This document shows, piece by piece, positions 1 to 40,129 of a stretch of 40,129 nt of DNA. The translations under genes were made by a program, and so were the position numbers. Under the pieces are notes generated by a model. That model searched no databases. It worked only from the letters and a program-made list of their open reading frames with translations, and was not told where the DNA came from. How positions within the stretch are numbered: position 1 is the stretch's first letter; each line of letters begins with the position of its first letter. The stretch covers positions 1-40,129 of the forward strand of contig SCQK01000006.1 in the NCBI GenBank assembly GCA_004321885.1, written 5' to 3'. The DNA is from Patescibacteria group bacterium. Lineage in GTDB: Bacteria > Patescibacteriota > Patescibacteriia > Magasanikbacterales > GWA2-37-8.

Positions 1-115
1 TTCTCGTGTAGTATGAACATACACGAGAATTATCCCAGAAAAAGGCGAAATAAGCTCTTACTTTAGCATAATTCACTGCCTAGCTTTCAACCGAATTAAT
101 TTAATCATCCCTAAT

Positions 116-607
116 ATGAAAGAAATTATTCTTGGCATTGACCCGGGGTTTGGGCGGGTGGGGTGGGGGGTGATTGAAAAAGAGAAAGGGGATTGGAAAT
201 GCGTGGCATACGGGTGTATAGAGACCCCGATGACTGACAAATTCGTGGATCGCCTCGCTGATTTGCATAGGCAGTTGAAATTGCTCATCAAAAAATATCA
301 TCCGACCCGCGTGGCCGTGGAGGATTTATTTTTTTTCAAAAATTTGAAGACGGCGATAAAAGTCGGGCAGGCGCGCGGGGTGATACTTCTGACCGCGGTG
401 GAAAACAAATTGCCGGTGGACGAGTTTACTCCTTTACAGGTGAAGCAGGCCATGACCGGCTATGGCCGGGCCGAGAAATGTCAGATGCAAAGATTAGTGG
501 GCATGCTCTTGGGTTTGAAAGAAAAAATAAAATCCGATGACGCGGCCGACGCGCTGGCCGTGGCCTTGTGCGCCGGACAATCCTTATGGGTAAAAAAGAT
601 TCTGTAG
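116..607 (+). CDS. ruvC: Holliday junction resolvase RuvC
   Basis: 163-aa ORF with the N-terminal ILGIDPGxxxxGWGV motif and downstream conserved acidic residues typical of RuvC (RNase H-like fold); length is typical. Confidence 0.9.
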   Translation: MKEIILGIDPGFGRVGWGVIEKEKGDWKCVAYGCIETPMTDKFVDRLADLHRQLKLLIKKYHPTRVAVEDLFFFKNLKTAIKVGQARGVILLTAVENKLPVDEFTPLQVKQAMTGYGRAEKCQMQRLVGMLLGLKEKIKSDDAADALAVALCAGQSLWVKKIL

Positions 608-1128
608 TCGCGGCTATCCCCTCCTTTATAAGGAGGGGATTGAGGGGAGGTAATTTTGTTCTTATCCTTCCGAATATCCGCAGCGGGCACAACGTGGGCG
701 CGATTTTTCGCACGGCCGACGGCGCCGGGATTTCAAAATTGTATTTGTGCGGTTACACGCCGCGCCCTCCGCATGTGCAAATTGATAAAGTTTCGTTAGG
801 CGCGGAAAAGTGGATGCCGTGGGAATATCACAGTCAAGCCGGATGCCTGCTTAAAAAATTAAGAAAAGAGGGGTATAATATAGTAGCGTTGGAGCAGACG
901 CCCGCGAGCGGTAATATTTTTCAATGGAAACCAAAATTTCCATTAGCGTTGGTGGTAGGCAACGAAAAGACCGGCGTGTCAAAGCCGCTGTTAAAATTAT
1001 GCGACAGCGCGGTAGAGATTCCGATGGCCGGCAAAAAGAGCAGTTTGAACGTCAGCGTGGCCGCCGGAGTGGCGATGTACTTCGTTAATTCCCCTCCCCT
1101 TTATAAGGGGAGGGTTAGGGAGGGGTAG
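586..1128 (+). CDS. SpoU/TrmH-family RNA 2'-O-methyltransferase
   Basis: ORF 568..1128 (GTG); the first ATG is at 586. Motifs VLILPNIRSGHNVGAIFRTADGAGISKLYL and C-terminal LNVSVAAGVAMYF are typical of SPOUT methylases. An N-proximal segment (618-650) and the last 12 codons (1091-1128) are copies of palindromic element A read in-frame, so the true start and end are uncertain. Confidence 0.75.
   Translation: MGKKDSVVAAIPSFIRRGLRGGNFVLILPNIRSGHNVGAIFRTADGAGISKLYLCGYTPRPPHVQIDKVSLGAEKWMPWEYHSQAGCLLKKLRKEGYNIVALEQTPASGNIFQWKPKFPLALVVGNEKTGVSKPLLKLCDSAVEIPMAGKKSSLNVSVAAGVAMYFVNSPPLYKGRVREG
618..650. repeat. palindromic element A, copy A1 (CCCCTCCTTTATAAGGAGGGG + GAGGGGAGG)
   Basis: Perfect inverted repeat 618-638; lies inside the 5' region of the SpoU ORF, 11 nt after the ruvC stop. 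Confidence 0.8.
1091..1128. repeat. palindromic element A, copy A2
   Basis: CCCCTCCCCTTTATAAGGGGAGGG + TTAGGGAGGGGTAG; forms the last 12 codons and stop of the SpoU ORF and the SD of the next gene. Confidence 0.8.
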
Positions 1129-1131
1129 AGT

Positions 1132-1857
1132 ATGCAATCCACTTTATTTATATATAAACATCTCTGCGCTCGCTTGCCGCCACTTTTTCCGACCGAGCAT
1201 TTGGAATCGGCGCGCGCGGAAATCGCCAGACTGGAAAGAGAAAAAAATACCGGCGTGGAGGACGTGGAAAACTCCATGATAAAGTTTGGCTACGAGGCCT
1301 GGCCGTGGAACCAAGCGTACAGGGAATTTTTGGAAAACGCCGAAGCCCAGGTGGGCGAGCATTTTTTACTGCCGCATCTTTCCGATGAGATGCGCGAAAA
1401 ATTTGAGGATTACCGCCACTATGGCATGGGCTTGCATGATTTGCATTCCGGCCGGTCGGCCGAGTATTTTACTTCGGACGAACGCGCTCTCTTGTGTGAA
1501 GCGCTCGTGGAAACACAAAAACAGTTGCGCGCGTATGTTGACCGCGATATTTGCGGTTTGAGCAAGAAAAAGTATCTGGCGCGAGTGAAGGAATTTGCCA
1601 GAATTTTGGAGCAGATAAAAGAAAAGATGGATGAACTGCGCGCGTTGGCAGATAAGGAAGAGGAGCATCCGGCGCTGGCCGGCGAGATTCGCCAGCGCGT
1701 GCGCTTGTTTGAACACGGGCTTTGTTTGCTGGGGCCGGATTTGGATTATGACGCGGTGTGCGGCTCAATTGACTTTTTTCATGGTCGGAGACAAGATTTA
1801 AGTAGGATGAGGGGGATAAATATTCCGAAACAGATAGATTTTTACAACCAGGTATGA
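1132..1857 (+). CDS. hypothetical protein
   Basis: 241-aa ORF; strong SD supplied by element A (GGGAGGGGTAGAGT ATG); 4-nt overlap (ATGA) with the downstream DJ-1 gene; no recognisable motif. Confidence 0.6.
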   Translation: MQSTLFIYKHLCARLPPLFPTEHLESARAEIARLEREKNTGVEDVENSMIKFGYEAWPWNQAYREFLENAEAQVGEHFLLPHLSDEMREKFEDYRHYGMGLHDLHSGRSAEYFTSDERALLCEALVETQKQLRAYVDRDICGLSKKKYLARVKEFARILEQIKEKMDELRALADKEEEHPALAGEIRQRVRLFEHGLCLLGPDLDYDAVCGSIDFFHGRRQDLSRMRGINIPKQIDFYNQV

Positions 1858-2372
1858 AAAAAGTTTTGTTTGTAATCGCTCACGAGGGATTTCGGCCGGA
1901 GGAATATTACGAGCCGAAGAAAATTTTGATGGCGGCCGGAGTGGAATTTGTTACCGCGAGCAATGCGGCCGGTATGGCCACGCCGAAATTCGGCGATGAA
2001 TTGGCGAAAGTGGATTTGGTTTTGGACGACGTGAAAACGGACGATTATAATGGAATATTTTTTGTGGGCGGGCCGGGGGCGTTGGAACATTTGGACAACG
2101 AAAAATCTTATCGGATTATCAAAGAAGCGGCGGAAAAGGGGAAAGTTTTCGGCGCTATTTGCATTTCACCAAGAATTTTGGCGCGCGCCGGAGTTTTGAA
2201 AAACAAAAAAGCCACCGGGTGGAACAAGGACAATGAATTGGGTAAGATTTTGGCGGATGCCGGCGCGAATTACATCAAGGAGTCAGTCGTCGTCGATGGC
2301 AAACTGGTGACGGCGAGCGGCCCGTCCGCGGCGCAAGAGTTTGGCAAAAAGATTTTGGATAAATTGTCGTAG
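1854..2372 (+). CDS. DJ-1/PfpI family protein (class I glutamine amidotransferase-like)
   Basis: 172 aa; nucleophile-elbow Cys in GAICISP and the overall pattern of the DJ-1/PfpI family. Confidence 0.85.
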   Translation: MKKVLFVIAHEGFRPEEYYEPKKILMAAGVEFVTASNAAGMATPKFGDELAKVDLVLDDVKTDDYNGIFFVGGPGALEHLDNEKSYRIIKEAAEKGKVFGAICISPRILARAGVLKNKKATGWNKDNELGKILADAGANYIKESVVVDGKLVTASGPSAAQEFGKKILDKLS

Positions 2373-2380
2373 TCTCCATT

Positions 2381-2689
2381 ATGGAAGTGCAATATTTTGA
2401 TGATCAACTCGAGGAATTCATCAAAAATTTGGAAGAATCGACTGTGGCTAAAGTCGTGAGAACAGTCGAGCTTTTGCGCCGATTTGGCCATCTGCTCGGG
2501 ATGCCTCATAGCAAAAAAGTTGGTAGTCATCTGTATGAATTACGCATACATGGAAAGCAGAAAGTCAGGATACTCTACACTTTTAAGGGTAGCGTCATTA
2601 TGCTTCTACATGGTTTTATCAAAAAATCTTCCAGAATTCCTACCAAAGAATTGCAAACTGCGCTCCAGAAGTTGGCGCGCTTGACATAA
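2381..2689 (+). CDS. higB: type II toxin, HigB/RelE-like (Gp49-like, COG4679 family)
   Basis: 102-aa ORF immediately upstream of an XRE-HTH gene; sequence pattern (..HLYELRIHG..VRILYTF.G..IMLLHGFIKKS) is typical of HigB/Gp49-like mRNA interferases. Confidence 0.75.
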   Translation: MEVQYFDDQLEEFIKNLEESTVAKVVRTVELLRRFGHLLGMPHSKKVGSHLYELRIHGKQKVRILYTFKGSVIMLLHGFIKKSSRIPTKELQTALQKLARLT

Positions 2690-2710
2690 TATAACATATA
2701 TGTTATATTA
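2681..2710 (+). promoter_or_regulatory. sigma70-like promoter (TTGACA-17-TATATT) overlapping a perfect 24-bp palindrome TAATATAACATATATGTTATATTA; putative HigA operator
   Basis: -35 at 2681-2686 (overlaps the higB stop), 17-nt spacer, -10 at 2704-2709; the palindrome 2687-2710 is centred in the spacer/-10; higA ATG at 2718 implies a leaderless or near-leaderless transcript. Confidence 0.55.
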
Positions 2711-2717
2711 GTTTTAT

Positions 2718-2990
2718 ATGAAATCTTTTACAGCGTTAAAAAAACAACTGTTGAAAAATAAAAAGGTTAAAAAGGCATACGATGAACTAGGTCCGGAATT
2801 TGCGTTGGCTAGCACACTTATTGAGAAACGAATCATACGAGGGCTGACCCAAGAGGCTTTAGCAAAAAAGGCCGGCACCAAACAATCCGCGATTGCCCGT
2901 TTAGAATCGGGAACTTATAACCCCTCATTTGCTTTTTTGAAAAAAGTTTCCAAGGCGTTGGACGCGCAGTTAATGGTGACTATTCATTAA
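2718..2990 (+). CDS. higA: HTH XRE-family antitoxin HigA
   Basis: 90 aa; C-terminal helix-turn-helix IRGLTQEALAKKAGTKQSAIARLESG; paired downstream of higB. Confidence 0.8.
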   Translation: MKSFTALKKQLLKNKKVKKAYDELGPEFALASTLIEKRIIRGLTQEALAKKAGTKQSAIARLESGTYNPSFAFLKKVSKALDAQLMVTIH

Positions 2991-3012
2991 TTCCGATTTC
3001 TCTCAAATCAAA

Positions 3013-3041
3013 ACCGCGATGATTGACATCGCGGCTTTTTT
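3013..3041 (+). terminator. rho-independent terminator
   Basis: CCGCGATG-N5-CATCGCGG stem followed by CTTTTTTG. Confidence 0.7.
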
Positions 3042-3153
3042 GTATTACTAATAGTTGTTGCTCTTTGCGCGTTCCTCAATTTTGAGGAAAACCTGGGCCC
3101 CGGGCAGGGGCAAAAGGCTTTTCGGGCGATAACAAGCTTGAAAGGAGACGACC

Positions 3154-4077
3154 ATGGGTAAGAGTTATGAGGAAGTTTGGCGTGGGCTCACCGGCGGCCA
3201 GCAGGAAGCGCTTCAGCGCAAGCTTTGGCTCGCGGCTGGCGGCCAGGATACAGGTGAGGAAGGACTCGCGACCATCTTGCGAGATGAGCAGAAAATCACG
3301 CTCGTGGACGCGATAGTGAAGCTCGCGGACAAGCGCGGCCGCTGCATCCCCATTCCGGGGATGCGGGGCAGGGTCGTGGACGCCAATCGCAATTTCCGGC
3401 TTGGCCATCTCGAGATCAGCACCGTGGGCATCCTCTACAATCTTCGGCAATTTTTCGCGCCGGAGATGAAGTTTCCTTCGGAAGCGGAGTTTGCGCGGCG
3501 TGTTGCCGATCTGATCGCGCTGGCGGAGAAGGATAAGCAGACGAAGAACCTGCTCAAGGGGGCGTACTGGCCTTTGTGCTTTCCGCAACTCGCGGTTGTG
3601 GACTATGGCCGTTCGCTGGAGGAGATTTTCCTGCCGGCGGTCAAGCGTTCGTACGAGGCCGCGTTCCCCGGTCGGAATTTCAAGAACTACCGCGCGGATG
3701 AGCTGGTCGAACAGGTGACCGTCGCCGCGGGCACTCGTCACGAGATGCTCCTCGCAAAGATGGCCGAGGGTCCGGTCGTCGGCCTTTGGTTCGCCAATCC
3801 GCTCCAGGGTTTTGGCATCCATGCCGACCGCGAGCAAATCGCTGCGTTCCCCGAGAGTTTCATACTCTCTGGCGCGATTGACACCGCGACCGCGATGGTG
3901 GCTGACCCGCAGACGCTCTGTCGGAGCTACAAGACCCCCAGCTACGTCTGTGCTGCCAACGTTTGGTATCACAACAGCTCGCCGTACTTCCGGGCCGATG
4001 ACGACAAGCTCTACTTCAGCGTGGGTGTCATCGACGCCAGCGACTTCAGCTCCGGTGGTTTGCTCTTTCTCGGGTAG
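3154..4077 (+). CDS. hypothetical protein (compositionally GC-rich, probably horizontally acquired)
   Basis: 307-aa ORF with protein-like composition, preceded by AAAGGAGA SD. The opposite-strand ORF 3076..3972 is Arg-rich junk typical of the antisense of GC-rich coding DNA. The segment is visibly GC-richer than its flanks. Confidence 0.55.
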   Translation: MGKSYEEVWRGLTGGQQEALQRKLWLAAGGQDTGEEGLATILRDEQKITLVDAIVKLADKRGRCIPIPGMRGRVVDANRNFRLGHLEISTVGILYNLRQFFAPEMKFPSEAEFARRVADLIALAEKDKQTKNLLKGAYWPLCFPQLAVVDYGRSLEEIFLPAVKRSYEAAFPGRNFKNYRADELVEQVTVAAGTRHEMLLAKMAEGPVVGLWFANPLQGFGIHADREQIAAFPESFILSGAIDTATAMVADPQTLCRSYKTPSYVCAANVWYHNSSPYFRADDDKLYFSVGVIDASDFSSGGLLFLG

Positions 4078-4173
4078 TCCAGTTTAGTTGTTCCTTCCTC
4101 TTTCCCGTTCGTTCGCGAACGGGATCCCACTTGAGTTTTTATAATGATGAAGATTCAAGTGGGATGAAAAACT

Positions 4174-4205
4174 CCACCCTTTATTCCTCCCCTATAAGGG
4201 GAGGG
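4174..4205. repeat. palindromic element A, copy A3
   Basis: CCTCCCCTATAAGGGGAGG core (4186-4204), 15 nt from element B1. Confidence 0.75.
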
Positions 4206-4212
4206 ATTTGGT

Positions 4213-5232
4213 TTAAGCAAGGGATTGCTTCGTCGCTTCGCTCCTCGCAATGACAGTAGAAGGTTTAATGGTTGAGAATTTGGCCAGCATTTTTTTGATA
4301 CCATTTTTATCCAAGATTCCTTTGAGCGAGCCGACTTCGGAAATCACTCCGCAACTATTAGCGATGCCCCAGCTTAGGGCGAGCGGGATCTCGTGTCCGT
4401 AAAAGCGAGCCGATAGATACCCGGCCGAAAAAGCGTCGCCGGCGCCGGTTTTGGCCACCACTTTTACCGGAAAACTTTCCAAGCGCCAGACCTCATCCAC
4501 GTTGCCGGCCCAGGCCCCGTTGGCCGCGTCGGTTATTACCACTTCCTTGGCGCCATCATTTAGCAGTTTACGTATCAAACCGGCGACTGATTTGGCTTTG
4601 GCCAACGTCAGGTCGCTGATTTTTTCCGCCTCTTCCAGATTCACTATTAAAACATCGGTTCGTTTCAACATCTCGCGTACTTTTGGCAAGGCGTTTTTAA
4701 TTTGGAAACTGCCCGGATTAAAAGCTAAGCGCGCTGTGCCGTGTTTGTCCAAAAAAGCCAATAATTTTTCTTGCAAATTTTCAAACCCTTCGCTCAAGCT
4801 GGTGTAATAAATCCAGTCAACCGGCGGCACGGTTCGCGGCCAGTCGTATTTTCGTTTTTGATGGTAAGATAAAATAGTGCGTTCGCCCTTGAAATTCAAA
4901 ATAATGGAATAGCGGGTAAGAGTCCTGGGGTCTTGGCTGGTCAAACTTGTGTCCACGTTGTTTTTTTTCAGCTCTTCCAAGATCAGCTTGCCGTTGGCGT
5001 CGGTGCCTAGCGAAGTAATGGCCGCGCATTTGAGCCCCAGCTTGGTAGCGCCCACAGCCACATTAGCCGCGTTGCCTCCGAGTGATTGAAAGCTGCCGGT
5101 AATGGGCACCTTACTGGCGTAGTCCAAACATAACTGACAATTTTCGTGATTAACATCGCATTGGACCGTTGCGTCATCTATAAAAACATGAGTGTCAATC
5201 ACCGCGTCGCCGATGGTAATGAGGTTGTACAT
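4213..5232 (-). CDS. PfkB-family carbohydrate kinase (ribokinase-like)
   Basis: 339 aa; N-terminal GxxxxD and C-terminal TGAGDAFSAGYL PfkB signatures; SD GGGAGGGG (part of element A4) 7 nt upstream of the ATG; the last ~13 codons (VIARSEATKQSLA) are encoded by palindromic element B1, so the native C-terminus is probably shorter. Confidence 0.8.
   Translation of the reverse strand: MYNLITIGDAVIDTHVFIDDATVQCDVNHENCQLCLDYASKVPITGSFQSLGGNAANVAVGATKLGLKCAAITSLGTDANGKLILEELKKNNVDTSLTSQDPRTLTRYSIILNFKGERTILSYHQKRKYDWPRTVPPVDWIYYTSLSEGFENLQEKLLAFLDKHGTARLAFNPGSFQIKNALPKVREMLKRTDVLIVNLEEAEKISDLTLAKAKSVAGLIRKLLNDGAKEVVITDAANGAWAGNVDEVWRLESFPVKVVAKTGAGDAFSAGYLSARFYGHEIPLALSWGIANSCGVISEVGSLKGILDKNGIKKMLAKFSTIKPSTVIARSEATKQSLA
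4221..4256. repeat. palindromic element B, copy B1 (one arm)
   Basis: GGGATTGCTTCGTCGCTTCGCTCCTCGCAATGACAG; forms the C-terminal codons of the PfkB kinase ORF. Confidence 0.75.
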
Positions 5233-5239
5233 ATATTTA

Positions 5240-5297
5240 CCCCTCCCTCGCCCTCCTCCCGAAACAAGTTCGGGACAAGCTCTTGTAAAGGGGAGGG
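5240..5297. repeat. palindromic element A, copy A4 (with an internal 25-nt insertion forming its own hairpins)
   Basis: CCCCTCCCTCGCCCTCCTCCC-GAAACAAGTTCGGGACAAGCTCTTG-TAAAGGGGAGGG; supplies the SD for the PfkB kinase (minus strand). Confidence 0.7.
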
Positions 5298-5304
5298 TAA
5301 TTGT

Positions 5305-6252
5305 TTACCCTTTCCATTTATTAAGATATTCAATGGCCGCCAGGGCCGCAATAATCCCCTGCCCGGTGGAGATGCCGATTTGTTTGTAGGGGATATTGGT
5401 CACGTCGCCGGCCGCGAAAATACCCGGGCAGTTGGTGCGGCATTTGTAGTCCACCACGATTTGTCCGATTTTATCTTTTTCAACGCAGTCAATGAATTGT
5501 GAATTGGGAATCTGGCCGGCGTGCACCATTACACCCTGGACTTCAATCGTTTTTTCTTTTCCTTTCGCGTCCGCGTATTTCAGTCCGCTCACTCTGCCTT
5601 CACCGACTATTTCCTCGGTTGTGGCCCCGTAAATTATTTCCACATTGGACAGTTCTTTTACTTTGTCTATCAAGATATTTTCGCCCTTTGGAAAGCCGCC
5701 GCTTGTTTCCGGCGTGTTCTGGTATTTGCTGATTAAAAAAACTTTTTTGGCCAAATGCGTCATCATCAGCGCTGATTCCAATGCCGCGTTGCCCGAACCG
5801 ACAGTGGCCGTAACCTTGCCCTTAAACAGCGGCCCGTCGCAAACAGTGCAATAGGTAACGCCTTTTTGGTACAATTCTTTTTCACCCGGCACTTTCAAAT
5901 GGCGCGGGTGAATGCCCGTGGCGATAATCACGGTTTTGGTTTCGTATTTTTTTTCTTCGCCCTTGGTGTTTTTGACGATGACAACGTGATGTTTTTTTTG
6001 CGGTTCAATGCTTTCCACGCGCCAGCCCTCGTCTATTTTCACGCCATAAAATTTCACGTGCTCATTGAATTTTCGCGCCAATTCAAATCCTTGGATTTCA
6101 AGAATACCGGGCCAGTTGTTGACTACGCCGGACAGGGCCACTTCGCCGCCGATGTTATCGGTGACGATTTTGAAATTAAGTTTCCGGCGCGCCGCGTAAA
6201 TGGCCGCGCTGCTGCCGGCCGCCGCCGCGCCGATGATTAGCAGGTCTAACAT
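5305..6252 (-). CDS. trxB: thioredoxin-disulfide reductase
   Basis: 315 aa; FAD motif GAAAAGSSAAIY, redox-active CTVCDG, NADPH GxGxxA motif. Confidence 0.85.
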   Translation of the reverse strand: MLDLLIIGAAAAGSSAAIYAARRKLNFKIVTDNIGGEVALSGVVNNWPGILEIQGFELARKFNEHVKFYGVKIDEGWRVESIEPQKKHHVVIVKNTKGEEKKYETKTVIIATGIHPRHLKVPGEKELYQKGVTYCTVCDGPLFKGKVTATVGSGNAALESALMMTHLAKKVFLISKYQNTPETSGGFPKGENILIDKVKELSNVEIIYGATTEEIVGEGRVSGLKYADAKGKEKTIEVQGVMVHAGQIPNSQFIDCVEKDKIGQIVVDYKCRTNCPGIFAAGDVTNIPYKQIGISTGQGIIAALAAIEYLNKWKG

Positions 6253-6911
6253 ATATTTGTCATTGCAGTGAGCTCTTTATACGTTTTTTTAATGTCTTTC
6301 GCCATCACAAGGGCGCTGCCGACGCAGAAAATATCCACGCCCCATGATTTTATTTCGGCGATGTTGCTACTTTTAATCCCCCCGTCCACGGCGATGAGCG
6401 GCCGATACCCCCTCCCCTGTCCTCCCTCTAAAAGGGGGAGGGAAACCAATGTCTTAACTTTCTCTTTCACCTCGGGCAGAAATTTCGCTCCTTGTTTGCC
6501 CGGGCGCACTGTTAGAAACAAAACCAAATCCACTAAATTCAAATATGGCTCTATGGCCGACAGCGGCGTTTCCGGATTAAGAGCGATGCCCGCTTGCCAG
6601 CAGTTACCATGGATGGCGGCGATGATTTTTTCGGGATCGTCAGCTGTTTCAATATGAAATATCACCCGAAAAACATTTTTTACTTCTTTCCATTTTTCCA
6701 TTTCCGCCAGCGGGTCGGCCGCCATCAAATGCAATTCCCATTTCAAACCGCTTTTCAGGCCGTTGATTTTTTCAATATCGCCGAATGATTTATTCGGCAC
6801 AAAGACCCCGTCCATCACGTCTATCTGGGCGTAATCGCAGACGCCTTTCAGTTTTTTCGCTTGCGTCGCGAATTCGTCAAAAGAGGAAACAAGTATGGTC
6901 GGGATAATCAT
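6246..6911 (-). CDS. rpe: ribulose-phosphate 3-epimerase
   Basis: 221 aa; IIPTILVSSF...IDVMDGVFVPN motif and C-terminal VDGGIK; an in-frame copy of element A (6408-6444) encodes an inserted LEGGQGRGYRP segment. Confidence 0.8.
   Translation of the reverse strand: MIIPTILVSSFDEFATQAKKLKGVCDYAQIDVMDGVFVPNKSFGDIEKINGLKSGLKWELHLMAADPLAEMEKWKEVKNVFRVIFHIETADDPEKIIAAIHGNCWQAGIALNPETPLSAIEPYLNLVDLVLFLTVRPGKQGAKFLPEVKEKVKTLVSLPLLEGGQGRGYRPLIAVDGGIKSSNIAEIKSWGVDIFCVGSALVMAKDIKKTYKELTAMTNIC
6408..6444. repeat. palindromic element A, copy A5, in-frame inside rpe
   Basis: CCCCCTCCCCTGTCCTCCCTCTAAAAGGGGGAGGG; translated on the minus strand as LEGGQGRGYRP within ribulose-phosphate epimerase. Confidence 0.75.
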
Positions 6912-6912
6912 A

Positions 6913-7353
6913 CTATTCAGCCGTCTGTATTTTATTCAATCTGCGTTTGTATCTGTCTTCGCCGCTAAACTCGGTTTTCAAAAATGTTTTCACAATAGCG
7001 GCCGCGTGTTCGTCGGAAAGTATTTTTCCAGCCAAGCATAACACGTTGGCGTTGTTGTCCCGGCGCCCCATTTCCACGCCTTTGATGTTGTAGCCCAAAA
7101 TCGCCCGCACGTCGCGCACCTTGTTGGCCGCGATGCACATTCCCTGCCCGCTGGCGCATATCAAAATGCCGAAATTGTCGTCGTCTTTCGCCACTTCTTC
7201 GGCCAAAGGCAAAGCAAAGTCCGGGTAATCGTCGGTTTCCACGTATTCACCGGCGCCCATGTCTTTGGCCTCTATGTTTAGCTCGTTTTTCATGTAGCGC
7301 AAGAGATGTTTTTTGAGTTGATAGCCGCCGTGGTCGGCCGCGATGTAGATCAT
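6913..7353 (-). CDS. rpiB: ribose-5-phosphate isomerase B
   Basis: 146 aa; IAADHGG and ICASGQGMCIAANK motifs of RpiB/LacAB; 1-nt spacing to rpe. Confidence 0.85.
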   Translation of the reverse strand: MIYIAADHGGYQLKKHLLRYMKNELNIEAKDMGAGEYVETDDYPDFALPLAEEVAKDDDNFGILICASGQGMCIAANKVRDVRAILGYNIKGVEMGRRDNNANVLCLAGKILSDEHAAAIVKTFLKTEFSGEDRYKRRLNKIQTAE

Positions 7354-7390
7354 AGTGTTGGTATATTATTGTATTCATTGTACCTTTTTC

Positions 7391-7419
7391 TTGACTATTG
7401 TTCAAGCTTGCATATATTA
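7391..7419 (+). promoter_or_regulatory. putative sigma70 promoter for the CBS gene
   Basis: TTGACT at 7391-7396, ~16-17-nt spacer, TATATT/TATTAT -10; divergent from rpiB. Confidence 0.4.
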
Positions 7420-7455
7420 TACCTGTATAGGGCCATAATTTTTAATTTTAATCGT

Positions 7456-7908
7456 ATGCGAGTAGCAGACATCATGGAAAAAAATGTGATTACCGTGACC
7501 AAGGATACGCCATACGAGGAAGTGGCGAAAATTTTGTACGAGCATAATATCAGCGGGGTGCCGGTTTTGGATGAAGGCGAAAAAATAGTCGGCATTGTTT
7601 CGGAAAAAGATATTTACCGCGTGTTGTATCCATATTATAAAAGTTATTACGAACACCCGGAGAGTTACACGGATTTGGAAGAACGGGAATGCAAGGCCAG
7701 CGAAATTAAGGACCATCGCGCCGAGGTGTTTATGTCAAAAAACGTGGTGCCGATCAAGCCCGAGGACCCGGTGATGCTGGCCGGCTCCATCATGCTGGCT
7801 AAAAACATCAGCCGGTTACCGGTGGTGGAAAGCGGCAAGGTGGTGGGCATTATCAGCCGCAAGATGATCTACCGCGCGATTTTGAAAAGATGTTTTGACT
7901 TTAAGTGA
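7456..7908 (+). CDS. CBS-domain pair protein
   Basis: ORF 7306..7908; internal ATG at 7456 (MRVADIMEKNVITV...) begins two tandem CBS motifs (ISGVPVLDEGEKIVGIVSEKDI ... ISRLPVVESGKVVGIISRKMI); the upstream 50 codons are AT-rich promoter sequence. Confidence 0.75.
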   Translation: MRVADIMEKNVITVTKDTPYEEVAKILYEHNISGVPVLDEGEKIVGIVSEKDIYRVLYPYYKSYYEHPESYTDLEERECKASEIKDHRAEVFMSKNVVPIKPEDPVMLAGSIMLAKNISRLPVVESGKVVGIISRKMIYRAILKRCFDFK

Positions 7909-8005
7909 GGCCTTTACTTTTAATTATAAACAGGTAAAATACGAGCGGTAGCCGCAGGCTACTGTTTTTGAACCCAAAAAACAGACCAGAAGAGGAGAGG
8001 ATACA

Positions 8006-9046
8006 ATGGACCGGATGCCAAAGATTGCTTTGATAGTGGGGAGCGGCGGGTTTGAAGGGCAGGAGGGGTTCGCGGAGGAGTGGCGGTTTTACCCGCTGAC
8101 GCCATTTGGCTGGCCATCGGCTCCGATTAAGGTCGGCCTGTTCAATGGCGTCAGAATCGCTCTGGTTCTGCGTCATGGCGAAGGGCACACCTTGCTGCCA
8201 TCCGAGGTGCCGTATCAAGCGAACATCTATGCCCTGAAAATGCTGGGCGTTGATACGGTCGTGGCTCTCACCACTGTCGGCAGTTTGGACAGAAGGTTCA
8301 AGCCTGGCGACCTCGCTATCGTGCGGCAGATGGTGGACCACACCAATGGCCGGCCGTCCACGTTCTTTGGACGGGGAATCGCGGCGCATGTTGTCATGGC
8401 TGACCCAGTGTGCCCTCACATGTCCGACCTGTTGTACCAGACGGCGAAGTTCTGCGGTCTGGTGCACATTCGGAAAGCCGTTGAAACCGCTCTGCATGAC
8501 AGTGCGGTTCTCAAGGTGATGGAGGGGCCGGCATTTTCCACCGGCGCCGAGTCGCAGATGAATTACAGAAACCCTCTGCCAAATCTCATCGGCATGACGG
8601 CCATGCCCGAGGTCAAGCTGTTTCGCGAGGCCGAGATGCGCGTGGTCTATCTGGCGATAATCACCGACAACGACTGTTGGTGCGAAAGGGATGTGGTCAG
8701 CGCTGGATTGGTGGCGGAGAACTCGGGCAAAGTGAGTCCGATCGTGCGTAAGCTGCTGGCTCGGGTGCTCGTGGCGTTCCAAGCCAAAAGGAAGTGGCTG
8801 GCCCGAAGGAAACGTCGGCCAGACAGATGTTCTTGTGTGTCGGCGTTGGACGGTCCGGCCATCGCGACCGACTTGGCCCACATCAGCGATGGGGTGAAGC
8901 GCCGTCTGCATCCGATTCTCAAGCGTCGGCTTGCGCTGGGGAGTAAGGAGCAGTTACCCAGCATCAGTTCGGAAGAGATGTGTCTGGAGCGTCTGGCACA
9001 TTCCCGGGTCAGGCCGAAGCTGGCGGCCGACATGCAACAGCAGTAG
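8006..9046 (+). CDS. mtnP: S-methyl-5'-thioadenosine phosphorylase-like (PNP/MTAP family) with a basic C-terminal extension
   Basis: 346 aa; RHGEGHTLLPSEVPYQANIYALKMLGVDTVVALTTVGSL, MEGPAFSTGAESQMNYR and MTAMPEVKLFREAE..Y..I..TDNDCW match MTAP/PNP-II signatures; the C-terminal ~90 aa are Arg/Lys-rich and not part of the canonical fold; the segment is GC-rich. Confidence 0.75.
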   Translation: MDRMPKIALIVGSGGFEGQEGFAEEWRFYPLTPFGWPSAPIKVGLFNGVRIALVLRHGEGHTLLPSEVPYQANIYALKMLGVDTVVALTTVGSLDRRFKPGDLAIVRQMVDHTNGRPSTFFGRGIAAHVVMADPVCPHMSDLLYQTAKFCGLVHIRKAVETALHDSAVLKVMEGPAFSTGAESQMNYRNPLPNLIGMTAMPEVKLFREAEMRVVYLAIITDNDCWCERDVVSAGLVAENSGKVSPIVRKLLARVLVAFQAKRKWLARRKRRPDRCSCVSALDGPAIATDLAHISDGVKRRLHPILKRRLALGSKEQLPSISSEEMCLERLAHSRVRPKLAADMQQQ

Positions 9047-9065
9047 ACAAGGAGCCGTTTCTAAC

Positions 9066-9116
9066 CCCCGCATCGCCAACGAAAGGAGGAGCGCGATGCG
9101 GGGTTTATGTTTTTTG
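9066..9116 (+). terminator. rho-independent terminator
   Basis: CCCCGCATCGC ... GCGATGCGGGG stem followed by TTTATGTTTTTTGG. Confidence 0.55.
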
Positions 9117-9135
9117 GCAACAGCCCTTTTTGAAA

Positions 9136-9164
9136 TTGACAAAAAGCGTCAAAAATCATATAAT
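9136..9164 (+). promoter_or_regulatory. consensus sigma70 promoter for ileS
   Basis: TTGACA (9136-9141), 17-nt spacer, TATAAT (9159-9164). Confidence 0.6.
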
Positions 9165-9175
9165 TCTATCAATTA

Positions 9176-9208
9176 CCCCTCCTTAATCCTCCCCTTATTA
9201 AGGGGAGG
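9176..9208. repeat. palindromic element A, copy A6 (SD of ileS)
   Basis: CCCCTCCTTAATCCTCCCCTTATTAAGGGGAGG; GGAGG lies 6 nt before the ileS ATG. Confidence 0.8.
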
Positions 9209-9214
9209 AAAAAT

Positions 9215-12145
9215 ATGCTTTACGACGCGAACAAAAACGAACAGGAAATTTTGGACTTTTGGGACAAAGACAAAATTTTTGAAAAGTCCGTCAACGAGCG
9301 GCCCGAGAACAAGCCGTATGTTTTTTATGATGGTCCGCCTTTCGCCACCGGTCTGCCGCATTACGGGCATTTTGTGCCCTCGCTCATGAAAGACATTGTG
9401 CCGCGTTATTTCACCATGCGCGGGTATCGCGTTGAGCGCAAGTGGGGCTGGGATTGCCACGGTTTGCCCGTGGAAAATATTATAGAAAGAGAATTGAACT
9501 TAAACAGCAAGAAAGATATAGAAAATTTTGGCATAGATAAATTCAACGAGGCCTGCCGCGCCACAGTTTTACGCTACGCCGAAGAATGGAAAAAAACCAT
9601 CAAGCGCATGGGCCGCTGGGTGGACATGGAAAACGATTACAAAACCATGGATTTGTCTTATATGGAAAGCGTCTGGTGGGTTTTCAAACAGCTTTGGGAT
9701 AAAAGTTTAATTTACAAAGGCCACAAAGCCATGCACATTTGTCCGCGTTGCGTCACCCCGCTTTCCAATTTTGAGGTAACGCAGAATTATAAAGACATTA
9801 AGGATATATCAATCACGGTAAAATTTAGAATAAAAAATCCGCAAAAACTTGATTTGCCGGCCGATTCGTATGTCTTGGCTTGGACGACCACTCCATGGAC
9901 CCTGCCTGGCAATGTGCTGCTCGCCGTGAATGAAACAATAGAATACGCGTTGGCGCATTTGGTTGGAGAAGAAACCGCGTATATTGTTGCCAAAGACAGG
10001 ATAGAAAAAGTGATGGGCGATAAAAAATACGGAATTTTGAAACATGTGGCCGGGGCTGATTTGGCTGGTCTGGAATATGAGCCGCTGTTTCCGTATTTTA
10101 GCGACACAGCCAACGCTTTCCGCGTGGTGGCCGCTGATTTCGTGTCCACCGCAGACGGTACCGGCGTGGTGCATATCGCGCCCGCGTTCGGCGAAGACGA
10201 CTACAACGTTGGAAAGCAAGAAAACATACCTTTGGTCCAGCATGTCACCATGGAAGGCAAGTTCAAAGACCAGGTAAAGGATTTTGCCGGTTTGGAAGTC
10301 AAGCCCAAAGAAGAGCCGGCAAAAACCGACGTGGAAATAATAAAATGGCTGGCGCGCGCGGGCAAGCTTTTTAGCAAAGAAAAAATTGAGCACAGCTATC
10401 CTTTTTGCTGGCGTTGCGATACGCCCCTGCTCAATTACGCCGCCACCAGCTGGTTCGTGAAGGTGGCGCAAATGAAGGAAGCGCTTTTGAAAAATAATGA
10501 GCAGATAAATTGGGTGCCCGGGCATATCAAACAAGGCCGTTTTGGCCTGTGGCTGGAGAACGCGCGCGACTGGGCTATTTCCCGCAACCGTTATTGGGGC
10601 ACGCCGCTGCCGGTGTGGGAATGCCGGCAGGAAAATTGCGGCGGCGCGGTCGCGCTCGGCTCGGTGGCCGAGTTTGAAAAATTGGCCGGTCAGAAAATTT
10701 CCGATTTACACAAACATATAATTGACAAGATAGAGTTTGATTGTCCGCAGTGTGGCGGAAAAATGAAGAGAATCCCCGAGGTGCTGGATTGCTGGTTTGA
10801 ATCCGGCTCCATGCCTTACGGCCAAAAGCATTACCCTTTTGAAAACAAGGCAAAGTTTGAAGCCGGTTTTCCGGCCGAGTTTATCGCCGAAGCCCAGGAC
10901 CAGACCCGCGGCTGGTTTTACACCCTTCATGTTTTGGCCACAGCGCTTACCGGAGCGCCTCATTCGGCGATTCCGTCCAAACAAAGCGCGCCCGCATTTA
11001 AGAATGTGATAGTCAACGGCATGGTACTGGCCGAGGACGGTAAAAAAATGAGTAAGCGCTTAAGAAATTATCCCGAGCCGGATGTGGTGATGGAGAAATA
11101 CGGCGCCGACGCCATGCGCTATTATTTGGCGACTGCGCCGGTGATGTCCGCCGAGTCAATTAATTTTTCCGAAGACGGAGTGCGGGAAATGTACAACAAG
11201 GTTTTGAATACCCTGTGGAATGTGGAGGAATTTTATCTGATGTATGCGGGCGCCAAGTTGGAAAAGAAATTCAGGCCCGAGCATGTTTTGGACAGATGGA
11301 TTTTAGCGAAGCTGCAAGCGCTGTCAGAAGATGTTACCCGCGGTATGGGCAGCTACCGGCTGGTAGACGCCAGCCGTCCGATTATGGGGTTTATCGCCGA
11401 GCTGTCGCAGTGGTACGTGCGCCGCTCGCGCGATCGGTTCAAGGGTGACGACCAAAAAGACAAAGAGCAGGCCCTTAATACTTTATATGTCGTTCTCAAC
11501 ACACTGGCGAAGGTAATGGCGCCGTTTACGCCCTTTATCGCTGAAAAGGTTTACCGTGATTTGGGCGGCGAGGGGTCGGTGCATTTGCAGGCCTGGCCCG
11601 AAGCGGACAAAAAGTTAGCCGACAACGATGTACTAACTGAAATGGCCGTGGCGCGCAAGGTAGTGGAGCTGGGGCTGGCCTTGCGGGTCGAGCAGGGCAT
11701 CAAAGTAAAACAGCCACTTAAAAAATTGCTGGTGATGAGCTATAAATTGAATAGTGAATTGCGCGAGCTCGTGGCCGAAGAATTGAACGTGAAAAAGGTG
11801 GAATTGGCGAAAGGCATGGAGCATGAAGAAGGCGTGATTTGGAAAGAGGAAGGGCAGCTGAAGGTTGGGCTGGATATGGTAATTGACGAAGCATTGAAAA
11901 AAGAAGGTCTGGCGCGCGAGGCGGTGCGAGCCATAAACCAGATTCGTAAGGACAACAAGCTGACTATCAGCGATGTGGTTGTCGTGAAGTATCACACTAC
12001 GGACAGACAACTGCTGGCGGTGTTTGGCGACTTCGCCGAAGAGATAAAAAAGAGCGTGCTGGCCAAGGAATTGTTTGAGACAGAGGAAGAGGGGATGCGA
12101 GAAGTGGATATCGGCGGCGCGAAATTAAAATTAAAAATAGAATAA
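9215..12145 (+). CDS. ileS: isoleucine--tRNA ligase (type 2)
   Basis: 976 aa; class I HIGH variant PHYGH, KMSKR motif (KMSKRLRNYPEP), editing-domain and anticodon-binding regions; SD GGAGG 6 nt upstream, supplied by element A6. Confidence 0.95.
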   Translation: MLYDANKNEQEILDFWDKDKIFEKSVNERPENKPYVFYDGPPFATGLPHYGHFVPSLMKDIVPRYFTMRGYRVERKWGWDCHGLPVENIIERELNLNSKKDIENFGIDKFNEACRATVLRYAEEWKKTIKRMGRWVDMENDYKTMDLSYMESVWWVFKQLWDKSLIYKGHKAMHICPRCVTPLSNFEVTQNYKDIKDISITVKFRIKNPQKLDLPADSYVLAWTTTPWTLPGNVLLAVNETIEYALAHLVGEETAYIVAKDRIEKVMGDKKYGILKHVAGADLAGLEYEPLFPYFSDTANAFRVVAADFVSTADGTGVVHIAPAFGEDDYNVGKQENIPLVQHVTMEGKFKDQVKDFAGLEVKPKEEPAKTDVEIIKWLARAGKLFSKEKIEHSYPFCWRCDTPLLNYAATSWFVKVAQMKEALLKNNEQINWVPGHIKQGRFGLWLENARDWAISRNRYWGTPLPVWECRQENCGGAVALGSVAEFEKLAGQKISDLHKHIIDKIEFDCPQCGGKMKRIPEVLDCWFESGSMPYGQKHYPFENKAKFEAGFPAEFIAEAQDQTRGWFYTLHVLATALTGAPHSAIPSKQSAPAFKNVIVNGMVLAEDGKKMSKRLRNYPEPDVVMEKYGADAMRYYLATAPVMSAESINFSEDGVREMYNKVLNTLWNVEEFYLMYAGAKLEKKFRPEHVLDRWILAKLQALSEDVTRGMGSYRLVDASRPIMGFIAELSQWYVRRSRDRFKGDDQKDKEQALNTLYVVLNTLAKVMAPFTPFIAEKVYRDLGGEGSVHLQAWPEADKKLADNDVLTEMAVARKVVELGLALRVEQGIKVKQPLKKLLVMSYKLNSELRELVAEELNVKKVELAKGMEHEEGVIWKEEGQLKVGLDMVIDEALKKEGLAREAVRAINQIRKDNKLTISDVVVVKYHTTDRQLLAVFGDFAEEIKKSVLAKELFETEEEGMREVDIGGAKLKLKIE

Positions 12146-12149
12146 GAGC

Positions 12150-12220
12150 GCGGGTATTGTATAACGGTATTACCGCAGGTTTCCAACCTGCTGACACGGG
12201 TTCGACTCCCGTTACCCGCT
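12150..12220 (+). tRNA. tRNA-Gly (anticodon TCC)
   Basis: Acceptor stem GCGGGTA/TACCCGC, anticodon stem GCAGG/CCTGC with loop TTTCCAA, T-loop GGTTCGACTCC; no encoded CCA. Confidence 0.8.
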
Positions 12221-12235
12221 CAATTTTTCTTTTAT

Positions 12236-12565
12236 ATGCGTGAATCAGAGTATGTGAAAATTATGGTGGGCGTGCCGGTGGAAGCGGCCGATGCCGTGCG
12301 CCAGGCCATGGGCGAGGCGGGCGCCGGCGTACAGGGAAATTACAAGTTTTGTTCGTTTTCTTTTTCCGGCACGGGCAGATTTTTACCAATGGCCGGAGCG
12401 AATCCGGCCATCGGCGCAGTGGGTAAACCGGAAGAAGTGGCGGAAGAAACGATTATGACTATTTGCCGCAAGGATTTGGTCGGCCAGGTGATTGCCGCGA
12501 TTAAGAAAGCCCATCCCTACGAGGAGCCGGCCATAGACATTTTGCCCAGATTAGAGGTAGAATAA
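12236..12565 (+). CDS. standalone homolog of the Nif3/YqfO insertion domain (PII/CutA-like fold)
   Basis: 109 aa; GNYKFCSFSFSGTGRFLPMAGANPAIG ... AHPYEEPAIDILP resembles the insert domain of YqfO-type Nif3 proteins (recalled from memory, not searched). Confidence 0.5.
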   Translation: MRESEYVKIMVGVPVEAADAVRQAMGEAGAGVQGNYKFCSFSFSGTGRFLPMAGANPAIGAVGKPEEVAEETIMTICRKDLVGQVIAAIKKAHPYEEPAIDILPRLEVE

Positions 12566-12583
12566 GAAAAAGGCGGCAAGAAT

Positions 12584-13696
12584 ATGTATTTGATTTTTGG
12601 GTTAGTCATGGTTGGAATTATTGGCGCCTATTTGGCCAGTCATTATTTTTTTTACCGCTCGCTGGTGTATTTTTTTAATATTGTCAAGACAGAAAACAAA
12701 ACCATTTTAGCCGCGGCGCTGTTTGTTTTGGCCATCAGCTACATTGTGGCTTCCATTTTGGCGCATATCAAAGAAAACGCGGCCACTCGCGCTTTTTATT
12801 TTTCCGCTTCGCTGTGGCTGGGCGTGGCTGTGAATTTGACTGCGGCTTTCGTTTTGGTTTGGGCGACGGCGCTGTTTGCCAGACTGGCCGGCTGGCAGTT
12901 TGATTTAAGAATTTTGGCTGGGCTGGCGATTGTTGCCGCTTTGGCCTATTCGGCCTATGGGTTGTGGAGCGCGTACAACCCGGCCATAAAAAATATTTCA
13001 ATAAAAATAAAAAATTTGCCGGCCGGGTGGCGGGGCAAAAGGGCCGTTCTTATTTCCGACGTGCATTTGGGGCATGTGTTTGACGATGATTTTTTGAAAG
13101 AAGTGGTGGAAAAAATAAACGGGCAAAATCCGGACGTGGTTTTTATTGCCGGCGATTTGTTTGACGGGATGGACGGCGATTTGCATCTGCGTGTCCGGCC
13201 CCTCGATGATTTGCGGGCGTCGCTGGGGGCGTATTTTATCACCGGCAACCACGAGACGTATTTTGGCGTGGAGCGGGCTTTTGAGATTTTGCGAAAAACC
13301 AAAGTGAAGATTTTGGACGACCGCATGGAAAATATCAATGGCCTGCAAATTTTGGGTGTGAGTTATCCGTGGCGCAATGAGCGCAAAGACGTTTTGCGAA
13401 CAATAAAAAATATGCCCGGATTTGACCCGGGCCGGCCGTCGGTTTTGATGTATCACAGCCCGTCGGCGCGGCGCGAAGCCAAAACAGCCGGAGCGAGCCT
13501 GCTGCTTTCGGGGCACACGCACGCGGGTCAGATTTTTCCCATCAATTTTATTACGCGGTTCATTTTCGGCAAATATCATTATGGTTTGCGTGTTGAGGGC
13601 GATTTTGCTACGTATACCTCTAGCGGGGTGGGCGCTTGGGGGCCGACTATGCGCACAGGCCGTCGGCCGGAAATCGTGGTAATTAAGTTTGAATGA
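12584..13696 (+). CDS. membrane-anchored calcineurin-like metallophosphoesterase
   Basis: 370 aa; ~4 N-terminal TM helices, then SDVHLG ... GDLFDG ... GNHE ... GHTHAGQ metal-binding motifs. Confidence 0.8.
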   Translation: MYLIFGLVMVGIIGAYLASHYFFYRSLVYFFNIVKTENKTILAAALFVLAISYIVASILAHIKENAATRAFYFSASLWLGVAVNLTAAFVLVWATALFARLAGWQFDLRILAGLAIVAALAYSAYGLWSAYNPAIKNISIKIKNLPAGWRGKRAVLISDVHLGHVFDDDFLKEVVEKINGQNPDVVFIAGDLFDGMDGDLHLRVRPLDDLRASLGAYFITGNHETYFGVERAFEILRKTKVKILDDRMENINGLQILGVSYPWRNERKDVLRTIKNMPGFDPGRPSVLMYHSPSARREAKTAGASLLLSGHTHAGQIFPINFITRFIFGKYHYGLRVEGDFATYTSSGVGAWGPTMRTGRRPEIVVIKFE

Positions 13697-13710
13697 GAGG
13701 GGGTGGATAT

Positions 13711-14073
13711 ATGTGGAAGAAAATTTTAGGCTACGGCGTTCTGCTCTATGTTTTGATGTTCGTGATTGTTTCGGTTTTTATCGGATTTAAGATTTACGGT
13801 AACAGTTGGGCGCCGATTGTGACGGCTGTTATCGGCGGCGTTATCTCGTATATTTTGGCCGGCCGCGTAAAGCCGGCCAGCGCCGGGGCGGCATTGGGCT
13901 ATGGCATCGGCTGGGTAGTGGTGGGCGTGATTCTGGATTTCATCATCACCATGCGGTTTAATCCGGTCATATTCTCTGCTTGGCAGTTGTGGCTGGGCTA
14001 CGCGCTGGTCTTGTTGGCGCCGTTATTGGCGGTAAAAAAACCGGCGGCGGCTCCTTCGGCTCCGACCATGTAA
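13711..14073 (+). CDS. hypothetical integral membrane protein
   Basis: ORF 13693..14073; ATG at 13711 is preceded by GGGGGTGG SD; four predicted TM helices; 4-nt overlap context with the upstream gene. Confidence 0.55.
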   Translation: MWKKILGYGVLLYVLMFVIVSVFIGFKIYGNSWAPIVTAVIGGVISYILAGRVKPASAGAALGYGIGWVVVGVILDFIITMRFNPVIFSAWQLWLGYALVLLAPLLAVKKPAAAPSAPTM

Positions 14074-14091
14074 TTTTAAAAAGGCAGGAAA

Positions 14092-14127
14092 AACGCCGCC
14101 CGAAGTTGACAGGCGGCGTTTTTTTTA
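14092..14127 (+). terminator. rho-independent terminator
   Basis: AACGCCGCC-N11-GGCGGCGTT followed by TTTTTTTAG. Confidence 0.7.
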
Positions 14128-14153
14128 GTATATTTAAGCCGAACATCAAAGGC

Positions 14154-14225
14154 GCGGGTGTAGCACAATGGTTAGTGCGTGTGCTTGCCAAGCATAAGAC
14201 GAGGGTTCGATTCCCTTCACCCGCT
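14154..14225 (+). tRNA. tRNA-Gly (anticodon GCC)
   Basis: Acceptor GCGGGTG/CACCCGC, D-arm GCAC..GTGC, anticodon loop TTGCCAA, T-loop GGTTCGATTCC. Confidence 0.8.
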
Positions 14226-14226
14226 C

Positions 14227-14299
14227 AGCGGGGTAGAGCAACTGGCAGCTCGCAGGGCCCATAACCCTGAGGTTCCCGGTTCAAGTCCGGGCCCCGCAA
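14227..14299 (+). tRNA. initiator tRNA-fMet (anticodon CAT)
   Basis: Anticodon loop CCCATAA; three consecutive G:C pairs closing the anticodon stem (GGG/CCC), a 1:72 A*A mismatch and an A11:U24 pair, all hallmarks of bacterial initiator tRNA; starts 1-2 nt after tRNA-Gly. Confidence 0.75.
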
Positions 14300-14307
14300 C
14301 AACGTAG

Positions 14308-14364
14308 GACGAGCGGAAGTGTTCCGCCTCTGTTCTGACATGGTCAATCCATGCCAACAACGAG
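14308..14364 (+). repeat. direct repeat DR1 (~55 bp) bounding the Fic cassette, immediately 3' of tRNA-fMet
   Basis: GACGAGCGGAAGTGTTCCGCCTCTGTTCTGACATGGTCAATCCATGCCAACAACGAG; ~90% identical to DR2; contains the inner palindrome GCGGAAgtgTTCCGC. Confidence 0.7.
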
Positions 14365-14469
14365 TAGGCTAACGATGACCCTCAGAACGAGGGTCATTTG
14401 GTTTCAGATTAGTCAGCAACTCTTGACCTATCTTATATAATCATATATACTCAAAATATAAGATGATAT

Positions 14470-15549
14470 ATGCTGAGAATCCAAAATCGCGGCCGGGGGA
14501 ATCGCCTTGACCGCCGACTAGCCAATCTTCCGTCCGGAGTCTGGTCCAAAATCGCGCAGGTAGATGAACTTAAGGGCCAGTGGATTGCCGGGGCTGAACT
14601 TTCGTCCCAGGTTTTGGGCCGCTTAAAGCGGTCGGTTTTGATTACCTCCGCCGGTGCTTCTACTCGCATTGAAGGCGCGCGACTATCCGACGAAGACGTC
14701 GAAAAAATGATGCGCGGCATTGATATTCAGAAATTCAGAGATCGTGACAAGCAAGAAGTGAAAGGGTATCATGAGCTTCTGGGGAATATGTTTGATTCTT
14801 GGAAGAGTTTGCAGTTCTCCGAGAACGCCATCAAACATTGTCACAAAGAACTCCTCAAATATGTGGAGAAAGACGAGGCGCATCGGGGCAGATACAAGAA
14901 GCAAGAGAATCGCGTGCAGATGGTAAATGCGGCCGGACAACCCGTGAGCGTGCTTTTTGATACCACACCGGCATATTTGGCGCCCAAAGAAACGCAGGAG
15001 CTCGCACAGTGGACGCGGAAGGCTCTGGAAACCGGCCAACATCATCCGTTGTTAGTCATCGGTAACTTTGTCGTTGAGTTCTTGGCCATCCATCCTTTCA
15101 CCGATGGTAACGGGCGTCTGTCGCGCGTTCTCACCAATCTGCTATTGCTCAAAGCGGGGTACCTTTATGTTCCATACGTATCGCACGAGAAGCTCATCGA
15201 GGACAACAAGCCAGATTACTATGTAGCCCTGCGGCGCAGCCAGAGGACGTTCAGGTCAAAGAGAGAAGACATTGCCCCGTGGCTCCATTTTTTTCTGGAT
15301 GTCGCGTTCAAGCAGGCGCAAATGGCGGTTGACTTGCTGTCCAAAGAAAACATTGAAAAACTGTTATCGCCAAAGCAACTGCAAGTCTGGCAGTACTTGC
15401 AGGGAGTAATTGAAGCGACAGCCGGAAAGATAGCCAAAGCCACAGGCGTCGCGCGTCCAACTATCAACCAGGCAGTGGACAAGCTCTTACGCTTGAAGAA
15501 GGTGGAACGCATCGGCCTTGGGCCCACGACAAGATACCGGAAGTTATGA
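14470..15549 (+). CDS. fic: Fic/DOC family protein with a C-terminal winged-HTH
   Basis: 359 aa; canonical Fic motif HPFTDGNGRLSR; C-terminal KIAKATGVARPTINQAVDKLLRLKKVERIG HTH; GC-rich relative to the genome. Confidence 0.85.
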   Translation: MLRIQNRGRGNRLDRRLANLPSGVWSKIAQVDELKGQWIAGAELSSQVLGRLKRSVLITSAGASTRIEGARLSDEDVEKMMRGIDIQKFRDRDKQEVKGYHELLGNMFDSWKSLQFSENAIKHCHKELLKYVEKDEAHRGRYKKQENRVQMVNAAGQPVSVLFDTTPAYLAPKETQELAQWTRKALETGQHHPLLVIGNFVVEFLAIHPFTDGNGRLSRVLTNLLLLKAGYLYVPYVSHEKLIEDNKPDYYVALRRSQRTFRSKREDIAPWLHFFLDVAFKQAQMAVDLLSKENIEKLLSPKQLQVWQYLQGVIEATAGKIAKATGVARPTINQAVDKLLRLKKVERIGLGPTTRYRKL

Positions 15550-15604
15550 CGAGCGGAAGTATTCCGCCTCTGTTCTCTGACATGGTTAATCCATGCCAAC
15601 GACG
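15548..15604 (+). repeat. direct repeat DR2
   Basis: GACGAGCGGAAGTATTCCGCCTCTGTTCTCTGACATGGTTAATCCATGCCAACGACGG; starts at the Fic stop codon; followed by a degenerate partial copy GGGCGGAAGTATTTCGCCGCTCG (15608-15632). Confidence 0.7.
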
Positions 15605-15705
15605 GATGGGCGGAAGTATTTCGCCGCTCGCCACAGGGCAGATTGGCCAATCATAGATTAAAGGGCATCGTATTAGACACCCTTTTGTTGTCCGCATAAA
15701 TCAAA

Positions 15706-15751
15706 AACTCCCGCACAAGCGCTCTGCCGAAGCAGTTCTTGTGCGGGAGTT
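15706..15751 (-). terminator. strong hairpin terminator (14-bp perfect stem) for the minus-strand hypothetical gene
   Basis: AACTCCCGCACAAG-N18-CTTGTGCGGGAGTT, flanked by an A-run on + (T-run on the minus strand). Confidence 0.65.
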
Positions 15752-15794
15752 TATCGTTCGAGGACTTAACGCATTAAGCTAATGCATAGTGGTC

Positions 15795-16442
15795 CTACTT
15801 GTACGCAAGGAAGGCAGTGCCTCTTCCCCATCCACCCCGAGCCCACCAACTGACGACCAATTCGAGGGTGGGGTGTGGAACCGAAGCATCCACCTCGCCC
15901 AACGCACGCGCATGAAAGCCAGGATTGGGACCCCTGACGACAACTGCGGGCACGCGAGGCCCATCCTCCGTGCTGGGGAAATCAGGATCTTCCGGTTTTG
16001 TGCCCTCCCAGACAGAACCCAGAGCTATCATGCAGTGGCACGCACAGTAGATCTCAAACCAGAATGGGTCGTTGAAGGCGAGCAGGTGTTCGATCCCGGC
16101 CGGCTTGAAACCGACACAGCGAATGTGTTCCACCGCATGCTCTGAACACGTGTCGTGGTTAGACACGAAGACCTTCAACTCCACCGTTTTTTTCCCAGTG
16201 CCCTTGATCGGGAAGTGCTCATAGGTGAGGTCACTATCCACCTTGCCGTAATGGCCATCGGAGGTCATCTCCCCCAGCGAACGGCTGTAGTCGATGGTGA
16301 CTGTTTTCTTCGAGTGTAGAGGATGAAGTACCTCCACCTTGCGGGGGTCCCGCAGATATGCCTGCAGGCCTTCCCTGGTGACCCGGCCGGACTTGATTTG
16401 TGCATGGAGTTCTGTGAGCTGCTCAACAGTCGGGGTAGGCAT
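15795..16442 (-). CDS. hypothetical protein (GC-rich cassette gene)
   Basis: ORF 15795..16502; the internal ATG at 16442 (MPTPTVEQ...) is preceded by GGGAGAG SD; Cys/His-rich middle region (HDTCSEHAVEHIRC ... YCACHC); no family recognised. Confidence 0.55.
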   Translation of the reverse strand: MPTPTVEQLTELHAQIKSGRVTREGLQAYLRDPRKVEVLHPLHSKKTVTIDYSRSLGEMTSDGHYGKVDSDLTYEHFPIKGTGKKTVELKVFVSNHDTCSEHAVEHIRCVGFKPAGIEHLLAFNDPFWFEIYCACHCMIALGSVWEGTKPEDPDFPSTEDGPRVPAVVVRGPNPGFHARALGEVDASVPHPTLELVVSWWARGGWGRGTAFLAYK

Positions 16443-16614
16443 GGATTCTCTCCCTGCATCCGTTGGTAAAAGCACCAACACATTCGGCTTCATGCCGAAC
16501 ATGTTGGAGGTTAGCCAGCGGACACACTGTGGCCAGGAGCCAATCTCCCAGCCTTATTTCTAAGCCGGAGTGGGCTCAAAAATAGGGCAAGGAGATCATT
16601 GTAAAGAGCAGACC

Positions 16615-16643
16615 AATATAGCATATTTGGAAGTTTTTGTCAA
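16615..16643 (-). promoter_or_regulatory. putative sigma70 promoter (minus strand) for the 15795-16442 gene
   Basis: On the minus strand: TTGACA (rc of 16638-16643), 17-nt spacer, TATATT (rc of 16615-16620). Confidence 0.4.
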
Positions 16644-16740
16644 TGATAGCGCTTCCAAAAGATACGGCTTTGAATATATGAAGAACAAACCCTAATTGCT
16701 TTCTCAAGAATTTTGGTTATCCCCAACGAGGGCCGTTTTT

Positions 16741-16764
16741 ACGTAGTCCTTCCATGCCAACACA
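16741..16764 (+). repeat. truncated third copy of the cassette direct repeat (DR3)
   Basis: ACGTAGTCCTTCCATGCCAACACA shares the ACGTAG(G) lead and the TCCATGCCAAC core of DR1/DR2. Confidence 0.5.
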
Positions 16765-16768
16765 CACA

Positions 16769-16800
16769 AAAGAACCCCGATTAAATCGGGGTTCTTTTTG
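16769..16800 (-). terminator. rho-independent terminator (bidirectional hairpin) downstream of the AI-2E transporter gene
   Basis: AGAACCCCGA-TTAAA-TCGGGGTTCT followed by TTTTTG. Confidence 0.7.
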
Positions 16801-16812
16801 TCAGTGAAAATT

Positions 16813-17907
16813 TTATCCCTGCTTTTCCAATTCTTTCCGATACTGGTGTTCGTACATCTCCCAGAAAGAAATGAGCAGGGCGGTGATGATGGGGCCGATG
16901 ACAAAACCCGAGATGCCGAAGACAACTAAACCGCCCAGAGTGGAAAACAGTATCAGCAAAGGGTGCATCTGCGTGTCTTTGCCCACCAGAATCGGACGCA
17001 GGATGTTGTCGATGGTGCCGATAATCAGGGCGCCGAAAATGATAATTAAAATGCCCTGCCAGATATTGCCCAGCGCGAACATGATGATAGCCGCCGGCAA
17101 CCAGATGATATAGGAACCCAGGCCCGGGACAATGGAAGTAAGAACCATAATCAGCCCCCAGACTAAAGCCCCTTTAATTCCCACGATAAAAAACAGTATG
17201 GTGCCCAAGGCGCCCTGGATCAGCCCGACCAGCAGGGTGCCTTTGATGGCGGCCCGCGCCGTGGAGGCGAACTTTTGATACAACATCATTTCGTTTTTGT
17301 CGCCGATGGGGGACAGGCGCATCAATTTTTTTAAGAATCGTTCGCCGTCGCGCAAAAAGTAAAACATGGTGTAGAACATGATGATAAACATCACGATGAA
17401 TATCAGCGAATTCTGGGTGAAATTTTTGACCGTATTGAAAATAAAGTCGCCGAATGTTTTGCTCGCTTCCGCCAGTTTGTCTATCCAGAATTGTTCGTCA
17501 AAATTCAGTTTGCTGGCATAGGGGTTGTTTTTTATTTTTTCAAAAATTTGCGAGGCGCTACTTATGATGTGGCCGCGGTTGCTGTCCAGGGTGCCATAGA
17601 GGTCGATGGATTCCTTGATGAGCAAACTGCCGAGCAGGGTAACCGGGATGATAATGATGACCAGGATAAGCAAAAGCGACAGCACCACGCTTAGGTTGGT
17701 GTATTTTATTTTCGCCCGCAATTTTCGGTAGACCGGATAAAAGATGCTGGCGATAATGGCCGCCCAAAAAAGCGGATAGAAAAACACGCGCACGATATAG
17801 AAGAAGTAGAGCGTGATGGCGGCCAGCAGGCCGAAGAAAATGACGTTGCGTACTTTGGTGAAATCCATAGGAATGACAATAATGATATTATAGCAATTTT
17901 TTTTCAT
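16813..17907 (-). CDS. AI-2E family transporter (PerM/YhhT-like, UPF0118)
   Basis: 364 aa; 8 TM helices and the characteristic central and C-terminal membrane topology of AI-2E permeases. Confidence 0.8.
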   Translation of the reverse strand: MKKNCYNIIIVIPMDFTKVRNVIFFGLLAAITLYFFYIVRVFFYPLFWAAIIASIFYPVYRKLRAKIKYTNLSVVLSLLLILVIIIIPVTLLGSLLIKESIDLYGTLDSNRGHIISSASQIFEKIKNNPYASKLNFDEQFWIDKLAEASKTFGDFIFNTVKNFTQNSLIFIVMFIIMFYTMFYFLRDGERFLKKLMRLSPIGDKNEMMLYQKFASTARAAIKGTLLVGLIQGALGTILFFIVGIKGALVWGLIMVLTSIVPGLGSYIIWLPAAIIMFALGNIWQGILIIIFGALIIGTIDNILRPILVGKDTQMHPLLILFSTLGGLVVFGISGFVIGPIITALLISFWEMYEHQYRKELEKQG

Positions 17908-19313
17908 TCCCGCAACAACACATCGCTAATCGTTTGTTTGGAGATAATTTTTAAGGCCCAAACTAAAATAGCGTAAACAGCCGCGCCGATGAGAATGGAA
18001 AGAAAAATGTTAAGCGGCTGAATGGAGAGAACCAAGAGGCCCATCAGGGCGCTGGCAAAAAATATTTTGACCGCGTTTTTTATTTTTGGCCGATAGCCGG
18101 CGTGGCGCGATATCACAATCGTTAGGGCGATGCCGGCGAAGAATTCGGAAAAAATCGTCACTCCGGCCGCGCCCCAAACGCCATAGCGGGGTATAAAAAT
18201 TAAATAGCCGGCGAGCGAAAGCAAAGCGTCTATGATGGTGATTTTCATAAGCTGGCGCTGGCGGCCGAGCGCTATGGCGATACTGCCGGAAACCGAGCCA
18301 TAGCAAATGCCCAGGATGGCGATGGAAAGCAGGCGCAAAACAGGCCCGGCTTGGCTAAACTCTGCGCCGGCGATTAGCCGCATAATGGGCGGGGCCAGGG
18401 CCAGAATGCCGGCCACCATCGGCGTCACGATGACCAAGACTAAGTCAATGCTCATTTGAAATCTTTTCTTGAACTCTTCAAACAGGCCGCGCGACCAGGC
18501 ATAAGCAATCAAGGGCAACATGATGCCCATTGTTAAAAAAATCGCCTGGGCCGCGATGTCCAGCACGCGATAGGCCGCGCCGTAAAATCCCACCTCCACT
18601 TGTCCGGTATAGAGAGGCAAGAGCAGGCGGTCCCCTTGCAGATAAATAGTGTTGAACATGATGGCGACGGCCAGCGGCCAAATTTTCGCGAACAGGGTTT
18701 TAGAGATAGCGCCATCAAAATCAAATTTCACTTTGGGCGCGTTCAGCCAAAGATAGGCGGTGTAAACCACGCTTGAGATTGTAATCACAAGCATCATCGG
18801 CAAAAAACCGGCGTGCGCGCGAAACAGCAGAAACAGACCGATTACCAAAACCAGCCGCCCGATTACTTCGCCCAACGCCTGTATTTTTATTTTTAATTGG
18901 TTTTGGCACCAGCCGATAAAAATGTTATTTAAGGAAACGCAGATAAATGACAGGGCCATCACGAGTACGGCCAATTTAATTTCCCAGGGATAGGGAAAGA
19001 AAAAAATCAAAAAAGGCGACAGCCCCTGTAAGACAAGCGCCGTGGCAAAGCGCCAGCTAAACAGCACATTGAGCAGTTTGTTTTTGTCGTACGTCGGCTC
19101 GGCCAGCATGCTGGCCGTGGTAACGGTAAAGCCGAAATCGCACAAGATGCCGATGAATTGCAAAAAGCCGGCGGCTGTAACATACCAGCCGAATTTTTCG
19201 GCGCCCAGGGCCCGGCCCAAAATCGCCACAGCCAAAAGACCCAATAAAACACTGACTGCTTTGCCGGTTAGCTGGATGGTCGTATTTTGCGCGATTTGAC
19301 GGGTGAGGGACAT
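17904..19313 (-). CDS. MOP-superfamily oligosaccharide flippase (Wzx/MurJ-like polysaccharide biosynthesis protein)
   Basis: 469 aa; ~14 TM helices; N-terminal QNTTIQLTGKAVSVLLGLLAVAILGRALGAEKFGWY typical of polysaccharide-biosynthesis flippases; 4-nt overlap with the AI-2E gene. Confidence 0.8.
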   Translation of the reverse strand: MSLTRQIAQNTTIQLTGKAVSVLLGLLAVAILGRALGAEKFGWYVTAAGFLQFIGILCDFGFTVTTASMLAEPTYDKNKLLNVLFSWRFATALVLQGLSPFLIFFFPYPWEIKLAVLVMALSFICVSLNNIFIGWCQNQLKIKIQALGEVIGRLVLVIGLFLLFRAHAGFLPMMLVITISSVVYTAYLWLNAPKVKFDFDGAISKTLFAKIWPLAVAIMFNTIYLQGDRLLLPLYTGQVEVGFYGAAYRVLDIAAQAIFLTMGIMLPLIAYAWSRGLFEEFKKRFQMSIDLVLVIVTPMVAGILALAPPIMRLIAGAEFSQAGPVLRLLSIAILGICYGSVSGSIAIALGRQRQLMKITIIDALLSLAGYLIFIPRYGVWGAAGVTIFSEFFAGIALTIVISRHAGYRPKIKNAVKIFFASALMGLLVLSIQPLNIFLSILIGAAVYAILVWALKIISKQTISDVLLRE

Positions 19314-19385
19314 AGTGACTTCTTTGATTCTGATGGTGTATTAAAGTATAGCATACTTTGCCCCTGTAAAAAATTTGGCGCCTGT

Positions 19386-19394
19386 GGTATATTG
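19386..19394 (+). promoter_or_regulatory. extended -10 promoter (TGgTATATT) for the SpoIID-like gene
   Basis: TGn + TATATT, 20 nt upstream of the ATG at 19415; region divergent from the flippase gene. Confidence 0.4.
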
Positions 19395-19414
19395 AGAAGG
19401 CGACTTTTGCTTCT

Positions 19415-21259
19415 ATGTTGAAATTAAAAATTTTCTTCCTGCCGTTTTTGGCCATAATATTTTTTGGCGGCGCGGGCGCTGCGCGGGCTTTGGATTTTAC
19501 GCCGCCGCCTTTTCGCGACCCCTCGTATGGCGCTAAATACGTTGGCCAGTCCGCGGCCGACCCCATAGCAATGAACGCGGGCGAGAGCAAGACAGTGACA
19601 GTTAAATTCAAAAATACGGGCCAGACGGCCTGGCCGGCCTCGGGGAAAAATTATGTTTCCGTTTACACGATTGCTCCGAATTACCGGCCCAGCCTGTTCA
19701 CGGGGCAAGGCTGGCCGGCGGAAAGTCAGGCCGCGAAAGTTACGGCCGCGGTTTCATCCGGCAAAATCGGAGAATTCAAAATCAAATTAACCGCGCCCAA
19801 AACAGCGGGCGAATACATCGAACGTTTTAATTTAGCCGCCGAAAACAAAACTTGGATAAAAGGCGGTTACTTTTACCTTAAGGTAAAAGTAACCGCGAAC
19901 GCGCGCGCGAGCGGCAACTCGGCTCGGGTGGATGACGAAGCCGCACAAATTAACAAAGAATACCGGGCGCATTTACTTACGTTTTCCGCGCGGAGCGTGC
20001 AGGCCAAGGGCGGCGAGCCCATTTTTTTTAAGGTGCGTTATATCAACGACGGCACAGCCGCCTGGAAAAATTATTTATGGCAGGAGGCAGGTTCGAGCGC
20101 CGGCAAAATAGCCGTAGCATCCGCGGCCGGCGGCAGAGTTGCCATAGCCGATACGAGCTGGCTGTCTGCCGCCAAAATTAAAACCGAAGAAAAAACTGTC
20201 GCCCCGAACGAGCCGCTTGATATTGAATATAGTTTTAGAGCGCCGGTAAAAATCGGTGAATACGCGGCCCGATTCCAGCTGACGGCCAACAATCACACCT
20301 TGGACGGGGGGACTTTGGAATTGCCCGTAACAGTCACGGCCGACGCGCCGGTTGACTACCAGGAGCCGGTGTTTACGAGTACCCGCCGGCTTATCAGCGA
20401 GCCCAATATTCGCGTGGGCCTGTATAAAGCGGATAAAGAAGTGAAATTTTTATCGGATTTTCCTTATCAGGTTTACAGCGGCGAGGTTTTAATGGGCACG
20501 CTTTTCGCCCAGGCGCCGGCCACGCTTTCTTATGCCGGCGGCGCATACACATTCGCCAGCGCTGATTTGAATTTCAGCGCCAGCCAGCCCGTTCGCTTTG
20601 TGCCCGATGACATAAAATACTATTTTACTTTGGTAAATTACGACCGTCGCGCGGCCTGGAAGGGCAATAAAAATTTCAACGTGTATCGCGGGGCCATGGA
20701 ATTCAAGTATTCCCCCAAAAGCGACGCGCCGTTTGTGATAAACGAATTGCCCTTGGATTTGTACGTGGCCGGCATTGCCGAAACCTCCAATGGCGCGGCC
20801 ATGGAATACATCAAGGCCCTGCTGGTTGCCGCGCGCACCTATGCCTATTATCAAATCAACAATGGCGTGCCGGCGGATAAGCGCACTTACGACGTGGTGG
20901 CCACCACCGCCGACCAGCTTTATTTGGGGTACAATTCCGAGGCGTTGATGCCGCGCGTGGTGCAGGCGGCTCAGGCCACTTACGGCGAGATGGTCACCTA
21001 CAACGCCGCGCCGGTGATTACGCCGTATTTTGGCCATAGCGACGGCCGCACCCGCGCCTGGACAGAAGTGTGGGGCGGCAGCGCCAAGCCATGGCTGGTC
21101 GGCGTGGAAGCGAAATATGACGCCGGGCAAAAAATGTGGGGGCATGGCGTGGGCATGAGCGCCCAAGACGCCTCTCAACGCGCCGACAAAGACGGCTGGA
21201 CCTACGACCAGATTTTGCAATATTATTACACCGGCACGGAAACGGAAAAAATTTATTGA
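19415..21259 (+). CDS. SpoIID/LytB-domain protein with N-terminal signal peptide and tandem Ig-like repeats
   Basis: 614 aa; C-terminal ALLVAARTYAYYQ ... YDVVATTADQLYLGYNSE ... PVITPYFGHSDGRTRAW is the SpoIID/LytB amidase-enhancer domain; the N-terminal ~330 aa contain 3-4 repeats of a ~100-aa module (GESKTVTVKFKNTGQTAW..., GEPIFFKVRYINDGTAAW..., IGEYAARFQLTANNHT). Confidence 0.8.
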   Translation: MLKLKIFFLPFLAIIFFGGAGAARALDFTPPPFRDPSYGAKYVGQSAADPIAMNAGESKTVTVKFKNTGQTAWPASGKNYVSVYTIAPNYRPSLFTGQGWPAESQAAKVTAAVSSGKIGEFKIKLTAPKTAGEYIERFNLAAENKTWIKGGYFYLKVKVTANARASGNSARVDDEAAQINKEYRAHLLTFSARSVQAKGGEPIFFKVRYINDGTAAWKNYLWQEAGSSAGKIAVASAAGGRVAIADTSWLSAAKIKTEEKTVAPNEPLDIEYSFRAPVKIGEYAARFQLTANNHTLDGGTLELPVTVTADAPVDYQEPVFTSTRRLISEPNIRVGLYKADKEVKFLSDFPYQVYSGEVLMGTLFAQAPATLSYAGGAYTFASADLNFSASQPVRFVPDDIKYYFTLVNYDRRAAWKGNKNFNVYRGAMEFKYSPKSDAPFVINELPLDLYVAGIAETSNGAAMEYIKALLVAARTYAYYQINNGVPADKRTYDVVATTADQLYLGYNSEALMPRVVQAAQATYGEMVTYNAAPVITPYFGHSDGRTRAWTEVWGGSAKPWLVGVEAKYDAGQKMWGHGVGMSAQDASQRADKDGWTYDQILQYYYTGTETEKIY

Positions 21260-21264
21260 ATATT

Positions 21265-22314
21265 ATGGTACCGGAAAAGAAACCAATCAACGTGGCTGTC
21301 TGCGAAACAATGTTACAGTTTTTGCGCGATAATGGTCATGATATAAAACCCCTTTTCGCGCGCCTGCCTTACTCGGAAGAATATTTTAAGGGCGGCGGAC
21401 GTTGGGTGGAAGAGTGGGTGGTAAATACCGTGGCTGATTATATTCGCGGTCTTTACGGCTCTTATGAGATTTTGGAAAAAATGAGCGAAGACGCGTTTCG
21501 TCGCCGGCAATTCGGCTTTTTAAGCGCCATTCTTACTTTTTTGTTCAGCCCCCAGCGCGTGGCCAGCATTCTTATGAAAATAATTGACAGATTTTTGGAC
21601 AAAACCGCCGAACAGAAAAAGATTGAATATGGCGATGGCTATTTTAGATGGGTGTTGGCCAGAAAAAAAGAATACGGCCCGGCTCCGAGCGGCGCGCAGA
21701 TTTTTGCGGGCAAGGGCAATGTCAAAGGCCTGATCACGCATTTTGGCTGCGCCGATGTAAAAATAAAACTTAGCCGTTGTTACGTGTCTATAGATAAAAT
21801 GGGGCCGCTCGGGGGTAAAAAATATCGGATATTAGAGAATGGCGATGTTGAGTCCGTTGAGTTGTTAAGCAATGTTAAAAAGATAGTTGGGCATTTGGAC
21901 AAAGATGGCGCATTTTTTTTGGCTGGCACCCTATACGGCGCCAAGGACGCGGAGGTGGAAGTAACCTGGAAACCGTTGCGGCGGATGGAGAGTCTGCGGT
22001 TGTACGTCGGCGGCCTAAGGCTGGTGGGGTCAGTCAATAAAATAAACAGAAAGCGCAAGGCGGAATTAAAAAAGAAGCTGGCCGCCACGAAAGACATCCG
22101 GGAAAAATTAAAATGGGAAAAAAATTGGATTTCGGCTTTGCGACGCAAGCTGGAACAAAATGTCCTGGCGATAAATGATAGAATGAAAGGGAAGCAAGTC
22201 AATTTATATCAAAAATACGTCGAATTGAAAGAGTGGGAAGAAAAGGGTTTGGAACAGGAGAAAATGGTCATCCAACTTAAAGCTGAAATAGAAAAAACAA
22301 AACAATGCCTATGA
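21265..22314 (+). CDS. hypothetical protein with a C-terminal coiled coil
   Basis: ORF 21136..22314; the ATG at 21265 immediately follows the SpoIID stop (21259); the upstream 43 codons overlap SpoIID and are Arg-rich antisense-like; ~80 C-terminal residues are heptad-rich (KRKAELKKKLAATKDIREKLKWEKNW...). Confidence 0.55.
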   Translation: MVPEKKPINVAVCETMLQFLRDNGHDIKPLFARLPYSEEYFKGGGRWVEEWVVNTVADYIRGLYGSYEILEKMSEDAFRRRQFGFLSAILTFLFSPQRVASILMKIIDRFLDKTAEQKKIEYGDGYFRWVLARKKEYGPAPSGAQIFAGKGNVKGLITHFGCADVKIKLSRCYVSIDKMGPLGGKKYRILENGDVESVELLSNVKKIVGHLDKDGAFFLAGTLYGAKDAEVEVTWKPLRRMESLRLYVGGLRLVGSVNKINRKRKAELKKKLAATKDIREKLKWEKNWISALRRKLEQNVLAINDRMKGKQVNLYQKYVELKEWEEKGLEQEKMVIQLKAEIEKTKQCL

Positions 22315-22670
22315 AAACAACGGACGTTTTTAGAGAAAAATTGCGCCTGCGCCCCAATCCTTTCATTACATCTTTTATGGTGAACAAGATGGAAGAGGCG
22401 CAAAGCGAAAATGAAAAATTGGCCGAGGCGGTGGCGGCTGAAGAAAAAGTCAACGCTGATTTGCGCGCGGCCATCGCCGAGGCGGAAAAACTGAATGAAA
22501 AGTTGGAAGAGCAAGAACGGCTGTTGCGCGCCGGCGAACAGCAGATTGAGTCCGATCTCAATCAAAATATAGAGTGGCTCTCCAAATTCAAAGAGATAAC
22601 CAAAGAAAGAAGCAAGCGCATAGCGGAATTGGAGGTCGAGCTGGCCGGTTTGCGCGGGAAAAAAGTATGA
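22305..22670 (+). CDS. hypothetical coiled-coil protein
   Basis: 121 aa, almost entirely heptad/charged (EKLAEAVAAEEKVNADLRAAIAEAEKLNEKLEEQERLLRAGEQQIE); overlaps the upstream gene by 10 nt and the downstream gene by 4 nt. Confidence 0.5.
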   Translation: MPMKTTDVFREKLRLRPNPFITSFMVNKMEEAQSENEKLAEAVAAEEKVNADLRAAIAEAEKLNEKLEEQERLLRAGEQQIESDLNQNIEWLSKFKEITKERSKRIAELEVELAGLRGKKV

Positions 22671-23584
22671 ATTTTACGCGGAGTTTGTTTACGGTTGCGA
22701 TTTTGGGCGCCGTGGCGCTCGGTTTTATTTGGCCGGCTTCTGGTTTGTGGGCCGGGCCGTTTCTTTCGTATATCTTGATGGCCATGATGTTTTTCAGTTG
22801 TTTGAATATTAATTTGTCGGATTTAAAAAAAACGAGGCAAATGTGGTGGCGTTATTTTTTTATTCTGATTTTTATTTTTGTCTTGCCGGCCGCGGTCGCT
22901 TTTCTTTTTAGAAATTTGATGGACAGCCAGATTTACGCCGGTTTGATTTTGGCCGCGGCCGTGCCTTCGGCTGTTTCCGTGGTGGCCTTGTCGCATATTT
23001 TGGGGGGTCAGCCCGACAAGGCGCTGGTGGCCACCACGTTGGCGCATTTATTGTCCCCGCTCGCCACCCCGCTGGTGGTTTTGCTTTTTGCCGGGCAAGC
23101 GGCGGCGATAAATTTTGGCAGCATTTTTTGGCTGATTGCCAAACTGATTTTTATTCCCTTGGCCGCGGCGCAGTTTGTTCGTTTTTTGGGGTGGCATAAA
23201 AAAATGCGGGCCTATTCGGCGCCGCTAAATGTTTTGTTGCTGATTATTATAGTTCTGGGCATTATCGCGCCGGCCTCGGGATTGGCGCGCGCGCATTTTT
23301 GGGAGTTGTTTTTGGTGGGCGGAATCGTCTGCGTAATTTTATTTTTAGAAGTCGTCGTCTCTATTTGGTTTGGCCGCACCAAGAAAGAAGATATTACCTG
23401 GGCCGTGGTGGACACCTATAAAAATTTTACCCTGTCTTCGGTGGTGGCTTTGCAGGCTTTCGGCCCGCTCGCCGTGCTGGGCTCGGTGGCTTATAGCGTG
23501 CTGGATAATTTTCTTATCGCGGGCTTGCAGTGGTGGGCGCGGCGGAAGCGTGGAACTTTCGGTCTTCGGCGGCCAAAAGGATAA
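22667..23584 (+). CDS. polytopic membrane transporter, probably BASS/SBF-like (bile acid:Na+ symporter superfamily)
   Basis: ORF 22574..23584; the ATG at 22667 (MNFTRSLFTVAILG...) gives ~305 aa with ~9-10 TM helices and the two-repeat hydrophobic pattern of the BASS/AEC families; assignment is tentative. Confidence 0.5.
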   Translation: MNFTRSLFTVAILGAVALGFIWPASGLWAGPFLSYILMAMMFFSCLNINLSDLKKTRQMWWRYFFILIFIFVLPAAVAFLFRNLMDSQIYAGLILAAAVPSAVSVVALSHILGGQPDKALVATTLAHLLSPLATPLVVLLFAGQAAAINFGSIFWLIAKLIFIPLAAAQFVRFLGWHKKMRAYSAPLNVLLLIIIVLGIIAPASGLARAHFWELFLVGGIVCVILFLEVVVSIWFGRTKKEDITWAVVDTYKNFTLSSVVALQAFGPLAVLGSVAYSVLDNFLIAGLQWWARRKRGTFGLRRPKG

Positions 23585-24077
23585 GCTGTTCGCGCAGTTT
23601 GTGCGGGCGCGGGGCGTTGTAGATGATAAATTTTGGCACCGGGCCGGCTGTTTGCAGTATCACGTTGCCGTAATTAAAAATAGAAGCAAGCATGCCATGC
23701 ACTTCGGAGGTGATGTCTTGGATTTGATACAGGTCAACCTCGGAAATGGTGCGCGCGAACAGCGATATTTGCCTGATGTCCACCAGCCGGTCATTGGTAA
23801 TAATCCACATATCCAGATAAAAGGCCACGAAATGCGAGTAAAAAAAGAGGCAGACTGAAAGCAGATAGACGCTGGCGGCCAGGATGGCGACCGTGGTTGC
23901 CGTCGGGGAAGCGAGTAGGTTGGGAAAGAGCGCGCCCATGAGCCAGTAGATTCCGGCTGGCACAGCCAAAAGCACGATAAACCAAAACACGTAGGGCACG
24001 AAAGTAATGGGGTGGCGTCTGACAGTGGCCTTTACTTGTTCGTAGGGTTTTTGATGGATGATGTTGAGGAGGGGCAT
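23514..24077 (-). CDS. bacterial PH-domain (bPH_2/YdbS-YdbT-like, DUF304) membrane protein
   Basis: 187 aa; two N-terminal TM helices followed by the conserved W..TNDRLVDIRQ ... block of membrane-flanked PH domains; the 3' end converges into the previous gene. Confidence 0.6.
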   Translation of the reverse strand: MPLLNIIHQKPYEQVKATVRRHPITFVPYVFWFIVLLAVPAGIYWLMGALFPNLLASPTATTVAILAASVYLLSVCLFFYSHFVAFYLDMWIITNDRLVDIRQISLFARTISEVDLYQIQDITSEVHGMLASIFNYGNVILQTAGPVPKFIIYNAPRPHKLREQLILLAAEDRKFHASAAPTTASPR

Positions 24078-24081
24078 AAAA

Positions 24082-24351
24082 TTAAAATGAATTAAAAGGA
24101 AGGATGGAAGAAATCCAGTCGGTATTCCAAATTGTTATCGGAGTTTGCCAGTAAACGCCCTGCAAAAAATACCAGGCGCCGTAAAAGATAAGCGCGCACA
24201 GGGCGCCTACGATGAAAGTAACGAGAAAGCTGGCCAGGGTAAGCGAGCCGGTACTCGTGATGTGGGCGACGTTAATGAGAGAGAAAATGAAAAAGATTAT
24301 CAGAAAAATAAAATAGAGGATGAGAAATGAGTACAAAGGTATGGTGAGCAT
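24082..24351 (-). CDS. small hypothetical membrane protein (3 TM)
   Basis: 89 aa, strongly hydrophobic, 5-nt spacing to the PH-domain gene, 37 nt downstream of ruvB. Confidence 0.45.
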   Translation of the reverse strand: MLTIPLYSFLILYFIFLIIFFIFSLINVAHITSTGSLTLASFLVTFIVGALCALIFYGAWYFLQGVYWQTPITIWNTDWISSILPFNSF

Positions 24352-24388
24352 AAAATGTCATTCCCCCGACTTAGTCGGGGGAATCCAG

Positions 24389-25414
24389 TTATAATAAATT
24401 TTGTGTTTTTGGCGCGTCGTGCCTCAGATGTCTGTAGGCCGCGGCGGTGGCTTTGCGGCCGCGCGGGGTGCGTTCCAAAAAGCCGATTTGCAAAAGGAAC
24501 GGTTCGCAGATGGTTTCAATGGTGTCCATTTCTTCGCTGATGGCCGCGGCCAGGGTGTTTAGCCCGGTGGGGCCGCCGCTGAATTTTTCTATCAAAGCGC
24601 CGAGCAGGCGGCGGTCAATGTCATCCAGTCCGTATTCGTCCACGGCCAGCATATCCAGCGCGGCCGAGGCGGTTTTTTCGTTCACGCCCTCTTCGTCTTT
24701 TACCTGCGCGAAGTCGCGGATGCGGCGCAAGAGCCGGTTGGCGATGCGCGGGGTGCGGCGGCTGCGTTTGGCGATGACCGAGGCGGCTTCGGGCTCAAGC
24801 CGGACTCCCAAGATGGTGGCGTTGCGGCGCAGAATTTTTTCCACGTCTTCGTGTTCGTAAAAATTGAGGTGAAAAGTGTGGCCAAAGCGGTCGCGCAGAG
24901 GAGCCGAGAGCATGCTCATTTTGGTGGTGGCGCCGATGAGGGTGAAGCGAGCCAATGGCATGCGGATACTGCGGGCGGTCGGTCCTTTGCCGATGATAAT
25001 ATCCAAAACATAATCCTCCAAAGCCGGGTAAAGCACTTCTTCTATGCTTTTGTTGAGTCGGTGAATTTCATCAATAAACAGCACGTCGCCCTCTTGCAGA
25101 TTGGAAAGTATGGCGGCCAGGTCGCCCACCTTTTCCATGGCCGGTCCGGACGTTATTTTTATGCTGTTGTTCATTTCATGGGCGATAATATGCGCCAGGG
25201 TGGTTTTGCCCAAACCCGGGTTGCCGTAAAGCAAAACATGTTCCAGATTTTCGCCGCGCTGTTTGGCTGCCTGCATGGAAATGCCGAGGTTTTGTTTGAT
25301 CTGTTCCTGGCCCACAAAATCGGCCAATTGCTTTGGGCGCAGGGTAATATCAAAAATCACGTCGTCTTGCTCGACTTGGGGTTCTATGACTCTGGGTTCG
25401 GCTTCGGTGTCCAT
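24389..25414 (-). CDS. ruvB: Holliday junction branch migration helicase RuvB
   Basis: 341 aa; Walker [12 protein letters not shown], Walker B DEIHRL, sensor/arginine finger and C-terminal winged helix; SD from element A7. Confidence 0.9.
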
Positions 25415-25425
25415 AATTGCGTTTT

Positions 25426-25460
25426 CTCTCCCCTTGATAAGGGGAGAGCGAGAGAGGGGT
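25426..25460. repeat. palindromic element A, copy A7 (upstream of ruvB)
   Basis: CTCTCCCCTTGATAAGGGGAGAG + CGAGAGAGGGGT. Confidence 0.7.
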
Positions 25461-25487
25461 AAAAACTACTATCATTATATCCCATAC

Positions 25488-25516
25488 TTGACAATATCGC
25501 AAAAATGTGCTATTAT
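25488..25516 (+). promoter_or_regulatory. consensus sigma70 promoter (TTGACA-17-TATTAT) for the 25646 gene
   Basis: TTGACA at 25488-25493, 17-nt spacer, TATTAT at 25511-25516. Confidence 0.55.
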
Positions 25517-25645
25517 AGGCCGTTCTTTTTATAATAATCCTAGTTTTCTTTTAGCCTACTTTAGCCAAAGTAGATGAAAAGAAGGCTGGAATAGTAAGTA
25601 CCATTCTCGGCGAGTTTTGGCGAAACCCCCAGAAAGGAGACCGTC

Positions 25646-26281
25646 ATGATGAATCTTGTGAAGAAGACCTACCTGGTTTGCGAGTTCGCTCCTGCCTTCC
25701 TGGACATCGTGGATGACGGGGAGCGCGGCGGTTTGTATCTGCCGGGCATCATGGATGCGTTGAAGCAGCTCAGAGAGGTTGAGATCTCATCTCGTGATCT
25801 CTCTCAACTCAAAATCCCGGAAGGTGTTTACCGCTTTCGCTTCTTTGACTGCCTGGAGGCGATTGTGAAAGAAGCGGGGGAGAAAGTCGTTCTCCGTAGC
25901 AAGGAGATGAGCCATTCCCCGTGGCATTACTCGGAGGAACAGGGCCGCCTGTTCACGCCGGACATGCCTGACTTCCTCACCGAGGAGGAAGACAAACGGC
26001 TGGACGAAGCTGGTCTGACCTGGGAGAAAAACCACGACGAGCTGGAGAAGTGGTGTCTCCGAGAGGCGGATCAGAAACTACTCACGCGCCTTCGACAGGT
26101 AAGGTGTATCGTGAAGCGCGCGTTCGTTCTCTTCCGTCTTCCGGACACTACGTCCTATGACCAGGACACGGTTTCCTTGGAGGACAGCGACATCTTCCTC
26201 CCCCGTGGGGAGATCGAGATCGACAACATCGTCGACCGTTGGGAGAACCCCAACGCCAGACATTTCTGCGTTCCTTGCTAG
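25646..26281 (+). CDS. hypothetical protein (GC-rich island gene)
   Basis: 211 aa; SD AAAGGAGA 7 nt upstream; acidic, no recognised motif; GC-rich relative to flanks; followed by a weak hairpin + T-run (26361-26386). Confidence 0.5.
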   Translation: MMNLVKKTYLVCEFAPAFLDIVDDGERGGLYLPGIMDALKQLREVEISSRDLSQLKIPEGVYRFRFFDCLEAIVKEAGEKVVLRSKEMSHSPWHYSEEQGRLFTPDMPDFLTEEEDKRLDEAGLTWEKNHDELEKWCLREADQKLLTRLRQVRCIVKRAFVLFRLPDTTSYDQDTVSLEDSDIFLPRGEIEIDNIVDRWENPNARHFCVPC

Positions 26282-26395
26282 CATCCCAATCTCCGCGTTA
26301 AGTCGCGGAAGGAGGTGCCTCGCCGGAATCTGTGCAAGTAGTTTCCGGCCAATCAAAAAGCAGATTTCAACGAAGTCTGTTTTTTGTTTAACCTC

Positions 26396-26424
26396 TTGAA
26401 AAACGGCTCTTTTCGTGCTATAAT
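26396..26424 (+). promoter_or_regulatory. consensus sigma70 promoter (TTGAAA-17-TATAAT) of the two-gene AbiEii-like module
   Basis: -35 at 26396-26401, spacer 17, -10 at 26419-26424; first ATG at 26443. Confidence 0.6.
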
Positions 26425-26442
26425 ATCAATAGAAGATATTGT

Positions 26443-26667
26443 ATGAATGTAGCTCTCAATATCAAAAATTTATTATGGGATGTTGACGCAAAAAAAGTGG
26501 ATGCAAGCAAACACAAAAGTTTTTTAATTTCGCGAATTTCTGAAAAAGGCGGTACGCGAGAAATAGCCTGGTTGCGCCGCCAATATTCGGATAAAGACAT
26601 CAAGAAAATCGTGGCGAAAAGCCGCAATGTTTCGGCAAAGACAAAAAATTTTTGGAAGCTGTTTTAA
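26443..26667 (+). CDS. small protein (74 aa) translationally coupled to the AbiEii-like nucleotidyltransferase; putative antitoxin/partner
   Basis: Lys-rich 74-aa ORF directly downstream of a consensus promoter; its stop TAA is immediately followed by the ATG of the next gene (TAATATG). Confidence 0.5.
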   Translation: MNVALNIKNLLWDVDAKKVDASKHKSFLISRISEKGGTREIAWLRRQYSDKDIKKIVAKSRNVSAKTKNFWKLF

Positions 26668-26668
26668 T

Positions 26669-27298
26669 ATGTTTTATCCAGAGGCGCTGACCGCGGAATC
26701 AATCGCTTTAATAAAAAAAATTAATGCGAGCAAATGGCTGTCTGATTTTTATTTGGCCGGCGGTACGGGTTTGGCTTTATGGTATGGCCATCGGCAATCG
26801 GTTGATTTGGATTTTTTTAGAAAAAGCGATATTGCCACCAAGCAATTGATAAAAAAATTGTCTTCGCTCGGCAGATTCAAATTATTGAATGAAGAAGAAA
26901 ACACGGTGGAGGGGATACTGGAAAAGGTGAAAGTTAGTTTCATGACTTATCCGTATGGTTTGTTGCGCAAGCGTCAGCCGTATGATGGCGTTATCTTTTT
27001 AGCAGAACCATTGGATATCGCCGTCATGAAAGTCGGAGCGATCGCCGACAGAAATACGAAGAAAGATTTTATTGACCTGTATGTTTTTTTACGGCGCGAG
27101 AACATGAGTTTAAAAAATTTGTTATCGCATCTGCGAAAAAAATTCAGCCGCGTGAATTACGATATTTTTCATTTATACAAATCCCTTGTCTATTTTGAGG
27201 ATGCCGACAAAGAACCTATGCCGAGGATGTTTATTGATTTAAAATGGGAAAAGGTCAGGCGATTTTTTAAAGACGAGGTTAGGAAGCTGGTGGCATGA
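26669..27298 (+). CDS. nucleotidyltransferase of the AbiEii/AbiGii (DUF1814-like) toxin family
   Basis: ORF 26627..27298, start re-chosen at 26669; LAGGTGLALWYGHRQSVDLDFF matches the GGTAL..HR.S.DLDF nucleotidyltransferase signature of AbiEii-type proteins. Confidence 0.6.
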   Translation: MFYPEALTAESIALIKKINASKWLSDFYLAGGTGLALWYGHRQSVDLDFFRKSDIATKQLIKKLSSLGRFKLLNEEENTVEGILEKVKVSFMTYPYGLLRKRQPYDGVIFLAEPLDIAVMKVGAIADRNTKKDFIDLYVFLRRENMSLKNLLSHLRKKFSRVNYDIFHLYKSLVYFEDADKEPMPRMFIDLKWEKVRRFFKDEVRKLVA

Positions 27299-27336
27299 GT
27301 ATCCGGCTTGGCATAAGCCCGGCCCGCTATCCGTTT

Positions 27337-27360
27337 TCCCCCGAAAGGGGGATTTTTTTA
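27337..27360 (+). terminator. rho-independent terminator
   Basis: TCCCCC-GAAA-GGGGGA followed by TTTTTTT. Confidence 0.75.
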
Positions 27361-27463
27361 AATTCTACGGTGTGGATAACTAATTTAGTATGAGTTTATA
27401 GGAGTTGACTTTTTGGCGAGGATAAGGCAAAATTCGCCTGCTTTGGGCACCCCCTTGCAAGTG

Positions 27464-27472
27464 TGGTATAAT
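27464..27472 (+). promoter_or_regulatory. extended -10 promoter (TGgTATAAT) upstream of nrdJ
   Basis: TGnTATAAT at 27464-27472, ~150-nt structured leader before the nrdJ ATG at 27626. Confidence 0.5.
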
Positions 27473-27496
27473 AGCATCCGCGTCAGTAAGAAAATA

Positions 27497-27538
27497 CCAC
27501 ATCTTGTGGTCTAACCGCGCTTAAAATACTATATATAG
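27497..27538 (+). promoter_or_regulatory. two NrdR-box-like palindromes (CCACATCTTGTGG and CTATATATAG) spaced ~31 bp centre to centre
   Basis: Box 1 at 27497-27509 and box 2 at 27529-27538 lie just downstream of the promoter; spacing and the CwAtATaTwG core resemble NrdR operators recalled from the literature. Confidence 0.4.
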
Positions 27539-27625
27539 CTTTTTGCCCTGCGGGCAAAAGATATAAACTTATTCCTTCGGAAGTTATCCGCCTAAGGCGG
27601 ACAACTTCGCTCACTCATTTCGTTT

Positions 27626-30600
27626 ATGGTAAATAACCTCGCCACCAAGACATTTGTTCTGGATACTGACTTCAAATACGCGCCGGAAACCGGTTTGCGT
27701 TTTAAGCGGCATTTTACCAAAGCAGGCGCTAATCCTTATGATTTGTTCACTTACGAGTTGCGCTCGTCCCTTATCCGCGAGCCCAGCGGCCAGATTGTGT
27801 TTGAAATGAAAGAGGTGGAAGTGCCTGTTACCTGGTCCCAGGTGGCCACCGACATTTTAGCGCAAAAATATTTTCGCAAGGCCGGAGTGCCGAAATATAA
27901 TCCGGACGGCTCGCCCATGCTTGGGGCCGACGGGCTACCGGTACTCGGCTGCGAAACCAGCATTAAGCAGGTGGCGCACCGAATGGCCGGCACCTGGCGG
28001 TATTGGGGAGAGAAGTACGGCTATTTTGCCTCGGCCGAGGACGCGCAGGTGTTTTACGACGAGCTGGCCTACATGCTCATCGCCCAGATGGCCGCGCCCA
28101 ACTCGCCCCAGTGGTTCAACACCGGTTTGTACTGGGCTTATGGCATCAATGGCCCGGCCCAGGGGCATTATTATACCGACCATAACACGGACATCACCCA
28201 GCTTTCGCCTGATGCCTATTCACGAAGTCAGGCGCACGCGTGTTTTATCCAAGGAGTCAAAGATGACTTGGTAAATGAAGGAGGAATTATGGATTTATGG
28301 CTGCGCGAAGCGCGGATATTTAAATATGGTTCGGGCACTGGCACAAATTTTTCGGCTTTGCGCGGCGCCGGCGAAACACTTTCCGGCGGCGGCACCTCCT
28401 CGGGCTTGATGAGCTGGCTTAAAATCGGGGACCGCGCGGCCGGGGCCATTAAATCCGGCGGCACCACGCGCCGCGCCGCCAAAATGGTAATCCTAAACAT
28501 TGACCATCCGGACATTGAAGAATTTATTGACTGGAAAGTGCGCGAGGAAAAAAAAGTGGCGGCTCTGATCGCCGCCGGCTATGATAATGCCTATGAGGGC
28601 GAGGCCTACCAGACCGTTTCCGGACAAAATTCAAACAACTCGGTGCGCGTGTCCCAGGAATTTTTGGAAGCCGTGGAAAGTGACAGTGACTGGAAATTAA
28701 CCTGGCGCACCGACCCCGACAAATTCAAAGCTGTTAAGGCAAAAAAATTGTGGGATAAAATCGCTTCGGCGGCCTGGTCCTGCGCCGACCCGGGCGTGCA
28801 ATTTGACACCAATATCAACGACTGGCACACCTGCCCAAAATCGGGCCGTATCAATGCCAGCAATCCTTGCGCGGAATTTATGTACCTGGACTCAAGCGCT
28901 TGTAATCTCGCTTCCATCAACCTGGCGCATTTTTATGACGCGGATAATTTGACCTTTGATGCAGACGGATTTAAGTACACTTCGCGCTTGTGGACTGTGG
29001 TTTTGGAAATCAGTATTTTGATGGCTCAATTTCCAAGCTATGAGATTGCCAGAACCACTCAAGACACCCGCAGTCTGGGTTTGGGCTATGCCAATATCGG
29101 CAGTGTGCTGATGACCGCGGGCCTGCCCTATGATTCGCCCGAGGCCATGGCTTTCGCCGGCGCTGTTACCGCCCTCATGACCGCCGAGTCGTTCGCCGCC
29201 TCGGCCGAGCTGGCCAAAAATTTGGGGGCGTTCAAGTATTTTGCCGCTAATCGCGATGACATGTTGCGTGTGGCGCGCAATCACCGGCGCGCGGCTTACA
29301 GCGCCCCGGCGGAAGAGTACGAAGGCATCGCCATTAAGCCCGCCGGCATAAATGAACAGTACGCGCCGGCTTATCTGCTGGCCGAGGCGCGCGCGGCCTG
29401 GGACAGGGCCCTGGAGCTGGGGGAAAAATACGGCTTTCGCAACGCCCAGCTCACCCTGCTCGCGCCTACCGGCACCATCGGCCTGGTAATGGACTGCGCC
29501 ACCACCGGCGTGGAGCCGGATTTCGCTTTGGTGAAATTTAAAAAATTGGCCGGCGGTGGATATTTTAAGATTGTCAACGAATCCGTGCCCGTGGCTTTGC
29601 GCGTGCTGGGCTACAGCGACTTGCAGATAAATGATGTAGTGAATTATTTGCGCGGACACTCCACTTTGCGTCAGGCCCCGCATATCAATCATCAAACTTT
29701 GCTGGAGAAAGGCTTTACGGCCGATGAGCTGGACAAATTGGAAAAAGCCCTGCCCATGAGTTTTGAATTGCAGTTTGCCCTAAATGTTTGGACACTGGGT
29801 GAGGACTGCCTGAAACGGCTGGGCTTTACCAGCGAGCAGTATAATGACAATAATTTTAATTTGCTGGCGGCGCTGGGATTTTCCGCCGATGATATAGCGG
29901 CGGCCAATGAATATGTTTGCGGGGCCATGACCATAGAAGGCGCGCCGCATTTGCGCAAAGAGCATTACGCGGTGTTTGACACGGCCAACAAGAACGGCAA
30001 AAAAGGCCAGCGCTACATTCATTACCTCGGCCACATCCGCATGATGGCCGCGGTCCAGCCGTTTCTTTCCGGCGCCATTTCTAAAACCATAAACATGCCG
30101 AACGAGGCGACGATAGACGACGTCAAAACCGCTTACGTGGCCTCATGGAAACTTGGGCTCAAGGCCGTTGCTTTGTATCGTGATGGGTGCAAGCTGTCGC
30201 AACCCTTGTCCGCGAAATCAAATAAGAAAAAAGAGGACAAGGCTGAGGAGCCGGTCAATGCCGCGCCCGCCCAGTATGTTTTGACCGATAAAAGCGACCA
30301 CGTGATTCGTCAGATGATTTCTGAAACCCAGGCCATGACCAAGTACGCGCACGACGGCTCCAGCCAGGGCACGAAAATTTACATTCACGGCGAACAGCGC
30401 AAGATGCCGTACAAGAGAAGCGGGCTGACGATTAAAGCCAAGGTCGCGGGCCAAAAAATATTCTTGCGCACCGGCGAGTATCCGGACGGCAAACTGGGCG
30501 AGATATTTATTGATATGTATAAAGAGGGCGCGGCTTTTCGTAGTTTGCTCAATTGTCTGGCCATCTCCATTTCCACGGGCCTGCAATACGGCATACCATT

Positions 30601-31069
30601 GGAAGAATACGTGGAAAAATTTACTTTTACGCGCTTTGAGCCCAGCGGCATGACCGACCACCCGAACGTGCGCTCGTGCACCTCCATCATTGATTTTGTC
30701 TTCCGCGTGCTGGGCATGGAATATCTGGGGCGGATGGATTTTGTGCAGGTGAAACCGGTCGGCATCCAAAAAAACCGGGCCGAGCAGATGGCGAAATTGG
30801 CGGCCGAGAAAGCCGGGCAGAGATTGCTGGAGTTAAACGGGGCGGAGACGGAAATTGAAGAAGTGGAAGAAATAGTTCAGCCGAGTTTGCCCAATATGCC
30901 GCGGACAGACGCGGCGGGAAAAGGCGAGGTGACTTCCGACGCAATGAACCAGCAACTCGCGGGCATGATGGGCGACGCGCCGCCGTGCGCTACTTGCGGG
31001 CATGTCACTATACGAAACGGCAGTTGCTATAAGTGTTTGAATTGCGGGAGTACGACCGGGTGTTCTTGA
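27626..31069 (+). CDS. nrdJ: adenosylcobalamin-dependent ribonucleotide reductase (class II)
   Basis: 1147 aa; N-terminal ATP-cone-like region, RNR active-site Cys/Asn/Glu blocks (NPCAEFMYLDSSACNLASINL), C-terminal Zn-ribbon CATCGHVTIRNGSCYKCLNCGSTTGC typical of class II RNR. Confidence 0.9.
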   Translation: MVNNLATKTFVLDTDFKYAPETGLRFKRHFTKAGANPYDLFTYELRSSLIREPSGQIVFEMKEVEVPVTWSQVATDILAQKYFRKAGVPKYNPDGSPMLGADGLPVLGCETSIKQVAHRMAGTWRYWGEKYGYFASAEDAQVFYDELAYMLIAQMAAPNSPQWFNTGLYWAYGINGPAQGHYYTDHNTDITQLSPDAYSRSQAHACFIQGVKDDLVNEGGIMDLWLREARIFKYGSGTGTNFSALRGAGETLSGGGTSSGLMSWLKIGDRAAGAIKSGGTTRRAAKMVILNIDHPDIEEFIDWKVREEKKVAALIAAGYDNAYEGEAYQTVSGQNSNNSVRVSQEFLEAVESDSDWKLTWRTDPDKFKAVKAKKLWDKIASAAWSCADPGVQFDTNINDWHTCPKSGRINASNPCAEFMYLDSSACNLASINLAHFYDADNLTFDADGFKYTSRLWTVVLEISILMAQFPSYEIARTTQDTRSLGLGYANIGSVLMTAGLPYDSPEAMAFAGAVTALMTAESFAASAELAKNLGAFKYFAANRDDMLRVARNHRRAAYSAPAEEYEGIAIKPAGINEQYAPAYLLAEARAAWDRALELGEKYGFRNAQLTLLAPTGTIGLVMDCATTGVEPDFALVKFKKLAGGGYFKIVNESVPVALRVLGYSDLQINDVVNYLRGHSTLRQAPHINHQTLLEKGFTADELDKLEKALPMSFELQFALNVWTLGEDCLKRLGFTSEQYNDNNFNLLAALGFSADDIAAANEYVCGAMTIEGAPHLRKEHYAVFDTANKNGKKGQRYIHYLGHIRMMAAVQPFLSGAISKTINMPNEATIDDVKTAYVASWKLGLKAVALYRDGCKLSQPLSAKSNKKKEDKAEEPVNAAPAQYVLTDKSDHVIRQMISETQAMTKYAHDGSSQGTKIYIHGEQRKMPYKRSGLTIKAKVAGQKIFLRTGEYPDGKLGEIFIDMYKEGAAFRSLLNCLAISISTGLQYGIPLEEYVEKFTFTRFEPSGMTDHPNVRSCTSIIDFVFRVLGMEYLGRMDFVQVKPVGIQKNRAEQMAKLAAEKAGQRLLELNGAETEIEEVEEIVQPSLPNMPRTDAAGKGEVTSDAMNQQLAGMMGDAPPCATCGHVTIRNGSCYKCLNCGSTTGCS

Positions 31070-31082
31070 TGCAAGTTACATT

Positions 31083-31661
31083 ATGAAAATCTATACCAAA
31101 ACCGGCGACACCGGTGAGACGTCGTTGTTAGGGGGAAAGAGGGTGAGTAAGAGCTGTGTGGAAATGAAAGTAGTTGGGGAAATTGATGAACTTAACGCGG
31201 CTTTGGGATTGGCTGTGTCACACTGTCATTCTGACCACGACGTAACGTCGGGGGAAGAATCCCTTGTTTTAATCATCAAAGACATTCAGCGCGATTTATT
31301 TAAATTAGGTGCGGAAATCGCTTCAGCTCAAACTGTCATTGCGACCCGCCCGGAGGCGGGGAAGCAATCACGGACAATCAGCGGCGAAGAAACAAAAAAA
31401 TTGGAAACAAAAATAGACCAACTCTGGCCCCAAATGCCCGAGTTGAAAAATTTTATCCTGCCCGGCGGGTGCGAGACGGCCGCGCGTCTGCACCTGGCCC
31501 GCGCGATTTGCCGCCGCGCCGAACGCGAACTGGTGGCCTTTGGCCAAAAGAAAAAAATCAGGACGGCATTGTATAGATACTTCAATCGCCTAAGCGATTT
31601 TCTCTTTACCGCGGCCCGCTGGGCCAATCATCAGAATGGAATCACAGAAGAGCCACGCTAA
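31083..31661 (+). CDS. PduO-type ATP:cob(I)alamin adenosyltransferase
   Basis: 192 aa; N-terminal MKIYTKTGDTGETSLLGGKRVSK and the C-terminal helical bundle of the PduO/MMAB family; contains two in-frame insertions derived from palindromic element B (31223-31263 and 31333-31369). Confidence 0.8.
   Translation: MKIYTKTGDTGETSLLGGKRVSKSCVEMKVVGEIDELNAALGLAVSHCHSDHDVTSGEESLVLIIKDIQRDLFKLGAEIASAQTVIATRPEAGKQSRTISGEETKKLETKIDQLWPQMPELKNFILPGGCETAARLHLARAICRRAERELVAFGQKKKIRTALYRYFNRLSDFLFTAARWANHQNGITEEPR
31223..31263. repeat. palindromic element B, degenerate copy B2, in-frame in pduO
   Basis: CTGTCATTCTGACCACGACGTAACGTCGGGGGAAGAATCCC (compare GTCATTGCGAG ... GAAGCAATCCC with an inner CGACGTnACGTCG hairpin as in B5). 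Confidence 0.6.
31333..31369. repeat. palindromic element B, copy B3, in-frame in pduO
   Basis: CTGTCATTGCGACCCGCCCGGAGGCGGGGAAGCAATC, near-identical to the first arm of B4. Confidence 0.7.
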
Positions 31662-31690
31662 AATAGCAGACCCTTTTGTTTTGGTGAGTG

Positions 31691-31772
31691 TGGTCCGGGT
31701 GGGAATCGAACCCACATGCCTTGCGGCACGAGATTTTAAGTCTCGCGTGTATGCCAGTTCCACCACCGGACC
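31691..31772 (-). tRNA. tRNA-Leu (anticodon TAA)
   Basis: On the minus strand: acceptor GGTCCGG/CCGGACC, anticodon stem-loop CGAGA-CTTAAAA-TCTCG, long variable arm TGCCGCAAGGCATG (class II), T-loop GGTTCGATTCC. Confidence 0.8.
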
Positions 31773-31828
31773 GTTGCCGCAACAATATCACAAATTAAAG
31801 CGCGGATCAAGGACACCGCTGCGATTTT

Positions 31829-31837
31829 ATGATATAA
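31829..31837 (+). promoter_or_regulatory. extended -10 promoter (TGaTATAAT) for the pilin-like cluster
   Basis: TGnTATAAT ~60 nt upstream of the 31899 ATG; element A8 lies between the promoter and the start codon. Confidence 0.4.
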
Positions 31838-31850
31838 TGTTAGCGCATAT

Positions 31851-31884
31851 ACCCCTCCCTCGCCCTCCCCTTATAAAGGGGAGG
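31851..31884. repeat. palindromic element A, copy A8 (upstream of the pilin cluster)
   Basis: CCCCTCCCTCGCCCTCCCCTTATAAAGGGGAGGG. Confidence 0.8.
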
Positions 31885-31898
31885 GATAAACCCATTTC

Positions 31899-33704
31899 AT
31901 GCCAAGGAGAGATAGAAAAAAAATCGCGCGCGGATTTAGTTTGTTGGAAGTGGTGCTTTCCGTCGGCATTTTTGTTTTGTTCGCTTTTGGCATTTACGGC
32001 GGCATCAATTTGATATTCAAAATTGTTTACCAGTCGCGCATGCGCATTTTAGAAACCGCGATTTTGGCCGAGAAATTGGAAATCGCGCGCAACCTGCCCT
32101 TTGACAGCGTGGGCATAATAAACGGCTCGCCCGCGGGCCTGCTGCCCCACACCACGACCACCATCAGAAACGGGCAGGTCTTCACCCTAATTACCACGGT
32201 GAGAAACATAGACGACCCTTTTGACGGCCTGGCCGGCGGCTCGCCCAACGACACTTCGCCGGCTGATTACAAGTTAGTGGAAATTTCCGCCATTTGTCAG
32301 ACCTGTCTGCAAAAAATCCCGGTAATTTTAAGCACCACTGTGGCGCCGAAAAATTTGGAAGGCGCCACCAGCAACGGCTCGCTTTTTATTCAGGTGTTTG
32401 ACGCCCAGGGTTTGCCCGTGGTCGGCGCCAATGTGAGCGCCACCAATACCGCGCGCGCGCCAAACGTGGTGATACAAGACACCACCGACAATACCGGCTG
32501 GCTAAAAATTATAGACACCACCACCGGCACGCAAAGCTATTATATTTCCGTCACTAAAAACGGCTTTTCGCGCGATTATTCGGTTGACGCGGCTTCCATA
32601 GGGGCCACGCCCATCAAGCCTCCGTCCACAGTTGTTACTCAAACCGTCACCGAGGTTAGTTTTTCCATAGACCGCGTCGGCTCAATGAATTTACACACCA
32701 TCAATTCAGGCTGTTCGGCCATCGCCAATGCCGATTTTAATATCAGAAGCGAACGGCTCCTTGGCACTAATCCGGATGTTTACAAATACAATCAAAATTT
32801 AACCACGAACGGCTCGGGCAATTACGCCTTTGCCAGCATGGAATGGGGCAAATATCATTTCAGCGCCACCAATACGCCCTATGATATCGCCGGCTCCATT
32901 CCCATGCTGCCGGCGGATTTGGCGCCGGGCGCGGCCCAGGACGTCTCTTTGATTTTAACCTCGCAATCCCCCAATTCATTGCTGGTGAAAGTAAAAGACG
33001 CGGGTACTGGCCTGCCGCTTTCCGACACGTTGGTTCATCTTACCAAAAGCGGCTATGATGAAAGTAAAACAACCGGTTATGGATTTATGCGCCAAACCGA
33101 TTGGTCCGGCGGAAGCGGCCAGGTAACCAGCACAGACCCGGCGCGCTATTTTGCCGATGACACCAACGTGGACAACAATTCTCCGGCCGGGGATTTGAAA
33201 TTAAAAAAAGCCGGCCCTGATTATCTAAACAGCGGCTGGCTGGAGTCTTCCACTTTTGATCTGCAAACGCAAGTTGATTTTCATAGTTTAATTTTTCAGC
33301 CGGTCACCCAGCCGCCGCAGACCGGGACCGAACCCATAAAATTTCAGATGGCCGCCACCAATACCCCCAGTTCCAGCGGCTGGGTTTATCTGGGCCCGGA
33401 CGGCGCCACCAGCACTTATTATGTTTCCACCAGCAGTTTGGTGTGGAGCGGCTTGGATAACAATCGCTATCTGCGTTACAAAGTATTTTTGAGCACGGCT
33501 GACACAGGCTATACTCCATTGCTGTCCGAAGTCTCCATCACCTATACCAATAACTGCGTGCCGCCCGGGCAGGTGTTTTTTGGCGGGCTTGGCGCCGGCA
33601 GTTACACATTGGAAGTTTCGCGAAATGGCTATATCACCAACAGCGGGCTGGTGGATGTGGCCGGCGCCACCGACGCGGTGGTAAATTTGTCTCCGAATAT
33701 ATGA
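31899..33704 (+). CDS. large type IV pilin-like protein (prepilin-type N-terminal cleavage/methylation domain)
   Basis: 601 aa; class III signal KKIARG|FSLLEVVLSVGIFVLFAF with Gly-1 and Glu+5, then a Thr/Ser/Asn/Gly-rich beta-type region of ~550 aa. Confidence 0.75.
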   Translation: MPRRDRKKIARGFSLLEVVLSVGIFVLFAFGIYGGINLIFKIVYQSRMRILETAILAEKLEIARNLPFDSVGIINGSPAGLLPHTTTTIRNGQVFTLITTVRNIDDPFDGLAGGSPNDTSPADYKLVEISAICQTCLQKIPVILSTTVAPKNLEGATSNGSLFIQVFDAQGLPVVGANVSATNTARAPNVVIQDTTDNTGWLKIIDTTTGTQSYYISVTKNGFSRDYSVDAASIGATPIKPPSTVVTQTVTEVSFSIDRVGSMNLHTINSGCSAIANADFNIRSERLLGTNPDVYKYNQNLTTNGSGNYAFASMEWGKYHFSATNTPYDIAGSIPMLPADLAPGAAQDVSLILTSQSPNSLLVKVKDAGTGLPLSDTLVHLTKSGYDESKTTGYGFMRQTDWSGGSGQVTSTDPARYFADDTNVDNNSPAGDLKLKKAGPDYLNSGWLESSTFDLQTQVDFHSLIFQPVTQPPQTGTEPIKFQMAATNTPSSSGWVYLGPDGATSTYYVSTSSLVWSGLDNNRYLRYKVFLSTADTGYTPLLSEVSITYTNNCVPPGQVFFGGLGAGSYTLEVSRNGYITNSGLVDVAGATDAVVNLSPNI

Positions 33705-33713
33705 GTATTATCC

Positions 33714-33799
33714 CTGTCATTGCGAGGACCCGCCCAGGGCGGGGACGAAGCAATCTCTTGCAATTACGCATGGGATTGCTTCGCTTCGCTCGCAATGAC
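33714..33799. repeat. palindromic element B, complete copy B4 (both arms)
   Basis: GTCATTGCGAG-GACCCGCCCAGGGCGGGGAC-GAAGCAATC ... GGATTGCTTCGCTTCGCTCGCAATGAC; the arms are reverse complements; lies between pilin genes 1 and 2. Confidence 0.8.
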
Positions 33800-34390
33800 A
33801 TGCGCGGCATCACGGTCGTGGAAGTGCTGGTGGCCGTGGCGCTTTTTGGTTTTTTGATAGTTTCCATCGCCTGGATTTTTTTGACCAGCTGGAAATCAAA
33901 CAGCATTGTTTGGGAACAGCTGGCCACGCAAAACGAGGGCCGCAAAGCCACCCAGGATTTTGTCAATGAACTGCGCACGGCTTCGGCTTCAAGCGGCGGG
34001 GCCTATGCCATAGAATCAGCCGCCACCTCATCCATAGTTTTTTATTCCAACATTGACGCGGACACTTTCAAAGAGCGCGTGCGTTATTTTCTTTCCGGCG
34101 CCACTCTCAAAAAAGGCGTCATCAAGCCGACCGGCGACCCGTTTGTCTACAATCCGGCCAATGAAATCATTACCGAAGTGGCGCACGATGTGGCCATGGC
34201 CGGCGCCCCGATTTTCACGTATTATAATGCAAATTTTAGCGGTTATTCTTCGCCTTTGCCCGCGCCAGTTACCACGACAATGATAAGGGTGGTAAATATC
34301 TCCTTGAAATTAGAAGAGGACCCGCATTTGTCTCCGGCGCCGTTTAACATTGAATCTAAAGTGATGATAAGAAATTTGAAAGACAACTGA
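33800..34390 (+). CDS. prepilin-type pseudopilin/minor pilin
   Basis: ORF 33701..34390; the first 33 codons are the in-frame translation of palindromic element B4; the ATG at 33800 gives MRG|ITVVEVLVAVALFGFLIVSIAW, a canonical prepilin signal with Glu+5. Confidence 0.7.
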   Translation: MRGITVVEVLVAVALFGFLIVSIAWIFLTSWKSNSIVWEQLATQNEGRKATQDFVNELRTASASSGGAYAIESAATSSIVFYSNIDADTFKERVRYFLSGATLKKGVIKPTGDPFVYNPANEIITEVAHDVAMAGAPIFTYYNANFSGYSSPLPAPVTTTMIRVVNISLKLEEDPHLSPAPFNIESKVMIRNLKDN

Positions 34391-34391
34391 T

Positions 34392-35768
34392 ATGCGAAAA
34401 AAATTTTTGCGCGGCAACATTCTCCTCTTTGTTCTCATCTTCGGCACCATCAGCGTGTCTATTATCGCGGTGGGGCTCACGGGCTACGGCATTTCGGAAA
34501 ATCGCGCTTCGGTGAAAAAGTTCAACCGCGAGCTGGCCTTCCAGGTGGCGGACGCGGGCGTCAATTATTATCGCTGGCATTTGGCGCACGCGCCCGCTGA
34601 TTATTGGGACGGTAATGCCAGCACTACGCCCGGGCCGTACGTGCATGATTACAAGAATAAAGACGGCGCCGTGATCGGGCAGTATTCCTTGCAAATCGCC
34701 ACGCCGACCTTGGGCGCGAGCGTGGTGACCATAGTTTCCACGGGCTGGCTGAATGAACAGCCGAACTCAAAAGTAAAAATCAAAGCGCGCGTGGGTTTTC
34801 CTTCGCTCACTGATTACGCTTTTCTGACCAACACCGACGTCTGGATTGGTGATACCGAAGTAACGCACGGCAAATTCCACGCCAATGGCGGCATCCGTTT
34901 TGACGGCCTGGCCGACGCGCCGGTAACAAGCGCCGTGGCCACCTATACCTGCAAGAGTTTTCACGGTTGCGGAGCCGGGCAGGTGAAAGACGGCATCTGG
35001 GGCCAGGGCGGCCCCAAAAGTTTGTGGAGCTATCCCATGCCGGCCAAGGACTTCACGGCCATCACAGCCAAGCTGGCGGAAATTTACACCAACTCGGACC
35101 CGGCCAAGGGCGGCATCAGGTTTTCTTCCTCGGGCCAGCAGGGCTGGCTGTTGCGTTTTTCCTCGTCCACCACGCCCGGCCAGTTGACCGCTTACAAAGT
35201 GACGGCCACGGACTGCTACAAGGCCAAAGACGTGGGCGGCAGCAGTTATTTTTGGCCTTGCATAGACATCAAAACCCTGGGCACGGGCACTGCTTATGAT
35301 ATGCCGGCCAACGGCTATATTTTTGTGGATGACACAGTGTGGGTGGACGGCGGCGTAAACGGCCGCGCTGTCATCGGCACTGGCGTCGGGAAAAGCATTA
35401 TTTTGAATGGCAATATTTTATACAAGGCCAAAAACGGCGAGCATGTGCTGGGGCTGATGGCCGAGCAGAATGTGCTCATTCCGCACAACTCGCCCAATTA
35501 TCTGGAAGTGGACGCGGCTATGCTGGCGCAAAATGGCGCCACCAAAAGATACTATTACCCCGGCGATATGAAAGAAAGTCTGTATATTTTTGGTTCCATC
35601 ATCACCAATAAATTGTGGACTTGGAGCTGGGTTTCGGGCGGGGGCGCCGTGGTTTCGGGCTATCGCAATACCAACTCCACTTATGACGAGAATCTGACTT
35701 TTGCTCCGCCGCCGGGGTTTCCGGTGGGCTCGGAATACCGGCTTTTGAGTTGGGAAGAAATAAAATGA
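34392..35768 (+). CDS. PilX-like minor pilin/pilus assembly protein (PilX_N-type N-terminus)
   Basis: 458 aa; N-terminus MRKKFLRG|NILLFVLIFGTISVSIIAVGL followed by RELAFQVADAGVNYYRW, which matches the PilX N-terminal domain pattern (no Glu+5); large C-terminal beta-rich domain; start 2 nt after the previous stop. Confidence 0.65.
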   Translation: MRKKFLRGNILLFVLIFGTISVSIIAVGLTGYGISENRASVKKFNRELAFQVADAGVNYYRWHLAHAPADYWDGNASTTPGPYVHDYKNKDGAVIGQYSLQIATPTLGASVVTIVSTGWLNEQPNSKVKIKARVGFPSLTDYAFLTNTDVWIGDTEVTHGKFHANGGIRFDGLADAPVTSAVATYTCKSFHGCGAGQVKDGIWGQGGPKSLWSYPMPAKDFTAITAKLAEIYTNSDPAKGGIRFSSSGQQGWLLRFSSSTTPGQLTAYKVTATDCYKAKDVGGSSYFWPCIDIKTLGTGTAYDMPANGYIFVDDTVWVDGGVNGRAVIGTGVGKSIILNGNILYKAKNGEHVLGLMAEQNVLIPHNSPNYLEVDAAMLAQNGATKRYYYPGDMKESLYIFGSIITNKLWTWSWVSGGGAVVSGYRNTNSTYDENLTFAPPPGFPVGSEYRLLSWEEIK

Positions 35769-35804
35769 TTGAAAAGCCGGGAGGATTTTGCTATACTTAT
35801 CTAT

Positions 35805-36674
35805 ATGGCCAAATCAATAAAAAAACTTGTCGTGCCGGTCGCGGGCCTGGGCACCCGTTTTTTGCCAGCCACCAAGGCCCAGCCCAAAGAAATGATGCCG
35901 GTGGTGGACAAGCCGATTATTCAGTATGTGGTGGAAGACGCGGTGGCCTCGGGCATCACTGATATTATTTTGGTTACGGGCCCCAGCAAGCGGGCCGTGG
36001 AAGACCATTTCAGCCCGAATTACGAACTTATCAATTTATTAAAAAAACAAAAAAAAGAGGCCGTGGCCGAGGAAGTGAAAAAAATTTCCGACCTGGCCAA
36101 CTTCATTTTCATCCGCCAAAAAGGGCCGTATGGCAACGGCACGCCGGTGCTTTGCGCCAAAGCGCTTCTGGGAGATGAGCCGTTTGCCGTGATGTGGGGC
36201 GATGAATTTTTCTACTCGCCGGATAAGCCCCATCTGAAACAGCTTATAGATGTATATGAAAAATATGGTGATCCGGTTATCACAGCCCACGAAACCGACG
36301 ATGAGGGCACAAGCAAGTATGGTATTATTGACGGCGTTGAAGTAGAGAAGGGTGTTTATCAGGTAAAAAAAATAGTAGAAAAACCCGGCCCGCAAAAGAC
36401 CCCGTCTCATTTGGGTATGTTTGGATCTTTTATTTTAACAAATGATGTCTTTGAAGCTTTGGAAAATACCAAGCTGGGTAAAGACGGAGAATTGTGGCTG
36501 GCCGATGCTAACGCCAAGGTGCTTAAAAAACGTCCATATTATGCTTGCTTGGTAGATGGCCAGTATTATGATACTGGCTCCAAGCTCGGGTATTTGAAAG
36601 CGAACGTGGAGTTCGCTTTGCGGGACAAAAAATTGGGCAAAGAATTTAAAAAATATCTTAAAAGCATTTTGTAA
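35805..36674 (+). CDS. galU: UTP--glucose-1-phosphate uridylyltransferase
   Basis: ORF 35769..36674 (TTG); the ATG at 35805 gives MAKSIKKLVVPVAGLGTRFLPATKAQPKEMMPVVDKP, the canonical GalU N-terminus. Confidence 0.85.
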   Translation: MAKSIKKLVVPVAGLGTRFLPATKAQPKEMMPVVDKPIIQYVVEDAVASGITDIILVTGPSKRAVEDHFSPNYELINLLKKQKKEAVAEEVKKISDLANFIFIRQKGPYGNGTPVLCAKALLGDEPFAVMWGDEFFYSPDKPHLKQLIDVYEKYGDPVITAHETDDEGTSKYGIIDGVEVEKGVYQVKKIVEKPGPQKTPSHLGMFGSFILTNDVFEALENTKLGKDGELWLADANAKVLKKRPYYACLVDGQYYDTGSKLGYLKANVEFALRDKKLGKEFKKYLKSIL

Positions 36675-36683
36675 AAAATTGGT

Positions 36684-38075
36684 ATGCCGAAATTTACAAA
36701 ACTACTCCCTTTGTTTTTGCTAACGGGTTTTTTGATTCTCGCCGGTTTTGGCTGCAAGGGCATTACCAAAGAGCAGGCCGCGGCCATCAGGCCGGTGGCT
36801 TTGGAATATTGGACAGTGGCCGATGACGTGGATGAAATGCAAAAGCTGATAGACCAGTACCGGGCCGCGCGGCCGTATCTCACCGTGAACCTGCGCCAAC
36901 TGCGCGGCAATGAGCTTTATCCGCGTCTGCTGGAGGCGCTTTCCGAAGACAAGGGGCCGGACATTGTTTCAGTAAGCAACAAGTGGCTGCGTTTGTTTTT
37001 GCCCAAACTGGCCCCTATGCCAGATAGTGTCAAAGATGCCACCGTAATTGTAACCAAGAATCAGCTGGGCGGCACTGACACGGTAATAAAAAATATTACC
37101 CAAAGTCTGCCTGGCGCCATAAACATTGACCGCGAATACGTGCGCGCAGTGAAAAACGACGTGGTAGTAAACGGCCATGTCTATGGCCTGCCTTTGTCTT
37201 TTGACACCATGGCTCTTTTTTATAATAAAGACATGCTGGACAAAGCCGGCATTGCCGAGCCGCCCAAAACCTGGGAGGACTTGCAAAAACAGGTCAAAAA
37301 ATTAACGCGCTTCAACAAGCAGACCGGCAAAATCACGCAAGCGGGCGCGGCGCTCGGCAACGGCAACGTGGATTCGTTTGATGATTTACTTTATCTATTA
37401 TACAGGCAGAGTGATTTGGATTTTACCGACGCCAACGGACAGGTTAGATTTAATCTGGTGAGGGCCGGACAGGAAAACAGCGATGTTAATCCTTTTAAGG
37501 TGGTGGGGTTTTTCACGGATTTTGCCAATCCCGAGCGCGACACCTACTCGTGGAACAAAGATATGGGCGGGGCCTTGGAGGCCTTTGTTAGCGGCAAGAC
37601 CGCTTTTATGCTGGGCTACAATTTTCAGCTTGATTTAATAAAAGCGCGCGCCCCCGGGCTTAATGTGGAAGTGACGCCTATGCTGCAGCTGAACCCCGAG
37701 GCCCCGGCCAACGCGGCCAGCTATTTTGTGCAGACGGTTATCGGCAAATCCAAGCGCCAAAACGAGGCCTGGGGATTGCTCAATTATTTGGCGCATTCGC
37801 GCGCGACCAAAGATTATTTGGACCGTAGCGGTCGGCCTTCGGCTTTGCGCGCGTACATAGAGGCGCAAAAACAAGACCCGAAATTGGCGCCTTTCGCGGC
37901 CCAGGTTTTGGCAGCCGAGAATTGGTACCGCGGGACAGATTATCCGGCGGCCATGACAGCCATCAGCGAAATGCTGGATGACTGGCTAAAACCCGCGTTG
38001 CCAGACGCCAATCCGGATGAAGTAAAACAAAATATTCTAAACGCCGCCGCGGCCAAGGTAAATCAAACGTTGTAG
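36684..38075 (+). CDS. ABC transporter substrate-binding protein, family 1 (sugar-type), probable lipoprotein
   Basis: 463 aa; signal peptide ending ...LAGFGCKG (Cys anchor); FYNKDMLDKAGIAEPPKTWEDL and overall pattern of extracellular solute-binding protein family 1; no permease or ATPase genes follow in the window. Confidence 0.75.
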   Translation: MPKFTKLLPLFLLTGFLILAGFGCKGITKEQAAAIRPVALEYWTVADDVDEMQKLIDQYRAARPYLTVNLRQLRGNELYPRLLEALSEDKGPDIVSVSNKWLRLFLPKLAPMPDSVKDATVIVTKNQLGGTDTVIKNITQSLPGAINIDREYVRAVKNDVVVNGHVYGLPLSFDTMALFYNKDMLDKAGIAEPPKTWEDLQKQVKKLTRFNKQTGKITQAGAALGNGNVDSFDDLLYLLYRQSDLDFTDANGQVRFNLVRAGQENSDVNPFKVVGFFTDFANPERDTYSWNKDMGGALEAFVSGKTAFMLGYNFQLDLIKARAPGLNVEVTPMLQLNPEAPANAASYFVQTVIGKSKRQNEAWGLLNYLAHSRATKDYLDRSGRPSALRAYIEAQKQDPKLAPFAAQVLAAENWYRGTDYPAAMTAISEMLDDWLKPALPDANPDEVKQNILNAAAAKVNQTL

Positions 38076-38086
38076 TTGGTCGGGAA

Positions 38087-38121
38087 TCCCTCCCCTATTA
38101 GGGGAGGGGCAAGGGGAGGGG
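38087..38121. repeat. palindromic element A, copy A9 (SD of TrbC-like paralog 1)
   Basis: CCCTCCCCTATTAGGGGAGGG + GCAAGGGGAGGGG, 7 nt before the ATG at 38128. Confidence 0.8.
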
Positions 38122-38127
38122 TATTTT

Positions 38128-38613
38128 ATGCGCCTTATCAATTTATATTTTTTTCTGGCTTTGCTTTTAGCGGTTTTTTTGTCCCCTGTCATTCCCGCGC
38201 AAGCTGAAAGTCCCTTTGGCACTGATGACGAGCAGGCTGGGCAGGCAAAGAAAAACGTTCAAGAGAAAGAAACCAAATCAAGCGAGCGCGCTTTGCCTTC
38301 GGTATTGCCAAACTGCGCCAAGACCGGCGATTTGTCCGCGAGTTCGCCCTGCCGCGATGTTTCCATATTCGTGGAGCTTGGCATCAACATCGCGCGCTAT
38401 TTGTTTTCCATTATCGGCGCGCTGGCCCTCTTAATGTTCGTCTACGGCGGCTTTATGCTGATACTGTCGGCCGGCAGCGCCGAGCGGGTGAAAAAAGGCG
38501 GTGAAATAATGCTGGCGGCTATGGTGGGACTCCTAATTTCATTTACCGCCTATATGCTGGTGCGCTTTTTGGGCGGGGCCGTGGGGCTTGGGAGTGAGTT
38601 TAAGTTGAAGTGA
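38128..38613 (+). CDS. TrbC/VirB2-like pilin family protein, paralog 1
   Basis: 161 aa; signal peptide, ~75-aa variable region with 2 Cys, then a conserved C-terminal two-helix hairpin ALALLMFVYGGFMLILSAGSAERVKKGGEIMLAAMVGLLISFTAYML; SD from element A9. Confidence 0.7.
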   Translation: MRLINLYFFLALLLAVFLSPVIPAQAESPFGTDDEQAGQAKKNVQEKETKSSERALPSVLPNCAKTGDLSASSPCRDVSIFVELGINIARYLFSIIGALALLMFVYGGFMLILSAGSAERVKKGGEIMLAAMVGLLISFTAYMLVRFLGGAVGLGSEFKLK

Positions 38614-38675
38614 CCCCGCTTAGCGGGGTTATTCTGACCATGCACCGCTCTGGTGCAGGGGAAGGATCCCTTAGT

Positions 38676-39290
38676 ATGAACAAGAAAAAAGTTGGAATGG
38701 TTATCATAATTTTATTGGCGGTATTTTTTTCTTTTTTGTTTGTTTCGTTTTCAGTAAAAGCCGCTTCAAATTGTTGGTGTAGCGTGCAGAACAAATGCAC
38801 TTTAAATATCCCGGCGGAAGAATGCGTGACGTTTGGACCAGATTGCCAATCGCAAGATACCTGCCCTGGTTATGTGGCTTGTTTTTGTGCCATGAAAAAT
38901 AATAGCTGTGAATTAGTGAAAGGCGGCGGGGAAGATTGTCAGGCGGCAGGTTGTAATATTTTAACCGAATGTCCCAAACCAGCGGAAAAACAGACTGACA
39001 CGTTTAGTAATTTACAACAGCAGGCCGCGAGTGGTCTGAATCCGGCCGGGTTTGGCGAGGTGCCGGATTTTATCGGTCAAGTTTTGAAGTTTCTAATGGG
39101 CGCCTTGGGTTCAATCGCTTTGGCGCTGTATGTGTGGGCTGGGTTTTTGTGGATGACCGCGGCTGGCAATGCTGAGCGCGCGGGCAAGGCCAAGACACTG
39201 TTGTTTTGGACCACTTTGGGCGTGGTGGGCGCTTTGGCCAGTTACACGCTCGTTAAGTTTATTTTCCAGGCCCTGGAACTAAGCGTATGA
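38676..39290 (+). CDS. TrbC/VirB2-like pilin family protein, paralog 2 (Cys-rich ectodomain)
   Basis: ORF 38610..39290, start re-chosen at 38676 (MNKKKVGMVIIILL...); 14 Cys in an ~80-aa variable domain, then the conserved hairpin SIALALYVWAGFLWMTAAGNAERAGKAKTLLFWTTLGVVGALASY. Confidence 0.7.
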   Translation: MNKKKVGMVIIILLAVFFSFLFVSFSVKAASNCWCSVQNKCTLNIPAEECVTFGPDCQSQDTCPGYVACFCAMKNNSCELVKGGGEDCQAAGCNILTECPKPAEKQTDTFSNLQQQAASGLNPAGFGEVPDFIGQVLKFLMGALGSIALALYVWAGFLWMTAAGNAERAGKAKTLLFWTTLGVVGALASYTLVKFIFQALELSV

Positions 39291-39688
39291 AAAAATTTTT
39301 ATTACTTTGTTTAGTTATATTTTTAGTCGCGTTATTTTTTCCTTTGGCGGGCTTGCGGGCCGAGGAGGCAAAAAAAGATTGCGCGCCCGACAGCACAGGC
39401 CAAATCGTGTGCAAATTACAGCCGCCGCTCTTGGGCAAAGATAAAAAACCCGTTACTGACCCGGCCGCGCTTGTCGGCATTATCATCAAGGGAGTTTTGG
39501 GCATTGTAGGTGCGCTCGCTTTATTGATGGTTTTTTGGGGCGCGGCTGGCTGGCTGTTCGCGGCCGGCAATCCGGAGAAAATTAAAGCCAGCACCAAAAC
39601 GATTGTTTGGGCTTTAATTGGGTTGCTGATAATTTTTGCCAGCTATATGTATATGAACGGCGTTTTGAAGTTTATGTTTGGCGGTTGA
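39287..39688 (+). CDS. TrbC/VirB2-like pilin family protein, paralog 3
   Basis: 133 aa; signal peptide, short variable region with 2 Cys, conserved hairpin ALALLMVFWGAAGWLFAAGNPEKIKASTKTIVWALIGLLIIFASYM; 4-nt overlap with paralog 2. Confidence 0.7.
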   Translation: MKKFLLLCLVIFLVALFFPLAGLRAEEAKKDCAPDSTGQIVCKLQPPLLGKDKKPVTDPAALVGIIIKGVLGIVGALALLMVFWGAAGWLFAAGNPEKIKASTKTIVWALIGLLIIFASYMYMNGVLKFMFGG

Positions 39689-39709
39689 TGGGAAAAGTGG
39701 TATACTATT

Positions 39710-39795
39710 GTCATTGCGAGCAAAGCGAAGCAATCCCATACATAATTGCAAGGGATTGCCGCGCCCCGACGTGACGTCGGGGCTCGCAATGACAG
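39710..39795. repeat. palindromic element B, complete copy B5
   Basis: GTCATTGCGAGCAAAGCGAAGCAATCCC ... GGGATTGCCGCGCCCCGACGTGACGTCGGGGCTCGCAATGACAG; lies between TrbC-like paralogs 3 and 4. Confidence 0.8.
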
Positions 39796-39835
39796 TAACA
39801 ATTATGCACTCAAAATTCCGAAAGGGGGTGAATGT

Positions 39836-40129
39836 ATGAAAAAGTTAATCGCGATTGCTCTAATAGCGGTGTCTTTGGCTTTGGTTTTGGGCGCAACCGA
39901 CGTTTTGGCGCAACAACAGATAACCACCAATGATATTGGCTTGAAAGAAGCGGGTAGCACTGGTTTAGGCAATAAGGACGTCAGAGAAACAACCGGTCTT
40001 ATCATCAAAACCGCCATGGGCCTCTTGGGCATCGTGGCTGTGGTGATTATCCTTATCGGCGGCTTTACCTGGATGACGGCCGGCGGCAATGACGAGAAAG
40101 TTACCCAGGGCAAGAAATGGATTTTCTCG
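39836..40129 (+). CDS. TrbC/VirB2-like pilin family protein, paralog 4 (3' end beyond the window)
   Basis: ATG at 39836 preceded by AAAGGGGGTG SD; MKKLIAIALIAVSLALVLGATDVLAQQQ signal, then AMGLLGIVAVVIILIGGFTWMTAGGNDEKVTQGKK, the same conserved hairpin; the frame remains open to the window end. Confidence 0.6.
   Translation, partial: MKKLIAIALIAVSLALVLGATDVLAQQQITTNDIGLKEAGSTGLGNKDVRETTGLIIKTAMGLLGIVAVVIILIGGFTWMTAGGNDEKVTQGKKWIFS

Follow-up and report, generated by a model that had tools for sequence, protein, structure and literature searches.

A two-gene operon in a Patescibacteria genome encodes a 74-amino acid protein (ORF1) followed by a 209-amino acid nucleotidyltransferase (NTase; ORF2), and has its own promoter and terminator. 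The explanation that we favor, and consider reasonably probable, is that these genes form a self-contained toxin-antitoxin (TA)-type operon, in which a MenT-like tRNA nucleotidyltransferase would be the toxin and the small protein would represent a new antitoxin family, DUF6922. Because the same pairing recurs in nearly every relative and in many phyla, the known toxin is probably paired here with an antitoxin of a new kind, DUF6922. This family already has an entry as a DUF, and what is new is its role only. We refer to the whole stretch of DNA that was analysed, 40,129 nucleotides in length, as the window.

Organization and composition of the operon

The genes are arranged bicistronically in the order proposed antitoxin to toxin, with a single promoter, a TAAtATG junction and a single terminator. 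The sigma-70-type promoter (26396..26424, + strand) comprises a TTGAAA -35 box at 26396-26401, a 17-nucleotide spacer and a TATAAT -10 box at 26419-24 that is extended by a TG at 26416-17. It agrees with the consensus at 11 of 12 positions and is the joint best site in a scan of 2.4 kb. Since that scan of an AT-rich stretch returned 11 promoter-like sites where 3.2 are expected, the promoter on its own is weak evidence. Directly 5' of the -35 box is an AT-rich inverted repeat (26351..26389) with 18-nucleotide arms that are 83% complementary, which probably serves as a terminator for the upstream gene or marks its boundary. This repeat also marks the left edge of a low-GC insert, as the drop in GC starts there.

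The partner gene, ORF1 (26443..26667, + strand), ends in a TAA stop codon that is one base away from the ATG of the NTase gene, ORF2 (26669..27298, + strand). A Shine-Dalgarno-like GGAAG for the NTase gene can be read from the sequence within the 3' end of the partner gene (26654..26658, + strand), 10 nucleotides 5' of this ATG. An alternative ORF2 start at the in-frame ATG at 26627, which would yield 223 amino acids, was rejected because the N-termini of homologues align with 26669. The operon is followed by an intrinsic terminator (27337..27359, + strand), which consists of the hairpin UCCCCC-GAAA-GGGGGA at 27337-27352 and then U7. No Rfam family matches within or beside the module. We also considered an upstream ORF of 211 amino acids as a possible third component but discarded it, as it differs in GC3, has its own promoter and has a homologue in no related locus.

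An inverted repeat with 9-nucleotide arms (TATAATATC / GATATTGTA; 26419..26443) covers the -10 box, reaches the start codon of ORF1 and is a candidate operator. We compared the best inverted repeat within 80 nucleotides upstream of each of 97 partner genes with shuffled sequences. The repeat in the window is not significant (p=0.14), and the 20% of partner genes that have upstream repeats at p<=0.05 mostly owe them to terminators of the preceding gene. We therefore rejected the window repeat as a sign of autoregulation. Strong palindromes over promoters do occur in a few relatives, such as L060 and L073.

A preliminary description of this DNA had proposed the TTGAAA-17-TATAAT promoter, a Lys-rich ORF of 74 amino acids (it contains 13 Lys) with a TAATATG junction, and a strong terminator, and all of these are borne out. 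It also gave a length of 210 amino acids for the second protein; the ORF stands, but its product has 209. The "GC-rich island gene" that it placed beside the module does not hold up, because the mean GC content of the window is 50.6% and the outlier is the module itself, at 39.8%. GC3 is 0.41 and 0.47 for the two module genes, versus 0.65-0.72 for neighboring genes. Elsewhere the module occurs in tandem (three copies in locus L074 and two in L032), on plasmid ece1 of Aquifex and on a phage-like scaffold from the gut, and its distribution is patchy over very distant phyla. Judged from sequence, the module appears to be horizontally acquired and mobile, with behavior resembling that of a selfish element.

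The two proteins and their conserved pairing

ORF2 belongs to the AbiEii family of Pfam (PF08843), in which it scores 57.4 bits (cut-off, 22.5; E=2.7e-15) over residues 18-195, which align with positions 6-218 of the 238-position profile. The catalytic motif hG[GS]x9-13Dh[DE]h is present as A30-G31-G32, 13 residues, and D46-L47-D48-F49. Key residues are G31, G32 and T33, the putative phospho-acceptor S44, D46 and D48 (Mg2+), D116, K121 and D136. The active site is intact, with G31, G32, S44, D46, D48, D116, K121 and D136 identical in 93 of 93 paired homologues. The catalytic residues of MenT1 are T39/D41/D43 and K137/D152 (PMC10435456, section 7), and ORF2 has the S-x-D-x-D pattern and the 15-residue K-to-D spacing of that protein, a residue equivalence that is drawn from pattern and not from residue-level superposition.

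The AF2 model of ORF2 (pLDDT 95.6) was compared with the PDB by using Foldseek, and its closest folds are the Helicobacter pylori NTase 4OK0 and MenT1 (8AN4, 8AN5, 8RR5), with probability 1.0 and TM 0.51-0.59. The top match is 4OK0, a protein of 225 amino acids (E=5e-5; TM 0.51/0.48; 16% identity in the structural alignment), which we take to be the H. pylori plasticity-zone protein JHP933. As the comparison is with a predicted model, TM values of ~0.5-0.6 indicate what appears to be the same fold, the bi-lobed NTase fold of the solved DUF1814 toxins, in a distant relative. The search also returns the aminoglycoside nucleotidyltransferase ANT(2'')-Ia (TM 0.51/0.59) and CCA-adding or poly(A) polymerases. 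A PDB sequence search with the NTase profile gave nothing meaningful (the best match, at E=0.064, is unrelated), because similarity to the experimentally studied DUF1814 toxins is too low. PADLOC models of AbiEii match ORF2 weakly, with 30.7 bits at best.

ORF1 matches the DUF6922 family of Pfam (PF21956; presumably IPR054215 in InterPro, a number that may be wrong) with 54.7 bits against a cut-off of 27 (E=7e-15; residues 8-57 on positions 3-52 of the 52-position profile), and so do all 81 of 81 aligned relatives. A narrow DUF6922 profile matches at least 942 representatives of clusters formed at 50% identity, and the family is present in DPANN archaea as well as in CPR and many other phyla of bacteria. 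Its members are usually 94-100 amino acids long, and the 74 residues of the window's partner are the short extreme, a C-terminally truncated form. The C-terminal tail that is conserved in most members, with the pattern ...ILCLKK...W.Y, is absent from it, so its neutralizing capacity could differ. This 74-amino acid form is found in several CPR lineages with the NTase attached and the core residues W12, D13, R31, G36, W43, F70 and W71 intact.

The AF2 model of the partner is a compact 5-helix bundle (pLDDT 88) that retrieved no HTH-like or other match from the PDB, AbiEi and MenA structures included, and none of the Pfam families AbiEi_1-4 matches any of 81 DUF6922 proteins at E<=0.1. A DNA-binding domain is absent from the window's partner and from most DUF6922 members. 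Sequence search of the PDB with the partner found nothing, NCBIfam matches neither the partner nor the NTase, and no PADLOC model matches the partner. None of the sources consulted gives DUF6922 a functional name, the NCBI label for ORF1 is hypothetical protein, and a full-text literature search found no papers on DUF6922 or PF21956. The preliminary description had proposed an AbiEii-type NTase with an intact catalytic motif, together with a partner that lacks an obvious HTH, is not a canonical AbiEi and is possibly of a distinct type. HMM searches place both ORFs in their families far beyond chance, and these proposals agree with the motif, the MenT1-like predicted fold and a partner that belongs to an uncharacterised family nearly always found with this NTase subfamily.

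Of 81 NTase-anchored loci, drawn from >15 phyla, 80 have a DUF6922 gene immediately upstream, a count that comprises 79 loci in which the ORF is on the same strand and L042, where the estimated overlap is larger. The sole exception is L019, where an IS66 element (TnpB_IS66, HTH_Tnp_1) interrupts the locus. The NTase there is missing its N-terminus and carries D48Y, changing DxD to DxY, so that the only unpartnered NTase copy is presumably catalytically dead. Starting from the partner, the NTase is just downstream in 14 of 16 informative metagenome loci, which came from a scan with a narrow DUF6922 alignment that returns close relatives only, and in all six look-ups of diverse DUF6922 genes. 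The partner loci without an NTase are two orphans, L090 and L092, one of them decayed. No intact orphan NTase was found among the loci examined. Orphan partners are thus tolerated and orphan NTases are not, an asymmetry that a TA pair would be expected to show.

The two genes overlap or are at most 10 nucleotides apart in 84% of pairs, and the commonest arrangement is a 52-nucleotide overlap. They are also co-inherited, in that pairwise distances among partners and among NTases co-vary (Mantel r=0.65, a value reached by 0 of 999 permutations). In L012, L040 and L100, an XRE-type HTH is fused N-terminally to DUF6922 upstream of the NTase, and in L094 and L105 a separate HTH gene is directly upstream of the partner gene. 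A DNA-binding domain joined to a neutralizing domain is the classic antitoxin layout, and because the fusions match it, DUF6922 looks like the toxin-handling part. More distant AbiEii relatives (26-30% identity), on IMG/VR contigs and the Acidiphilium plasmid pACMV1, have no DUF6922 gene, suggesting that the pairing is specific to a subfamily of NTases of ~205-215 amino acids.

Proposed mechanism and alternative explanations

By analogy with MenT1/3/4 and AbiEii, the toxin would be a minimal DUF1814/AbiEii NTase of the MenT1 structural type that adds nucleotides to tRNA 3' ends and so blocks translation. The DUF6922 protein would be its dedicated neutralizing partner, unrelated to AbiEi/COG5340 or to MenA1. 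The partner would be made first from the shared transcript, and translational coupling to the toxin gene is probable because a single base separates the stop from the start. Transcription from the strong promoter is probably constitutive, or else it is controlled in trans, given that the window's partner has no DNA-binding domain. The DUF6922 protein would most likely neutralize the NTase by binding to it directly. This contact may also trigger auto-phosphorylation of Ser44, two residues before the DxD, as for MenT1 T39, MenT3 S78 and AbiEii T65, and the invariance of this putative phospho-acceptor makes such antitoxin-induced modification plausible. The complete proposal, that DUF6922 is a new-fold antitoxin without a DNA-binding domain that neutralizes minimal MenT-like NTases via Ser44 auto-phosphorylation, is tentative, and we would sooner expect some part of it to fail.

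Instead of the toxin, DUF6922 might bind nucleic acid, either as a non-canonical DNA-binding autorepressor or as a "true type IV" shield of tRNA 3' ends. The window's partner has 13 Lys and 5 Arg, or 18 such residues among its 74, and a pI of 10.4. The family is similarly basic (median pI 9.7, net charge +7, and pI above 8.5 in 86% of members), and its C-terminal helix has a conserved motif of polar and basic character, S-R-N-x-S-x-K-[ST]-x-N-F-W. The NTase is also basic (median pI 9.35). Antitoxins of the classic type II are acidic in most cases. The basic character of the partner suggests that it binds nucleic acid, leaving room for another mode of action. The palindrome on the -10 box and those over the promoters of L060 and L073 fit such a role as well. 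However, the Pfam and PDB fold searches revealed no HTH or other nucleic-acid-binding fold in the partner, the window palindrome is not significant in the shuffle test, and most of the significant ones in relatives are terminators of the preceding gene. A separate XRE or HTH_17 domain is added where needed, so DUF6922 itself is arguably not the DNA-binding part. Moreover, all studied DUF1814 antitoxins bind their toxin, including AbiEi, formerly regarded as type IV (bioRxiv 10.64898/2026.01.19.700257), and we therefore regard a nucleic-acid-binding DUF6922 as unlikely.

The strict co-occurrence and co-evolution of the two proteins would be explained equally by an obligate heterodimer, and the pair could together form an enzyme of two subunits whose role in the cell is not toxic. 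Such an enzyme might repair or tail RNA 3' ends, or might nucleotidylate a small molecule or an antibiotic, with DUF6922 as its specificity or activating subunit. Fold matches to ANT(2'')-Ia and to CCA-adding or poly(A) polymerases are in line with this, as is the strong purifying selection on the active site. Such an enzyme is nonetheless quite improbable in view of the patchy spread over very distant phyla, the foreign GC content, the tandem duplicates, the antitoxin layout of the HTH-DUF6922 fusions, and the occurrence of orphan partners but no intact orphan NTase, the sole separated copy having DxY in place of DxD. All characterised PF08843 members, too, are toxins (PMC3985639, PMC7450476, PMC10435456). 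It might also be supposed that the small ORF is not real or is a decaying remnant, that the NTase is stand-alone or degenerate, and that the promoter is a chance match in AT-rich DNA, where promoter-like hexamers are indeed common. ORF1 is among the shortest members of its family, lacks the conserved tail and is labelled as hypothetical. We give this idea almost no credence, and conservation effectively refutes it: ORF1 matches PF21956 at twice the cut-off, the family is large, the short form keeps its core residues and its NTase in several CPR lineages, and the AF2 model is confident.

The DUF1814 NTase toxins (AbiEii and MenT1-4) are under active study, and it is an open question whether antitoxin-induced auto-phosphorylation is a unifying control of those with unrelated antitoxins (PMC11375011; bioRxiv 10.64898/2026.01.19.700257). 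If our TA interpretation is correct, a large branch of the toxin family, with a broad phylogenetic range, relies on a third partner family that is so far unstudied, a Pfam DUF gains a function, and the module can be annotated in CPR and DPANN genomes, whose TA and defence content is poorly known. If Ser44 is indeed modified as proposed, auto-phosphorylation would be universal for DUF1814 toxins, and at least three antitoxin families with unrelated structures would have arrived at it independently. Direct shielding of tRNA by the basic DUF6922 protein would be novel in another way, as a genuine type IV mechanism. With 74 and 209 amino acids, the pair is about the smallest size for such a system, which makes it well suited to studies of structure, phosphorylation and tRNA targeting.

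Comparison with known systems

The XRE-HTH-DUF6922 relatives in L012, L040 and L100 have exactly the layout of classic type II antitoxins. In contrast, no DNA-binding domain is present in the window's partner or in most DUF6922 proteins, and the family is not acidic but basic.

The AbiEi-AbiEii and COG5340-DUF1814 pairs (MenAT3/4, RlegTA, SdenTA) share with the module a toxin in PF08843, a bicistronic arrangement with the antitoxin gene first, and a Ser or Thr before the DxD (AbiEii T65, MenT3 S78, and S44 here). Unlike these pairs, the module has no AbiEi/COG5340 antitoxin (a wHTH plus a C-terminal domain, about 170-300 amino acids), and ORF2 is ~80 residues shorter than a typical AbiEii. An AbiE assignment would call for an AbiEi/COG5340 antitoxin upstream, where ORF1 matches DUF6922 only. 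The "type IV" label of DUF1814 toxins is giving way to antitoxin-induced auto-phosphorylation, or type VII (PMC11375011; bioRxiv 10.64898/2026.01.19.700257), and the AbiE system of Streptococcus agalactiae gave no protection against 32 coliphages (bioRxiv 10.64898/2026.01.19.700257, section 12). The H. pylori protein 4OK0 is similar in size to ORF2 but only 16% identical.

The MenA1-MenT1 system (Rv0078B-Rv0078A) of Mycobacterium tuberculosis is likewise a bicistronic operon with the antitoxin gene first, and lies in a region of atypical character that was acquired horizontally (PMC10435456, section 6). Like ORF2, MenT1 is a minimal DUF1814 NTase of ~190-210 amino acids, with [ST]-x-D-x-D followed by a Lys and by an Asp 15 residues on, and it is among the best PDB fold matches, although identity in the structural alignment is 16-19%. 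ORF1 is not homologous to MenA1, as a MenAT1-type antitoxin would be. Whereas MenA1 binds by an extended alpha-helix (PMC11375011), the unrelated DUF6922 is predicted to be a compact bundle, and MenA1 has 21 known homologues (PMC10435456) versus the hundreds of DUF6922 clusters in many phyla. Nevertheless, MenA1 resembles ORF1 in being short (68 versus 74 amino acids) and without a DNA-binding domain, and it supplies one precedent for an antitoxin of this kind acting on a DUF1814 toxin (PMC10435456).

The operon and its surroundings

A compact operon spans positions 26396-27360 of the window. The putative sigma-70-type promoter (-35 TTGAAA at 26396-26401, a 17-nt spacer, TG at 26416-17 and TATAAT at 26419-24) agrees with 11 of 12 consensus positions, but this match is by itself weak evidence, because 11 promoter-like sites were found in the module's AT-rich stretch, versus 3.2 expected. 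ORF1 (26443-26667, 74 aa) begins with an ATG ~12 nt past the expected transcription start, and one base separates its TAA stop from the ATG of ORF2 (26669-27298, 209 aa), which is preceded by a GGAAG element 10 nt upstream. An in-frame ATG at 26627 was rejected as the start of ORF2, since the N-termini of homologues align with 26669. A hairpin (UCCCCC-GAAA-GGGGGA) followed by U7 at 27337-27359 has the classic form of an intrinsic terminator. The promoter, two abutting ORFs and terminator proposed in the preliminary description are therefore all located in this interval, although the length of 210 aa given there for ORF2 is off by one.

The preliminary description also placed a GC-rich island in the neighboring gene. 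However, it is the module that deviates: its GC content is 39.8% versus 50.6% for the window, and its genes have GC3 values of 0.41 and 0.47, versus 0.65-0.72 for flanking genes. The module is therefore the compositional island, and was probably acquired horizontally. None of the window's four tRNA genes (12150-12220, 14154-14225, 14227-14299 and 31691-31772, the middle two adjacent) adjoins the module, and there is thus no sign of tRNA-site integration.

The neighbors are housekeeping genes: ruvB (24389-25414, minus strand) on one side and, on the other, the gene for a class II ribonucleotide reductase (27626-31069). An acidic 211-aa ORF (25646-26281; pI 4.8, GC3 0.72) with its own near-consensus promoter (TTGACA-17-TATTAT, 25488-25516) separates ruvB from the module. 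It has no match in Pfam, NCBIfam or PADLOC and no homologue at any related locus, and is an orphan gene. Upstream of the reductase gene, a promoter-like site (TGGGCA-17-TATAAT, 27444-27472) is followed by the palindromes ACCACATCTTGTGGT (27496-27510) and ACTATATATAG (27528-27538), whose centers are ~31 bp apart and which look like a tandem NrdR-box operator. No riboswitch was detected 5' of this gene at Rfam gathering thresholds.

In the window, 1 kb separates the module from ruvB. A related module in metagenome contigs (L101-L103; L101 899-3935) is directly upstream of ruvA, its stop overlapping the start, and also adjoins a diversity-generating retroelement (RVT_1 and bAvd). Proximity to ruvA or ruvB may be a coincidence or may reflect a preferred insertion neighborhood in CPR genomes.

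Families of the two proteins

Judged by its sequence, ORF2 belongs to the AbiEii family (PF08843; 57.4 bits, cut-off 22.5). At E<=1e-3 it has matches in more than 3,800 clusters (90% identity); the best 120 of these are all ~205-215 aa, with many from CPR bacteria. A30-G31-G32-x13-D46-L47-D48-F49 fits the catalytic motif hG[GS]x9-13Dh[DE]h, and G31, G32, S44, D46, D48, D116, K121 and D136 are invariant in 93 of 93 paired homologues, in agreement with the AbiEii-type nucleotidyltransferase (NTase) originally proposed. Confidence in the AF2 model is high (pLDDT 95.6), and its best fold matches in the PDB are an H. pylori NTase (4OK0) and MenT1 (8AN4, 8AN5, 8RR5), with probability 1.0 and TM 0.51-0.59. 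A sequence-level search detected no PDB chain; within the DUF1814 toxin fold, ORF2 is therefore a distant member of minimal size.

ORF1, annotated as hypothetical protein EPN28_01445 in the 40-kb contig that forms the window (from a MAG labeled "Patescibacteria group bacterium"), matches DUF6922 (PF21956; 54.7 bits, cut-off 27), and has no match in NCBIfam or PADLOC. A narrow profile of five partner sequences retrieved 942 cluster representatives at 50% identity, and the 150 best-scoring are nearly all stand-alone proteins of 74-110 aa. In every source they are labeled "hypothetical protein" or "DUF6922 domain-containing protein", and the literature searched does not mention the family. Most family members are 94-100 aa long, with a conserved C-terminal tail (...ILCLKK...W.Y) of ~25 aa (LDKxxILCLKKSFxxxxKxIWxY in the alignment of relatives, A4). 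Its codons lie where the two genes overlap, in a conserved 52-nt stretch that is read in another frame as the 5' end of the NTase gene. The partner in the window is one of a clade of 74-aa forms, present in Magasanikbacteria, Falkowbacteria and related CPR genomes, in which tail and overlap are both lost and the core residues W12, D13, R31, G36, W43, F70 and W71 are all kept.

Linkage of DUF6922 to the NTase

We collected the best 80 genome loci with NTase relatives (34-55% identity), giving 81 with the window, and scanned the ORFs of all six frames with a partner-derived HMM. Among their sources are many CPR lineages, Acidobacteriota, Planctomycetota, Chloroflexota, Bacteroidota, Desulfobacterota, Cyanobacteriota, Elusimicrobia and one Pacearchaeota archaeon. 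A DUF6922 ORF lies directly upstream on the same strand in 79 of the 81, window included; such an ORF is present in L042 too, where the estimated overlap is larger. This conservation effectively excludes the reading that ORF1 is not a gene, which we consider highly improbable.

The sole real exception is an Acidobacteriota locus (L019; CAVUDA010000034.1, 1-3555), where an IS66-family insertion of ~2.6 kb (TnpB_IS66, 134 bits; HTH_Tnp_1, 59 bits) separates the DUF6922 gene from the NTase. In this NTase the native N-terminus is gone and VDLYFF stands in place of VDLDFF (D48Y in the DxD); from its sequence, the only NTase severed from its partner is also catalytically disabled. The locus looks like a natural example of toxin inactivation after loss of coupling.

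Starting from the partner, an NTase is found just downstream in 14 of 16 informative metagenome loci, and in all six look-ups of diverse DUF6922 proteins with independent gene calls. The pairing is genetically asymmetric, the two remaining metagenome loci (L090, L092) holding orphan partners, one truncated. Genes overlap or have a spacing of <=10 nt in 84% of pairs, a 52-nt overlap being the commonest arrangement, and the two proteins are co-inherited: their divergences are correlated (Mantel r=0.65, reached by none of 999 permutations). Tandem modules occur within 2-4 kb, with three complete modules in a Levybacteria locus (L074, 1-3627) and two in Anaerolineae (L032, 1701-3615). Divergent pairs below the HMM threshold include a second copy in L008 and a module on plasmid ece1 of the hyperthermophile Aquifex aeolicus (L081, 2308-3112), whose partner is annotated as a hypothetical protein. 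Another module is on a phage-like scaffold (MT835926, an unverified gut phage; L114, 1717-2705). DUF6922 is absent beside more distant AbiEii proteins (26-30% identity). The earlier suggestion of a distinct partner type is thus borne out by a family constantly linked to this NTase clade.

Proposed function and known systems

The DUF1814 toxins MenT1, MenT3 and MenT4 add nucleotides to tRNA 3' ends, blocking translation (PMC7450476, PMC10435456), as does AbiEii (bioRxiv 10.64898/2026.01.19.700257). Such toxins are switched off by their antitoxins, whose binding triggers auto-phosphorylation at a Ser or Thr located two positions ahead of the DxD (T39 in MenT1, S78 in MenT3, T65 in AbiEii); these antitoxins share no structural relationship (PMC11375011). 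ORF2 shows this arrangement as S44-x-D46-x-D48, and its K121-to-D136 spacing of 15 residues equals that of MenT1; all these residues are invariant. We think it fairly probable that the module is a toxin-antitoxin (TA) system in which the DUF6922 partner would bind and neutralize a MenT-like tRNA NTase. By analogy, partner-induced auto-phosphorylation of S44 is a plausible part of this neutralization.

Alternatively, the partner might bind nucleic acid, as an operator-binding repressor or tRNA protector. DUF6922 proteins are strongly basic (pI 9.7 at the median, 10.4 for the window's ORF1), as is the NTase; among antitoxins this is unusual, and it makes such a role conceivable. However, no such fold is detectable in DUF6922, the palindrome in the window promoter is not significant (p=0.14), and lineages needing DNA binding add a separate HTH, so this role seems unlikely. 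DUF6922 has an XRE-type HTH (HTH_31/HTH_3, above cut-off) as an N-terminal fusion in three loci (L012 2238-3023, L040 2447-2995, L100 1783-2319), a separate HTH_17 gene is directly upstream in L094 (2223-2489), and the gene directly upstream in L105 has a weak MerR_1 match; three-part variants of the system therefore exist. Antitoxins typically join a DNA-binding domain to a toxin-neutralizing domain. The HTH-DUF6922 fusions match this layout, which suggests that toxin handling falls to DUF6922 and would explain why most members, including the window's, lack an HTH. A non-toxic two-subunit enzyme, which we regard as quite improbable, is hard to reconcile with the module's foreign GC content, patchy distribution and tandem copies, with the orphan partners, and with the dead copy that an IS has split.

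DUF6922 is already known as a Pfam family, but neither its constant linkage to this DUF1814 clade nor its likely antitoxin role is described in the literature searched, and the family is without a PADLOC model. Because partner swapping is expected among TA toxins, the pairing is no shock. With that role likely, DUF6922 would be a broad, well-supported new antitoxin family, and the module a very small test system for whether control by auto-phosphorylation is universal. The toxin is in PF08843, but the system is outside AbiE in its defined sense because the partner is not AbiEi: none of 81 DUF6922 family members matches any AbiEi Pfam family, as the preliminary description anticipated. Nor is it a homologue of MenAT1, since the partner did not match MenA1. 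In its working, however, MenAT1 would be the closest likeness, as both would couple a minimal NTase to a short antitoxin lacking a DNA-binding domain.

Follow-up and report, generated by a model that had tools for sequence, protein, structure and literature searches.

What controls the class II ribonucleotide reductase (RNR) gene nrdJ in this member of the Patescibacteria (CPR), and what does the adenosyltransferase gene that follows it have to do with the reductase? Both questions arise from one locus within a 40,129-nt stretch of contig SCQK01000006.1 (hereafter "the window"), for which an initial annotation, made from the DNA alone, proposed a B12-dependent RNR encoded together with its cofactor-activating enzyme, behind a long structured leader carrying palindromes that resemble NrdR boxes. 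Overall, our analysis favors (with a probability of roughly 85%) a Magasanikbacteria-like nrdJ-pduO operon that combines a conserved promoter, a tandem NrdR operator and a PduO-type enzyme supplying adenosylcobalamin (AdoCbl). The genes of this locus and their borders are:

26627-27298: AbiEii open reading frame, the upstream neighbor of nrdJ
27335-27352, forward strand: terminator-like hairpin (TTTCCCCCGAAAGGGGGA) followed by TTTTTTT, downstream of AbiEii
27626-31069, forward strand: nrdJ, class II adenosylcobalamin-dependent ribonucleotide reductase, 1147 aa
31083-31661, forward strand: pduO, PduO-type ATP:cob(I)alamin adenosyltransferase, 192 aa
31690-31772, reverse strand: tRNA-Leu(UAA), convergent with pduO

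Both proteins score above the curated cut-offs of their families, in agreement with the identities first given to them. NrdJ matches the Pfam domains Ribonuc_red_2_N (PF08471), Ribonuc_red_lgC (PF02867) and TSCPD, and reaches 1244 bits against NCBIfam NF005122 (cut-off 859) and 590 bits against TIGR02504 (cut-off 400); it lacks an ATP-cone and includes, besides the TSCPD domain, a Cys-rich C-terminal tail. Its dependence on AdoCbl is expected from family membership only. The product of pduO, which begins 13 nt after nrdJ as originally noted, is a predicted ATP:cob(I)alamin adenosyltransferase (185 bits against PF01923, the PduO N-terminal domain, and 173.5 bits against TIGR00636, cut-off 108). 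Scans of the 13-nt gap returned no promoter and no terminator, and the two genes are probably co-transcribed as a two-gene operon. The hairpin and T-run downstream of AbiEii are the upstream limit of this transcription unit, and the tRNA-Leu(UAA) gene, a conserved neighbor of pduO, is its downstream limit, with the next promoter-like site beyond the operon at 31810-31838. Exact matches to proteins of the window came only from two Logan contigs (1.6 kb and 5.4 kb) of run SRR8426592.

Upstream of nrdJ, three predicted elements follow one another:

27444-27472, forward strand: predicted sigma-70-type promoter, 10 of 12 matches, TG present
27494-27509, no strand assigned: predicted NrdR box 1, 16 bp, ATACCACATCTTGTGG
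27526-27541, no strand assigned: predicted NrdR box 2, 16 bp, ATACTATATATAGCTT

The predicted promoter comprises a -35 element (TGGGCA, 27444-27449), a 17-nt spacer and an extended -10 (TGgTATAAT, 27464-27472) made of TG at 27464-27465 and TATAAT at 27467-27472, and the TG-TATAAT positions are invariant across 27 aligned orthologous leaders. Transcription would start at about 27479, and the position of the predicted -10 is consistent with the leader length of ~150 nt originally proposed. Some 21 nt separate the conserved -10 from the operator, which would span about +15 to +62.

NrdR operators are defined by two 16-bp boxes separated by a linker of 15-16 bp, with 14-17 bp tolerated (PMC12051234), and the boxes, with the consensus acaCwAtATaTwGtgt, are partially palindromic and located at RNR operon promoters (PMC12051234; PMC9110341, PMC13584703). 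The two palindromes that had been likened to such operators, with a spacing of ~31 bp, are CCACATCTTGTGG at 27497-27509 and CTATATATAG at 27529-27538. Neither occurs a second time in the window (with 0 expected from shuffled sequences), and their starts lie 32 bp apart, a spacing also displayed by a direct repeat (AAAATAC..). For the first element, the functional register is set by the 16-mer at 27494-27509, which is 1.5 bp off the center of the 13-nt palindrome, and the linker between the boxes is 16 bp long (27510-27525); boxes and linker of 16 bp each place the box centers three helical turns apart. When scored with a matrix trained on 30 orthologous leaders (window left out), box 1 reaches 22.6 bits and box 2 19.4 bits, and the box pair at 27494 reaches 42.0 bits, as compared to 3.8 bits for the next best site on either strand of the 40-kb window and a maximum of 17.2 bits for the box-pair matrix in 200 shuffles. 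At the level of individual positions, box 1 matches the general NrdR consensus at 11 of 16 (5 mismatches) and is identical to box 1 of locus L007 at 15 of 16, while box 2 differs from ACACWATATATWGTGT at 3 positions and is the sole such match in the 40-kb window. This supports reading the two palindromes as core parts of a canonical tandem NrdR operator.

The same tandem site was found in 38 of 80 nrdJ loci, exactly once per locus and always just upstream of nrdJ or nrdR-nrdJ, with a linker of 16 or 17 bp; eight of these 38 loci lie outside the matrix training set. The other 42 loci, mostly from Bacteroidota, Ignavibacteria, Kapaibacteria and Chlorobiota, have no such site. Along with TG-TATAAT, the columns invariant in the 27 aligned leaders are C4, A6, T11 and G13 of box 1 and C4 and A6 of box 2, i.e., key box positions, which argues for an operator conserved at RNR promoters. 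Four CPR loci with nrdR directly upstream of nrdJ (L076, L082, L088 and L091) carry the same tandem site just before nrdR. Comparing nrdJ leaders across related genomes, as the initial annotation had proposed, therefore finds the palindromes conserved in orthologous leaders, and the operator-like reading is upheld by sequence, register, spacing and position alike.

The part of the leader that follows box 2 calls for a separate evaluation, since two stable hairpins had been described there as well:

27540-27560, forward strand: leader hairpin H1, UUUUUGCCC-UGC-GGGCAAAAG, abutting box 2, without a U-tract
27580-27608, forward strand: leader hairpin H2, GAAGUU-A-UCCGCC-UAA-GGCGGA-C-AACUUC

An alternative explanation for this locus is that the leader works at the RNA level, as a riboswitch or attenuator in which the hairpins beyond box 2, and perhaps the palindromes in their RNA form, sense AdoCbl, a nucleotide or a protein and gate the transcription or translation of nrdJ. 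Both hairpins are indeed more stable than shuffled sequences, as such control would have it (H1: -10.5 kcal/mol, z -2.8; H2: -17.6 kcal/mol, z -4.9), with the correction that H2 ends 17 and not 14 nt before the ATG. Beyond the window, a GC-rich hairpin with a T-run lies 0-20 nt after box 2 in a subset of more distant relatives (12 of 29 leaders, against a count of 3 for reverse complements and an expectation of 2.2 from shuffles), and the stem sequences differ from locus to locus. However, H1 is not kept in the closest relatives, H2 has no counterpart in orthologous leaders, and scans detected no intrinsic terminator in the window leader, where both hairpins lack a U-tract. The clade-B hairpins likewise receive no terminator call in a stricter scan, their signal appearing under loose criteria only, and the RNA between start site and hairpin is too short for a B12 aptamer. 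Among the closest relatives, the stretch of leader beyond box 2 ranges from 7 to 113 nt with no common sequence or structure.

The Rfam search initially suggested for cobalamin and NrdR-related models came back empty for the nrdJ leader of the window (nothing at gathering score, and only chance-level matches with E-values of at least 0.27 in a permissive search of 27280-27700), and gave no match, cobalamin riboswitches included, in nine orthologous loci. A generally structured leader was also considered and rejected, as structure over the first 55 nt beyond box 2 does not exceed that of coding controls (mean z -1.12 vs. -1.06, p = 0.81). The long structured leader of the initial annotation is thus left with neither comparative support nor an Rfam match, and we consider control at the RNA level very unlikely. 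The hairpins are probably lineage-specific and may affect mRNA stability; judging from the Rfam and leader comparisons, they do not belong to any conserved riboswitch.

The hairpin abutting box 2 has a T-run in ~12 related leaders and none in the window. It is tempting to speculate that, in Magasanikbacteria, the operator was shifted into the transcribed leader and that this box-2 hairpin acts with DNA-bound NrdR as an attenuator or roadblock-assisted terminator. Such joint control of an RNR operon by a protein operator and an attenuator would, if true, be previously undescribed, and we would give this scenario little credence.

A further possibility is that some regulator different from NrdR binds the palindromes, or that they form RNA hairpins, so that their likeness to NrdR boxes is superficial. 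The boxes would be transcribed if the predicted promoter is used, and no nrdR gene accompanies the operator: neither Pfam scans of ~40 open reading frames nor tblastn with NrdR queries from E. coli and CPR detected one in the window, or within 6 kb of nrdJ in any of the Magasanikbacteria-type loci examined. NrdR is widespread in Patescibacteria, including Kerfeld-, Buchanan- and Nomurabacteria among others, and our homologue searches returned NrdR matches labelled Kerfeld-, Buchanan-, Nomurabacteria or "Patescibacteria group" with none labelled Magasanikbacteria, which leaves the cognate repressor unproven in this lineage. The papers searched contained nothing about either NrdR or class II RNR from Patescibacteria. 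Against a non-NrdR binder, however, the consensus, the 16-bp box size, the linker of 16-17 bp and the exclusive position before RNR genes are all NrdR-like, and sister lineages have this site in front of nrdR-nrdJ. The covariation of the palindromes equals shuffled values, and this lack of compensatory variation fits a protein-binding DNA site and not a selected RNA helix. We therefore regard an unrelated regulator or RNA hairpins as most improbable. We expect nrdR to be present in the source genome, as an open reading frame of 140-170 aa that probably comes after ybeY-dagK-ftsA-ftsZ, the arrangement of loci L087 and L092-L095. A TrmB-like regulator was rejected as a candidate binder because only five relatives have its gene between nrdJ and pduO, but all have the boxes.

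Turning to the second gene, 23 relatives have pduO no more than 3 kb behind nrdJ, these loci spanning 37-57% PduO identity. In other CPR, a non-homologous CobA-type adenosyltransferase occupies the slot after class II RNR genes, so that the same position is filled by a PduO- or a CobA-type enzyme across CPR lineages, i.e., a non-orthologous replacement. The functional coupling of nrdJ and pduO first suggested from their adjacency is borne out by this linkage and by the analogous CobA-type enzyme. An incidental pduO, serving another AdoCbl enzyme or kept by synteny only, could be argued from the unrelated genes that intervene between nrdJ and pduO in several relatives (uppS, a TrmB-like regulator or an NYN-domain gene) and from the lack of a linked uptake gene in the window, but is scarcely credible given the linkage kept across these 23 loci, the CobA-type enzyme in the same place and the absence of any other AdoCbl-dependent enzyme from the window. 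No corrinoid transporter or salvage gene was found in the 40-kb window. Carrying an adenosyltransferase with the reductase points to a need for external corrinoids, which the source organism would import or scavenge, and this dependence is a useful marker for what CPR episymbionts require from their partners.

In the favored nrdJ-pduO operon under an NrdR operator, transcription would proceed from the extended -10 promoter and the transcript would pass through the tandem boxes. The form of NrdR that binds such operators is a tetramer loaded with dATP and ATP (PMC12051234; PMC9110341, PMC13584703). By analogy, NrdR on the operator would block RNA polymerase binding, promoter escape or early elongation and dNTP synthesis would be shut down, while NrdR carrying ATP only would assemble into oligomers unable to bind DNA, allowing expression of the operon. 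Binding of NrdR to these boxes and its nucleotide dependence are both predictions from the operator sequence, and the exact mode of repression is uncertain, since this operator comes after the predicted -10, where that of sister CPR lineages overlaps the promoter, and since the start site itself is a prediction. Because this NrdJ lacks an ATP-cone, its only dATP/ATP sensor would be NrdR. PduO, for its part, would adenosylate cob(I)alamin derived from imported corrinoid, and provide AdoCbl for NrdJ in step with NrdJ synthesis.

Among known systems, the box pair, the linker and the position at an RNR promoter are shared with the NrdR operators of E. coli (nrdAB, nrdHIEF and nrdDG), Listeria (nrdDG and nrdAB) and Streptomyces coelicolor (nrdRJ and nrdABS). 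In Streptomyces, as predicted here, the NrdR-regulated enzyme is a class II NrdJ. The boxes of these systems overlap the -35 and -10 elements, whereas those of the window fall within the transcribed leader, ~21 nt beyond the conserved -10, and nrdR, the first operon gene in Streptomyces and in sister CPR lineages, is not adjacent here. Cobalamin riboswitches at RNR genes (e.g., Streptomyces nrdABS) tie B12 status to RNR choice, and repress B12-independent RNRs, not nrdJ; in contrast to nrdABS, no cobalamin riboswitch was detected here by Rfam.

Within the CPR, the closest parallels considered are the nrdR-nrdJ-cobA-DUF4430(-DUF6580) clusters of L076, L082, L088 and L091, which adjoin ftsA-ftsZ. 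These likewise associate a class II RNR and a cob(I)alamin adenosyltransferase with a tandem NrdR operator of the same consensus, but differ from the window in that the enzyme is of the CobA/BtuR type, nrdR belongs to the operon, box 1 falls between the -35 and -10 elements, and the cluster continues with DUF4430 and DUF6580 genes. Outside the CPR, the B12 auxotroph Lactobacillus delbrueckii has an nrdJ-cbrS-cbrT-pduO cluster (PMC5997447) that follows the same logic of a B12-dependent RNR joined to a PduO-type adenosyltransferase in a corrinoid-importing organism; unlike that cluster, the locus described here belongs to a CPR host, has no ECF-CbrT or other corrinoid transporter gene in the cluster or the 40-kb window, and encodes the long 1147-aa form of NrdJ with TSCPD domain and Cys-rich tail. 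The nrdJ-pduO locus is a clear but ordinary case of two known arrangements and leaves knowledge of NrdR or NrdJ unchanged; its interest is that reduced CPR genomes appear to retain a standard bacterial circuit for dNTP supply, with a single class II RNR under an NrdR operator.

Both genes of the pair, the class II RNR gene nrdJ and the PduO-type adenosyltransferase gene pduO, were identified by domain and family matches, and their ORF coordinates bear out the 13-nt spacing given in the initial annotation. The locus is organized as follows:

27335-27352, terminator-like hairpin after the AbiEii gene
27444-27472, best promoter-like site (predicted), TGGGCA-17-TGgTATAAT
27494-27509, NrdR box 1, 16-mer ATACCACATCTTGTGG
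27526-27541, NrdR box 2, 16-mer ATACTATATATAGCTT, after a 16-bp linker
27540-27560, leader hairpin H1, -10.5 kcal/mol
27580-27608, leader hairpin H2, -17.6 kcal/mol
27626-31069, + strand, nrdJ, 1147 aa
31083-31661, + strand, pduO, ATP:cob(I)alamin adenosyltransferase, 192 aa (PF01923; TIGR00636 above cut-off)
31690-31772, - strand (convergent), tRNA-Leu(UAA)
31810-31838, new promoter-like site

Since the intergenic gap contains no promoter-like or terminator-like site, and the unit is delimited by the terminator-like hairpin upstream and by the tRNA and the new promoter-like site downstream, we infer that nrdJ and pduO form a bicistronic operon and would be co-transcribed. No Shine-Dalgarno-like sequence precedes nrdJ (27609-27625) or pduO (31070-31082) in the window; a T immediately before the nrdJ ATG (“TATG”) is found in 26 of 27 relatives with aligned leaders. 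Around the unit, an AbiEii-family toxin gene (26627-27298) lies immediately upstream of the nrdJ promoter, preceded by a 211-aa ORF without family match (25646-26281) that could be its partner. An ORF resembling pilin, with a methylation motif at its N-terminus, and three small T4SS_pilin-like ORFs occur at 33701-34390 and 38128-39688. The tRNA-Leu(UAA) just 3' of pduO is conserved, in either orientation, in the window and in seven of the related loci fetched for comparison (L001, L002, L005, L007, L009, L011, L051).

NrdJ exceeds the curated thresholds of two NCBIfam families, NF005122 and TIGR02504, and the domain search recovered the class II RNR N-terminal, RNR barrel and TSCPD domains and no ATP-cone. 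Its C-terminus is rich in Cys (CATCGH...CYKCLNCGSTTGCS), as in many long class II RNR enzymes. Its nearest relatives, at 62-78% identity, belong to MAGs of Candidatus Magasanikbacteria and other Patescibacteria. In two close relatives (L019:2340-3480, L024:4297-5440), nrdJ is interrupted in frame by ~345 aa with intein splicing and LAGLIDADG homing-endonuclease domains, at the equivalent of window NrdJ residues ~203-224; the window nrdJ has no intein. Many loci with a CPR-type (candidate phyla radiation) nrdJ context, among L001-L014, L032-L055 and L051, bear MAG taxonomic labels that are probably wrong: “uncultured Gammaproteobacteria,” “uncultured Hyphomicrobiales” or “Udaeobacter.”

Upstream of nrdJ, two palindromes, CCACATCTTGTGG (27497-27509) and CTATATATAG (27529-27538), each occur once in the window and lie inside a direct repeat, AAAATACCACAT / AAAATACTATAT, with a spacing of 32 bp. 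The 16-mer register and 16-bp linker correspond to the layout published for NrdR sites, a pair of 16-bp boxes separated by 15-16 bp, with 14-17 bp tolerated (PMC12051234). Box 2 departs from the general consensus at three positions, a match found nowhere else in the 40 kb; box 1 departs at five, yet differs at one position from the orthologous box 1 of L007, and this single change accounts for the perfect 13-nt palindrome noticed initially. Among 80 nrdJ loci fetched, about 30 had tandem boxes upstream of nrdJ, and position matrices built from these, window excluded, scored the window site at 42.0 bits, against 3.8 for the runner-up anywhere in the 40 kb, both strands included, and a maximum of 17.2 over 200 shuffles. 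Whole-locus scans with an 18-bit threshold gave a single site in each of 38 of the 80 loci (eight of them left out of matrix building). It always lies immediately 5' of nrdJ or, where that gene is preceded by nrdR, immediately 5' of nrdR. The 42 loci without a site were mostly Bacteroidota, Ignavibacteria, Kapaibacteria and Chlorobiota. Across 27 aligned Magasanikbacteria-type leaders, the columns that never vary are four in box 1 (C4, A6, T11, G13), two in box 2 (C4, A6), the extended -10 (TG-TATAAT) and the start codon; nothing else downstream of box 2 is conserved. The proposal that the palindromes are NrdR-operator-like is supported by the matrices, the conserved columns and the distribution across loci. 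Pairing within the palindromes equals that after column shuffling, so compensatory variation is lacking, which fits a protein-binding DNA site rather than a selected RNA helix.

The invariant -10 ends ~21 nt before box 1, which places the operator at about +15 to +62 of a ~147-nt leader. NrdR bound there would block polymerase binding, escape or early elongation. The nrdR gene itself is absent from the window and from within 6 kb of nrdJ in all Magasanikbacteria-type loci examined; NrdR homologues are plentiful in Patescibacteria by homologue searches. It lies directly 5' of nrdJ in the Kerfeldbacteria locus L076, and four independent CPR contexts share the order ftsA-ftsZ-(DUF2079)-nrdR-nrdJ and then a CobA-type adenosyltransferase gene, each with the same tandem site (17-bp linker) directly 5' of nrdR. 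Elsewhere in CPR genomes, nrdR follows ftsZ without a neighboring RNR gene (L087, L092-L095), so that an unlinked nrdR, as the window lineage would need, is common. In some of these it follows ybeY-dagK-ftsA-ftsZ (L087:6001-6477, L093:5001-5474, L095:5001-6011), and a DUF4430 gene is still found 3' of nrdR in L094 and L095. The comparison suggests an ancestral cluster from which the RNR and adenosyltransferase genes later relocated.

Could the leader hairpins add a second layer of control? H1 and H2 fold better than shuffles, so the stability initially ascribed to them holds; the distance from the end of H2 to the ATG is 17 nt, not the 14 nt first given. Neither is followed by a U-tract, the Rfam search proposed for the leader returned no family match there or in nine orthologous loci, the stretch from box 2 to the ATG varies from 7 to 113 nt in the nearest relatives with no common sequence or structure, and the 55 nt immediately 3' of box 2 show no more structure than coding controls (24 leaders), all of which argues against a conserved role. 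In a subset of more distant relatives, a GC-rich hairpin and T-run lie 0-20 nt after box 2: 12 of 29 leaders have them (L005, L006, L007, L008, L010, L011, L013, L014, L020, L034, also L026 and L031), against 3 in reverse complements and 2.2 in shuffles. Stem sequences differ by locus, a stricter scan called no terminator at these hairpins, and a second promoter is not apparent 3' of them. A combined NrdR operator and attenuator built on this element is very improbable.

Functional coupling of the AdoCbl-dependent RNR to the adenosyltransferase, as originally proposed, is favored by the linkage of pduO 3' of nrdJ in 23 related loci, adjacent in the nearest and otherwise up to ~3 kb away with variable genes between. 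In five loci (L006, L008, L010, L020, L034) the interval holds a gene for an HTH regulator of the TrmB family, ~242-260 aa long, in many cases together with uppS. In other CPR lineages a CobA-type adenosyltransferase (TIGR00708), non-homologous to PduO, follows class II RNR genes, directly 3' of nrdJ in L053-L055, and is a non-orthologous replacement of the window PduO. That one position is occupied by two unrelated enzymes with a shared function argues for functional coupling. Some CobA-type clusters carry DUF4430 and DUF6580 genes after the adenosyltransferase gene (L082:6001-10598, L088:5001-10435, L091:5001-10423, L076:5396-10986), whose products may bind or take up corrinoids. As domain and family searches found no gene for the synthesis, salvage or transport of cobalamin in the window, it is reasonable to suppose that the organism scavenges corrinoids.

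Overall, the initial observation is confirmed and its interpretation supported. None of the papers searched describes either component in Patescibacteria; both are of kinds already known, namely RNR operons under NrdR control and the linkage of nrdJ with an adenosyltransferase gene. In the nrdR-linked CPR loci box 1 lies between a TTGAC -35 and a TATACT/TATAAT -10, whereas in the window both boxes are downstream of the -10, and both arrangements fall within the described variety of NrdR sites (PMC12051234). The nrdJ-cbrS-cbrT-pduO cluster of Lactobacillus delbrueckii, published for a B12 auxotroph, follows the same coupling logic (PMC5997447).

What the first reader, a model, noticed from the sequence alone, without database searches (positions are those of the whole stretch)
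31223..31369. Two in-frame element-B insertions inside the PduO-type cobalamin adenosyltransferase gene
Segments 31223-31263 (VSHCHSDHDVTSGEES) and 31333-31369 (TVIATRPEAGKQS) of the 192-aa PduO-type protein are recognisable copies of element B arms, the second nearly identical to the first arm of B4. The ORF remains intact, so the enzyme appears to tolerate two palindrome-derived peptide insertions. Together with the rpe, SpoU (both termini) and PfkB (C-terminal tail) cases, this suggests coding sequences here are frequent insertion targets.
Basis: partly seen in the sequence, partly recalled or inferred. Interest (0 to 1): 0.7.

Follow-up and report, generated by a model that had tools for sequence, protein, structure and literature searches.

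The report
Hairpin repeats translated inside PduO gene
Two short hairpin-forming repeat units of a known kind (TGTC/CGTC-tagged REP elements, the class that includes some Rickettsia palindromic elements) sit in frame in two loop-coding parts of an apparently functional cobalamin adenosyltransferase gene of a Patescibacteria genome. This is a real but already precedented phenomenon.

Summary
Window 31224-31263 and 31334-31371, inside the intact 192-aa PduO-type adenosyltransferase ORF (31083..31661), are copies of the repeat unit that builds "element B". Each matches one arm of an intergenic element B copy (33715-33800, 39709-39794) far above background, nested hairpin included.

The unit is TGTC, then a stem opening with A-T and T-A, a variable inner hairpin, and a short C-rich tail. 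Element B is an inverted pair of such units. This is the architecture of the CGTC/TGTC-tagged REP superfamily (Di Nocera et al. 2013), which includes Rickettsia RPE-4 and RPE-6 and is already known to occur in frame inside genes.

The two units lie in the helix1-helix2 and helix2-helix3 loops. They lengthen the loops by 8 and 6 residues relative to the 178-aa core of most orthologues. Residues matching LrPduO D35, F112, R128 and R132 are kept, dN/dS is 0.17, and the gene follows an AdoCbl-dependent ribonucleotide reductase.

Many orthologues carry other repeat units, in other reading frames, at the same loops.

How the units spread is unknown, and no transposase was found. Novelty: new member of a known kind. 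Interest is moderate.

The parts
31083..31661 (+). PduO-type ATP:cob(I)alamin adenosyltransferase gene, 192 aa, host of the two units
   Evidence: ORF. PF01923 E=1.3e-54. TIGR00636 at 173.5 bits. Fold matches 1RTY, 3KE5, 2NT8 and 2IDX.
31224..31263 (+). Segment 1: single TGTC-tagged REP-like unit (TGTC-ATTCT-GA-[CCACGACGT AA CGTCGGGG]-GA-AGAAT-CCC). It is read as C48-S60 (CHSDHDVTSGEES), covering the end of helix 1, the loop and the start of helix 2.
   Evidence: Score 37 to the right arm of the 39709-39794 copy. Regex hit. Its nested hairpin matches best within the window. Folds as the unit hairpin in RNA, -14.3 kcal/mol. pLDDT dips at residues 51-60.
31334..31371 (+). Segment 2: single TGTC-tagged REP-like unit (TGTC-ATTGC-GA-[CCCGCC CGGA GGCGGG]-GAA-GCAAT-CAC). 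It is read in a different frame as V85-S96 (VIATRPEAGKQS), in the helix 2-helix 3 loop.
   Evidence: Score 42 to the left arm of the 33715 copy. Regex hit. RNA hairpin -22.6 kcal/mol, z=-4.05. DNA hairpin z=-3.1. A basic unit sits at the same nucleotide position in orthologue L081.
33715..33800 (.). Full element B: inverted pair (heterodimer) of two units. The left unit carries the CCCGCCC/GGGCGGG nested hairpin shared with segment 2. It fills the spacer between the stop at 33704 and the likely ATG at 33800 of a pilin-like gene.
   Evidence: DNA fold -33.5 kcal/mol, z=-8.0. The N_methyl motif starts at residue 32 of the long ORF.
39709..39794 (.). Full element B: inverted pair of units. The right unit carries the CCCCGACGT/ACGTCGGGG nested hairpin shared with segment 1. 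Intergenic.
   Evidence: DNA fold -33.7 kcal/mol, z=-8.9. Interior match.
4221..4255 (-). Single unit forming the C-terminal tail of the PfkB-family kinase ORF (4213..5232, minus strand), read in the same frame as segment 2 (TVIARSEATKQS)
   Evidence: The Pfam PfkB domain ends at residue 301 of 339.
24356..24387 (+). Single unit with a continuous 11-bp stem, 3-nt loop and CCA tail (TGTC ATTCCCCCGAC TTA GTCGGGGGAAT CCA), just beyond the stop codon of ruvB (24389..25414, minus strand)
27626..31069 (+). Adenosylcobalamin-dependent (class II) ribonucleotide reductase, ending 13 nt upstream of the PduO gene. It is the likely consumer of the AdoCbl that PduO makes.
   Evidence: NF005122 at 1244 bits against a cut-off of 859, and TIGR02504 NrdJ_Z at 590 bits against a cut-off of 400.

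Best explanation
The two segments are single units of a short hairpin repeat family that became part of the PduO coding sequence. The unit has a 5' TGTC tag, a stem opening with A-T and T-A, a variable inner hairpin and a short C-rich tail. They arrived by two separate events, because they are read in different frames. One unit, at site 2, lies at the same nucleotide position as a unit in the closest orthologue. The other, at site 1, is lineage-specific.

Element B is simply an inverted pair of such units. The family has the architecture of the CGTC/TGTC-tagged REP superfamily.

The units are translated as 13- and 12-residue stretches. These remodel and lengthen the two inter-helix loops at either end of helix 2 by 8 and 6 residues. 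The helical core and the residues probed by mutation in LrPduO are untouched, so the enzyme very probably still makes AdoCbl for the adjacent class II ribonucleotide reductase.

Shown here:
- the element identity of both segments;
- their loop location;
- the absence of the inserts in most orthologues;
- purifying selection on the gene;
- recurrence of similar insertions at the same loops in other lineages.

Inferred:
- Copies are made from other copies in the same genome, because the nested hairpins are shared only within this window.
- Only insertions that keep the frame and land in tolerant loops survive selection.

The enzyme that moves the units is unknown. Candidates are a trans-acting HUH/Y1-type single-strand transposase, template switching at hairpins, or ectopic gene conversion.
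For: - Element identity.
- The unit is itself a hairpin. The closing stems covary: ATTGC/GCAAT, ATTCT/AGAAT, ATTCC/GGAAT and ATCTC/GAGAT. The L083 dimer has two different self-complementary units.
- Folds.
- Loop location: helices 26-49, 56-83 and 101-117, with lower pLDDT over the inserts. Gaps at exactly these places appear against 1RTY, 3KE4, 2AH6 and LrPduO.
- Orthologues: the modal length is 18 residues at both sites, against 26 and 24 in the window.
- Other units occur at the same loops in three reading frames, as singles and as dimers.
- Gene function: dN/dS 0.17, conserved residues, nrdJ context.
- Family description and in-frame precedent: PMC3733652 and PMC10969869.
Against: - The net length gain (24 and 18 nt) is smaller than the units (40 and 38 nt). 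The events were therefore not clean insertions, or were followed by deletions.
- No transposase was found in the window or among ORFs in 609 kb around 225 units from metagenomes.
- No target-site duplication or flank motif was found.
- The inner part of element B units does not fit the 8-9 bp stem and 4-5 nt loop of the four described CGTC families.
- Enzyme activity and loop exposure in the trimer were not tested.
Confidence: 0.85

Rival explanations
1. The mode of entry was ectopic gene conversion or microhomology-mediated patch repair from intergenic copies, which overwrote the loop-coding DNA, rather than transposition of a unit.
For: - The net gain is only 24 and 18 nt for units of 40 and 38 nt.
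- At site 2 the window and L081 have units at the same nucleotide position but with different interiors. The window's interior matches the copy 2.4 kb away better than any of 304 other units.
- No transposase or target motif was found.
Against: - Nothing in the insert-free orthologues resembles the unit ends consistently. One (L082) has TGTCA and AAGCA at site 2, while L083 and L084 do not.
- This cannot explain the first arrival at a naive site.
Confidence: 0.25
2. The units are kept because they do something. They could act as intragenic mRNA or DNA hairpins, for example blocking 3'-5' decay so that nrdJ mRNA outlasts pduO mRNA, or pausing ribosomes. Alternatively they could act as useful loop extensions of the protein.
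For: - Segment 2 is a very stable RNA hairpin, -22.6 kcal/mol with z=-4.05.
- The unit termini at site 2 are 20/20 identical between the window and L081, although the genes are 70.5% identical with dS about 1.4.
- REPs are known mRNA stabilisers (PMC3733652).
Against: - Most orthologues have no insert.
- Inserts at the same loops differ in family, frame and length.
- Segment 1 and the units in L081 and L082 fold no better than shuffles.
- A neighbouring stretch of the gene outside the unit is just as conserved.
Confidence: 0.1
3. The resemblance is due to chance, or the contig is misassembled across repeats.
For: The contig comes from a metagenome-assembled genome, and repeats are common sites of misassembly.
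Against: - Scores are far above the background of the window, and there are 8 units against 0.16 expected.
- The reading frame and all invariant residues are preserved.
- An independent assembly from another sample (L081, Logan SRR22388050) has a unit at the same site.
Confidence: 0.02

Closest known systems
CGTC-tagged REP superfamily (Di Nocera, De Gregorio and Rocco 2013, BMC Genomics 14:522; PMC3733652)
   Same: - An unpaired 5' tag CGTC, often changed to TGTC.
- A stem whose first two pairs are A-T and T-A.
- A 3-nt tail close to CCA.
- Units occur as singletons and as inverted dimers, including heterodimers that can fold as one long hairpin.
- Units occur in frame inside genes and at ORF ends.
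- No dedicated transposase is known.
- Peptides seen at the PduO loops of orthologues match the paper's intragenic CGTC units. VIPAKAGIQ and DSRLRGNDN correspond to CGTC-1. CHPELVSGS resembles the CGTC-2 peptide RHSELVSGS.
   Different: - Element B units have only a 5-bp Watson-Crick closing stem. It is followed by G/A-rich internal loops and either a GCGNAGC-type mini-hairpin or a longer nested hairpin, not a continuous 8-9 bp stem with a 4-5 nt loop.
- The tail is mostly CCC or CTC.
- The host phylum (Patescibacteria) is not among the five phyla reported.
Rickettsia palindromic elements (RPE; Ogata et al. 2000, as summarised in PMC10969869)
   Same: Palindromic repeats are inserted in frame into unrelated housekeeping genes without destroying them. 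RPE-4 and RPE-6 are themselves CGTC-4 and CGTC-1 REPs.
   Different: The classic RPE-1 is about 150 bp and encodes a conserved peptide of roughly 45 residues. Here the units are 27-45 nt and encode about 9-15 residues, and the host is a free-standing Patescibacteria lineage rather than Rickettsia.
GTAG REPs, REPINs and RAYT transposases
   Same: A tetranucleotide tag followed by an imperfect hairpin, inverted doublets (REPIN/BIME-like) that fold into a long hairpin, and many dispersed copies.
   Different: The tag is TGTC, not GTAG. No RAYT or IS200/IS605 gene was seen next to units. GTAG REPs are mostly extragenic.

Membership tests
CGTC-tagged REP superfamily | Unpaired tetranucleotide tag CGTC (TGTC or CCTC variants accepted) at one end | tested here: met
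   All 8 window units, including both PduO segments, start with TGTC. CGTC variants occur in L016. Definition from PMC3733652.
CGTC-tagged REP superfamily | Stem begins with complementary A-T and T-A pairs in the first and second positions | tested here: met
   Columns 5-6 pair with columns 21-20: AU in 17 of 18 units and UA in 18 of 18. Both PduO segments read AT...AT.
CGTC-tagged REP superfamily | Stem of 8-9 bp and loop of 4-5 nt (families CGTC-1 to CGTC-4) | tested here: not met
   Element B units and both PduO segments have a 5-bp closing stem, internal loops and a nested hairpin. The unit at 24356 has an 11-bp stem and a 3-nt loop. They are therefore not members of any of the four described families, though the overall plan is shared.
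CGTC-tagged REP superfamily | Three-nucleotide unpaired tail, consensus CCA | tested here: inconclusive
   The tails are CCC (segment 1), CAC (segment 2), CTC or CCC (element B) and CCA (24356). In 154 metagenomic units the two bases after ATC are mostly T or C followed by C.
CGTC-tagged REP superfamily | Multi-copy, dispersed, with singletons and inverted dimers (homo- or heterodimers) | tested here: met
   There are 8 units in 40 kb: two inverted heterodimers and four singletons. At least 120 metagenome stretches carry units.
CGTC-tagged REP superfamily | No associated transposase gene | tested here: met
   No transposase domain appears in about 40 window ORFs. No recurrent transposase-like family appears among 1388 open frames around the metagenomic units. 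This is weak evidence, because whole genomes were not available.
GTAG REP / REPIN-RAYT system | GTAG tag, and a RAYT gene flanked by the same REPs | tested here: not met
   The tag is TGTC and no RAYT lies in the window. A genome-wide search for a RAYT was not possible.
MITE (miniature inverted-repeat transposable element) | Terminal inverted repeats flanked by a target-site duplication | tested here: not met
   No duplicated flank is present at 33715-33800, at 39709-39794 or at the PduO units (direct reading). No flank motif was found.
PduO-type ATP:cob(I)alamin adenosyltransferase | Family profile match, helical-bundle fold, and the residues probed in LrPduO (D35, F112, R128, R132) | tested here: met
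   PF01923 and TIGR00636 match. Target-normalised TM-scores to 1RTY, 2IDX and 3KE5 are 0.8-0.9. D35, F124, R140 and R144 align with LrPduO D35, F112, R128 and R132. Activity was not tested.

The most novel reading that the evidence does not exclude
TGTC-tagged hairpin units may still be active in this Patescibacteria lineage. On this reading they are exchanged or re-copied between intergenic and intragenic sites, which would explain nested-hairpin subtypes shared only within this genome. The repeated occupation of the same two PduO loops in many lineages, and even in another phylum, would then reflect a DNA-level preference or a co-opted role. One such role would be an intragenic hairpin setting the NrdJ:PduO expression ratio. 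The alternative, passive survival in tolerant loops, would not apply. With their small genomes, these organisms could then reveal the long-missing mobilising activity of CGTC-type REPs.
Probability: 0.12. Interest if true: 0.65.

Novelty: new member of a known kind. Interest (0 to 1): 0.4.

Why it matters
The finding shows that the small, streamlined genomes of Patescibacteria carry the same kind of tagged hairpin repeats known from Proteobacteria and Rickettsia, and that here too they end up translated inside housekeeping enzymes.

The PduO family gives an unusually clear natural experiment. One small helical-bundle enzyme has two or three loops that have accepted many different repeat units in different frames and lineages. 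That marks positions that tolerate insertions, which is relevant because this fold is used as a scaffold in designed protein cages.

It is also a practical warning for annotation. Odd peptides such as CHSE..EES, VIA..KQS and SLRG..LAMT in Patescibacteria proteins are repeat-derived. ORFs that start or end inside such repeats may be over-extended.

It does not reveal a new mechanism.

Tried and rejected
- **Species-representative genome scan.** I used the PduO alignment hoping for close relatives with and without the inserts. Only L002, L016, L025 and L079 were useful.
- **Literature string searches.** Searches for the element DNA and its peptides found nothing relevant. A search for palindromic repeats in Patescibacteria found no description.
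- **Rfam.** No family matches the element; only four tRNAs reach threshold in the window.
- **Search for a mobilising enzyme.** Pfam scans of about 40 window ORFs found none. All-against-all clustering of 1388 open frames around the metagenomic units gave only ABC ATPases, response regulators and histidine kinases.
- **Search for a target motif or duplication.** Neither was found.
- **Covariation count on the closing stem.** The result looks strong, but some units were collected with a pattern that demands complementarity. Only the independently found units count as evidence: element B copies, segment 1, L082, and both units of L083.
- **Conserved termini at site 2 as proof of selection or recent insertion.** I rejected this as decisive, because an adjacent non-element stretch is equally conserved.
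- **Distance of the loops from the active site.** This could not be measured, because model coordinates are not exposed.

Full report
**What is at the coordinates.** The window is a 40,129-bp contig of a metagenome-assembled Patescibacteria genome. ORF 31083..31661 (+) encodes a 192-aa PduO-type ATP:cob(I)alamin adenosyltransferase. It matches PF01923 at E=1.3e-54 and TIGR00636 at 173.5 bits. It starts 13 nt after the stop of an adenosylcobalamin-dependent class II ribonucleotide reductase (27626..31069; NF005122 and TIGR02504 both above their cut-offs). That enzyme is the obvious user of the cofactor PduO makes.

**Check of the observation.** "Element B" is present as two full palindromes, at 33715-33800 and 39709-39794.
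- Segment 2 (31334-31369, TGTCATTGCGACCCGCCCGGAGGCGGGGAAGCAATC) aligns to the left arm of the 33715 copy with a local score of 42.
- Segment 1 (31224-31263, TGTCATTCTGACCACGACGTAACGTCGGGGGAAGAATCCC) aligns to the reverse complement of the right arm of the 39709 copy with a score of 37.
- When those arms were scanned over the whole window on both strands, the PduO segments were the best chunks outside element B copies. The 99th percentile of the 1780 chunks was 20-22, and the best chunk outside any unit scored 24.
- A structural pattern (TGTCAT-NNN, a gap, the reverse complement of ATNNN, then C) finds 8 units in the window. Five hundred dinucleotide-preserving shuffles give a mean of 0.16 and a maximum of 3.

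The similarity begins at codon C48 rather than V45.

**Anatomy of the repeat.** Each arm of element B is itself a unit: TGTC, a 5-bp stem beginning A-T and T-A, a G/A-rich interior with a mini-hairpin or a longer nested hairpin, the complementary 5 nt, and a tail of CCC, CTC or CCA.

The closing stem differs between copies, and the partner changes with it. The observed stems are ATTGC/GCAAT (element B and segment 2), ATTCT/AGAAT (segment 1 and L082), and ATTCC/GGAAT and ATCTC/GAGAT (the two units of the L083 dimer). In L083 the two units of one dimer have different stems, so each pairs with itself and not with its partner. The unit is thus the basic hairpin, and element B is an inverted pair of units. 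In both element B copies the two arms differ, so they are heterodimers.

One caveat applies. Some units in the covariation count were collected with a pattern that requires complementarity. Only the independently found units listed above count as evidence.

The full elements fold as long branched hairpins, with DNA energies of -33.5 and -33.7 kcal/mol and z-scores of -8.0 and -8.9. Segment 2 folds alone into the unit hairpin, at -22.6 kcal/mol with z=-4.05 as RNA and z=-3.1 as DNA. Segment 1 adopts the same shape as RNA but is not better than shuffles.

The window holds two more single units. One forms the last residues of the PfkB-family ORF (...TVIARSEATKQSLA*, the same frame as segment 2). 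The other lies just beyond the stop codon of ruvB (24356-24387).

**Are they insertions?** The 120 closest homologues are at most 66-70% identical to the window protein. Among them the stretch G42..Q69 has a modal length of 18 residues (61 of 120), and Q83..E108 has a modal length of 18 (86 of 120). The window has 26 and 24. That is +8 and +6 residues, which accounts exactly for 192 against the common 178 aa.

The closest homologue (P0002; DNA in L081) has nothing at site 1. At site 2 it has TGTCATTGCGAGAGAAGCGAAGCAAACCC. This starts at the same nucleotide (CAAAC|TGTC) and is read in the same frame, but it lacks the nested hairpin. No lineage conserves the window's peptides as peptides.

The net gain (24 and 18 nt) is less than the unit lengths (40 and 38 nt). 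Part of the ancestral loop-coding sequence was therefore replaced or later deleted.

The two units are read in different frames (TGT CAT... against ..T GTC ATT...), so they arrived in separate events.

**Recurrence at the same loops.** DNA of other orthologues shows other units at site 1:
- a single TGTCATTCTGAACGGAGTGAAGAATCTC in L082;
- a dimer of two different units in L083;
- a complete element B in a third reading frame (SLRG...LAMT) in L084;
- a dimer reading VIPAKAGIQ...DSRLRGNDN in a MAG labelled Gammaproteobacteria, L002.

By peptide signature, 25 of the 59 homologues with extra residues at site 1 carry TGTC/CGTC-type peptides. Six carry peptides of the other local repeat (element A, GGGGAGGGG type). 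At site 2 the counts are 4 and 3. This count is heuristic; it was verified at the DNA level in six cases.

A third loop, between helices 4 and 5, carries a short tandem GAAGTCC-type insert in a few homologues.

No conserved flank motif precedes 154 units taken from the window, the homologue loci and the metagenome loci. The simplest reading is that insertions land widely and persist only where the protein tolerates them.

**Effect on the protein.** An AlphaFold2 model built with 120 sequences has mean pLDDT 82.8. It has helices at 26-49, 56-83, 101-117, 131-156 and 161-184. Segment 1 (C48-S60) covers the end of helix 1, the loop and the start of helix 2. Segment 2 (V85-S96) lies in the helix 2-helix 3 connection. 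Confidence dips over both, with block means of 69 and of 67/63.

The core superposes on solved PduO-type enzymes including B. subtilis YvqK, L. reuteri PduO and human MMAB, with target-normalised TM-scores of 0.8-0.9. Sequence alignments to solved enzymes open gaps exactly at the two sites.

Residues aligned with LrPduO D35, F112, R128 and R132 are D35, F124, R140 and R144. Three of these (D35, F112, R132) are the ones changed in deposited LrPduO variant structures. dN/dS against L081 is 0.17 at dS of about 1.4.

The gene is under purifying selection, and tolerance of the inserts is the likely state. Activity was not measured. I could not compute the distance of the loops from the inter-subunit active site.

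**Where the copies came from.** Among 304 units pooled from the window, the orthologue loci and 120 metagenome loci, the best match to the nested hairpin of each PduO segment is the intergenic copy in this same window. Those matches score 28, against next-best scores of 16 and 21. The intragenic and intergenic copies therefore belong to the same sub-lineages within this genome.

For site 2 this means one of two things. Either a unit was re-inserted, or an older unit shared with L081 was converted. I cannot tell which. The unit termini at site 2 are 20/20 identical between two genes that are 70.5% identical overall, but a neighbouring non-element stretch is equally conserved. This does not prove selection or recent origin.

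**Spread and mobilisation.** In 609 kb of those loci I found 225 units. Forty-five of them lie in open frames extending at least 40 codons on both sides, and several lie in ORFs hundreds of codons long. Many of these contigs carry genes typical of larger genomes, so the family does not look confined to Patescibacteria.

No transposase was found in the window. No protein family recurs around the units apart from common housekeeping ones. No target-site duplication is visible. No Rfam family matches.

**Comparison with what is known.** Di Nocera, De Gregorio and Rocco (2013; PMC3733652) defined a superfamily of REPs as follows:
[quoted passage not shown] - 3-nt tails near CCA;
- mostly inverted dimers, either homo- or heterodimers;
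- units located inside genes;
- no dedicated transposase.

Rickettsia RPE-6 and RPE-4 are CGTC-1 and CGTC-4. The intragenic peptides the paper lists (VIPAKAGI, SFPRKRES, DSRFRGND, RHSELVSGS) are the same as, or close to, those I see at the PduO loops of orthologues.

The window's units share the tag, the A-T/T-A stem start, the tail type, the dimer organisation, the intragenic habit and the lack of a transposase. They differ in one defining respect. The four described families have a continuous 8-9 bp stem and a 4-5 nt loop. Element B units instead have a 5-bp closing stem with G/A-rich internal loops and a variable nested hairpin. [quoted passage not shown]

I therefore file the find as a new family-level member of a known kind, working like the intragenic CGTC REPs and RPEs. 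It is not a member of any of the four named families.

**Verdict.** The phenomenon is genuine, neat and well documented here, with recurrent occupation of the same loops in one small enzyme. It is not a new principle. In-frame palindromic repeats in housekeeping genes have been known since the Rickettsia work (summarised in PMC10969869) and were generalised in 2013. The open question is how tagged REPs without a transposase are copied, and this window does not answer it.

Noticed in passing
One copy is read in frame inside the ribulose-phosphate 3-epimerase gene (SLPLLEGGQGRG, just before the IAVDGG motif). Two copies lie at the ends of the long SpoU ORF (IPSFIRRGLRGG and SPPLYKGRVREG*). Peptides of this type (SPPARGGARGGG and similar) also occur at PduO loops in other genomes.
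   Followed up: partly
window 14305-14369 and 15545-15611: A direct repeat of about 65 nt (86-94% identical) brackets a Fic/DOC-family gene (14470..15549), immediately downstream of tRNA-Gly and tRNA-Met (14154-14300). The layout resembles attachment sites of a small element integrated next to a tRNA gene.
   Followed up: no
window 33701-33802: The long ORF 33701..34390 begins inside the element B dimer. Its prepilin-type N-methylation motif starts at residue 32, and an ATG at 33800 overlaps the last base of the element. The true start is therefore probably 33800, and the dimer fills the spacer between the two genes. This is an example of ORF over-extension through a repeat.
   Followed up: partly
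window 27626-31661: The class II (AdoCbl-dependent) ribonucleotide reductase and the PduO-type adenosyltransferase are adjacent on the same strand, 13 nt apart. In several related loci PduO instead follows an NYN-domain gene, or is followed by the same pilin-like genes, so part of the synteny is conserved.
   Followed up: partly
L082 about 640-665; L084 about 2550-2580 (PduO helix 4-helix 5 loop): A third loop of PduO carries a short tandem GAAGTCC/GAAGCCC-type repeat in some orthologues (peptides SEDRSPKSN and LKSEDRSPKPN). This is a different kind of insert from the hairpin units.
   Followed up: no
L002 3144-3226: A MAG labelled Gammaproteobacteria has an inverted pair of CGTC-1-like units (TGTCATCCCTGCGAAGGCAGGGATCCA / TGTCATTCCCGCGAAGGCGGGAATCTA) in frame at the same PduO loop. 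It gives VIPAKAGIQ...DSRLRGNDN, the peptides listed for Rickettsia conorii CGTC-1 (RPE-6).
   Followed up: partly
window 2381-2990 and 26627-27298: Toxin-antitoxin-type genes are present: a Gp49-like gene with an HTH partner, and an AbiEii nucleotidyltransferase toxin. There are also three consecutive T4SS-pilin-like genes at 38128-39688.
   Followed up: no
metagenome loci L086-L205: The commonest interiors of the 27-nt units are CGAAGC, CGCAGC and CGTAGC. Together with the preceding G these give GCGNAGC, which from my own knowledge (not checked here) is the motif of exceptionally stable DNA mini-hairpins. Longer units extend this inner hairpin (GAGCGNAGCGAC, then larger nested stems), as if the interior grows by palindrome extension.
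   Followed up: no

Follow-up and report, generated by a model that had tools for sequence, protein, structure and literature searches.

The window analysed here, a stretch of 40,129 nt from the Patescibacteria group bacterium contig SCQK01000006.1, carries three consecutive open reading frames, hereafter genes A, B and C (Table 1), which a preliminary description of this DNA had presented as prepilin-signal proteins of 601, 197 and 458 aa. All three ORFs are present where it had placed them. We scanned all six frames of the whole window with the pattern G-[hydrophobic]-x-x-x-E plus a hydrophobic stretch, and A and B hold the sole two G/xxxxE prepilin motifs in the 40 kb, both N-terminal. In C (MRKKFLRG/NILLF), a conserved Gly precedes a hydrophobic helix without Glu5. 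Class III signals had been ascribed to all three proteins; those of A and B are canonical, but C, having no Glu5, lacks a canonical signal, which fits the expectation for a cap subunit.

Pfam N_methyl scores A and B at 15.9 and 16.9 bits, below its gathering score of 21.2, and PilX_N gives C a weak 17.2 bits, under its gathering score of 25.5, in keeping with the PilX_N-like character proposed for the third protein. Amongst relatives the motifs are retained: Gly-1 and Glu+5 occur in 68/72 and 70/72 relatives of A and in 78/80 and 80/80 of B, whilst relatives of C keep the Gly (82/84) and are hydrophobic at +5 in every case, never Glu. N_methyl matches 30 of the 33 B-family members searched and PilX_N 9 of 45 in the C family.

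Table 1. Positions in the window of the three genes and of the features around them.
Feature	Position	Strand	Details
tRNA-Leu	31690-31772	-	precedes promoter candidate
Sigma-70-like promoter candidate	31810-31838	+	AGGACA, 17-nt spacer, TG-extended TATAAT; upstream of A
Hairpin	31863-31885	+	CCCTCCCC-loop-GGGGAGGG; upstream of A
Gene A	31899-33704	+	601 aa ORF, ...ARG/FSLLEVV
Palindromic repeat, ~85 nt	33716-33799		termini GTCATTGCGAG...CTCGCAATGAC; A-B spacer, in frame with B
Gene B	33797-34390	+	197 aa counted from MRG/ITVVEVL
Gene C	34392-35768	+	458 aa ORF, ...LRG/NILLFVLIF, then RELAFQVADAGVNYYRW
GalU-like UTP-glucose-1-phosphate uridylyltransferase	35769-36674	+	NTP_transferase 5.5e-26; probable true start ATG 35805
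Solute-binding lipoprotein (SBP_bac_1)	36684-38075	+	Pfam 6.8e-24; N-terminal ...LAGFGC, lipobox-like
Three tandem PF18895 T4SS_pilin (TrbC/VirB2-like) genes	38128-39688	+	38128-38613, 38610-39290, 39287-39688

Flanking elements and neighbouring genes

The promoter candidate was identified by consensus match alone (10/12 consensus matches plus the TG extension), and because it comes after the minus-strand tRNA-Leu, the trio probably opens a transcription unit of its own. The 3' arm of the hairpin supplies a Shine-Dalgarno-like GGAGG 14 nt ahead of the A ATG. Three copies of this hairpin occur in the window (1092, 31863 and 38088), against none expected from shuffles, and every copy sits just 5' of a start codon.

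Between A and B, the in-frame palindromic repeat renders the start of B ambiguous (197, 206, 208 or 229 aa; alternative starts 33701, 33770 and 33776) and adds a spurious 'LLRFARNDM' N-terminal extension to the ORF. The GenBank entry, EPN28_01475, is a hypothetical protein of 206 aa. The repeat has inverted termini, and a second copy, at 39710-39793, is 88% complementary to that in the spacer. In orthologues the A-B spacer ranges from -4 to ~70 nt.

As had been described, the trio is followed by a galU-like gene (TIGR01099 galU, 314 bits, under the 326.8 cutoff), a solute-binding lipoprotein and a TrbC-like array, whose genes score 27.7-32.5 bits (Pfam cutoff 26.6). The same description had merged all of these into one surface-appendage and host-interaction locus, a proposal that draws only on a synteny conserved within Magasanikbacteria. 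We consider it improbable that trio, galU, SBP and T4SS_pilin array form one composite locus, in which the pilins would be glycosylated with UDP-glucose-derived sugars or would cooperate with VirB2-like filaments. The A-B-C-galU-SBP-T4SS_pilin order is indeed conserved in ~50 Magasanikbacteria-like loci, and A and the first T4SS_pilin gene have the GGGGAGGG hairpin/SD element in common; however, in Doudnabacteria, Paceibacter and further relatives A-B-C persists whilst galU, SBP and array have been lost from beside it. The hairpin is not specific to surface genes and stands also ahead of an ORF at 1132 that is unrelated and looks cytoplasmic, the cluster holds no glycosyltransferase or oligosaccharyltransferase, and no T4SS ATPase lies nearby or was seen in the flanks of two related loci (L001, L003) in which the array is longer (8-10 paralogues).

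Domain structure and divergence of the three proteins

The two larger proteins had been described as oversized for pilins and rich in Thr/Ser/Asn/Gly, and both points are borne out: S, T, N and G together make up 35% of A and 32% of C, and in each, non-pilin beta-domains are attached to a type IV pilin-like part, predicted to be beta-sandwich modules in A and a beta-solenoid in C.

Protein A begins with a leader (MPRRDRKKIARG/FSLLE) and a pilin module (~13-148), continues with several beta-sandwich modules of transthyretin/CnaB-like type and ends in a conserved C-terminal beta domain. Its AF2 model (pLDDT 77.8, pTM 0.59, several low-confidence linkers) predicts a helix at 15-64 and a beta head at 71-148, then beta domains, and CarboxypepD_reg (PF13620) matches at 42.2 bits against a cutoff of 32.3 (Pfam). 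Amongst more than 1,700 homologues, the length in relatives varies from 445 to 1322 aa through gain and loss of modules. The model and domain match support A as a modular type IV prepilin with PF13620-type beta-sandwiches, which are matches to generic stalk domains. Of modular-pilin architectures, the combination of a pilin with PF13620 modules ranks in the top 15 by frequency (PMC8179133, Raynaud et al. 2021).

Judged by its sequence, B is a putative small minor prepilin, for which an I-like and a J-like class are both possible. Its weak GspJ and PilV matches are N-terminal. It has at least 1,079 homologues, and the family alignment shows an invariant Gly-1 and Glu5 together with a C-terminal R-N-L-K motif.

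For C, the AF2 model (pLDDT 88.7, pTM 0.82) predicts a helix at 7-66, a four-strand sheet at 83-135, a beta-solenoid at ~142-430 and a C-terminal strand at 450-457; the predicted long N-terminal helix and pilin-type beta head match many solved pilins. The closest solved structure found by Foldseek is ComZ (E 2.6e-10, probability 1.00), at an identity of 14-15%; a profile search missed ComZ, and a search for sequence-level homology to ComZ, GspK or GspJ demonstrated none. C is accordingly predicted, not by sequence but by fold, to be a ComZ-like, cap-type (GspK/PilX-class) minor pilin with a large beta-solenoid. The family has 862 cluster-50 representatives and occurs in at least 584 species genomes of several CPR lineages. 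Long relatives carry grafted modules, amongst them a ConA-like lectin (Laminin_G_3, 8.8e-26), PA14, PKD, Big_2, Fib_succ_major, fn3, beta-propeller and Ig-like domains.

The three proteins are not fast-evolving. Median identities of 52% (A), 48% (B) and 57% (C) resemble those of the neighbouring SBP (51%) and CobAT (54%), an enzyme-like divergence that is unusual for host-specific adhesins.

Pilus machinery and a proposed tip complex

The trio had been noted as lacking pilus motor genes. This is true of the 40 kb window, where Pfam searches of the large ORFs and tblastn with CPR PilB/C/M/N seeds revealed no PilB, PilC, PilM or PilN, and where there is no pilD or major pilin gene, but it appears to be a local accident of gene order. 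The A-B-C order is unbroken in 80 related CPR loci, wherever the contig allows, and in 15 of the 80 the trio lies inside or beside pilB-pilC-pilM-pilN, with the machinery within 10 kb. A Paceibacter genome has the order PilB-PilC-A-B-C-PilM-PilN, and Pfam identifies PilB (T2SSE 4.8e-133), PilC (T2SSF 4.6e-56), A, B, C, PilM (4.8e-44) and PilN in locus L084, PilB, PilC, PilM and PilN ahead of the trio in L047, and PilB, PilC, A, B, C and PilM in L068 and L050. In six Magasanikbacteria-like loci, pilB-pilC-pilM(-pilN) lies ~2-3 kb upstream of the trio and is transcribed divergently. The related-locus flanks examined contain no PilD-like ORF. CPR widely encode PilB/C/M/N/O/T and PilD, without PilQ (PMC6744442), and from these relatives and the literature we infer that the source genome has the machinery.

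These observations leave very little room for ordinary Sec-exported or membrane-anchored surface proteins with a chance class III resemblance. Such proteins would suit the sub-threshold N_methyl and PilX_N scores in the window and a peptidase gene not found nearby, yet Gly-1 and Glu5 are near-invariant across 72-80 orthologues, N_methyl reaches 9.8e-10 in family members, the predicted helix and head are pilin-like, and trios of relatives are embedded in pilus operons. We regard it as very improbable, too, that the trio is the tip of a type II secretion-like pseudopilus (GspI/J/K-type), driving protein secretion in place of an external pilus: no locus has a secretin or other T2SS-specific genes (GspC, GspD, GspL), the neighbouring PilM_2 and PilN are of T4P type, and CPR have neither PilQ nor an outer membrane (PMC6744442). 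External modules as large as those of A and C would ill suit a periplasmic piston, and the source names are generic ones that reflect the N-terminal helix.

Taken together, this suggests, with a probability of roughly 80%, that the trio makes up the minor-pilin module of the T4P in this Magasanikbacteria-like CPR bacterium, most likely an assembly-priming complex that ends up at the tip. Drawing on the analogy with GspI-J-K, FimU-PilVWX, ComZ/PilA2 and Streptococcus sanguinis PilABC, we posit that the N-terminal hydrophobic helix would insert each protein into the membrane, where prepilin peptidase would cut A and B, and probably also C at its conserved Gly. Lacking a Glu5 that could neutralise a subunit above it, and carrying a bulky beta-solenoid, C would take the top position; B would dock beneath C, and the modular pilin A beneath B. 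The complex would rest on a PilC/PilM/PilN platform whilst PilB polymerises major pilin below it, the platform, PilB and major pilin presumably being encoded elsewhere in the source genome. The tip would then show two effector parts, one being the C solenoid and the other the beta-sandwich stalk with the C-terminal domain of A. Its size would be unrestricted, since CPR cells have neither secretin nor outer membrane. The module variation seen in A and in relatives of C is as expected of effectors displayed at a tip.

Of the pilus-tip or shaft adhesin proposed earlier, the tip location is thus the best reading, given a GspK/ComZ-like C without Glu5 and a modular A, but adhesive function is less well founded: the lectin, PA14 and Ig-like modules of relatives speak for it, whereas C comes closest, among solved structures, to a competence pilin that binds DNA (PMC6561018). 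A tentative proposal, which we hold at somewhat less than even odds, gives the C solenoid and the C-terminal A modules a surface glycan or polymer of the host bacterium as ligand, for episymbiotic attachment. It would agree with the modules grafted onto long C relatives, the PF13620 'carbohydrate-binding-like' folds of A (PMC8179133) and the tip-located adhesive modular pilins PilB and PilC of Streptococcus sanguinis (PMC9934059). Nanosynbacter lyticus TM7x has large PilX-type minor pilins that lack a PilD signal and count as candidate tip adhesins; its cells require PilX2 to bind the host efficiently, and pilX2 deletion lowers binding (PMC11623550). However, enzyme-like divergence across at least 584 species would be unexpected unless the ligand were very widely shared, none of the window proteins shows a lectin or other binding site, and the sandwiches of A are of generic stalk type.

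A universal ligand such as DNA would suit both the slow divergence and the spread over several CPR lineages. C might then be a ComZ-type DNA receptor at a competence-pilus tip, with B as a PilA2-like partner and uptake via ComEC for nucleotide salvage. ComZ binds DNA and the adjacent small pilin PilA2 (PMC6561018), and CPR mostly lack nucleotide synthesis and encode ComEC in 86% of genomes but ComEA in 31%, an imbalance behind the proposal that DNA is bound by some other mechanism (PMC6744442). Nevertheless we consider this receptor unlikely: the resemblance to ComZ is structural only, elsewhere the same solenoid fold functions in ice binding and adhesion, the DNA-binding lysines of ComZ could not be placed on C, the grafted modules are of adhesion or carbohydrate types and none is DNA-related, TM7x competence is unchanged on T4P-2 pilin deletion (PMC11623550), and com genes are adjacent in none of the related loci. 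A conserved host-surface glycan or polymer is favoured over DNA as the ligand, both being possible.

Comparison with known systems

The system is of an ordinary kind, whilst the trio family itself is so far undescribed. Like GspI-GspJ-GspK (PDB 3CI0, 5VTM) and FimU-PilV-PilW-PilX of T4aP, the trio consists of consecutive minor pilins in an operon, the last without Glu5 and with an extra domain, as in a filament cap, and these sets too are proposed to prime assembly on a PilC/PilM/PilN platform; C itself is weakly PilX_N. In contrast to those sets, it has three genes rather than four and no PilY1, the extra domain of GspK is an alpha-domain, GspH, GspI and GspJ are far smaller than A, and the gspJ, gspI and pilV HMMs match only the N-terminal helix of the trio, far under their cutoffs.

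Streptococcus sanguinis PilA-PilB-PilC (PMC9934059, PMC8179133) are likewise three co-encoded minor pilins of a monoderm T4P, two of them bulky modular pilins that fit only at the tip, where the constraint of an outer membrane is absent, and PilC has a ConA-like lectin module of the sort grafted onto some C relatives. They are unrelated to the trio in sequence and carry vWA and lectin modules in place of a solenoid and transthyretin-like sandwiches; their small subunit lacks Glu5 and the two modular ones have it, unlike the trio, in which the Glu5-less C is large.

PilX1 and PilX2 of the saccharibacterium TM7x (PMC11623550) come, like the trio, from a CPR bacterium and are large PilX-type proteins without a predicted PilD signal, with C-terminal accessory beta-domains and a proposed tip location, alongside smaller companion minor pilins resembling T2SS pseudopilins. 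They bear a jelly-roll and a seven-bladed propeller instead of an IBP-type solenoid, and the TM7x pilins are reported to be poorly conserved outside Saccharibacteria whereas the trio is conserved across other CPR lineages, in at least 584 species; genetics underlies the role of PilX2, and the trio is known from sequence and predicted structure. For A, the modular pilins of Raynaud et al. 2021 (PMC8179133) share with it a class III signal, a pilin module and, after these, PF13620-type modules, and representative no. 1 in their figure is a Magasanikbacteria protein, likened to A by architecture only; that work is a domain-architecture census, without structure, genomic context or partners for the A family.

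For C, the closest likeness is to ComZ, which with PilA2 of Thermus thermophilus is structurally solved (PDB 6QVI, 6QVF; Salleh et al. 2019, PMC6561018). DNA binding is known for ComZ, and the likeness of C to it is one of predicted structure only, with sequence homology undetectable. The ComZ PDB chain has 518 residues against 458 aa in C, Thermus, a diderm, has a secretin, which CPR lack, and its locus holds PilA1, PilA2, PilA3, ComZ and the major pilin PilA4, compared with three genes here, of which one encodes a modular pilin of 601 aa, and no major pilin in the vicinity. Both proteins nonetheless have a hydrophobic N-terminal helix, go unrecognised by standard pilin detectors and have a small conventional minor pilin encoded next door, and the GspK-like pilin domain with an ice-binding-protein-type beta-solenoid, as predicted for C, has a bulk that would fit only at the tip.

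Gene layout and prepilin signals of the trio

The window is a 40,129-bp contig from a metagenome-assembled genome of a member of the Patescibacteria (CPR). On it, three adjacent genes encoding pilin-like proteins, here called A, B and C and together the trio, are transcribed in the same direction, and the ATG of C and the stop codon of B are one base apart (see table). A six-frame scan of the window for the motif G-hydrophobic-x-x-x-E accompanied by hydrophobic residues returned exactly two sites in 40 kb, and these were the N-termini of A (ARG/FSLLEVV) and B (MRG/ITVVEVL). The first reads MPRRDRKKIARG/FSLLEVVLSVGIFVLFAF, with a short, positively charged leader, Gly(-1) and a hydrophobic stretch; the second reads (..)MRG/ITVVEVLVAVALFGFLIV, in which Gly(-1) likewise precedes a hydrophobic stretch. 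C begins with RG/NILLF and carries no Glu5, a signal variant that is typical of cap subunits. Counted in orthologues from 80 species-level genomes, Gly(-1) and Glu at +5 were kept in 68/72 and 70/72 cases for A and in 78/80 and 80/80 for B; C retained the Gly in 82/84, and its +5 residue was F, Y, L, V or I and in no case Glu.

Family models scored the window proteins below their cutoffs: N_methyl (PF07963) gave 15.9 and 16.9 bits for A and B (cutoff 21.2), TIGR02532 reached 13.1 (threshold 16.3), PilX_N (PF14341) gave 17.2 bits for C (cutoff 25.5), and NCBIfam returned for the three proteins only sub-threshold gspJ, pilV and gspI matches, driven by the N-terminal helix. Among relatives, N_methyl matched 30 of 33 B-family members (E ≤ 0.01; best 9.8e-10), a precomputed PF07963 match was present on most A homologues, and PilX_N matched 9 of 45 C-family members (E ≤ 0.01; best 3.2e-5), one C homologue being named by NCBI a 'pilus assembly PilX N-terminal domain-containing protein'. 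Conservation of Gly(-1) and Glu5 over orthologues thus confirms, despite the weak Pfam and NCBIfam scores, the prepilin signals that the preliminary description had seen in A and B; its assignment of class III signals to all three proteins holds in canonical form for these two, but not for Glu5-less C. The GxGDxK motif of the A24 prepilin peptidase PilD was absent from the window and from all 84 fetched loci; PilD is reported to be widespread among CPR bacteria (PMC6744442).

All three genes are labelled 'hypothetical' in the source record, B and C corresponding to the identical GenBank proteins EPN28_01475 and EPN28_01480 (both 'hypothetical protein'). One public gene call of A (P0121, 587 aa, 100% identical) begins at Leu15, 14 codons further downstream, and lacks the leader as well as the site of cleavage between Gly and Phe; with such a start, automated annotation conceals the pilin nature of A. 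The start codon of B is ambiguous, with several candidates. A palindromic repeat lies in frame between the A stop and the Gly of B, and gives rise to an 'LLRFARNDM' pseudo-extension of ORF B. It has perfect 11-nt inverted termini (GTCATTGCGAG...CTCGCAATGAC) and resembles a MITE or REP element, its two copies being 88% complementary over 59 nt. If B starts at the ATG overlapping the A stop (33701), the repeat would be carried inside a cleavable 35-aa leader.

The tRNA-Leu gene, on the strand opposite to all its neighbours, separates the trio from the genes upstream, and this arrangement together with a candidate promoter suggests that the trio probably forms its own transcription unit. In an Rfam scan tRNAs were the only matches; the cluster and its vicinity showed neither riboswitches nor sRNAs. 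A link between the upstream ribonucleotide reductase and cobalamin adenosyltransferase and a role in DNA uptake was considered and rejected, because this neighbourhood occurs in some relatives only: it is present in 6 of the 42 loci holding A, B, C, galU and the gene for a solute-binding lipoprotein (SBP), for example L001, L006 and L011, and is missing from L003 and most loci.

Features of the window and of two related loci (L001, L003), with positions on the respective sequence
Feature	Position	Strand	Remarks
Hairpin, copy 1	1092-1114		
High-GC stretch	within 3076-4077		GC 0.59, window mean about 0.50; long overlapping ORFs on both strands
ORF of high-GC stretch	3076-3972	minus	298 aa
ORF of high-GC stretch	3154-4077	plus	307 aa
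Palindromic repeat, half-site	4244-4254		
ORF downstream of SpoIID-like gene	21136-22314		392 aa
B12-dependent ribonucleotide reductase	27626-31069		upstream of trio; Pfam/NCBIfam
Cobalamin adenosyltransferase	31083-31661		upstream of trio; Pfam/NCBIfam
tRNA-Leu(UAA)	31690-31772	minus	between cobalamin adenosyltransferase gene and A
Sigma-70-like promoter candidate	31810-31838		upstream of A
Hairpin, copy 2	31863-31885		
A	31899-33704	plus	ORF, 601 aa
Palindromic repeat, first copy	33716-33799		about 85 nt
B	end 34390	plus	ORF; 197 aa if start is MRG/ITVVE at 33797
C	34392-35768	plus	ORF, 458 aa
Hairpin, copy 3	38088-38108		
T4SS_pilin (PF18895) array	38128-40129		VirB2/TrbC-like; three complete paralogues
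Palindromic repeat, second copy	39710-39793		3' of third T4SS_pilin gene
T4SS_pilin array of L001	13564-19452		
T4SS_pilin array of L003	14218-18538		

Pilus machinery and neighbouring genes in relatives

Pfam scans of all large ORFs of the window identified genes of a housekeeping kind, among them RuvC, a SpoU methylase, DJ-1, a PfkB kinase, a thioredoxin-reductase-like protein, Rpe, RpiB, CBS, MTAP, IleRS, a metallophosphatase, Fic, an AI-2E transporter, a polysaccharide flippase, a SpoIID-like protein, an SBF transporter and RuvB. PilB, PilC, PilT, PilM and PilD were absent among these ORFs, and tblastn with CPR PilB, PilC, PilM and PilN seeds returned nothing in the window. We then scanned one genome per GTDB species with a C-family profile, which placed a relative in at least 584 genomes across several CPR lineages, including Magasanikbacteria, Doudnabacteria, Kuenenbacteria and Paceibacter, and fetched 80 loci. 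The order A-B-C was unbroken wherever the contig was long enough, and type IV pilus (T4P) machinery lay within 10 kb of the trio in 15 of the 80.

In the Paceibacter locus L084, PilB (T2SSE 4.8e-133, with MshEN) and PilC (T2SSF 4.6e-56) are followed by A (940 aa), B and C, and then by PilM (PilM_2 4.8e-44) and PilN, as assigned by Pfam. The Doudnabacteria locus L047 reads PilB, PilC, PilM, PilN, two ORFs (202 and 89 aa), a small prepilin, A (821 aa), B and C, while Pfam places A, B and C between PilC, preceded by PilB, and PilM in L068 and L050. Six Magasanikbacteria-like loci (L063, L064, L066, L070, L073, L079) carry pilB-pilC-pilM(-pilN) about 2-3 kb upstream, divergently transcribed. The position of the trio inside or beside pilB-pilC-pilM-pilN is strong guilt-by-association evidence that it belongs to a type IV pilus. 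That these pilins occur without motor genes, as had been proposed, is therefore true within the window and untrue of the family. Type II secretion pseudopilins (GspH-K) are a very unlikely alternative: the T2SS-specific GspD, GspC and GspL were found neither in the window nor in 84 loci, and the neighbours are PilM_2 and PilN proteins.

Many TPA metagenome assemblies with the trio and Magasanikbacteria-like synteny bear the title 'uncultured Gammaproteobacteria bacterium' or that of an 'uncultured Candidatus Saccharibacteria bacterium' (for example loci L005, L006, L012 and L013); these public titles look like taxonomic mislabels.

The 8 kb beginning with the trio had been described as a surface-appendage locus. 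The order trio-galU-SBP-T4SS_pilin array is indeed kept in about 50 Magasanikbacteria-like loci, in which the array holds 8-10 PF18895 paralogues, but more distant relatives retain A-B-C without galU, SBP or the array. Several array members carry Cys-rich N-terminal extensions. Against NCBIfam the T4SS_pilin proteins stayed below threshold throughout, the model concerned being that of the mycoplasma ICE 'Mbov_0395 family pilin-like' proteins. Up to 10 kb from the arrays there is no ATPase of the VirB4 or VirD4 type, and the conserved gene order comes with neither a glycosyltransferase nor a T4SS ATPase.

A hairpin of the form CCCTCCCC-(5-7 nt)-GGGGAGGG occurs three times in the window, with 0 copies expected by chance, each time 14-20 nt 5' of a start codon (ORF 1132, A and the first T4SS_pilin gene); a second GGGAGGGG follows two of the three copies. 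Its 3' arm is a strong Shine-Dalgarno sequence, which the hairpin could sequester. A role as joint regulator of pilus and surface genes was rejected, as the copy at 1092-1114 precedes a cytoplasmic-looking ORF. Given the neighbours dropped in distant relatives, the missing glycosyltransferase and T4SS ATPase and the unspecific hairpin, we treat the linkage of the trio to galU, SBP and the array as lineage-specific synteny rather than demonstrated co-function. Elsewhere in the window, neither the plus-strand ORF of the high-GC stretch (Pfam, NCBIfam) nor the 392-aa ORF matched a family.

Architecture of the proteins and a proposed tip complex

The AlphaFold2 model of A has a long N-terminal helix (residues 15-64), and its CarboxypepD_reg match (PF13620) scores 42.2 bits, above threshold; a pilin module is here fused to independently identifiable non-pilin modules. 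The N-terminal ~300 residues stay conserved from lineage to lineage and the rest is shuffled, orthologues of 445-1322 aa having lost the C-terminal ~200 residues or gained inserted modules. A thus fits what Raynaud et al. call modular pilins; pilin plus PF13620 is among their 15 commonest architectures, their representative no. 1 being a Magasanikbacteria protein (PMC8179133). One 'Parcubacteria' genome (locus L030, 1265-11368) carries the whole trio twice in tandem, A of the first copy reaching 1322 aa through ~650 extra residues between the conserved N- and C-terminal parts; these tandem trios suggest that a single pilus machine may be served by two alternative tip complexes. B is a minor pilin of conventional size, with invariant Gly(-1), Glu5 and a C-terminal R-N-L-K motif in the family alignment.

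C was modelled by AlphaFold2 with a 45-sequence alignment (pLDDT 88.7, pTM 0.82). The model comprises a helix (7-66), a four-stranded sheet (83-135), a solenoid built from short parallel strands over ~290 residues, and a final conserved strand (450-457). The model thus predicts a GspK-like pilin fold with a large extra domain, the latter resembling the triangular beta-solenoid of ice-binding proteins (IBPs). Many ordinary pilins were among its structural resemblances, and ComZ, which pairs a GspK-like pilin domain with an inserted IBP-like solenoid, was the top match in both structure searches and the sole significant one in Foldseek (E 2.6e-10, probability 1.00, full-length alignment). The Foldseek TM was 0.30, a low value possibly due to a different hinge between the two domains, and identity in the structural alignments was 14-15%. 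Against all PDB sequences, phmmer with C and hmmsearch with the 45-sequence family profile missed ComZ (6QVI) at E ≤ 10, and searches with C, A and the C- and B-family profiles retrieved N-terminal pilin helices only and gave no link at sequence level to ComZ, GspK or GspJ. The solenoid has no Pfam model, and the C family forms 862 clusters at 50% identity. Some C relatives of 700-900 aa hold extra sequence that likewise has no Pfam match. According to the ComZ paper, such an architecture can sit at the tip only, and ComZ binds the adjacent pilin PilA2 and DNA (PMC6561018).

We posit, with a probability of roughly 0.8, that the trio is a T4P minor-pilin tip and priming module. C would cap the filament, B and A would stack beneath it, and the A-B-C complex would nucleate polymerisation of a major pilin encoded elsewhere. 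Our analogies are the GspI-J-K and FimU-PilVWX core complexes and the ComZ/PilA2 pair. Further parallels come from the PilA-B-C tip complex of S. sanguinis, where the first subunit to join lacks Glu5 and two modular pilins fan out at the tip (PMC9934059), and from a CPR bacterium, TM7x, with its large PilX-type minor pilins (PMC11623550). From these systems we infer the placement of C as cap with B and A below, and the invariant gene order A-B-C may lend indirect support to such a complex at the filament tip. CPR bacteria have neither PilQ nor an outer membrane (PMC6744442), which would leave a bulky tip unconstrained.

Possible ligands and relation to known systems

Current opinion gives type IV pili a central role in host attachment and DNA scavenging by the ultrasmall CPR bacteria. 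One possible, still tentative reading is that the tip formed by the trio binds glycans and serves adhesion to host surfaces. It is favoured by the modules grafted onto C-family members of 750-1774 aa (for example P0248, P0290, P0267 and P0351), namely Big_2 with PKD, DUF4215 and PA14, three Fib_succ_major with five fn3, a ConA-like lectin as an insertion behind the pilin domain, and propeller repeats (DUF5122); by the carbohydrate-binding-like folds of A; and by the precedents of tapirins and TM7x PilX2. These same modules are of adhesion or carbohydrate types, none being DNA-related, and thus speak against C as a DNA receptor at the pilus tip. We regard that second reading as rather unlikely, although ComZ heads both structure searches and, to our knowledge, the only characterised example of a GspK-like pilin with an ice-binding-type solenoid binds DNA. 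It is also in keeping with the reliance of CPR bacteria on nucleotide scavenging and with the presence of ComEC in 86% and ComEA in 31% of their genomes (PMC6744442), but the flanks of the fetched loci contain no com genes, and loss of T4P-2 pilins in TM7x left competence unaffected (PMC11623550). The two readings are not exclusive.

The rate of divergence bears on the nature of the ligand. Over the 42 loci, median identity was 52% for A, 48% for B and 57% for C, and 51% for SBP, 54% for cobalamin adenosyltransferase and 67% for GalU. Such slow divergence, together with the spread of the trio over several CPR lineages, is easier to reconcile with a universal than with a host-specific ligand, and counts in favour of DNA. 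The further proposal that the C family is the extracellular DNA receptor which CPR bacteria have seemed to lack strikes us as improbable. If true, C would cap the pilus with a ComZ-type solenoid and, together with B, enable it to capture DNA from the environment, to be imported through ComEC; C would substitute for the ComEA missing from most CPR genomes and supply nucleotides that these cells cannot synthesise. In that case the trio would be no host-specific adhesin but a core organelle of nutrition in several major CPR lineages. Literature searches combining ComZ with Patescibacteria or CPR returned irrelevant matches only.

CPR pilins are usually called too divergent for cross-lineage comparison. 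The trio is a fixed-order minor-pilin module that diverges about as slowly as neighbouring enzymes, is present in several CPR lineages and, in some of them, is embedded in a pilB-pilC-pilM-pilN operon. In the literature searched, this conserved three-gene module, a CPR cap predicted to have the rare ComZ architecture and the Pfam-less solenoid family of C all appear undescribed. The trio provides a marker set for locating the pilus tip complex in CPR genomes annotated 'hypothetical protein', and C, alone or with B, is a concrete expressible target for testing CPR pili for capture of DNA, of glycans or of both. Minor-pilin tip complexes, modular pilins and CPR pili are well-known kinds of system; the trio adds a further instance of the tip-complex and modular-pilin theme and leaves the general picture of type IV filaments unchanged.
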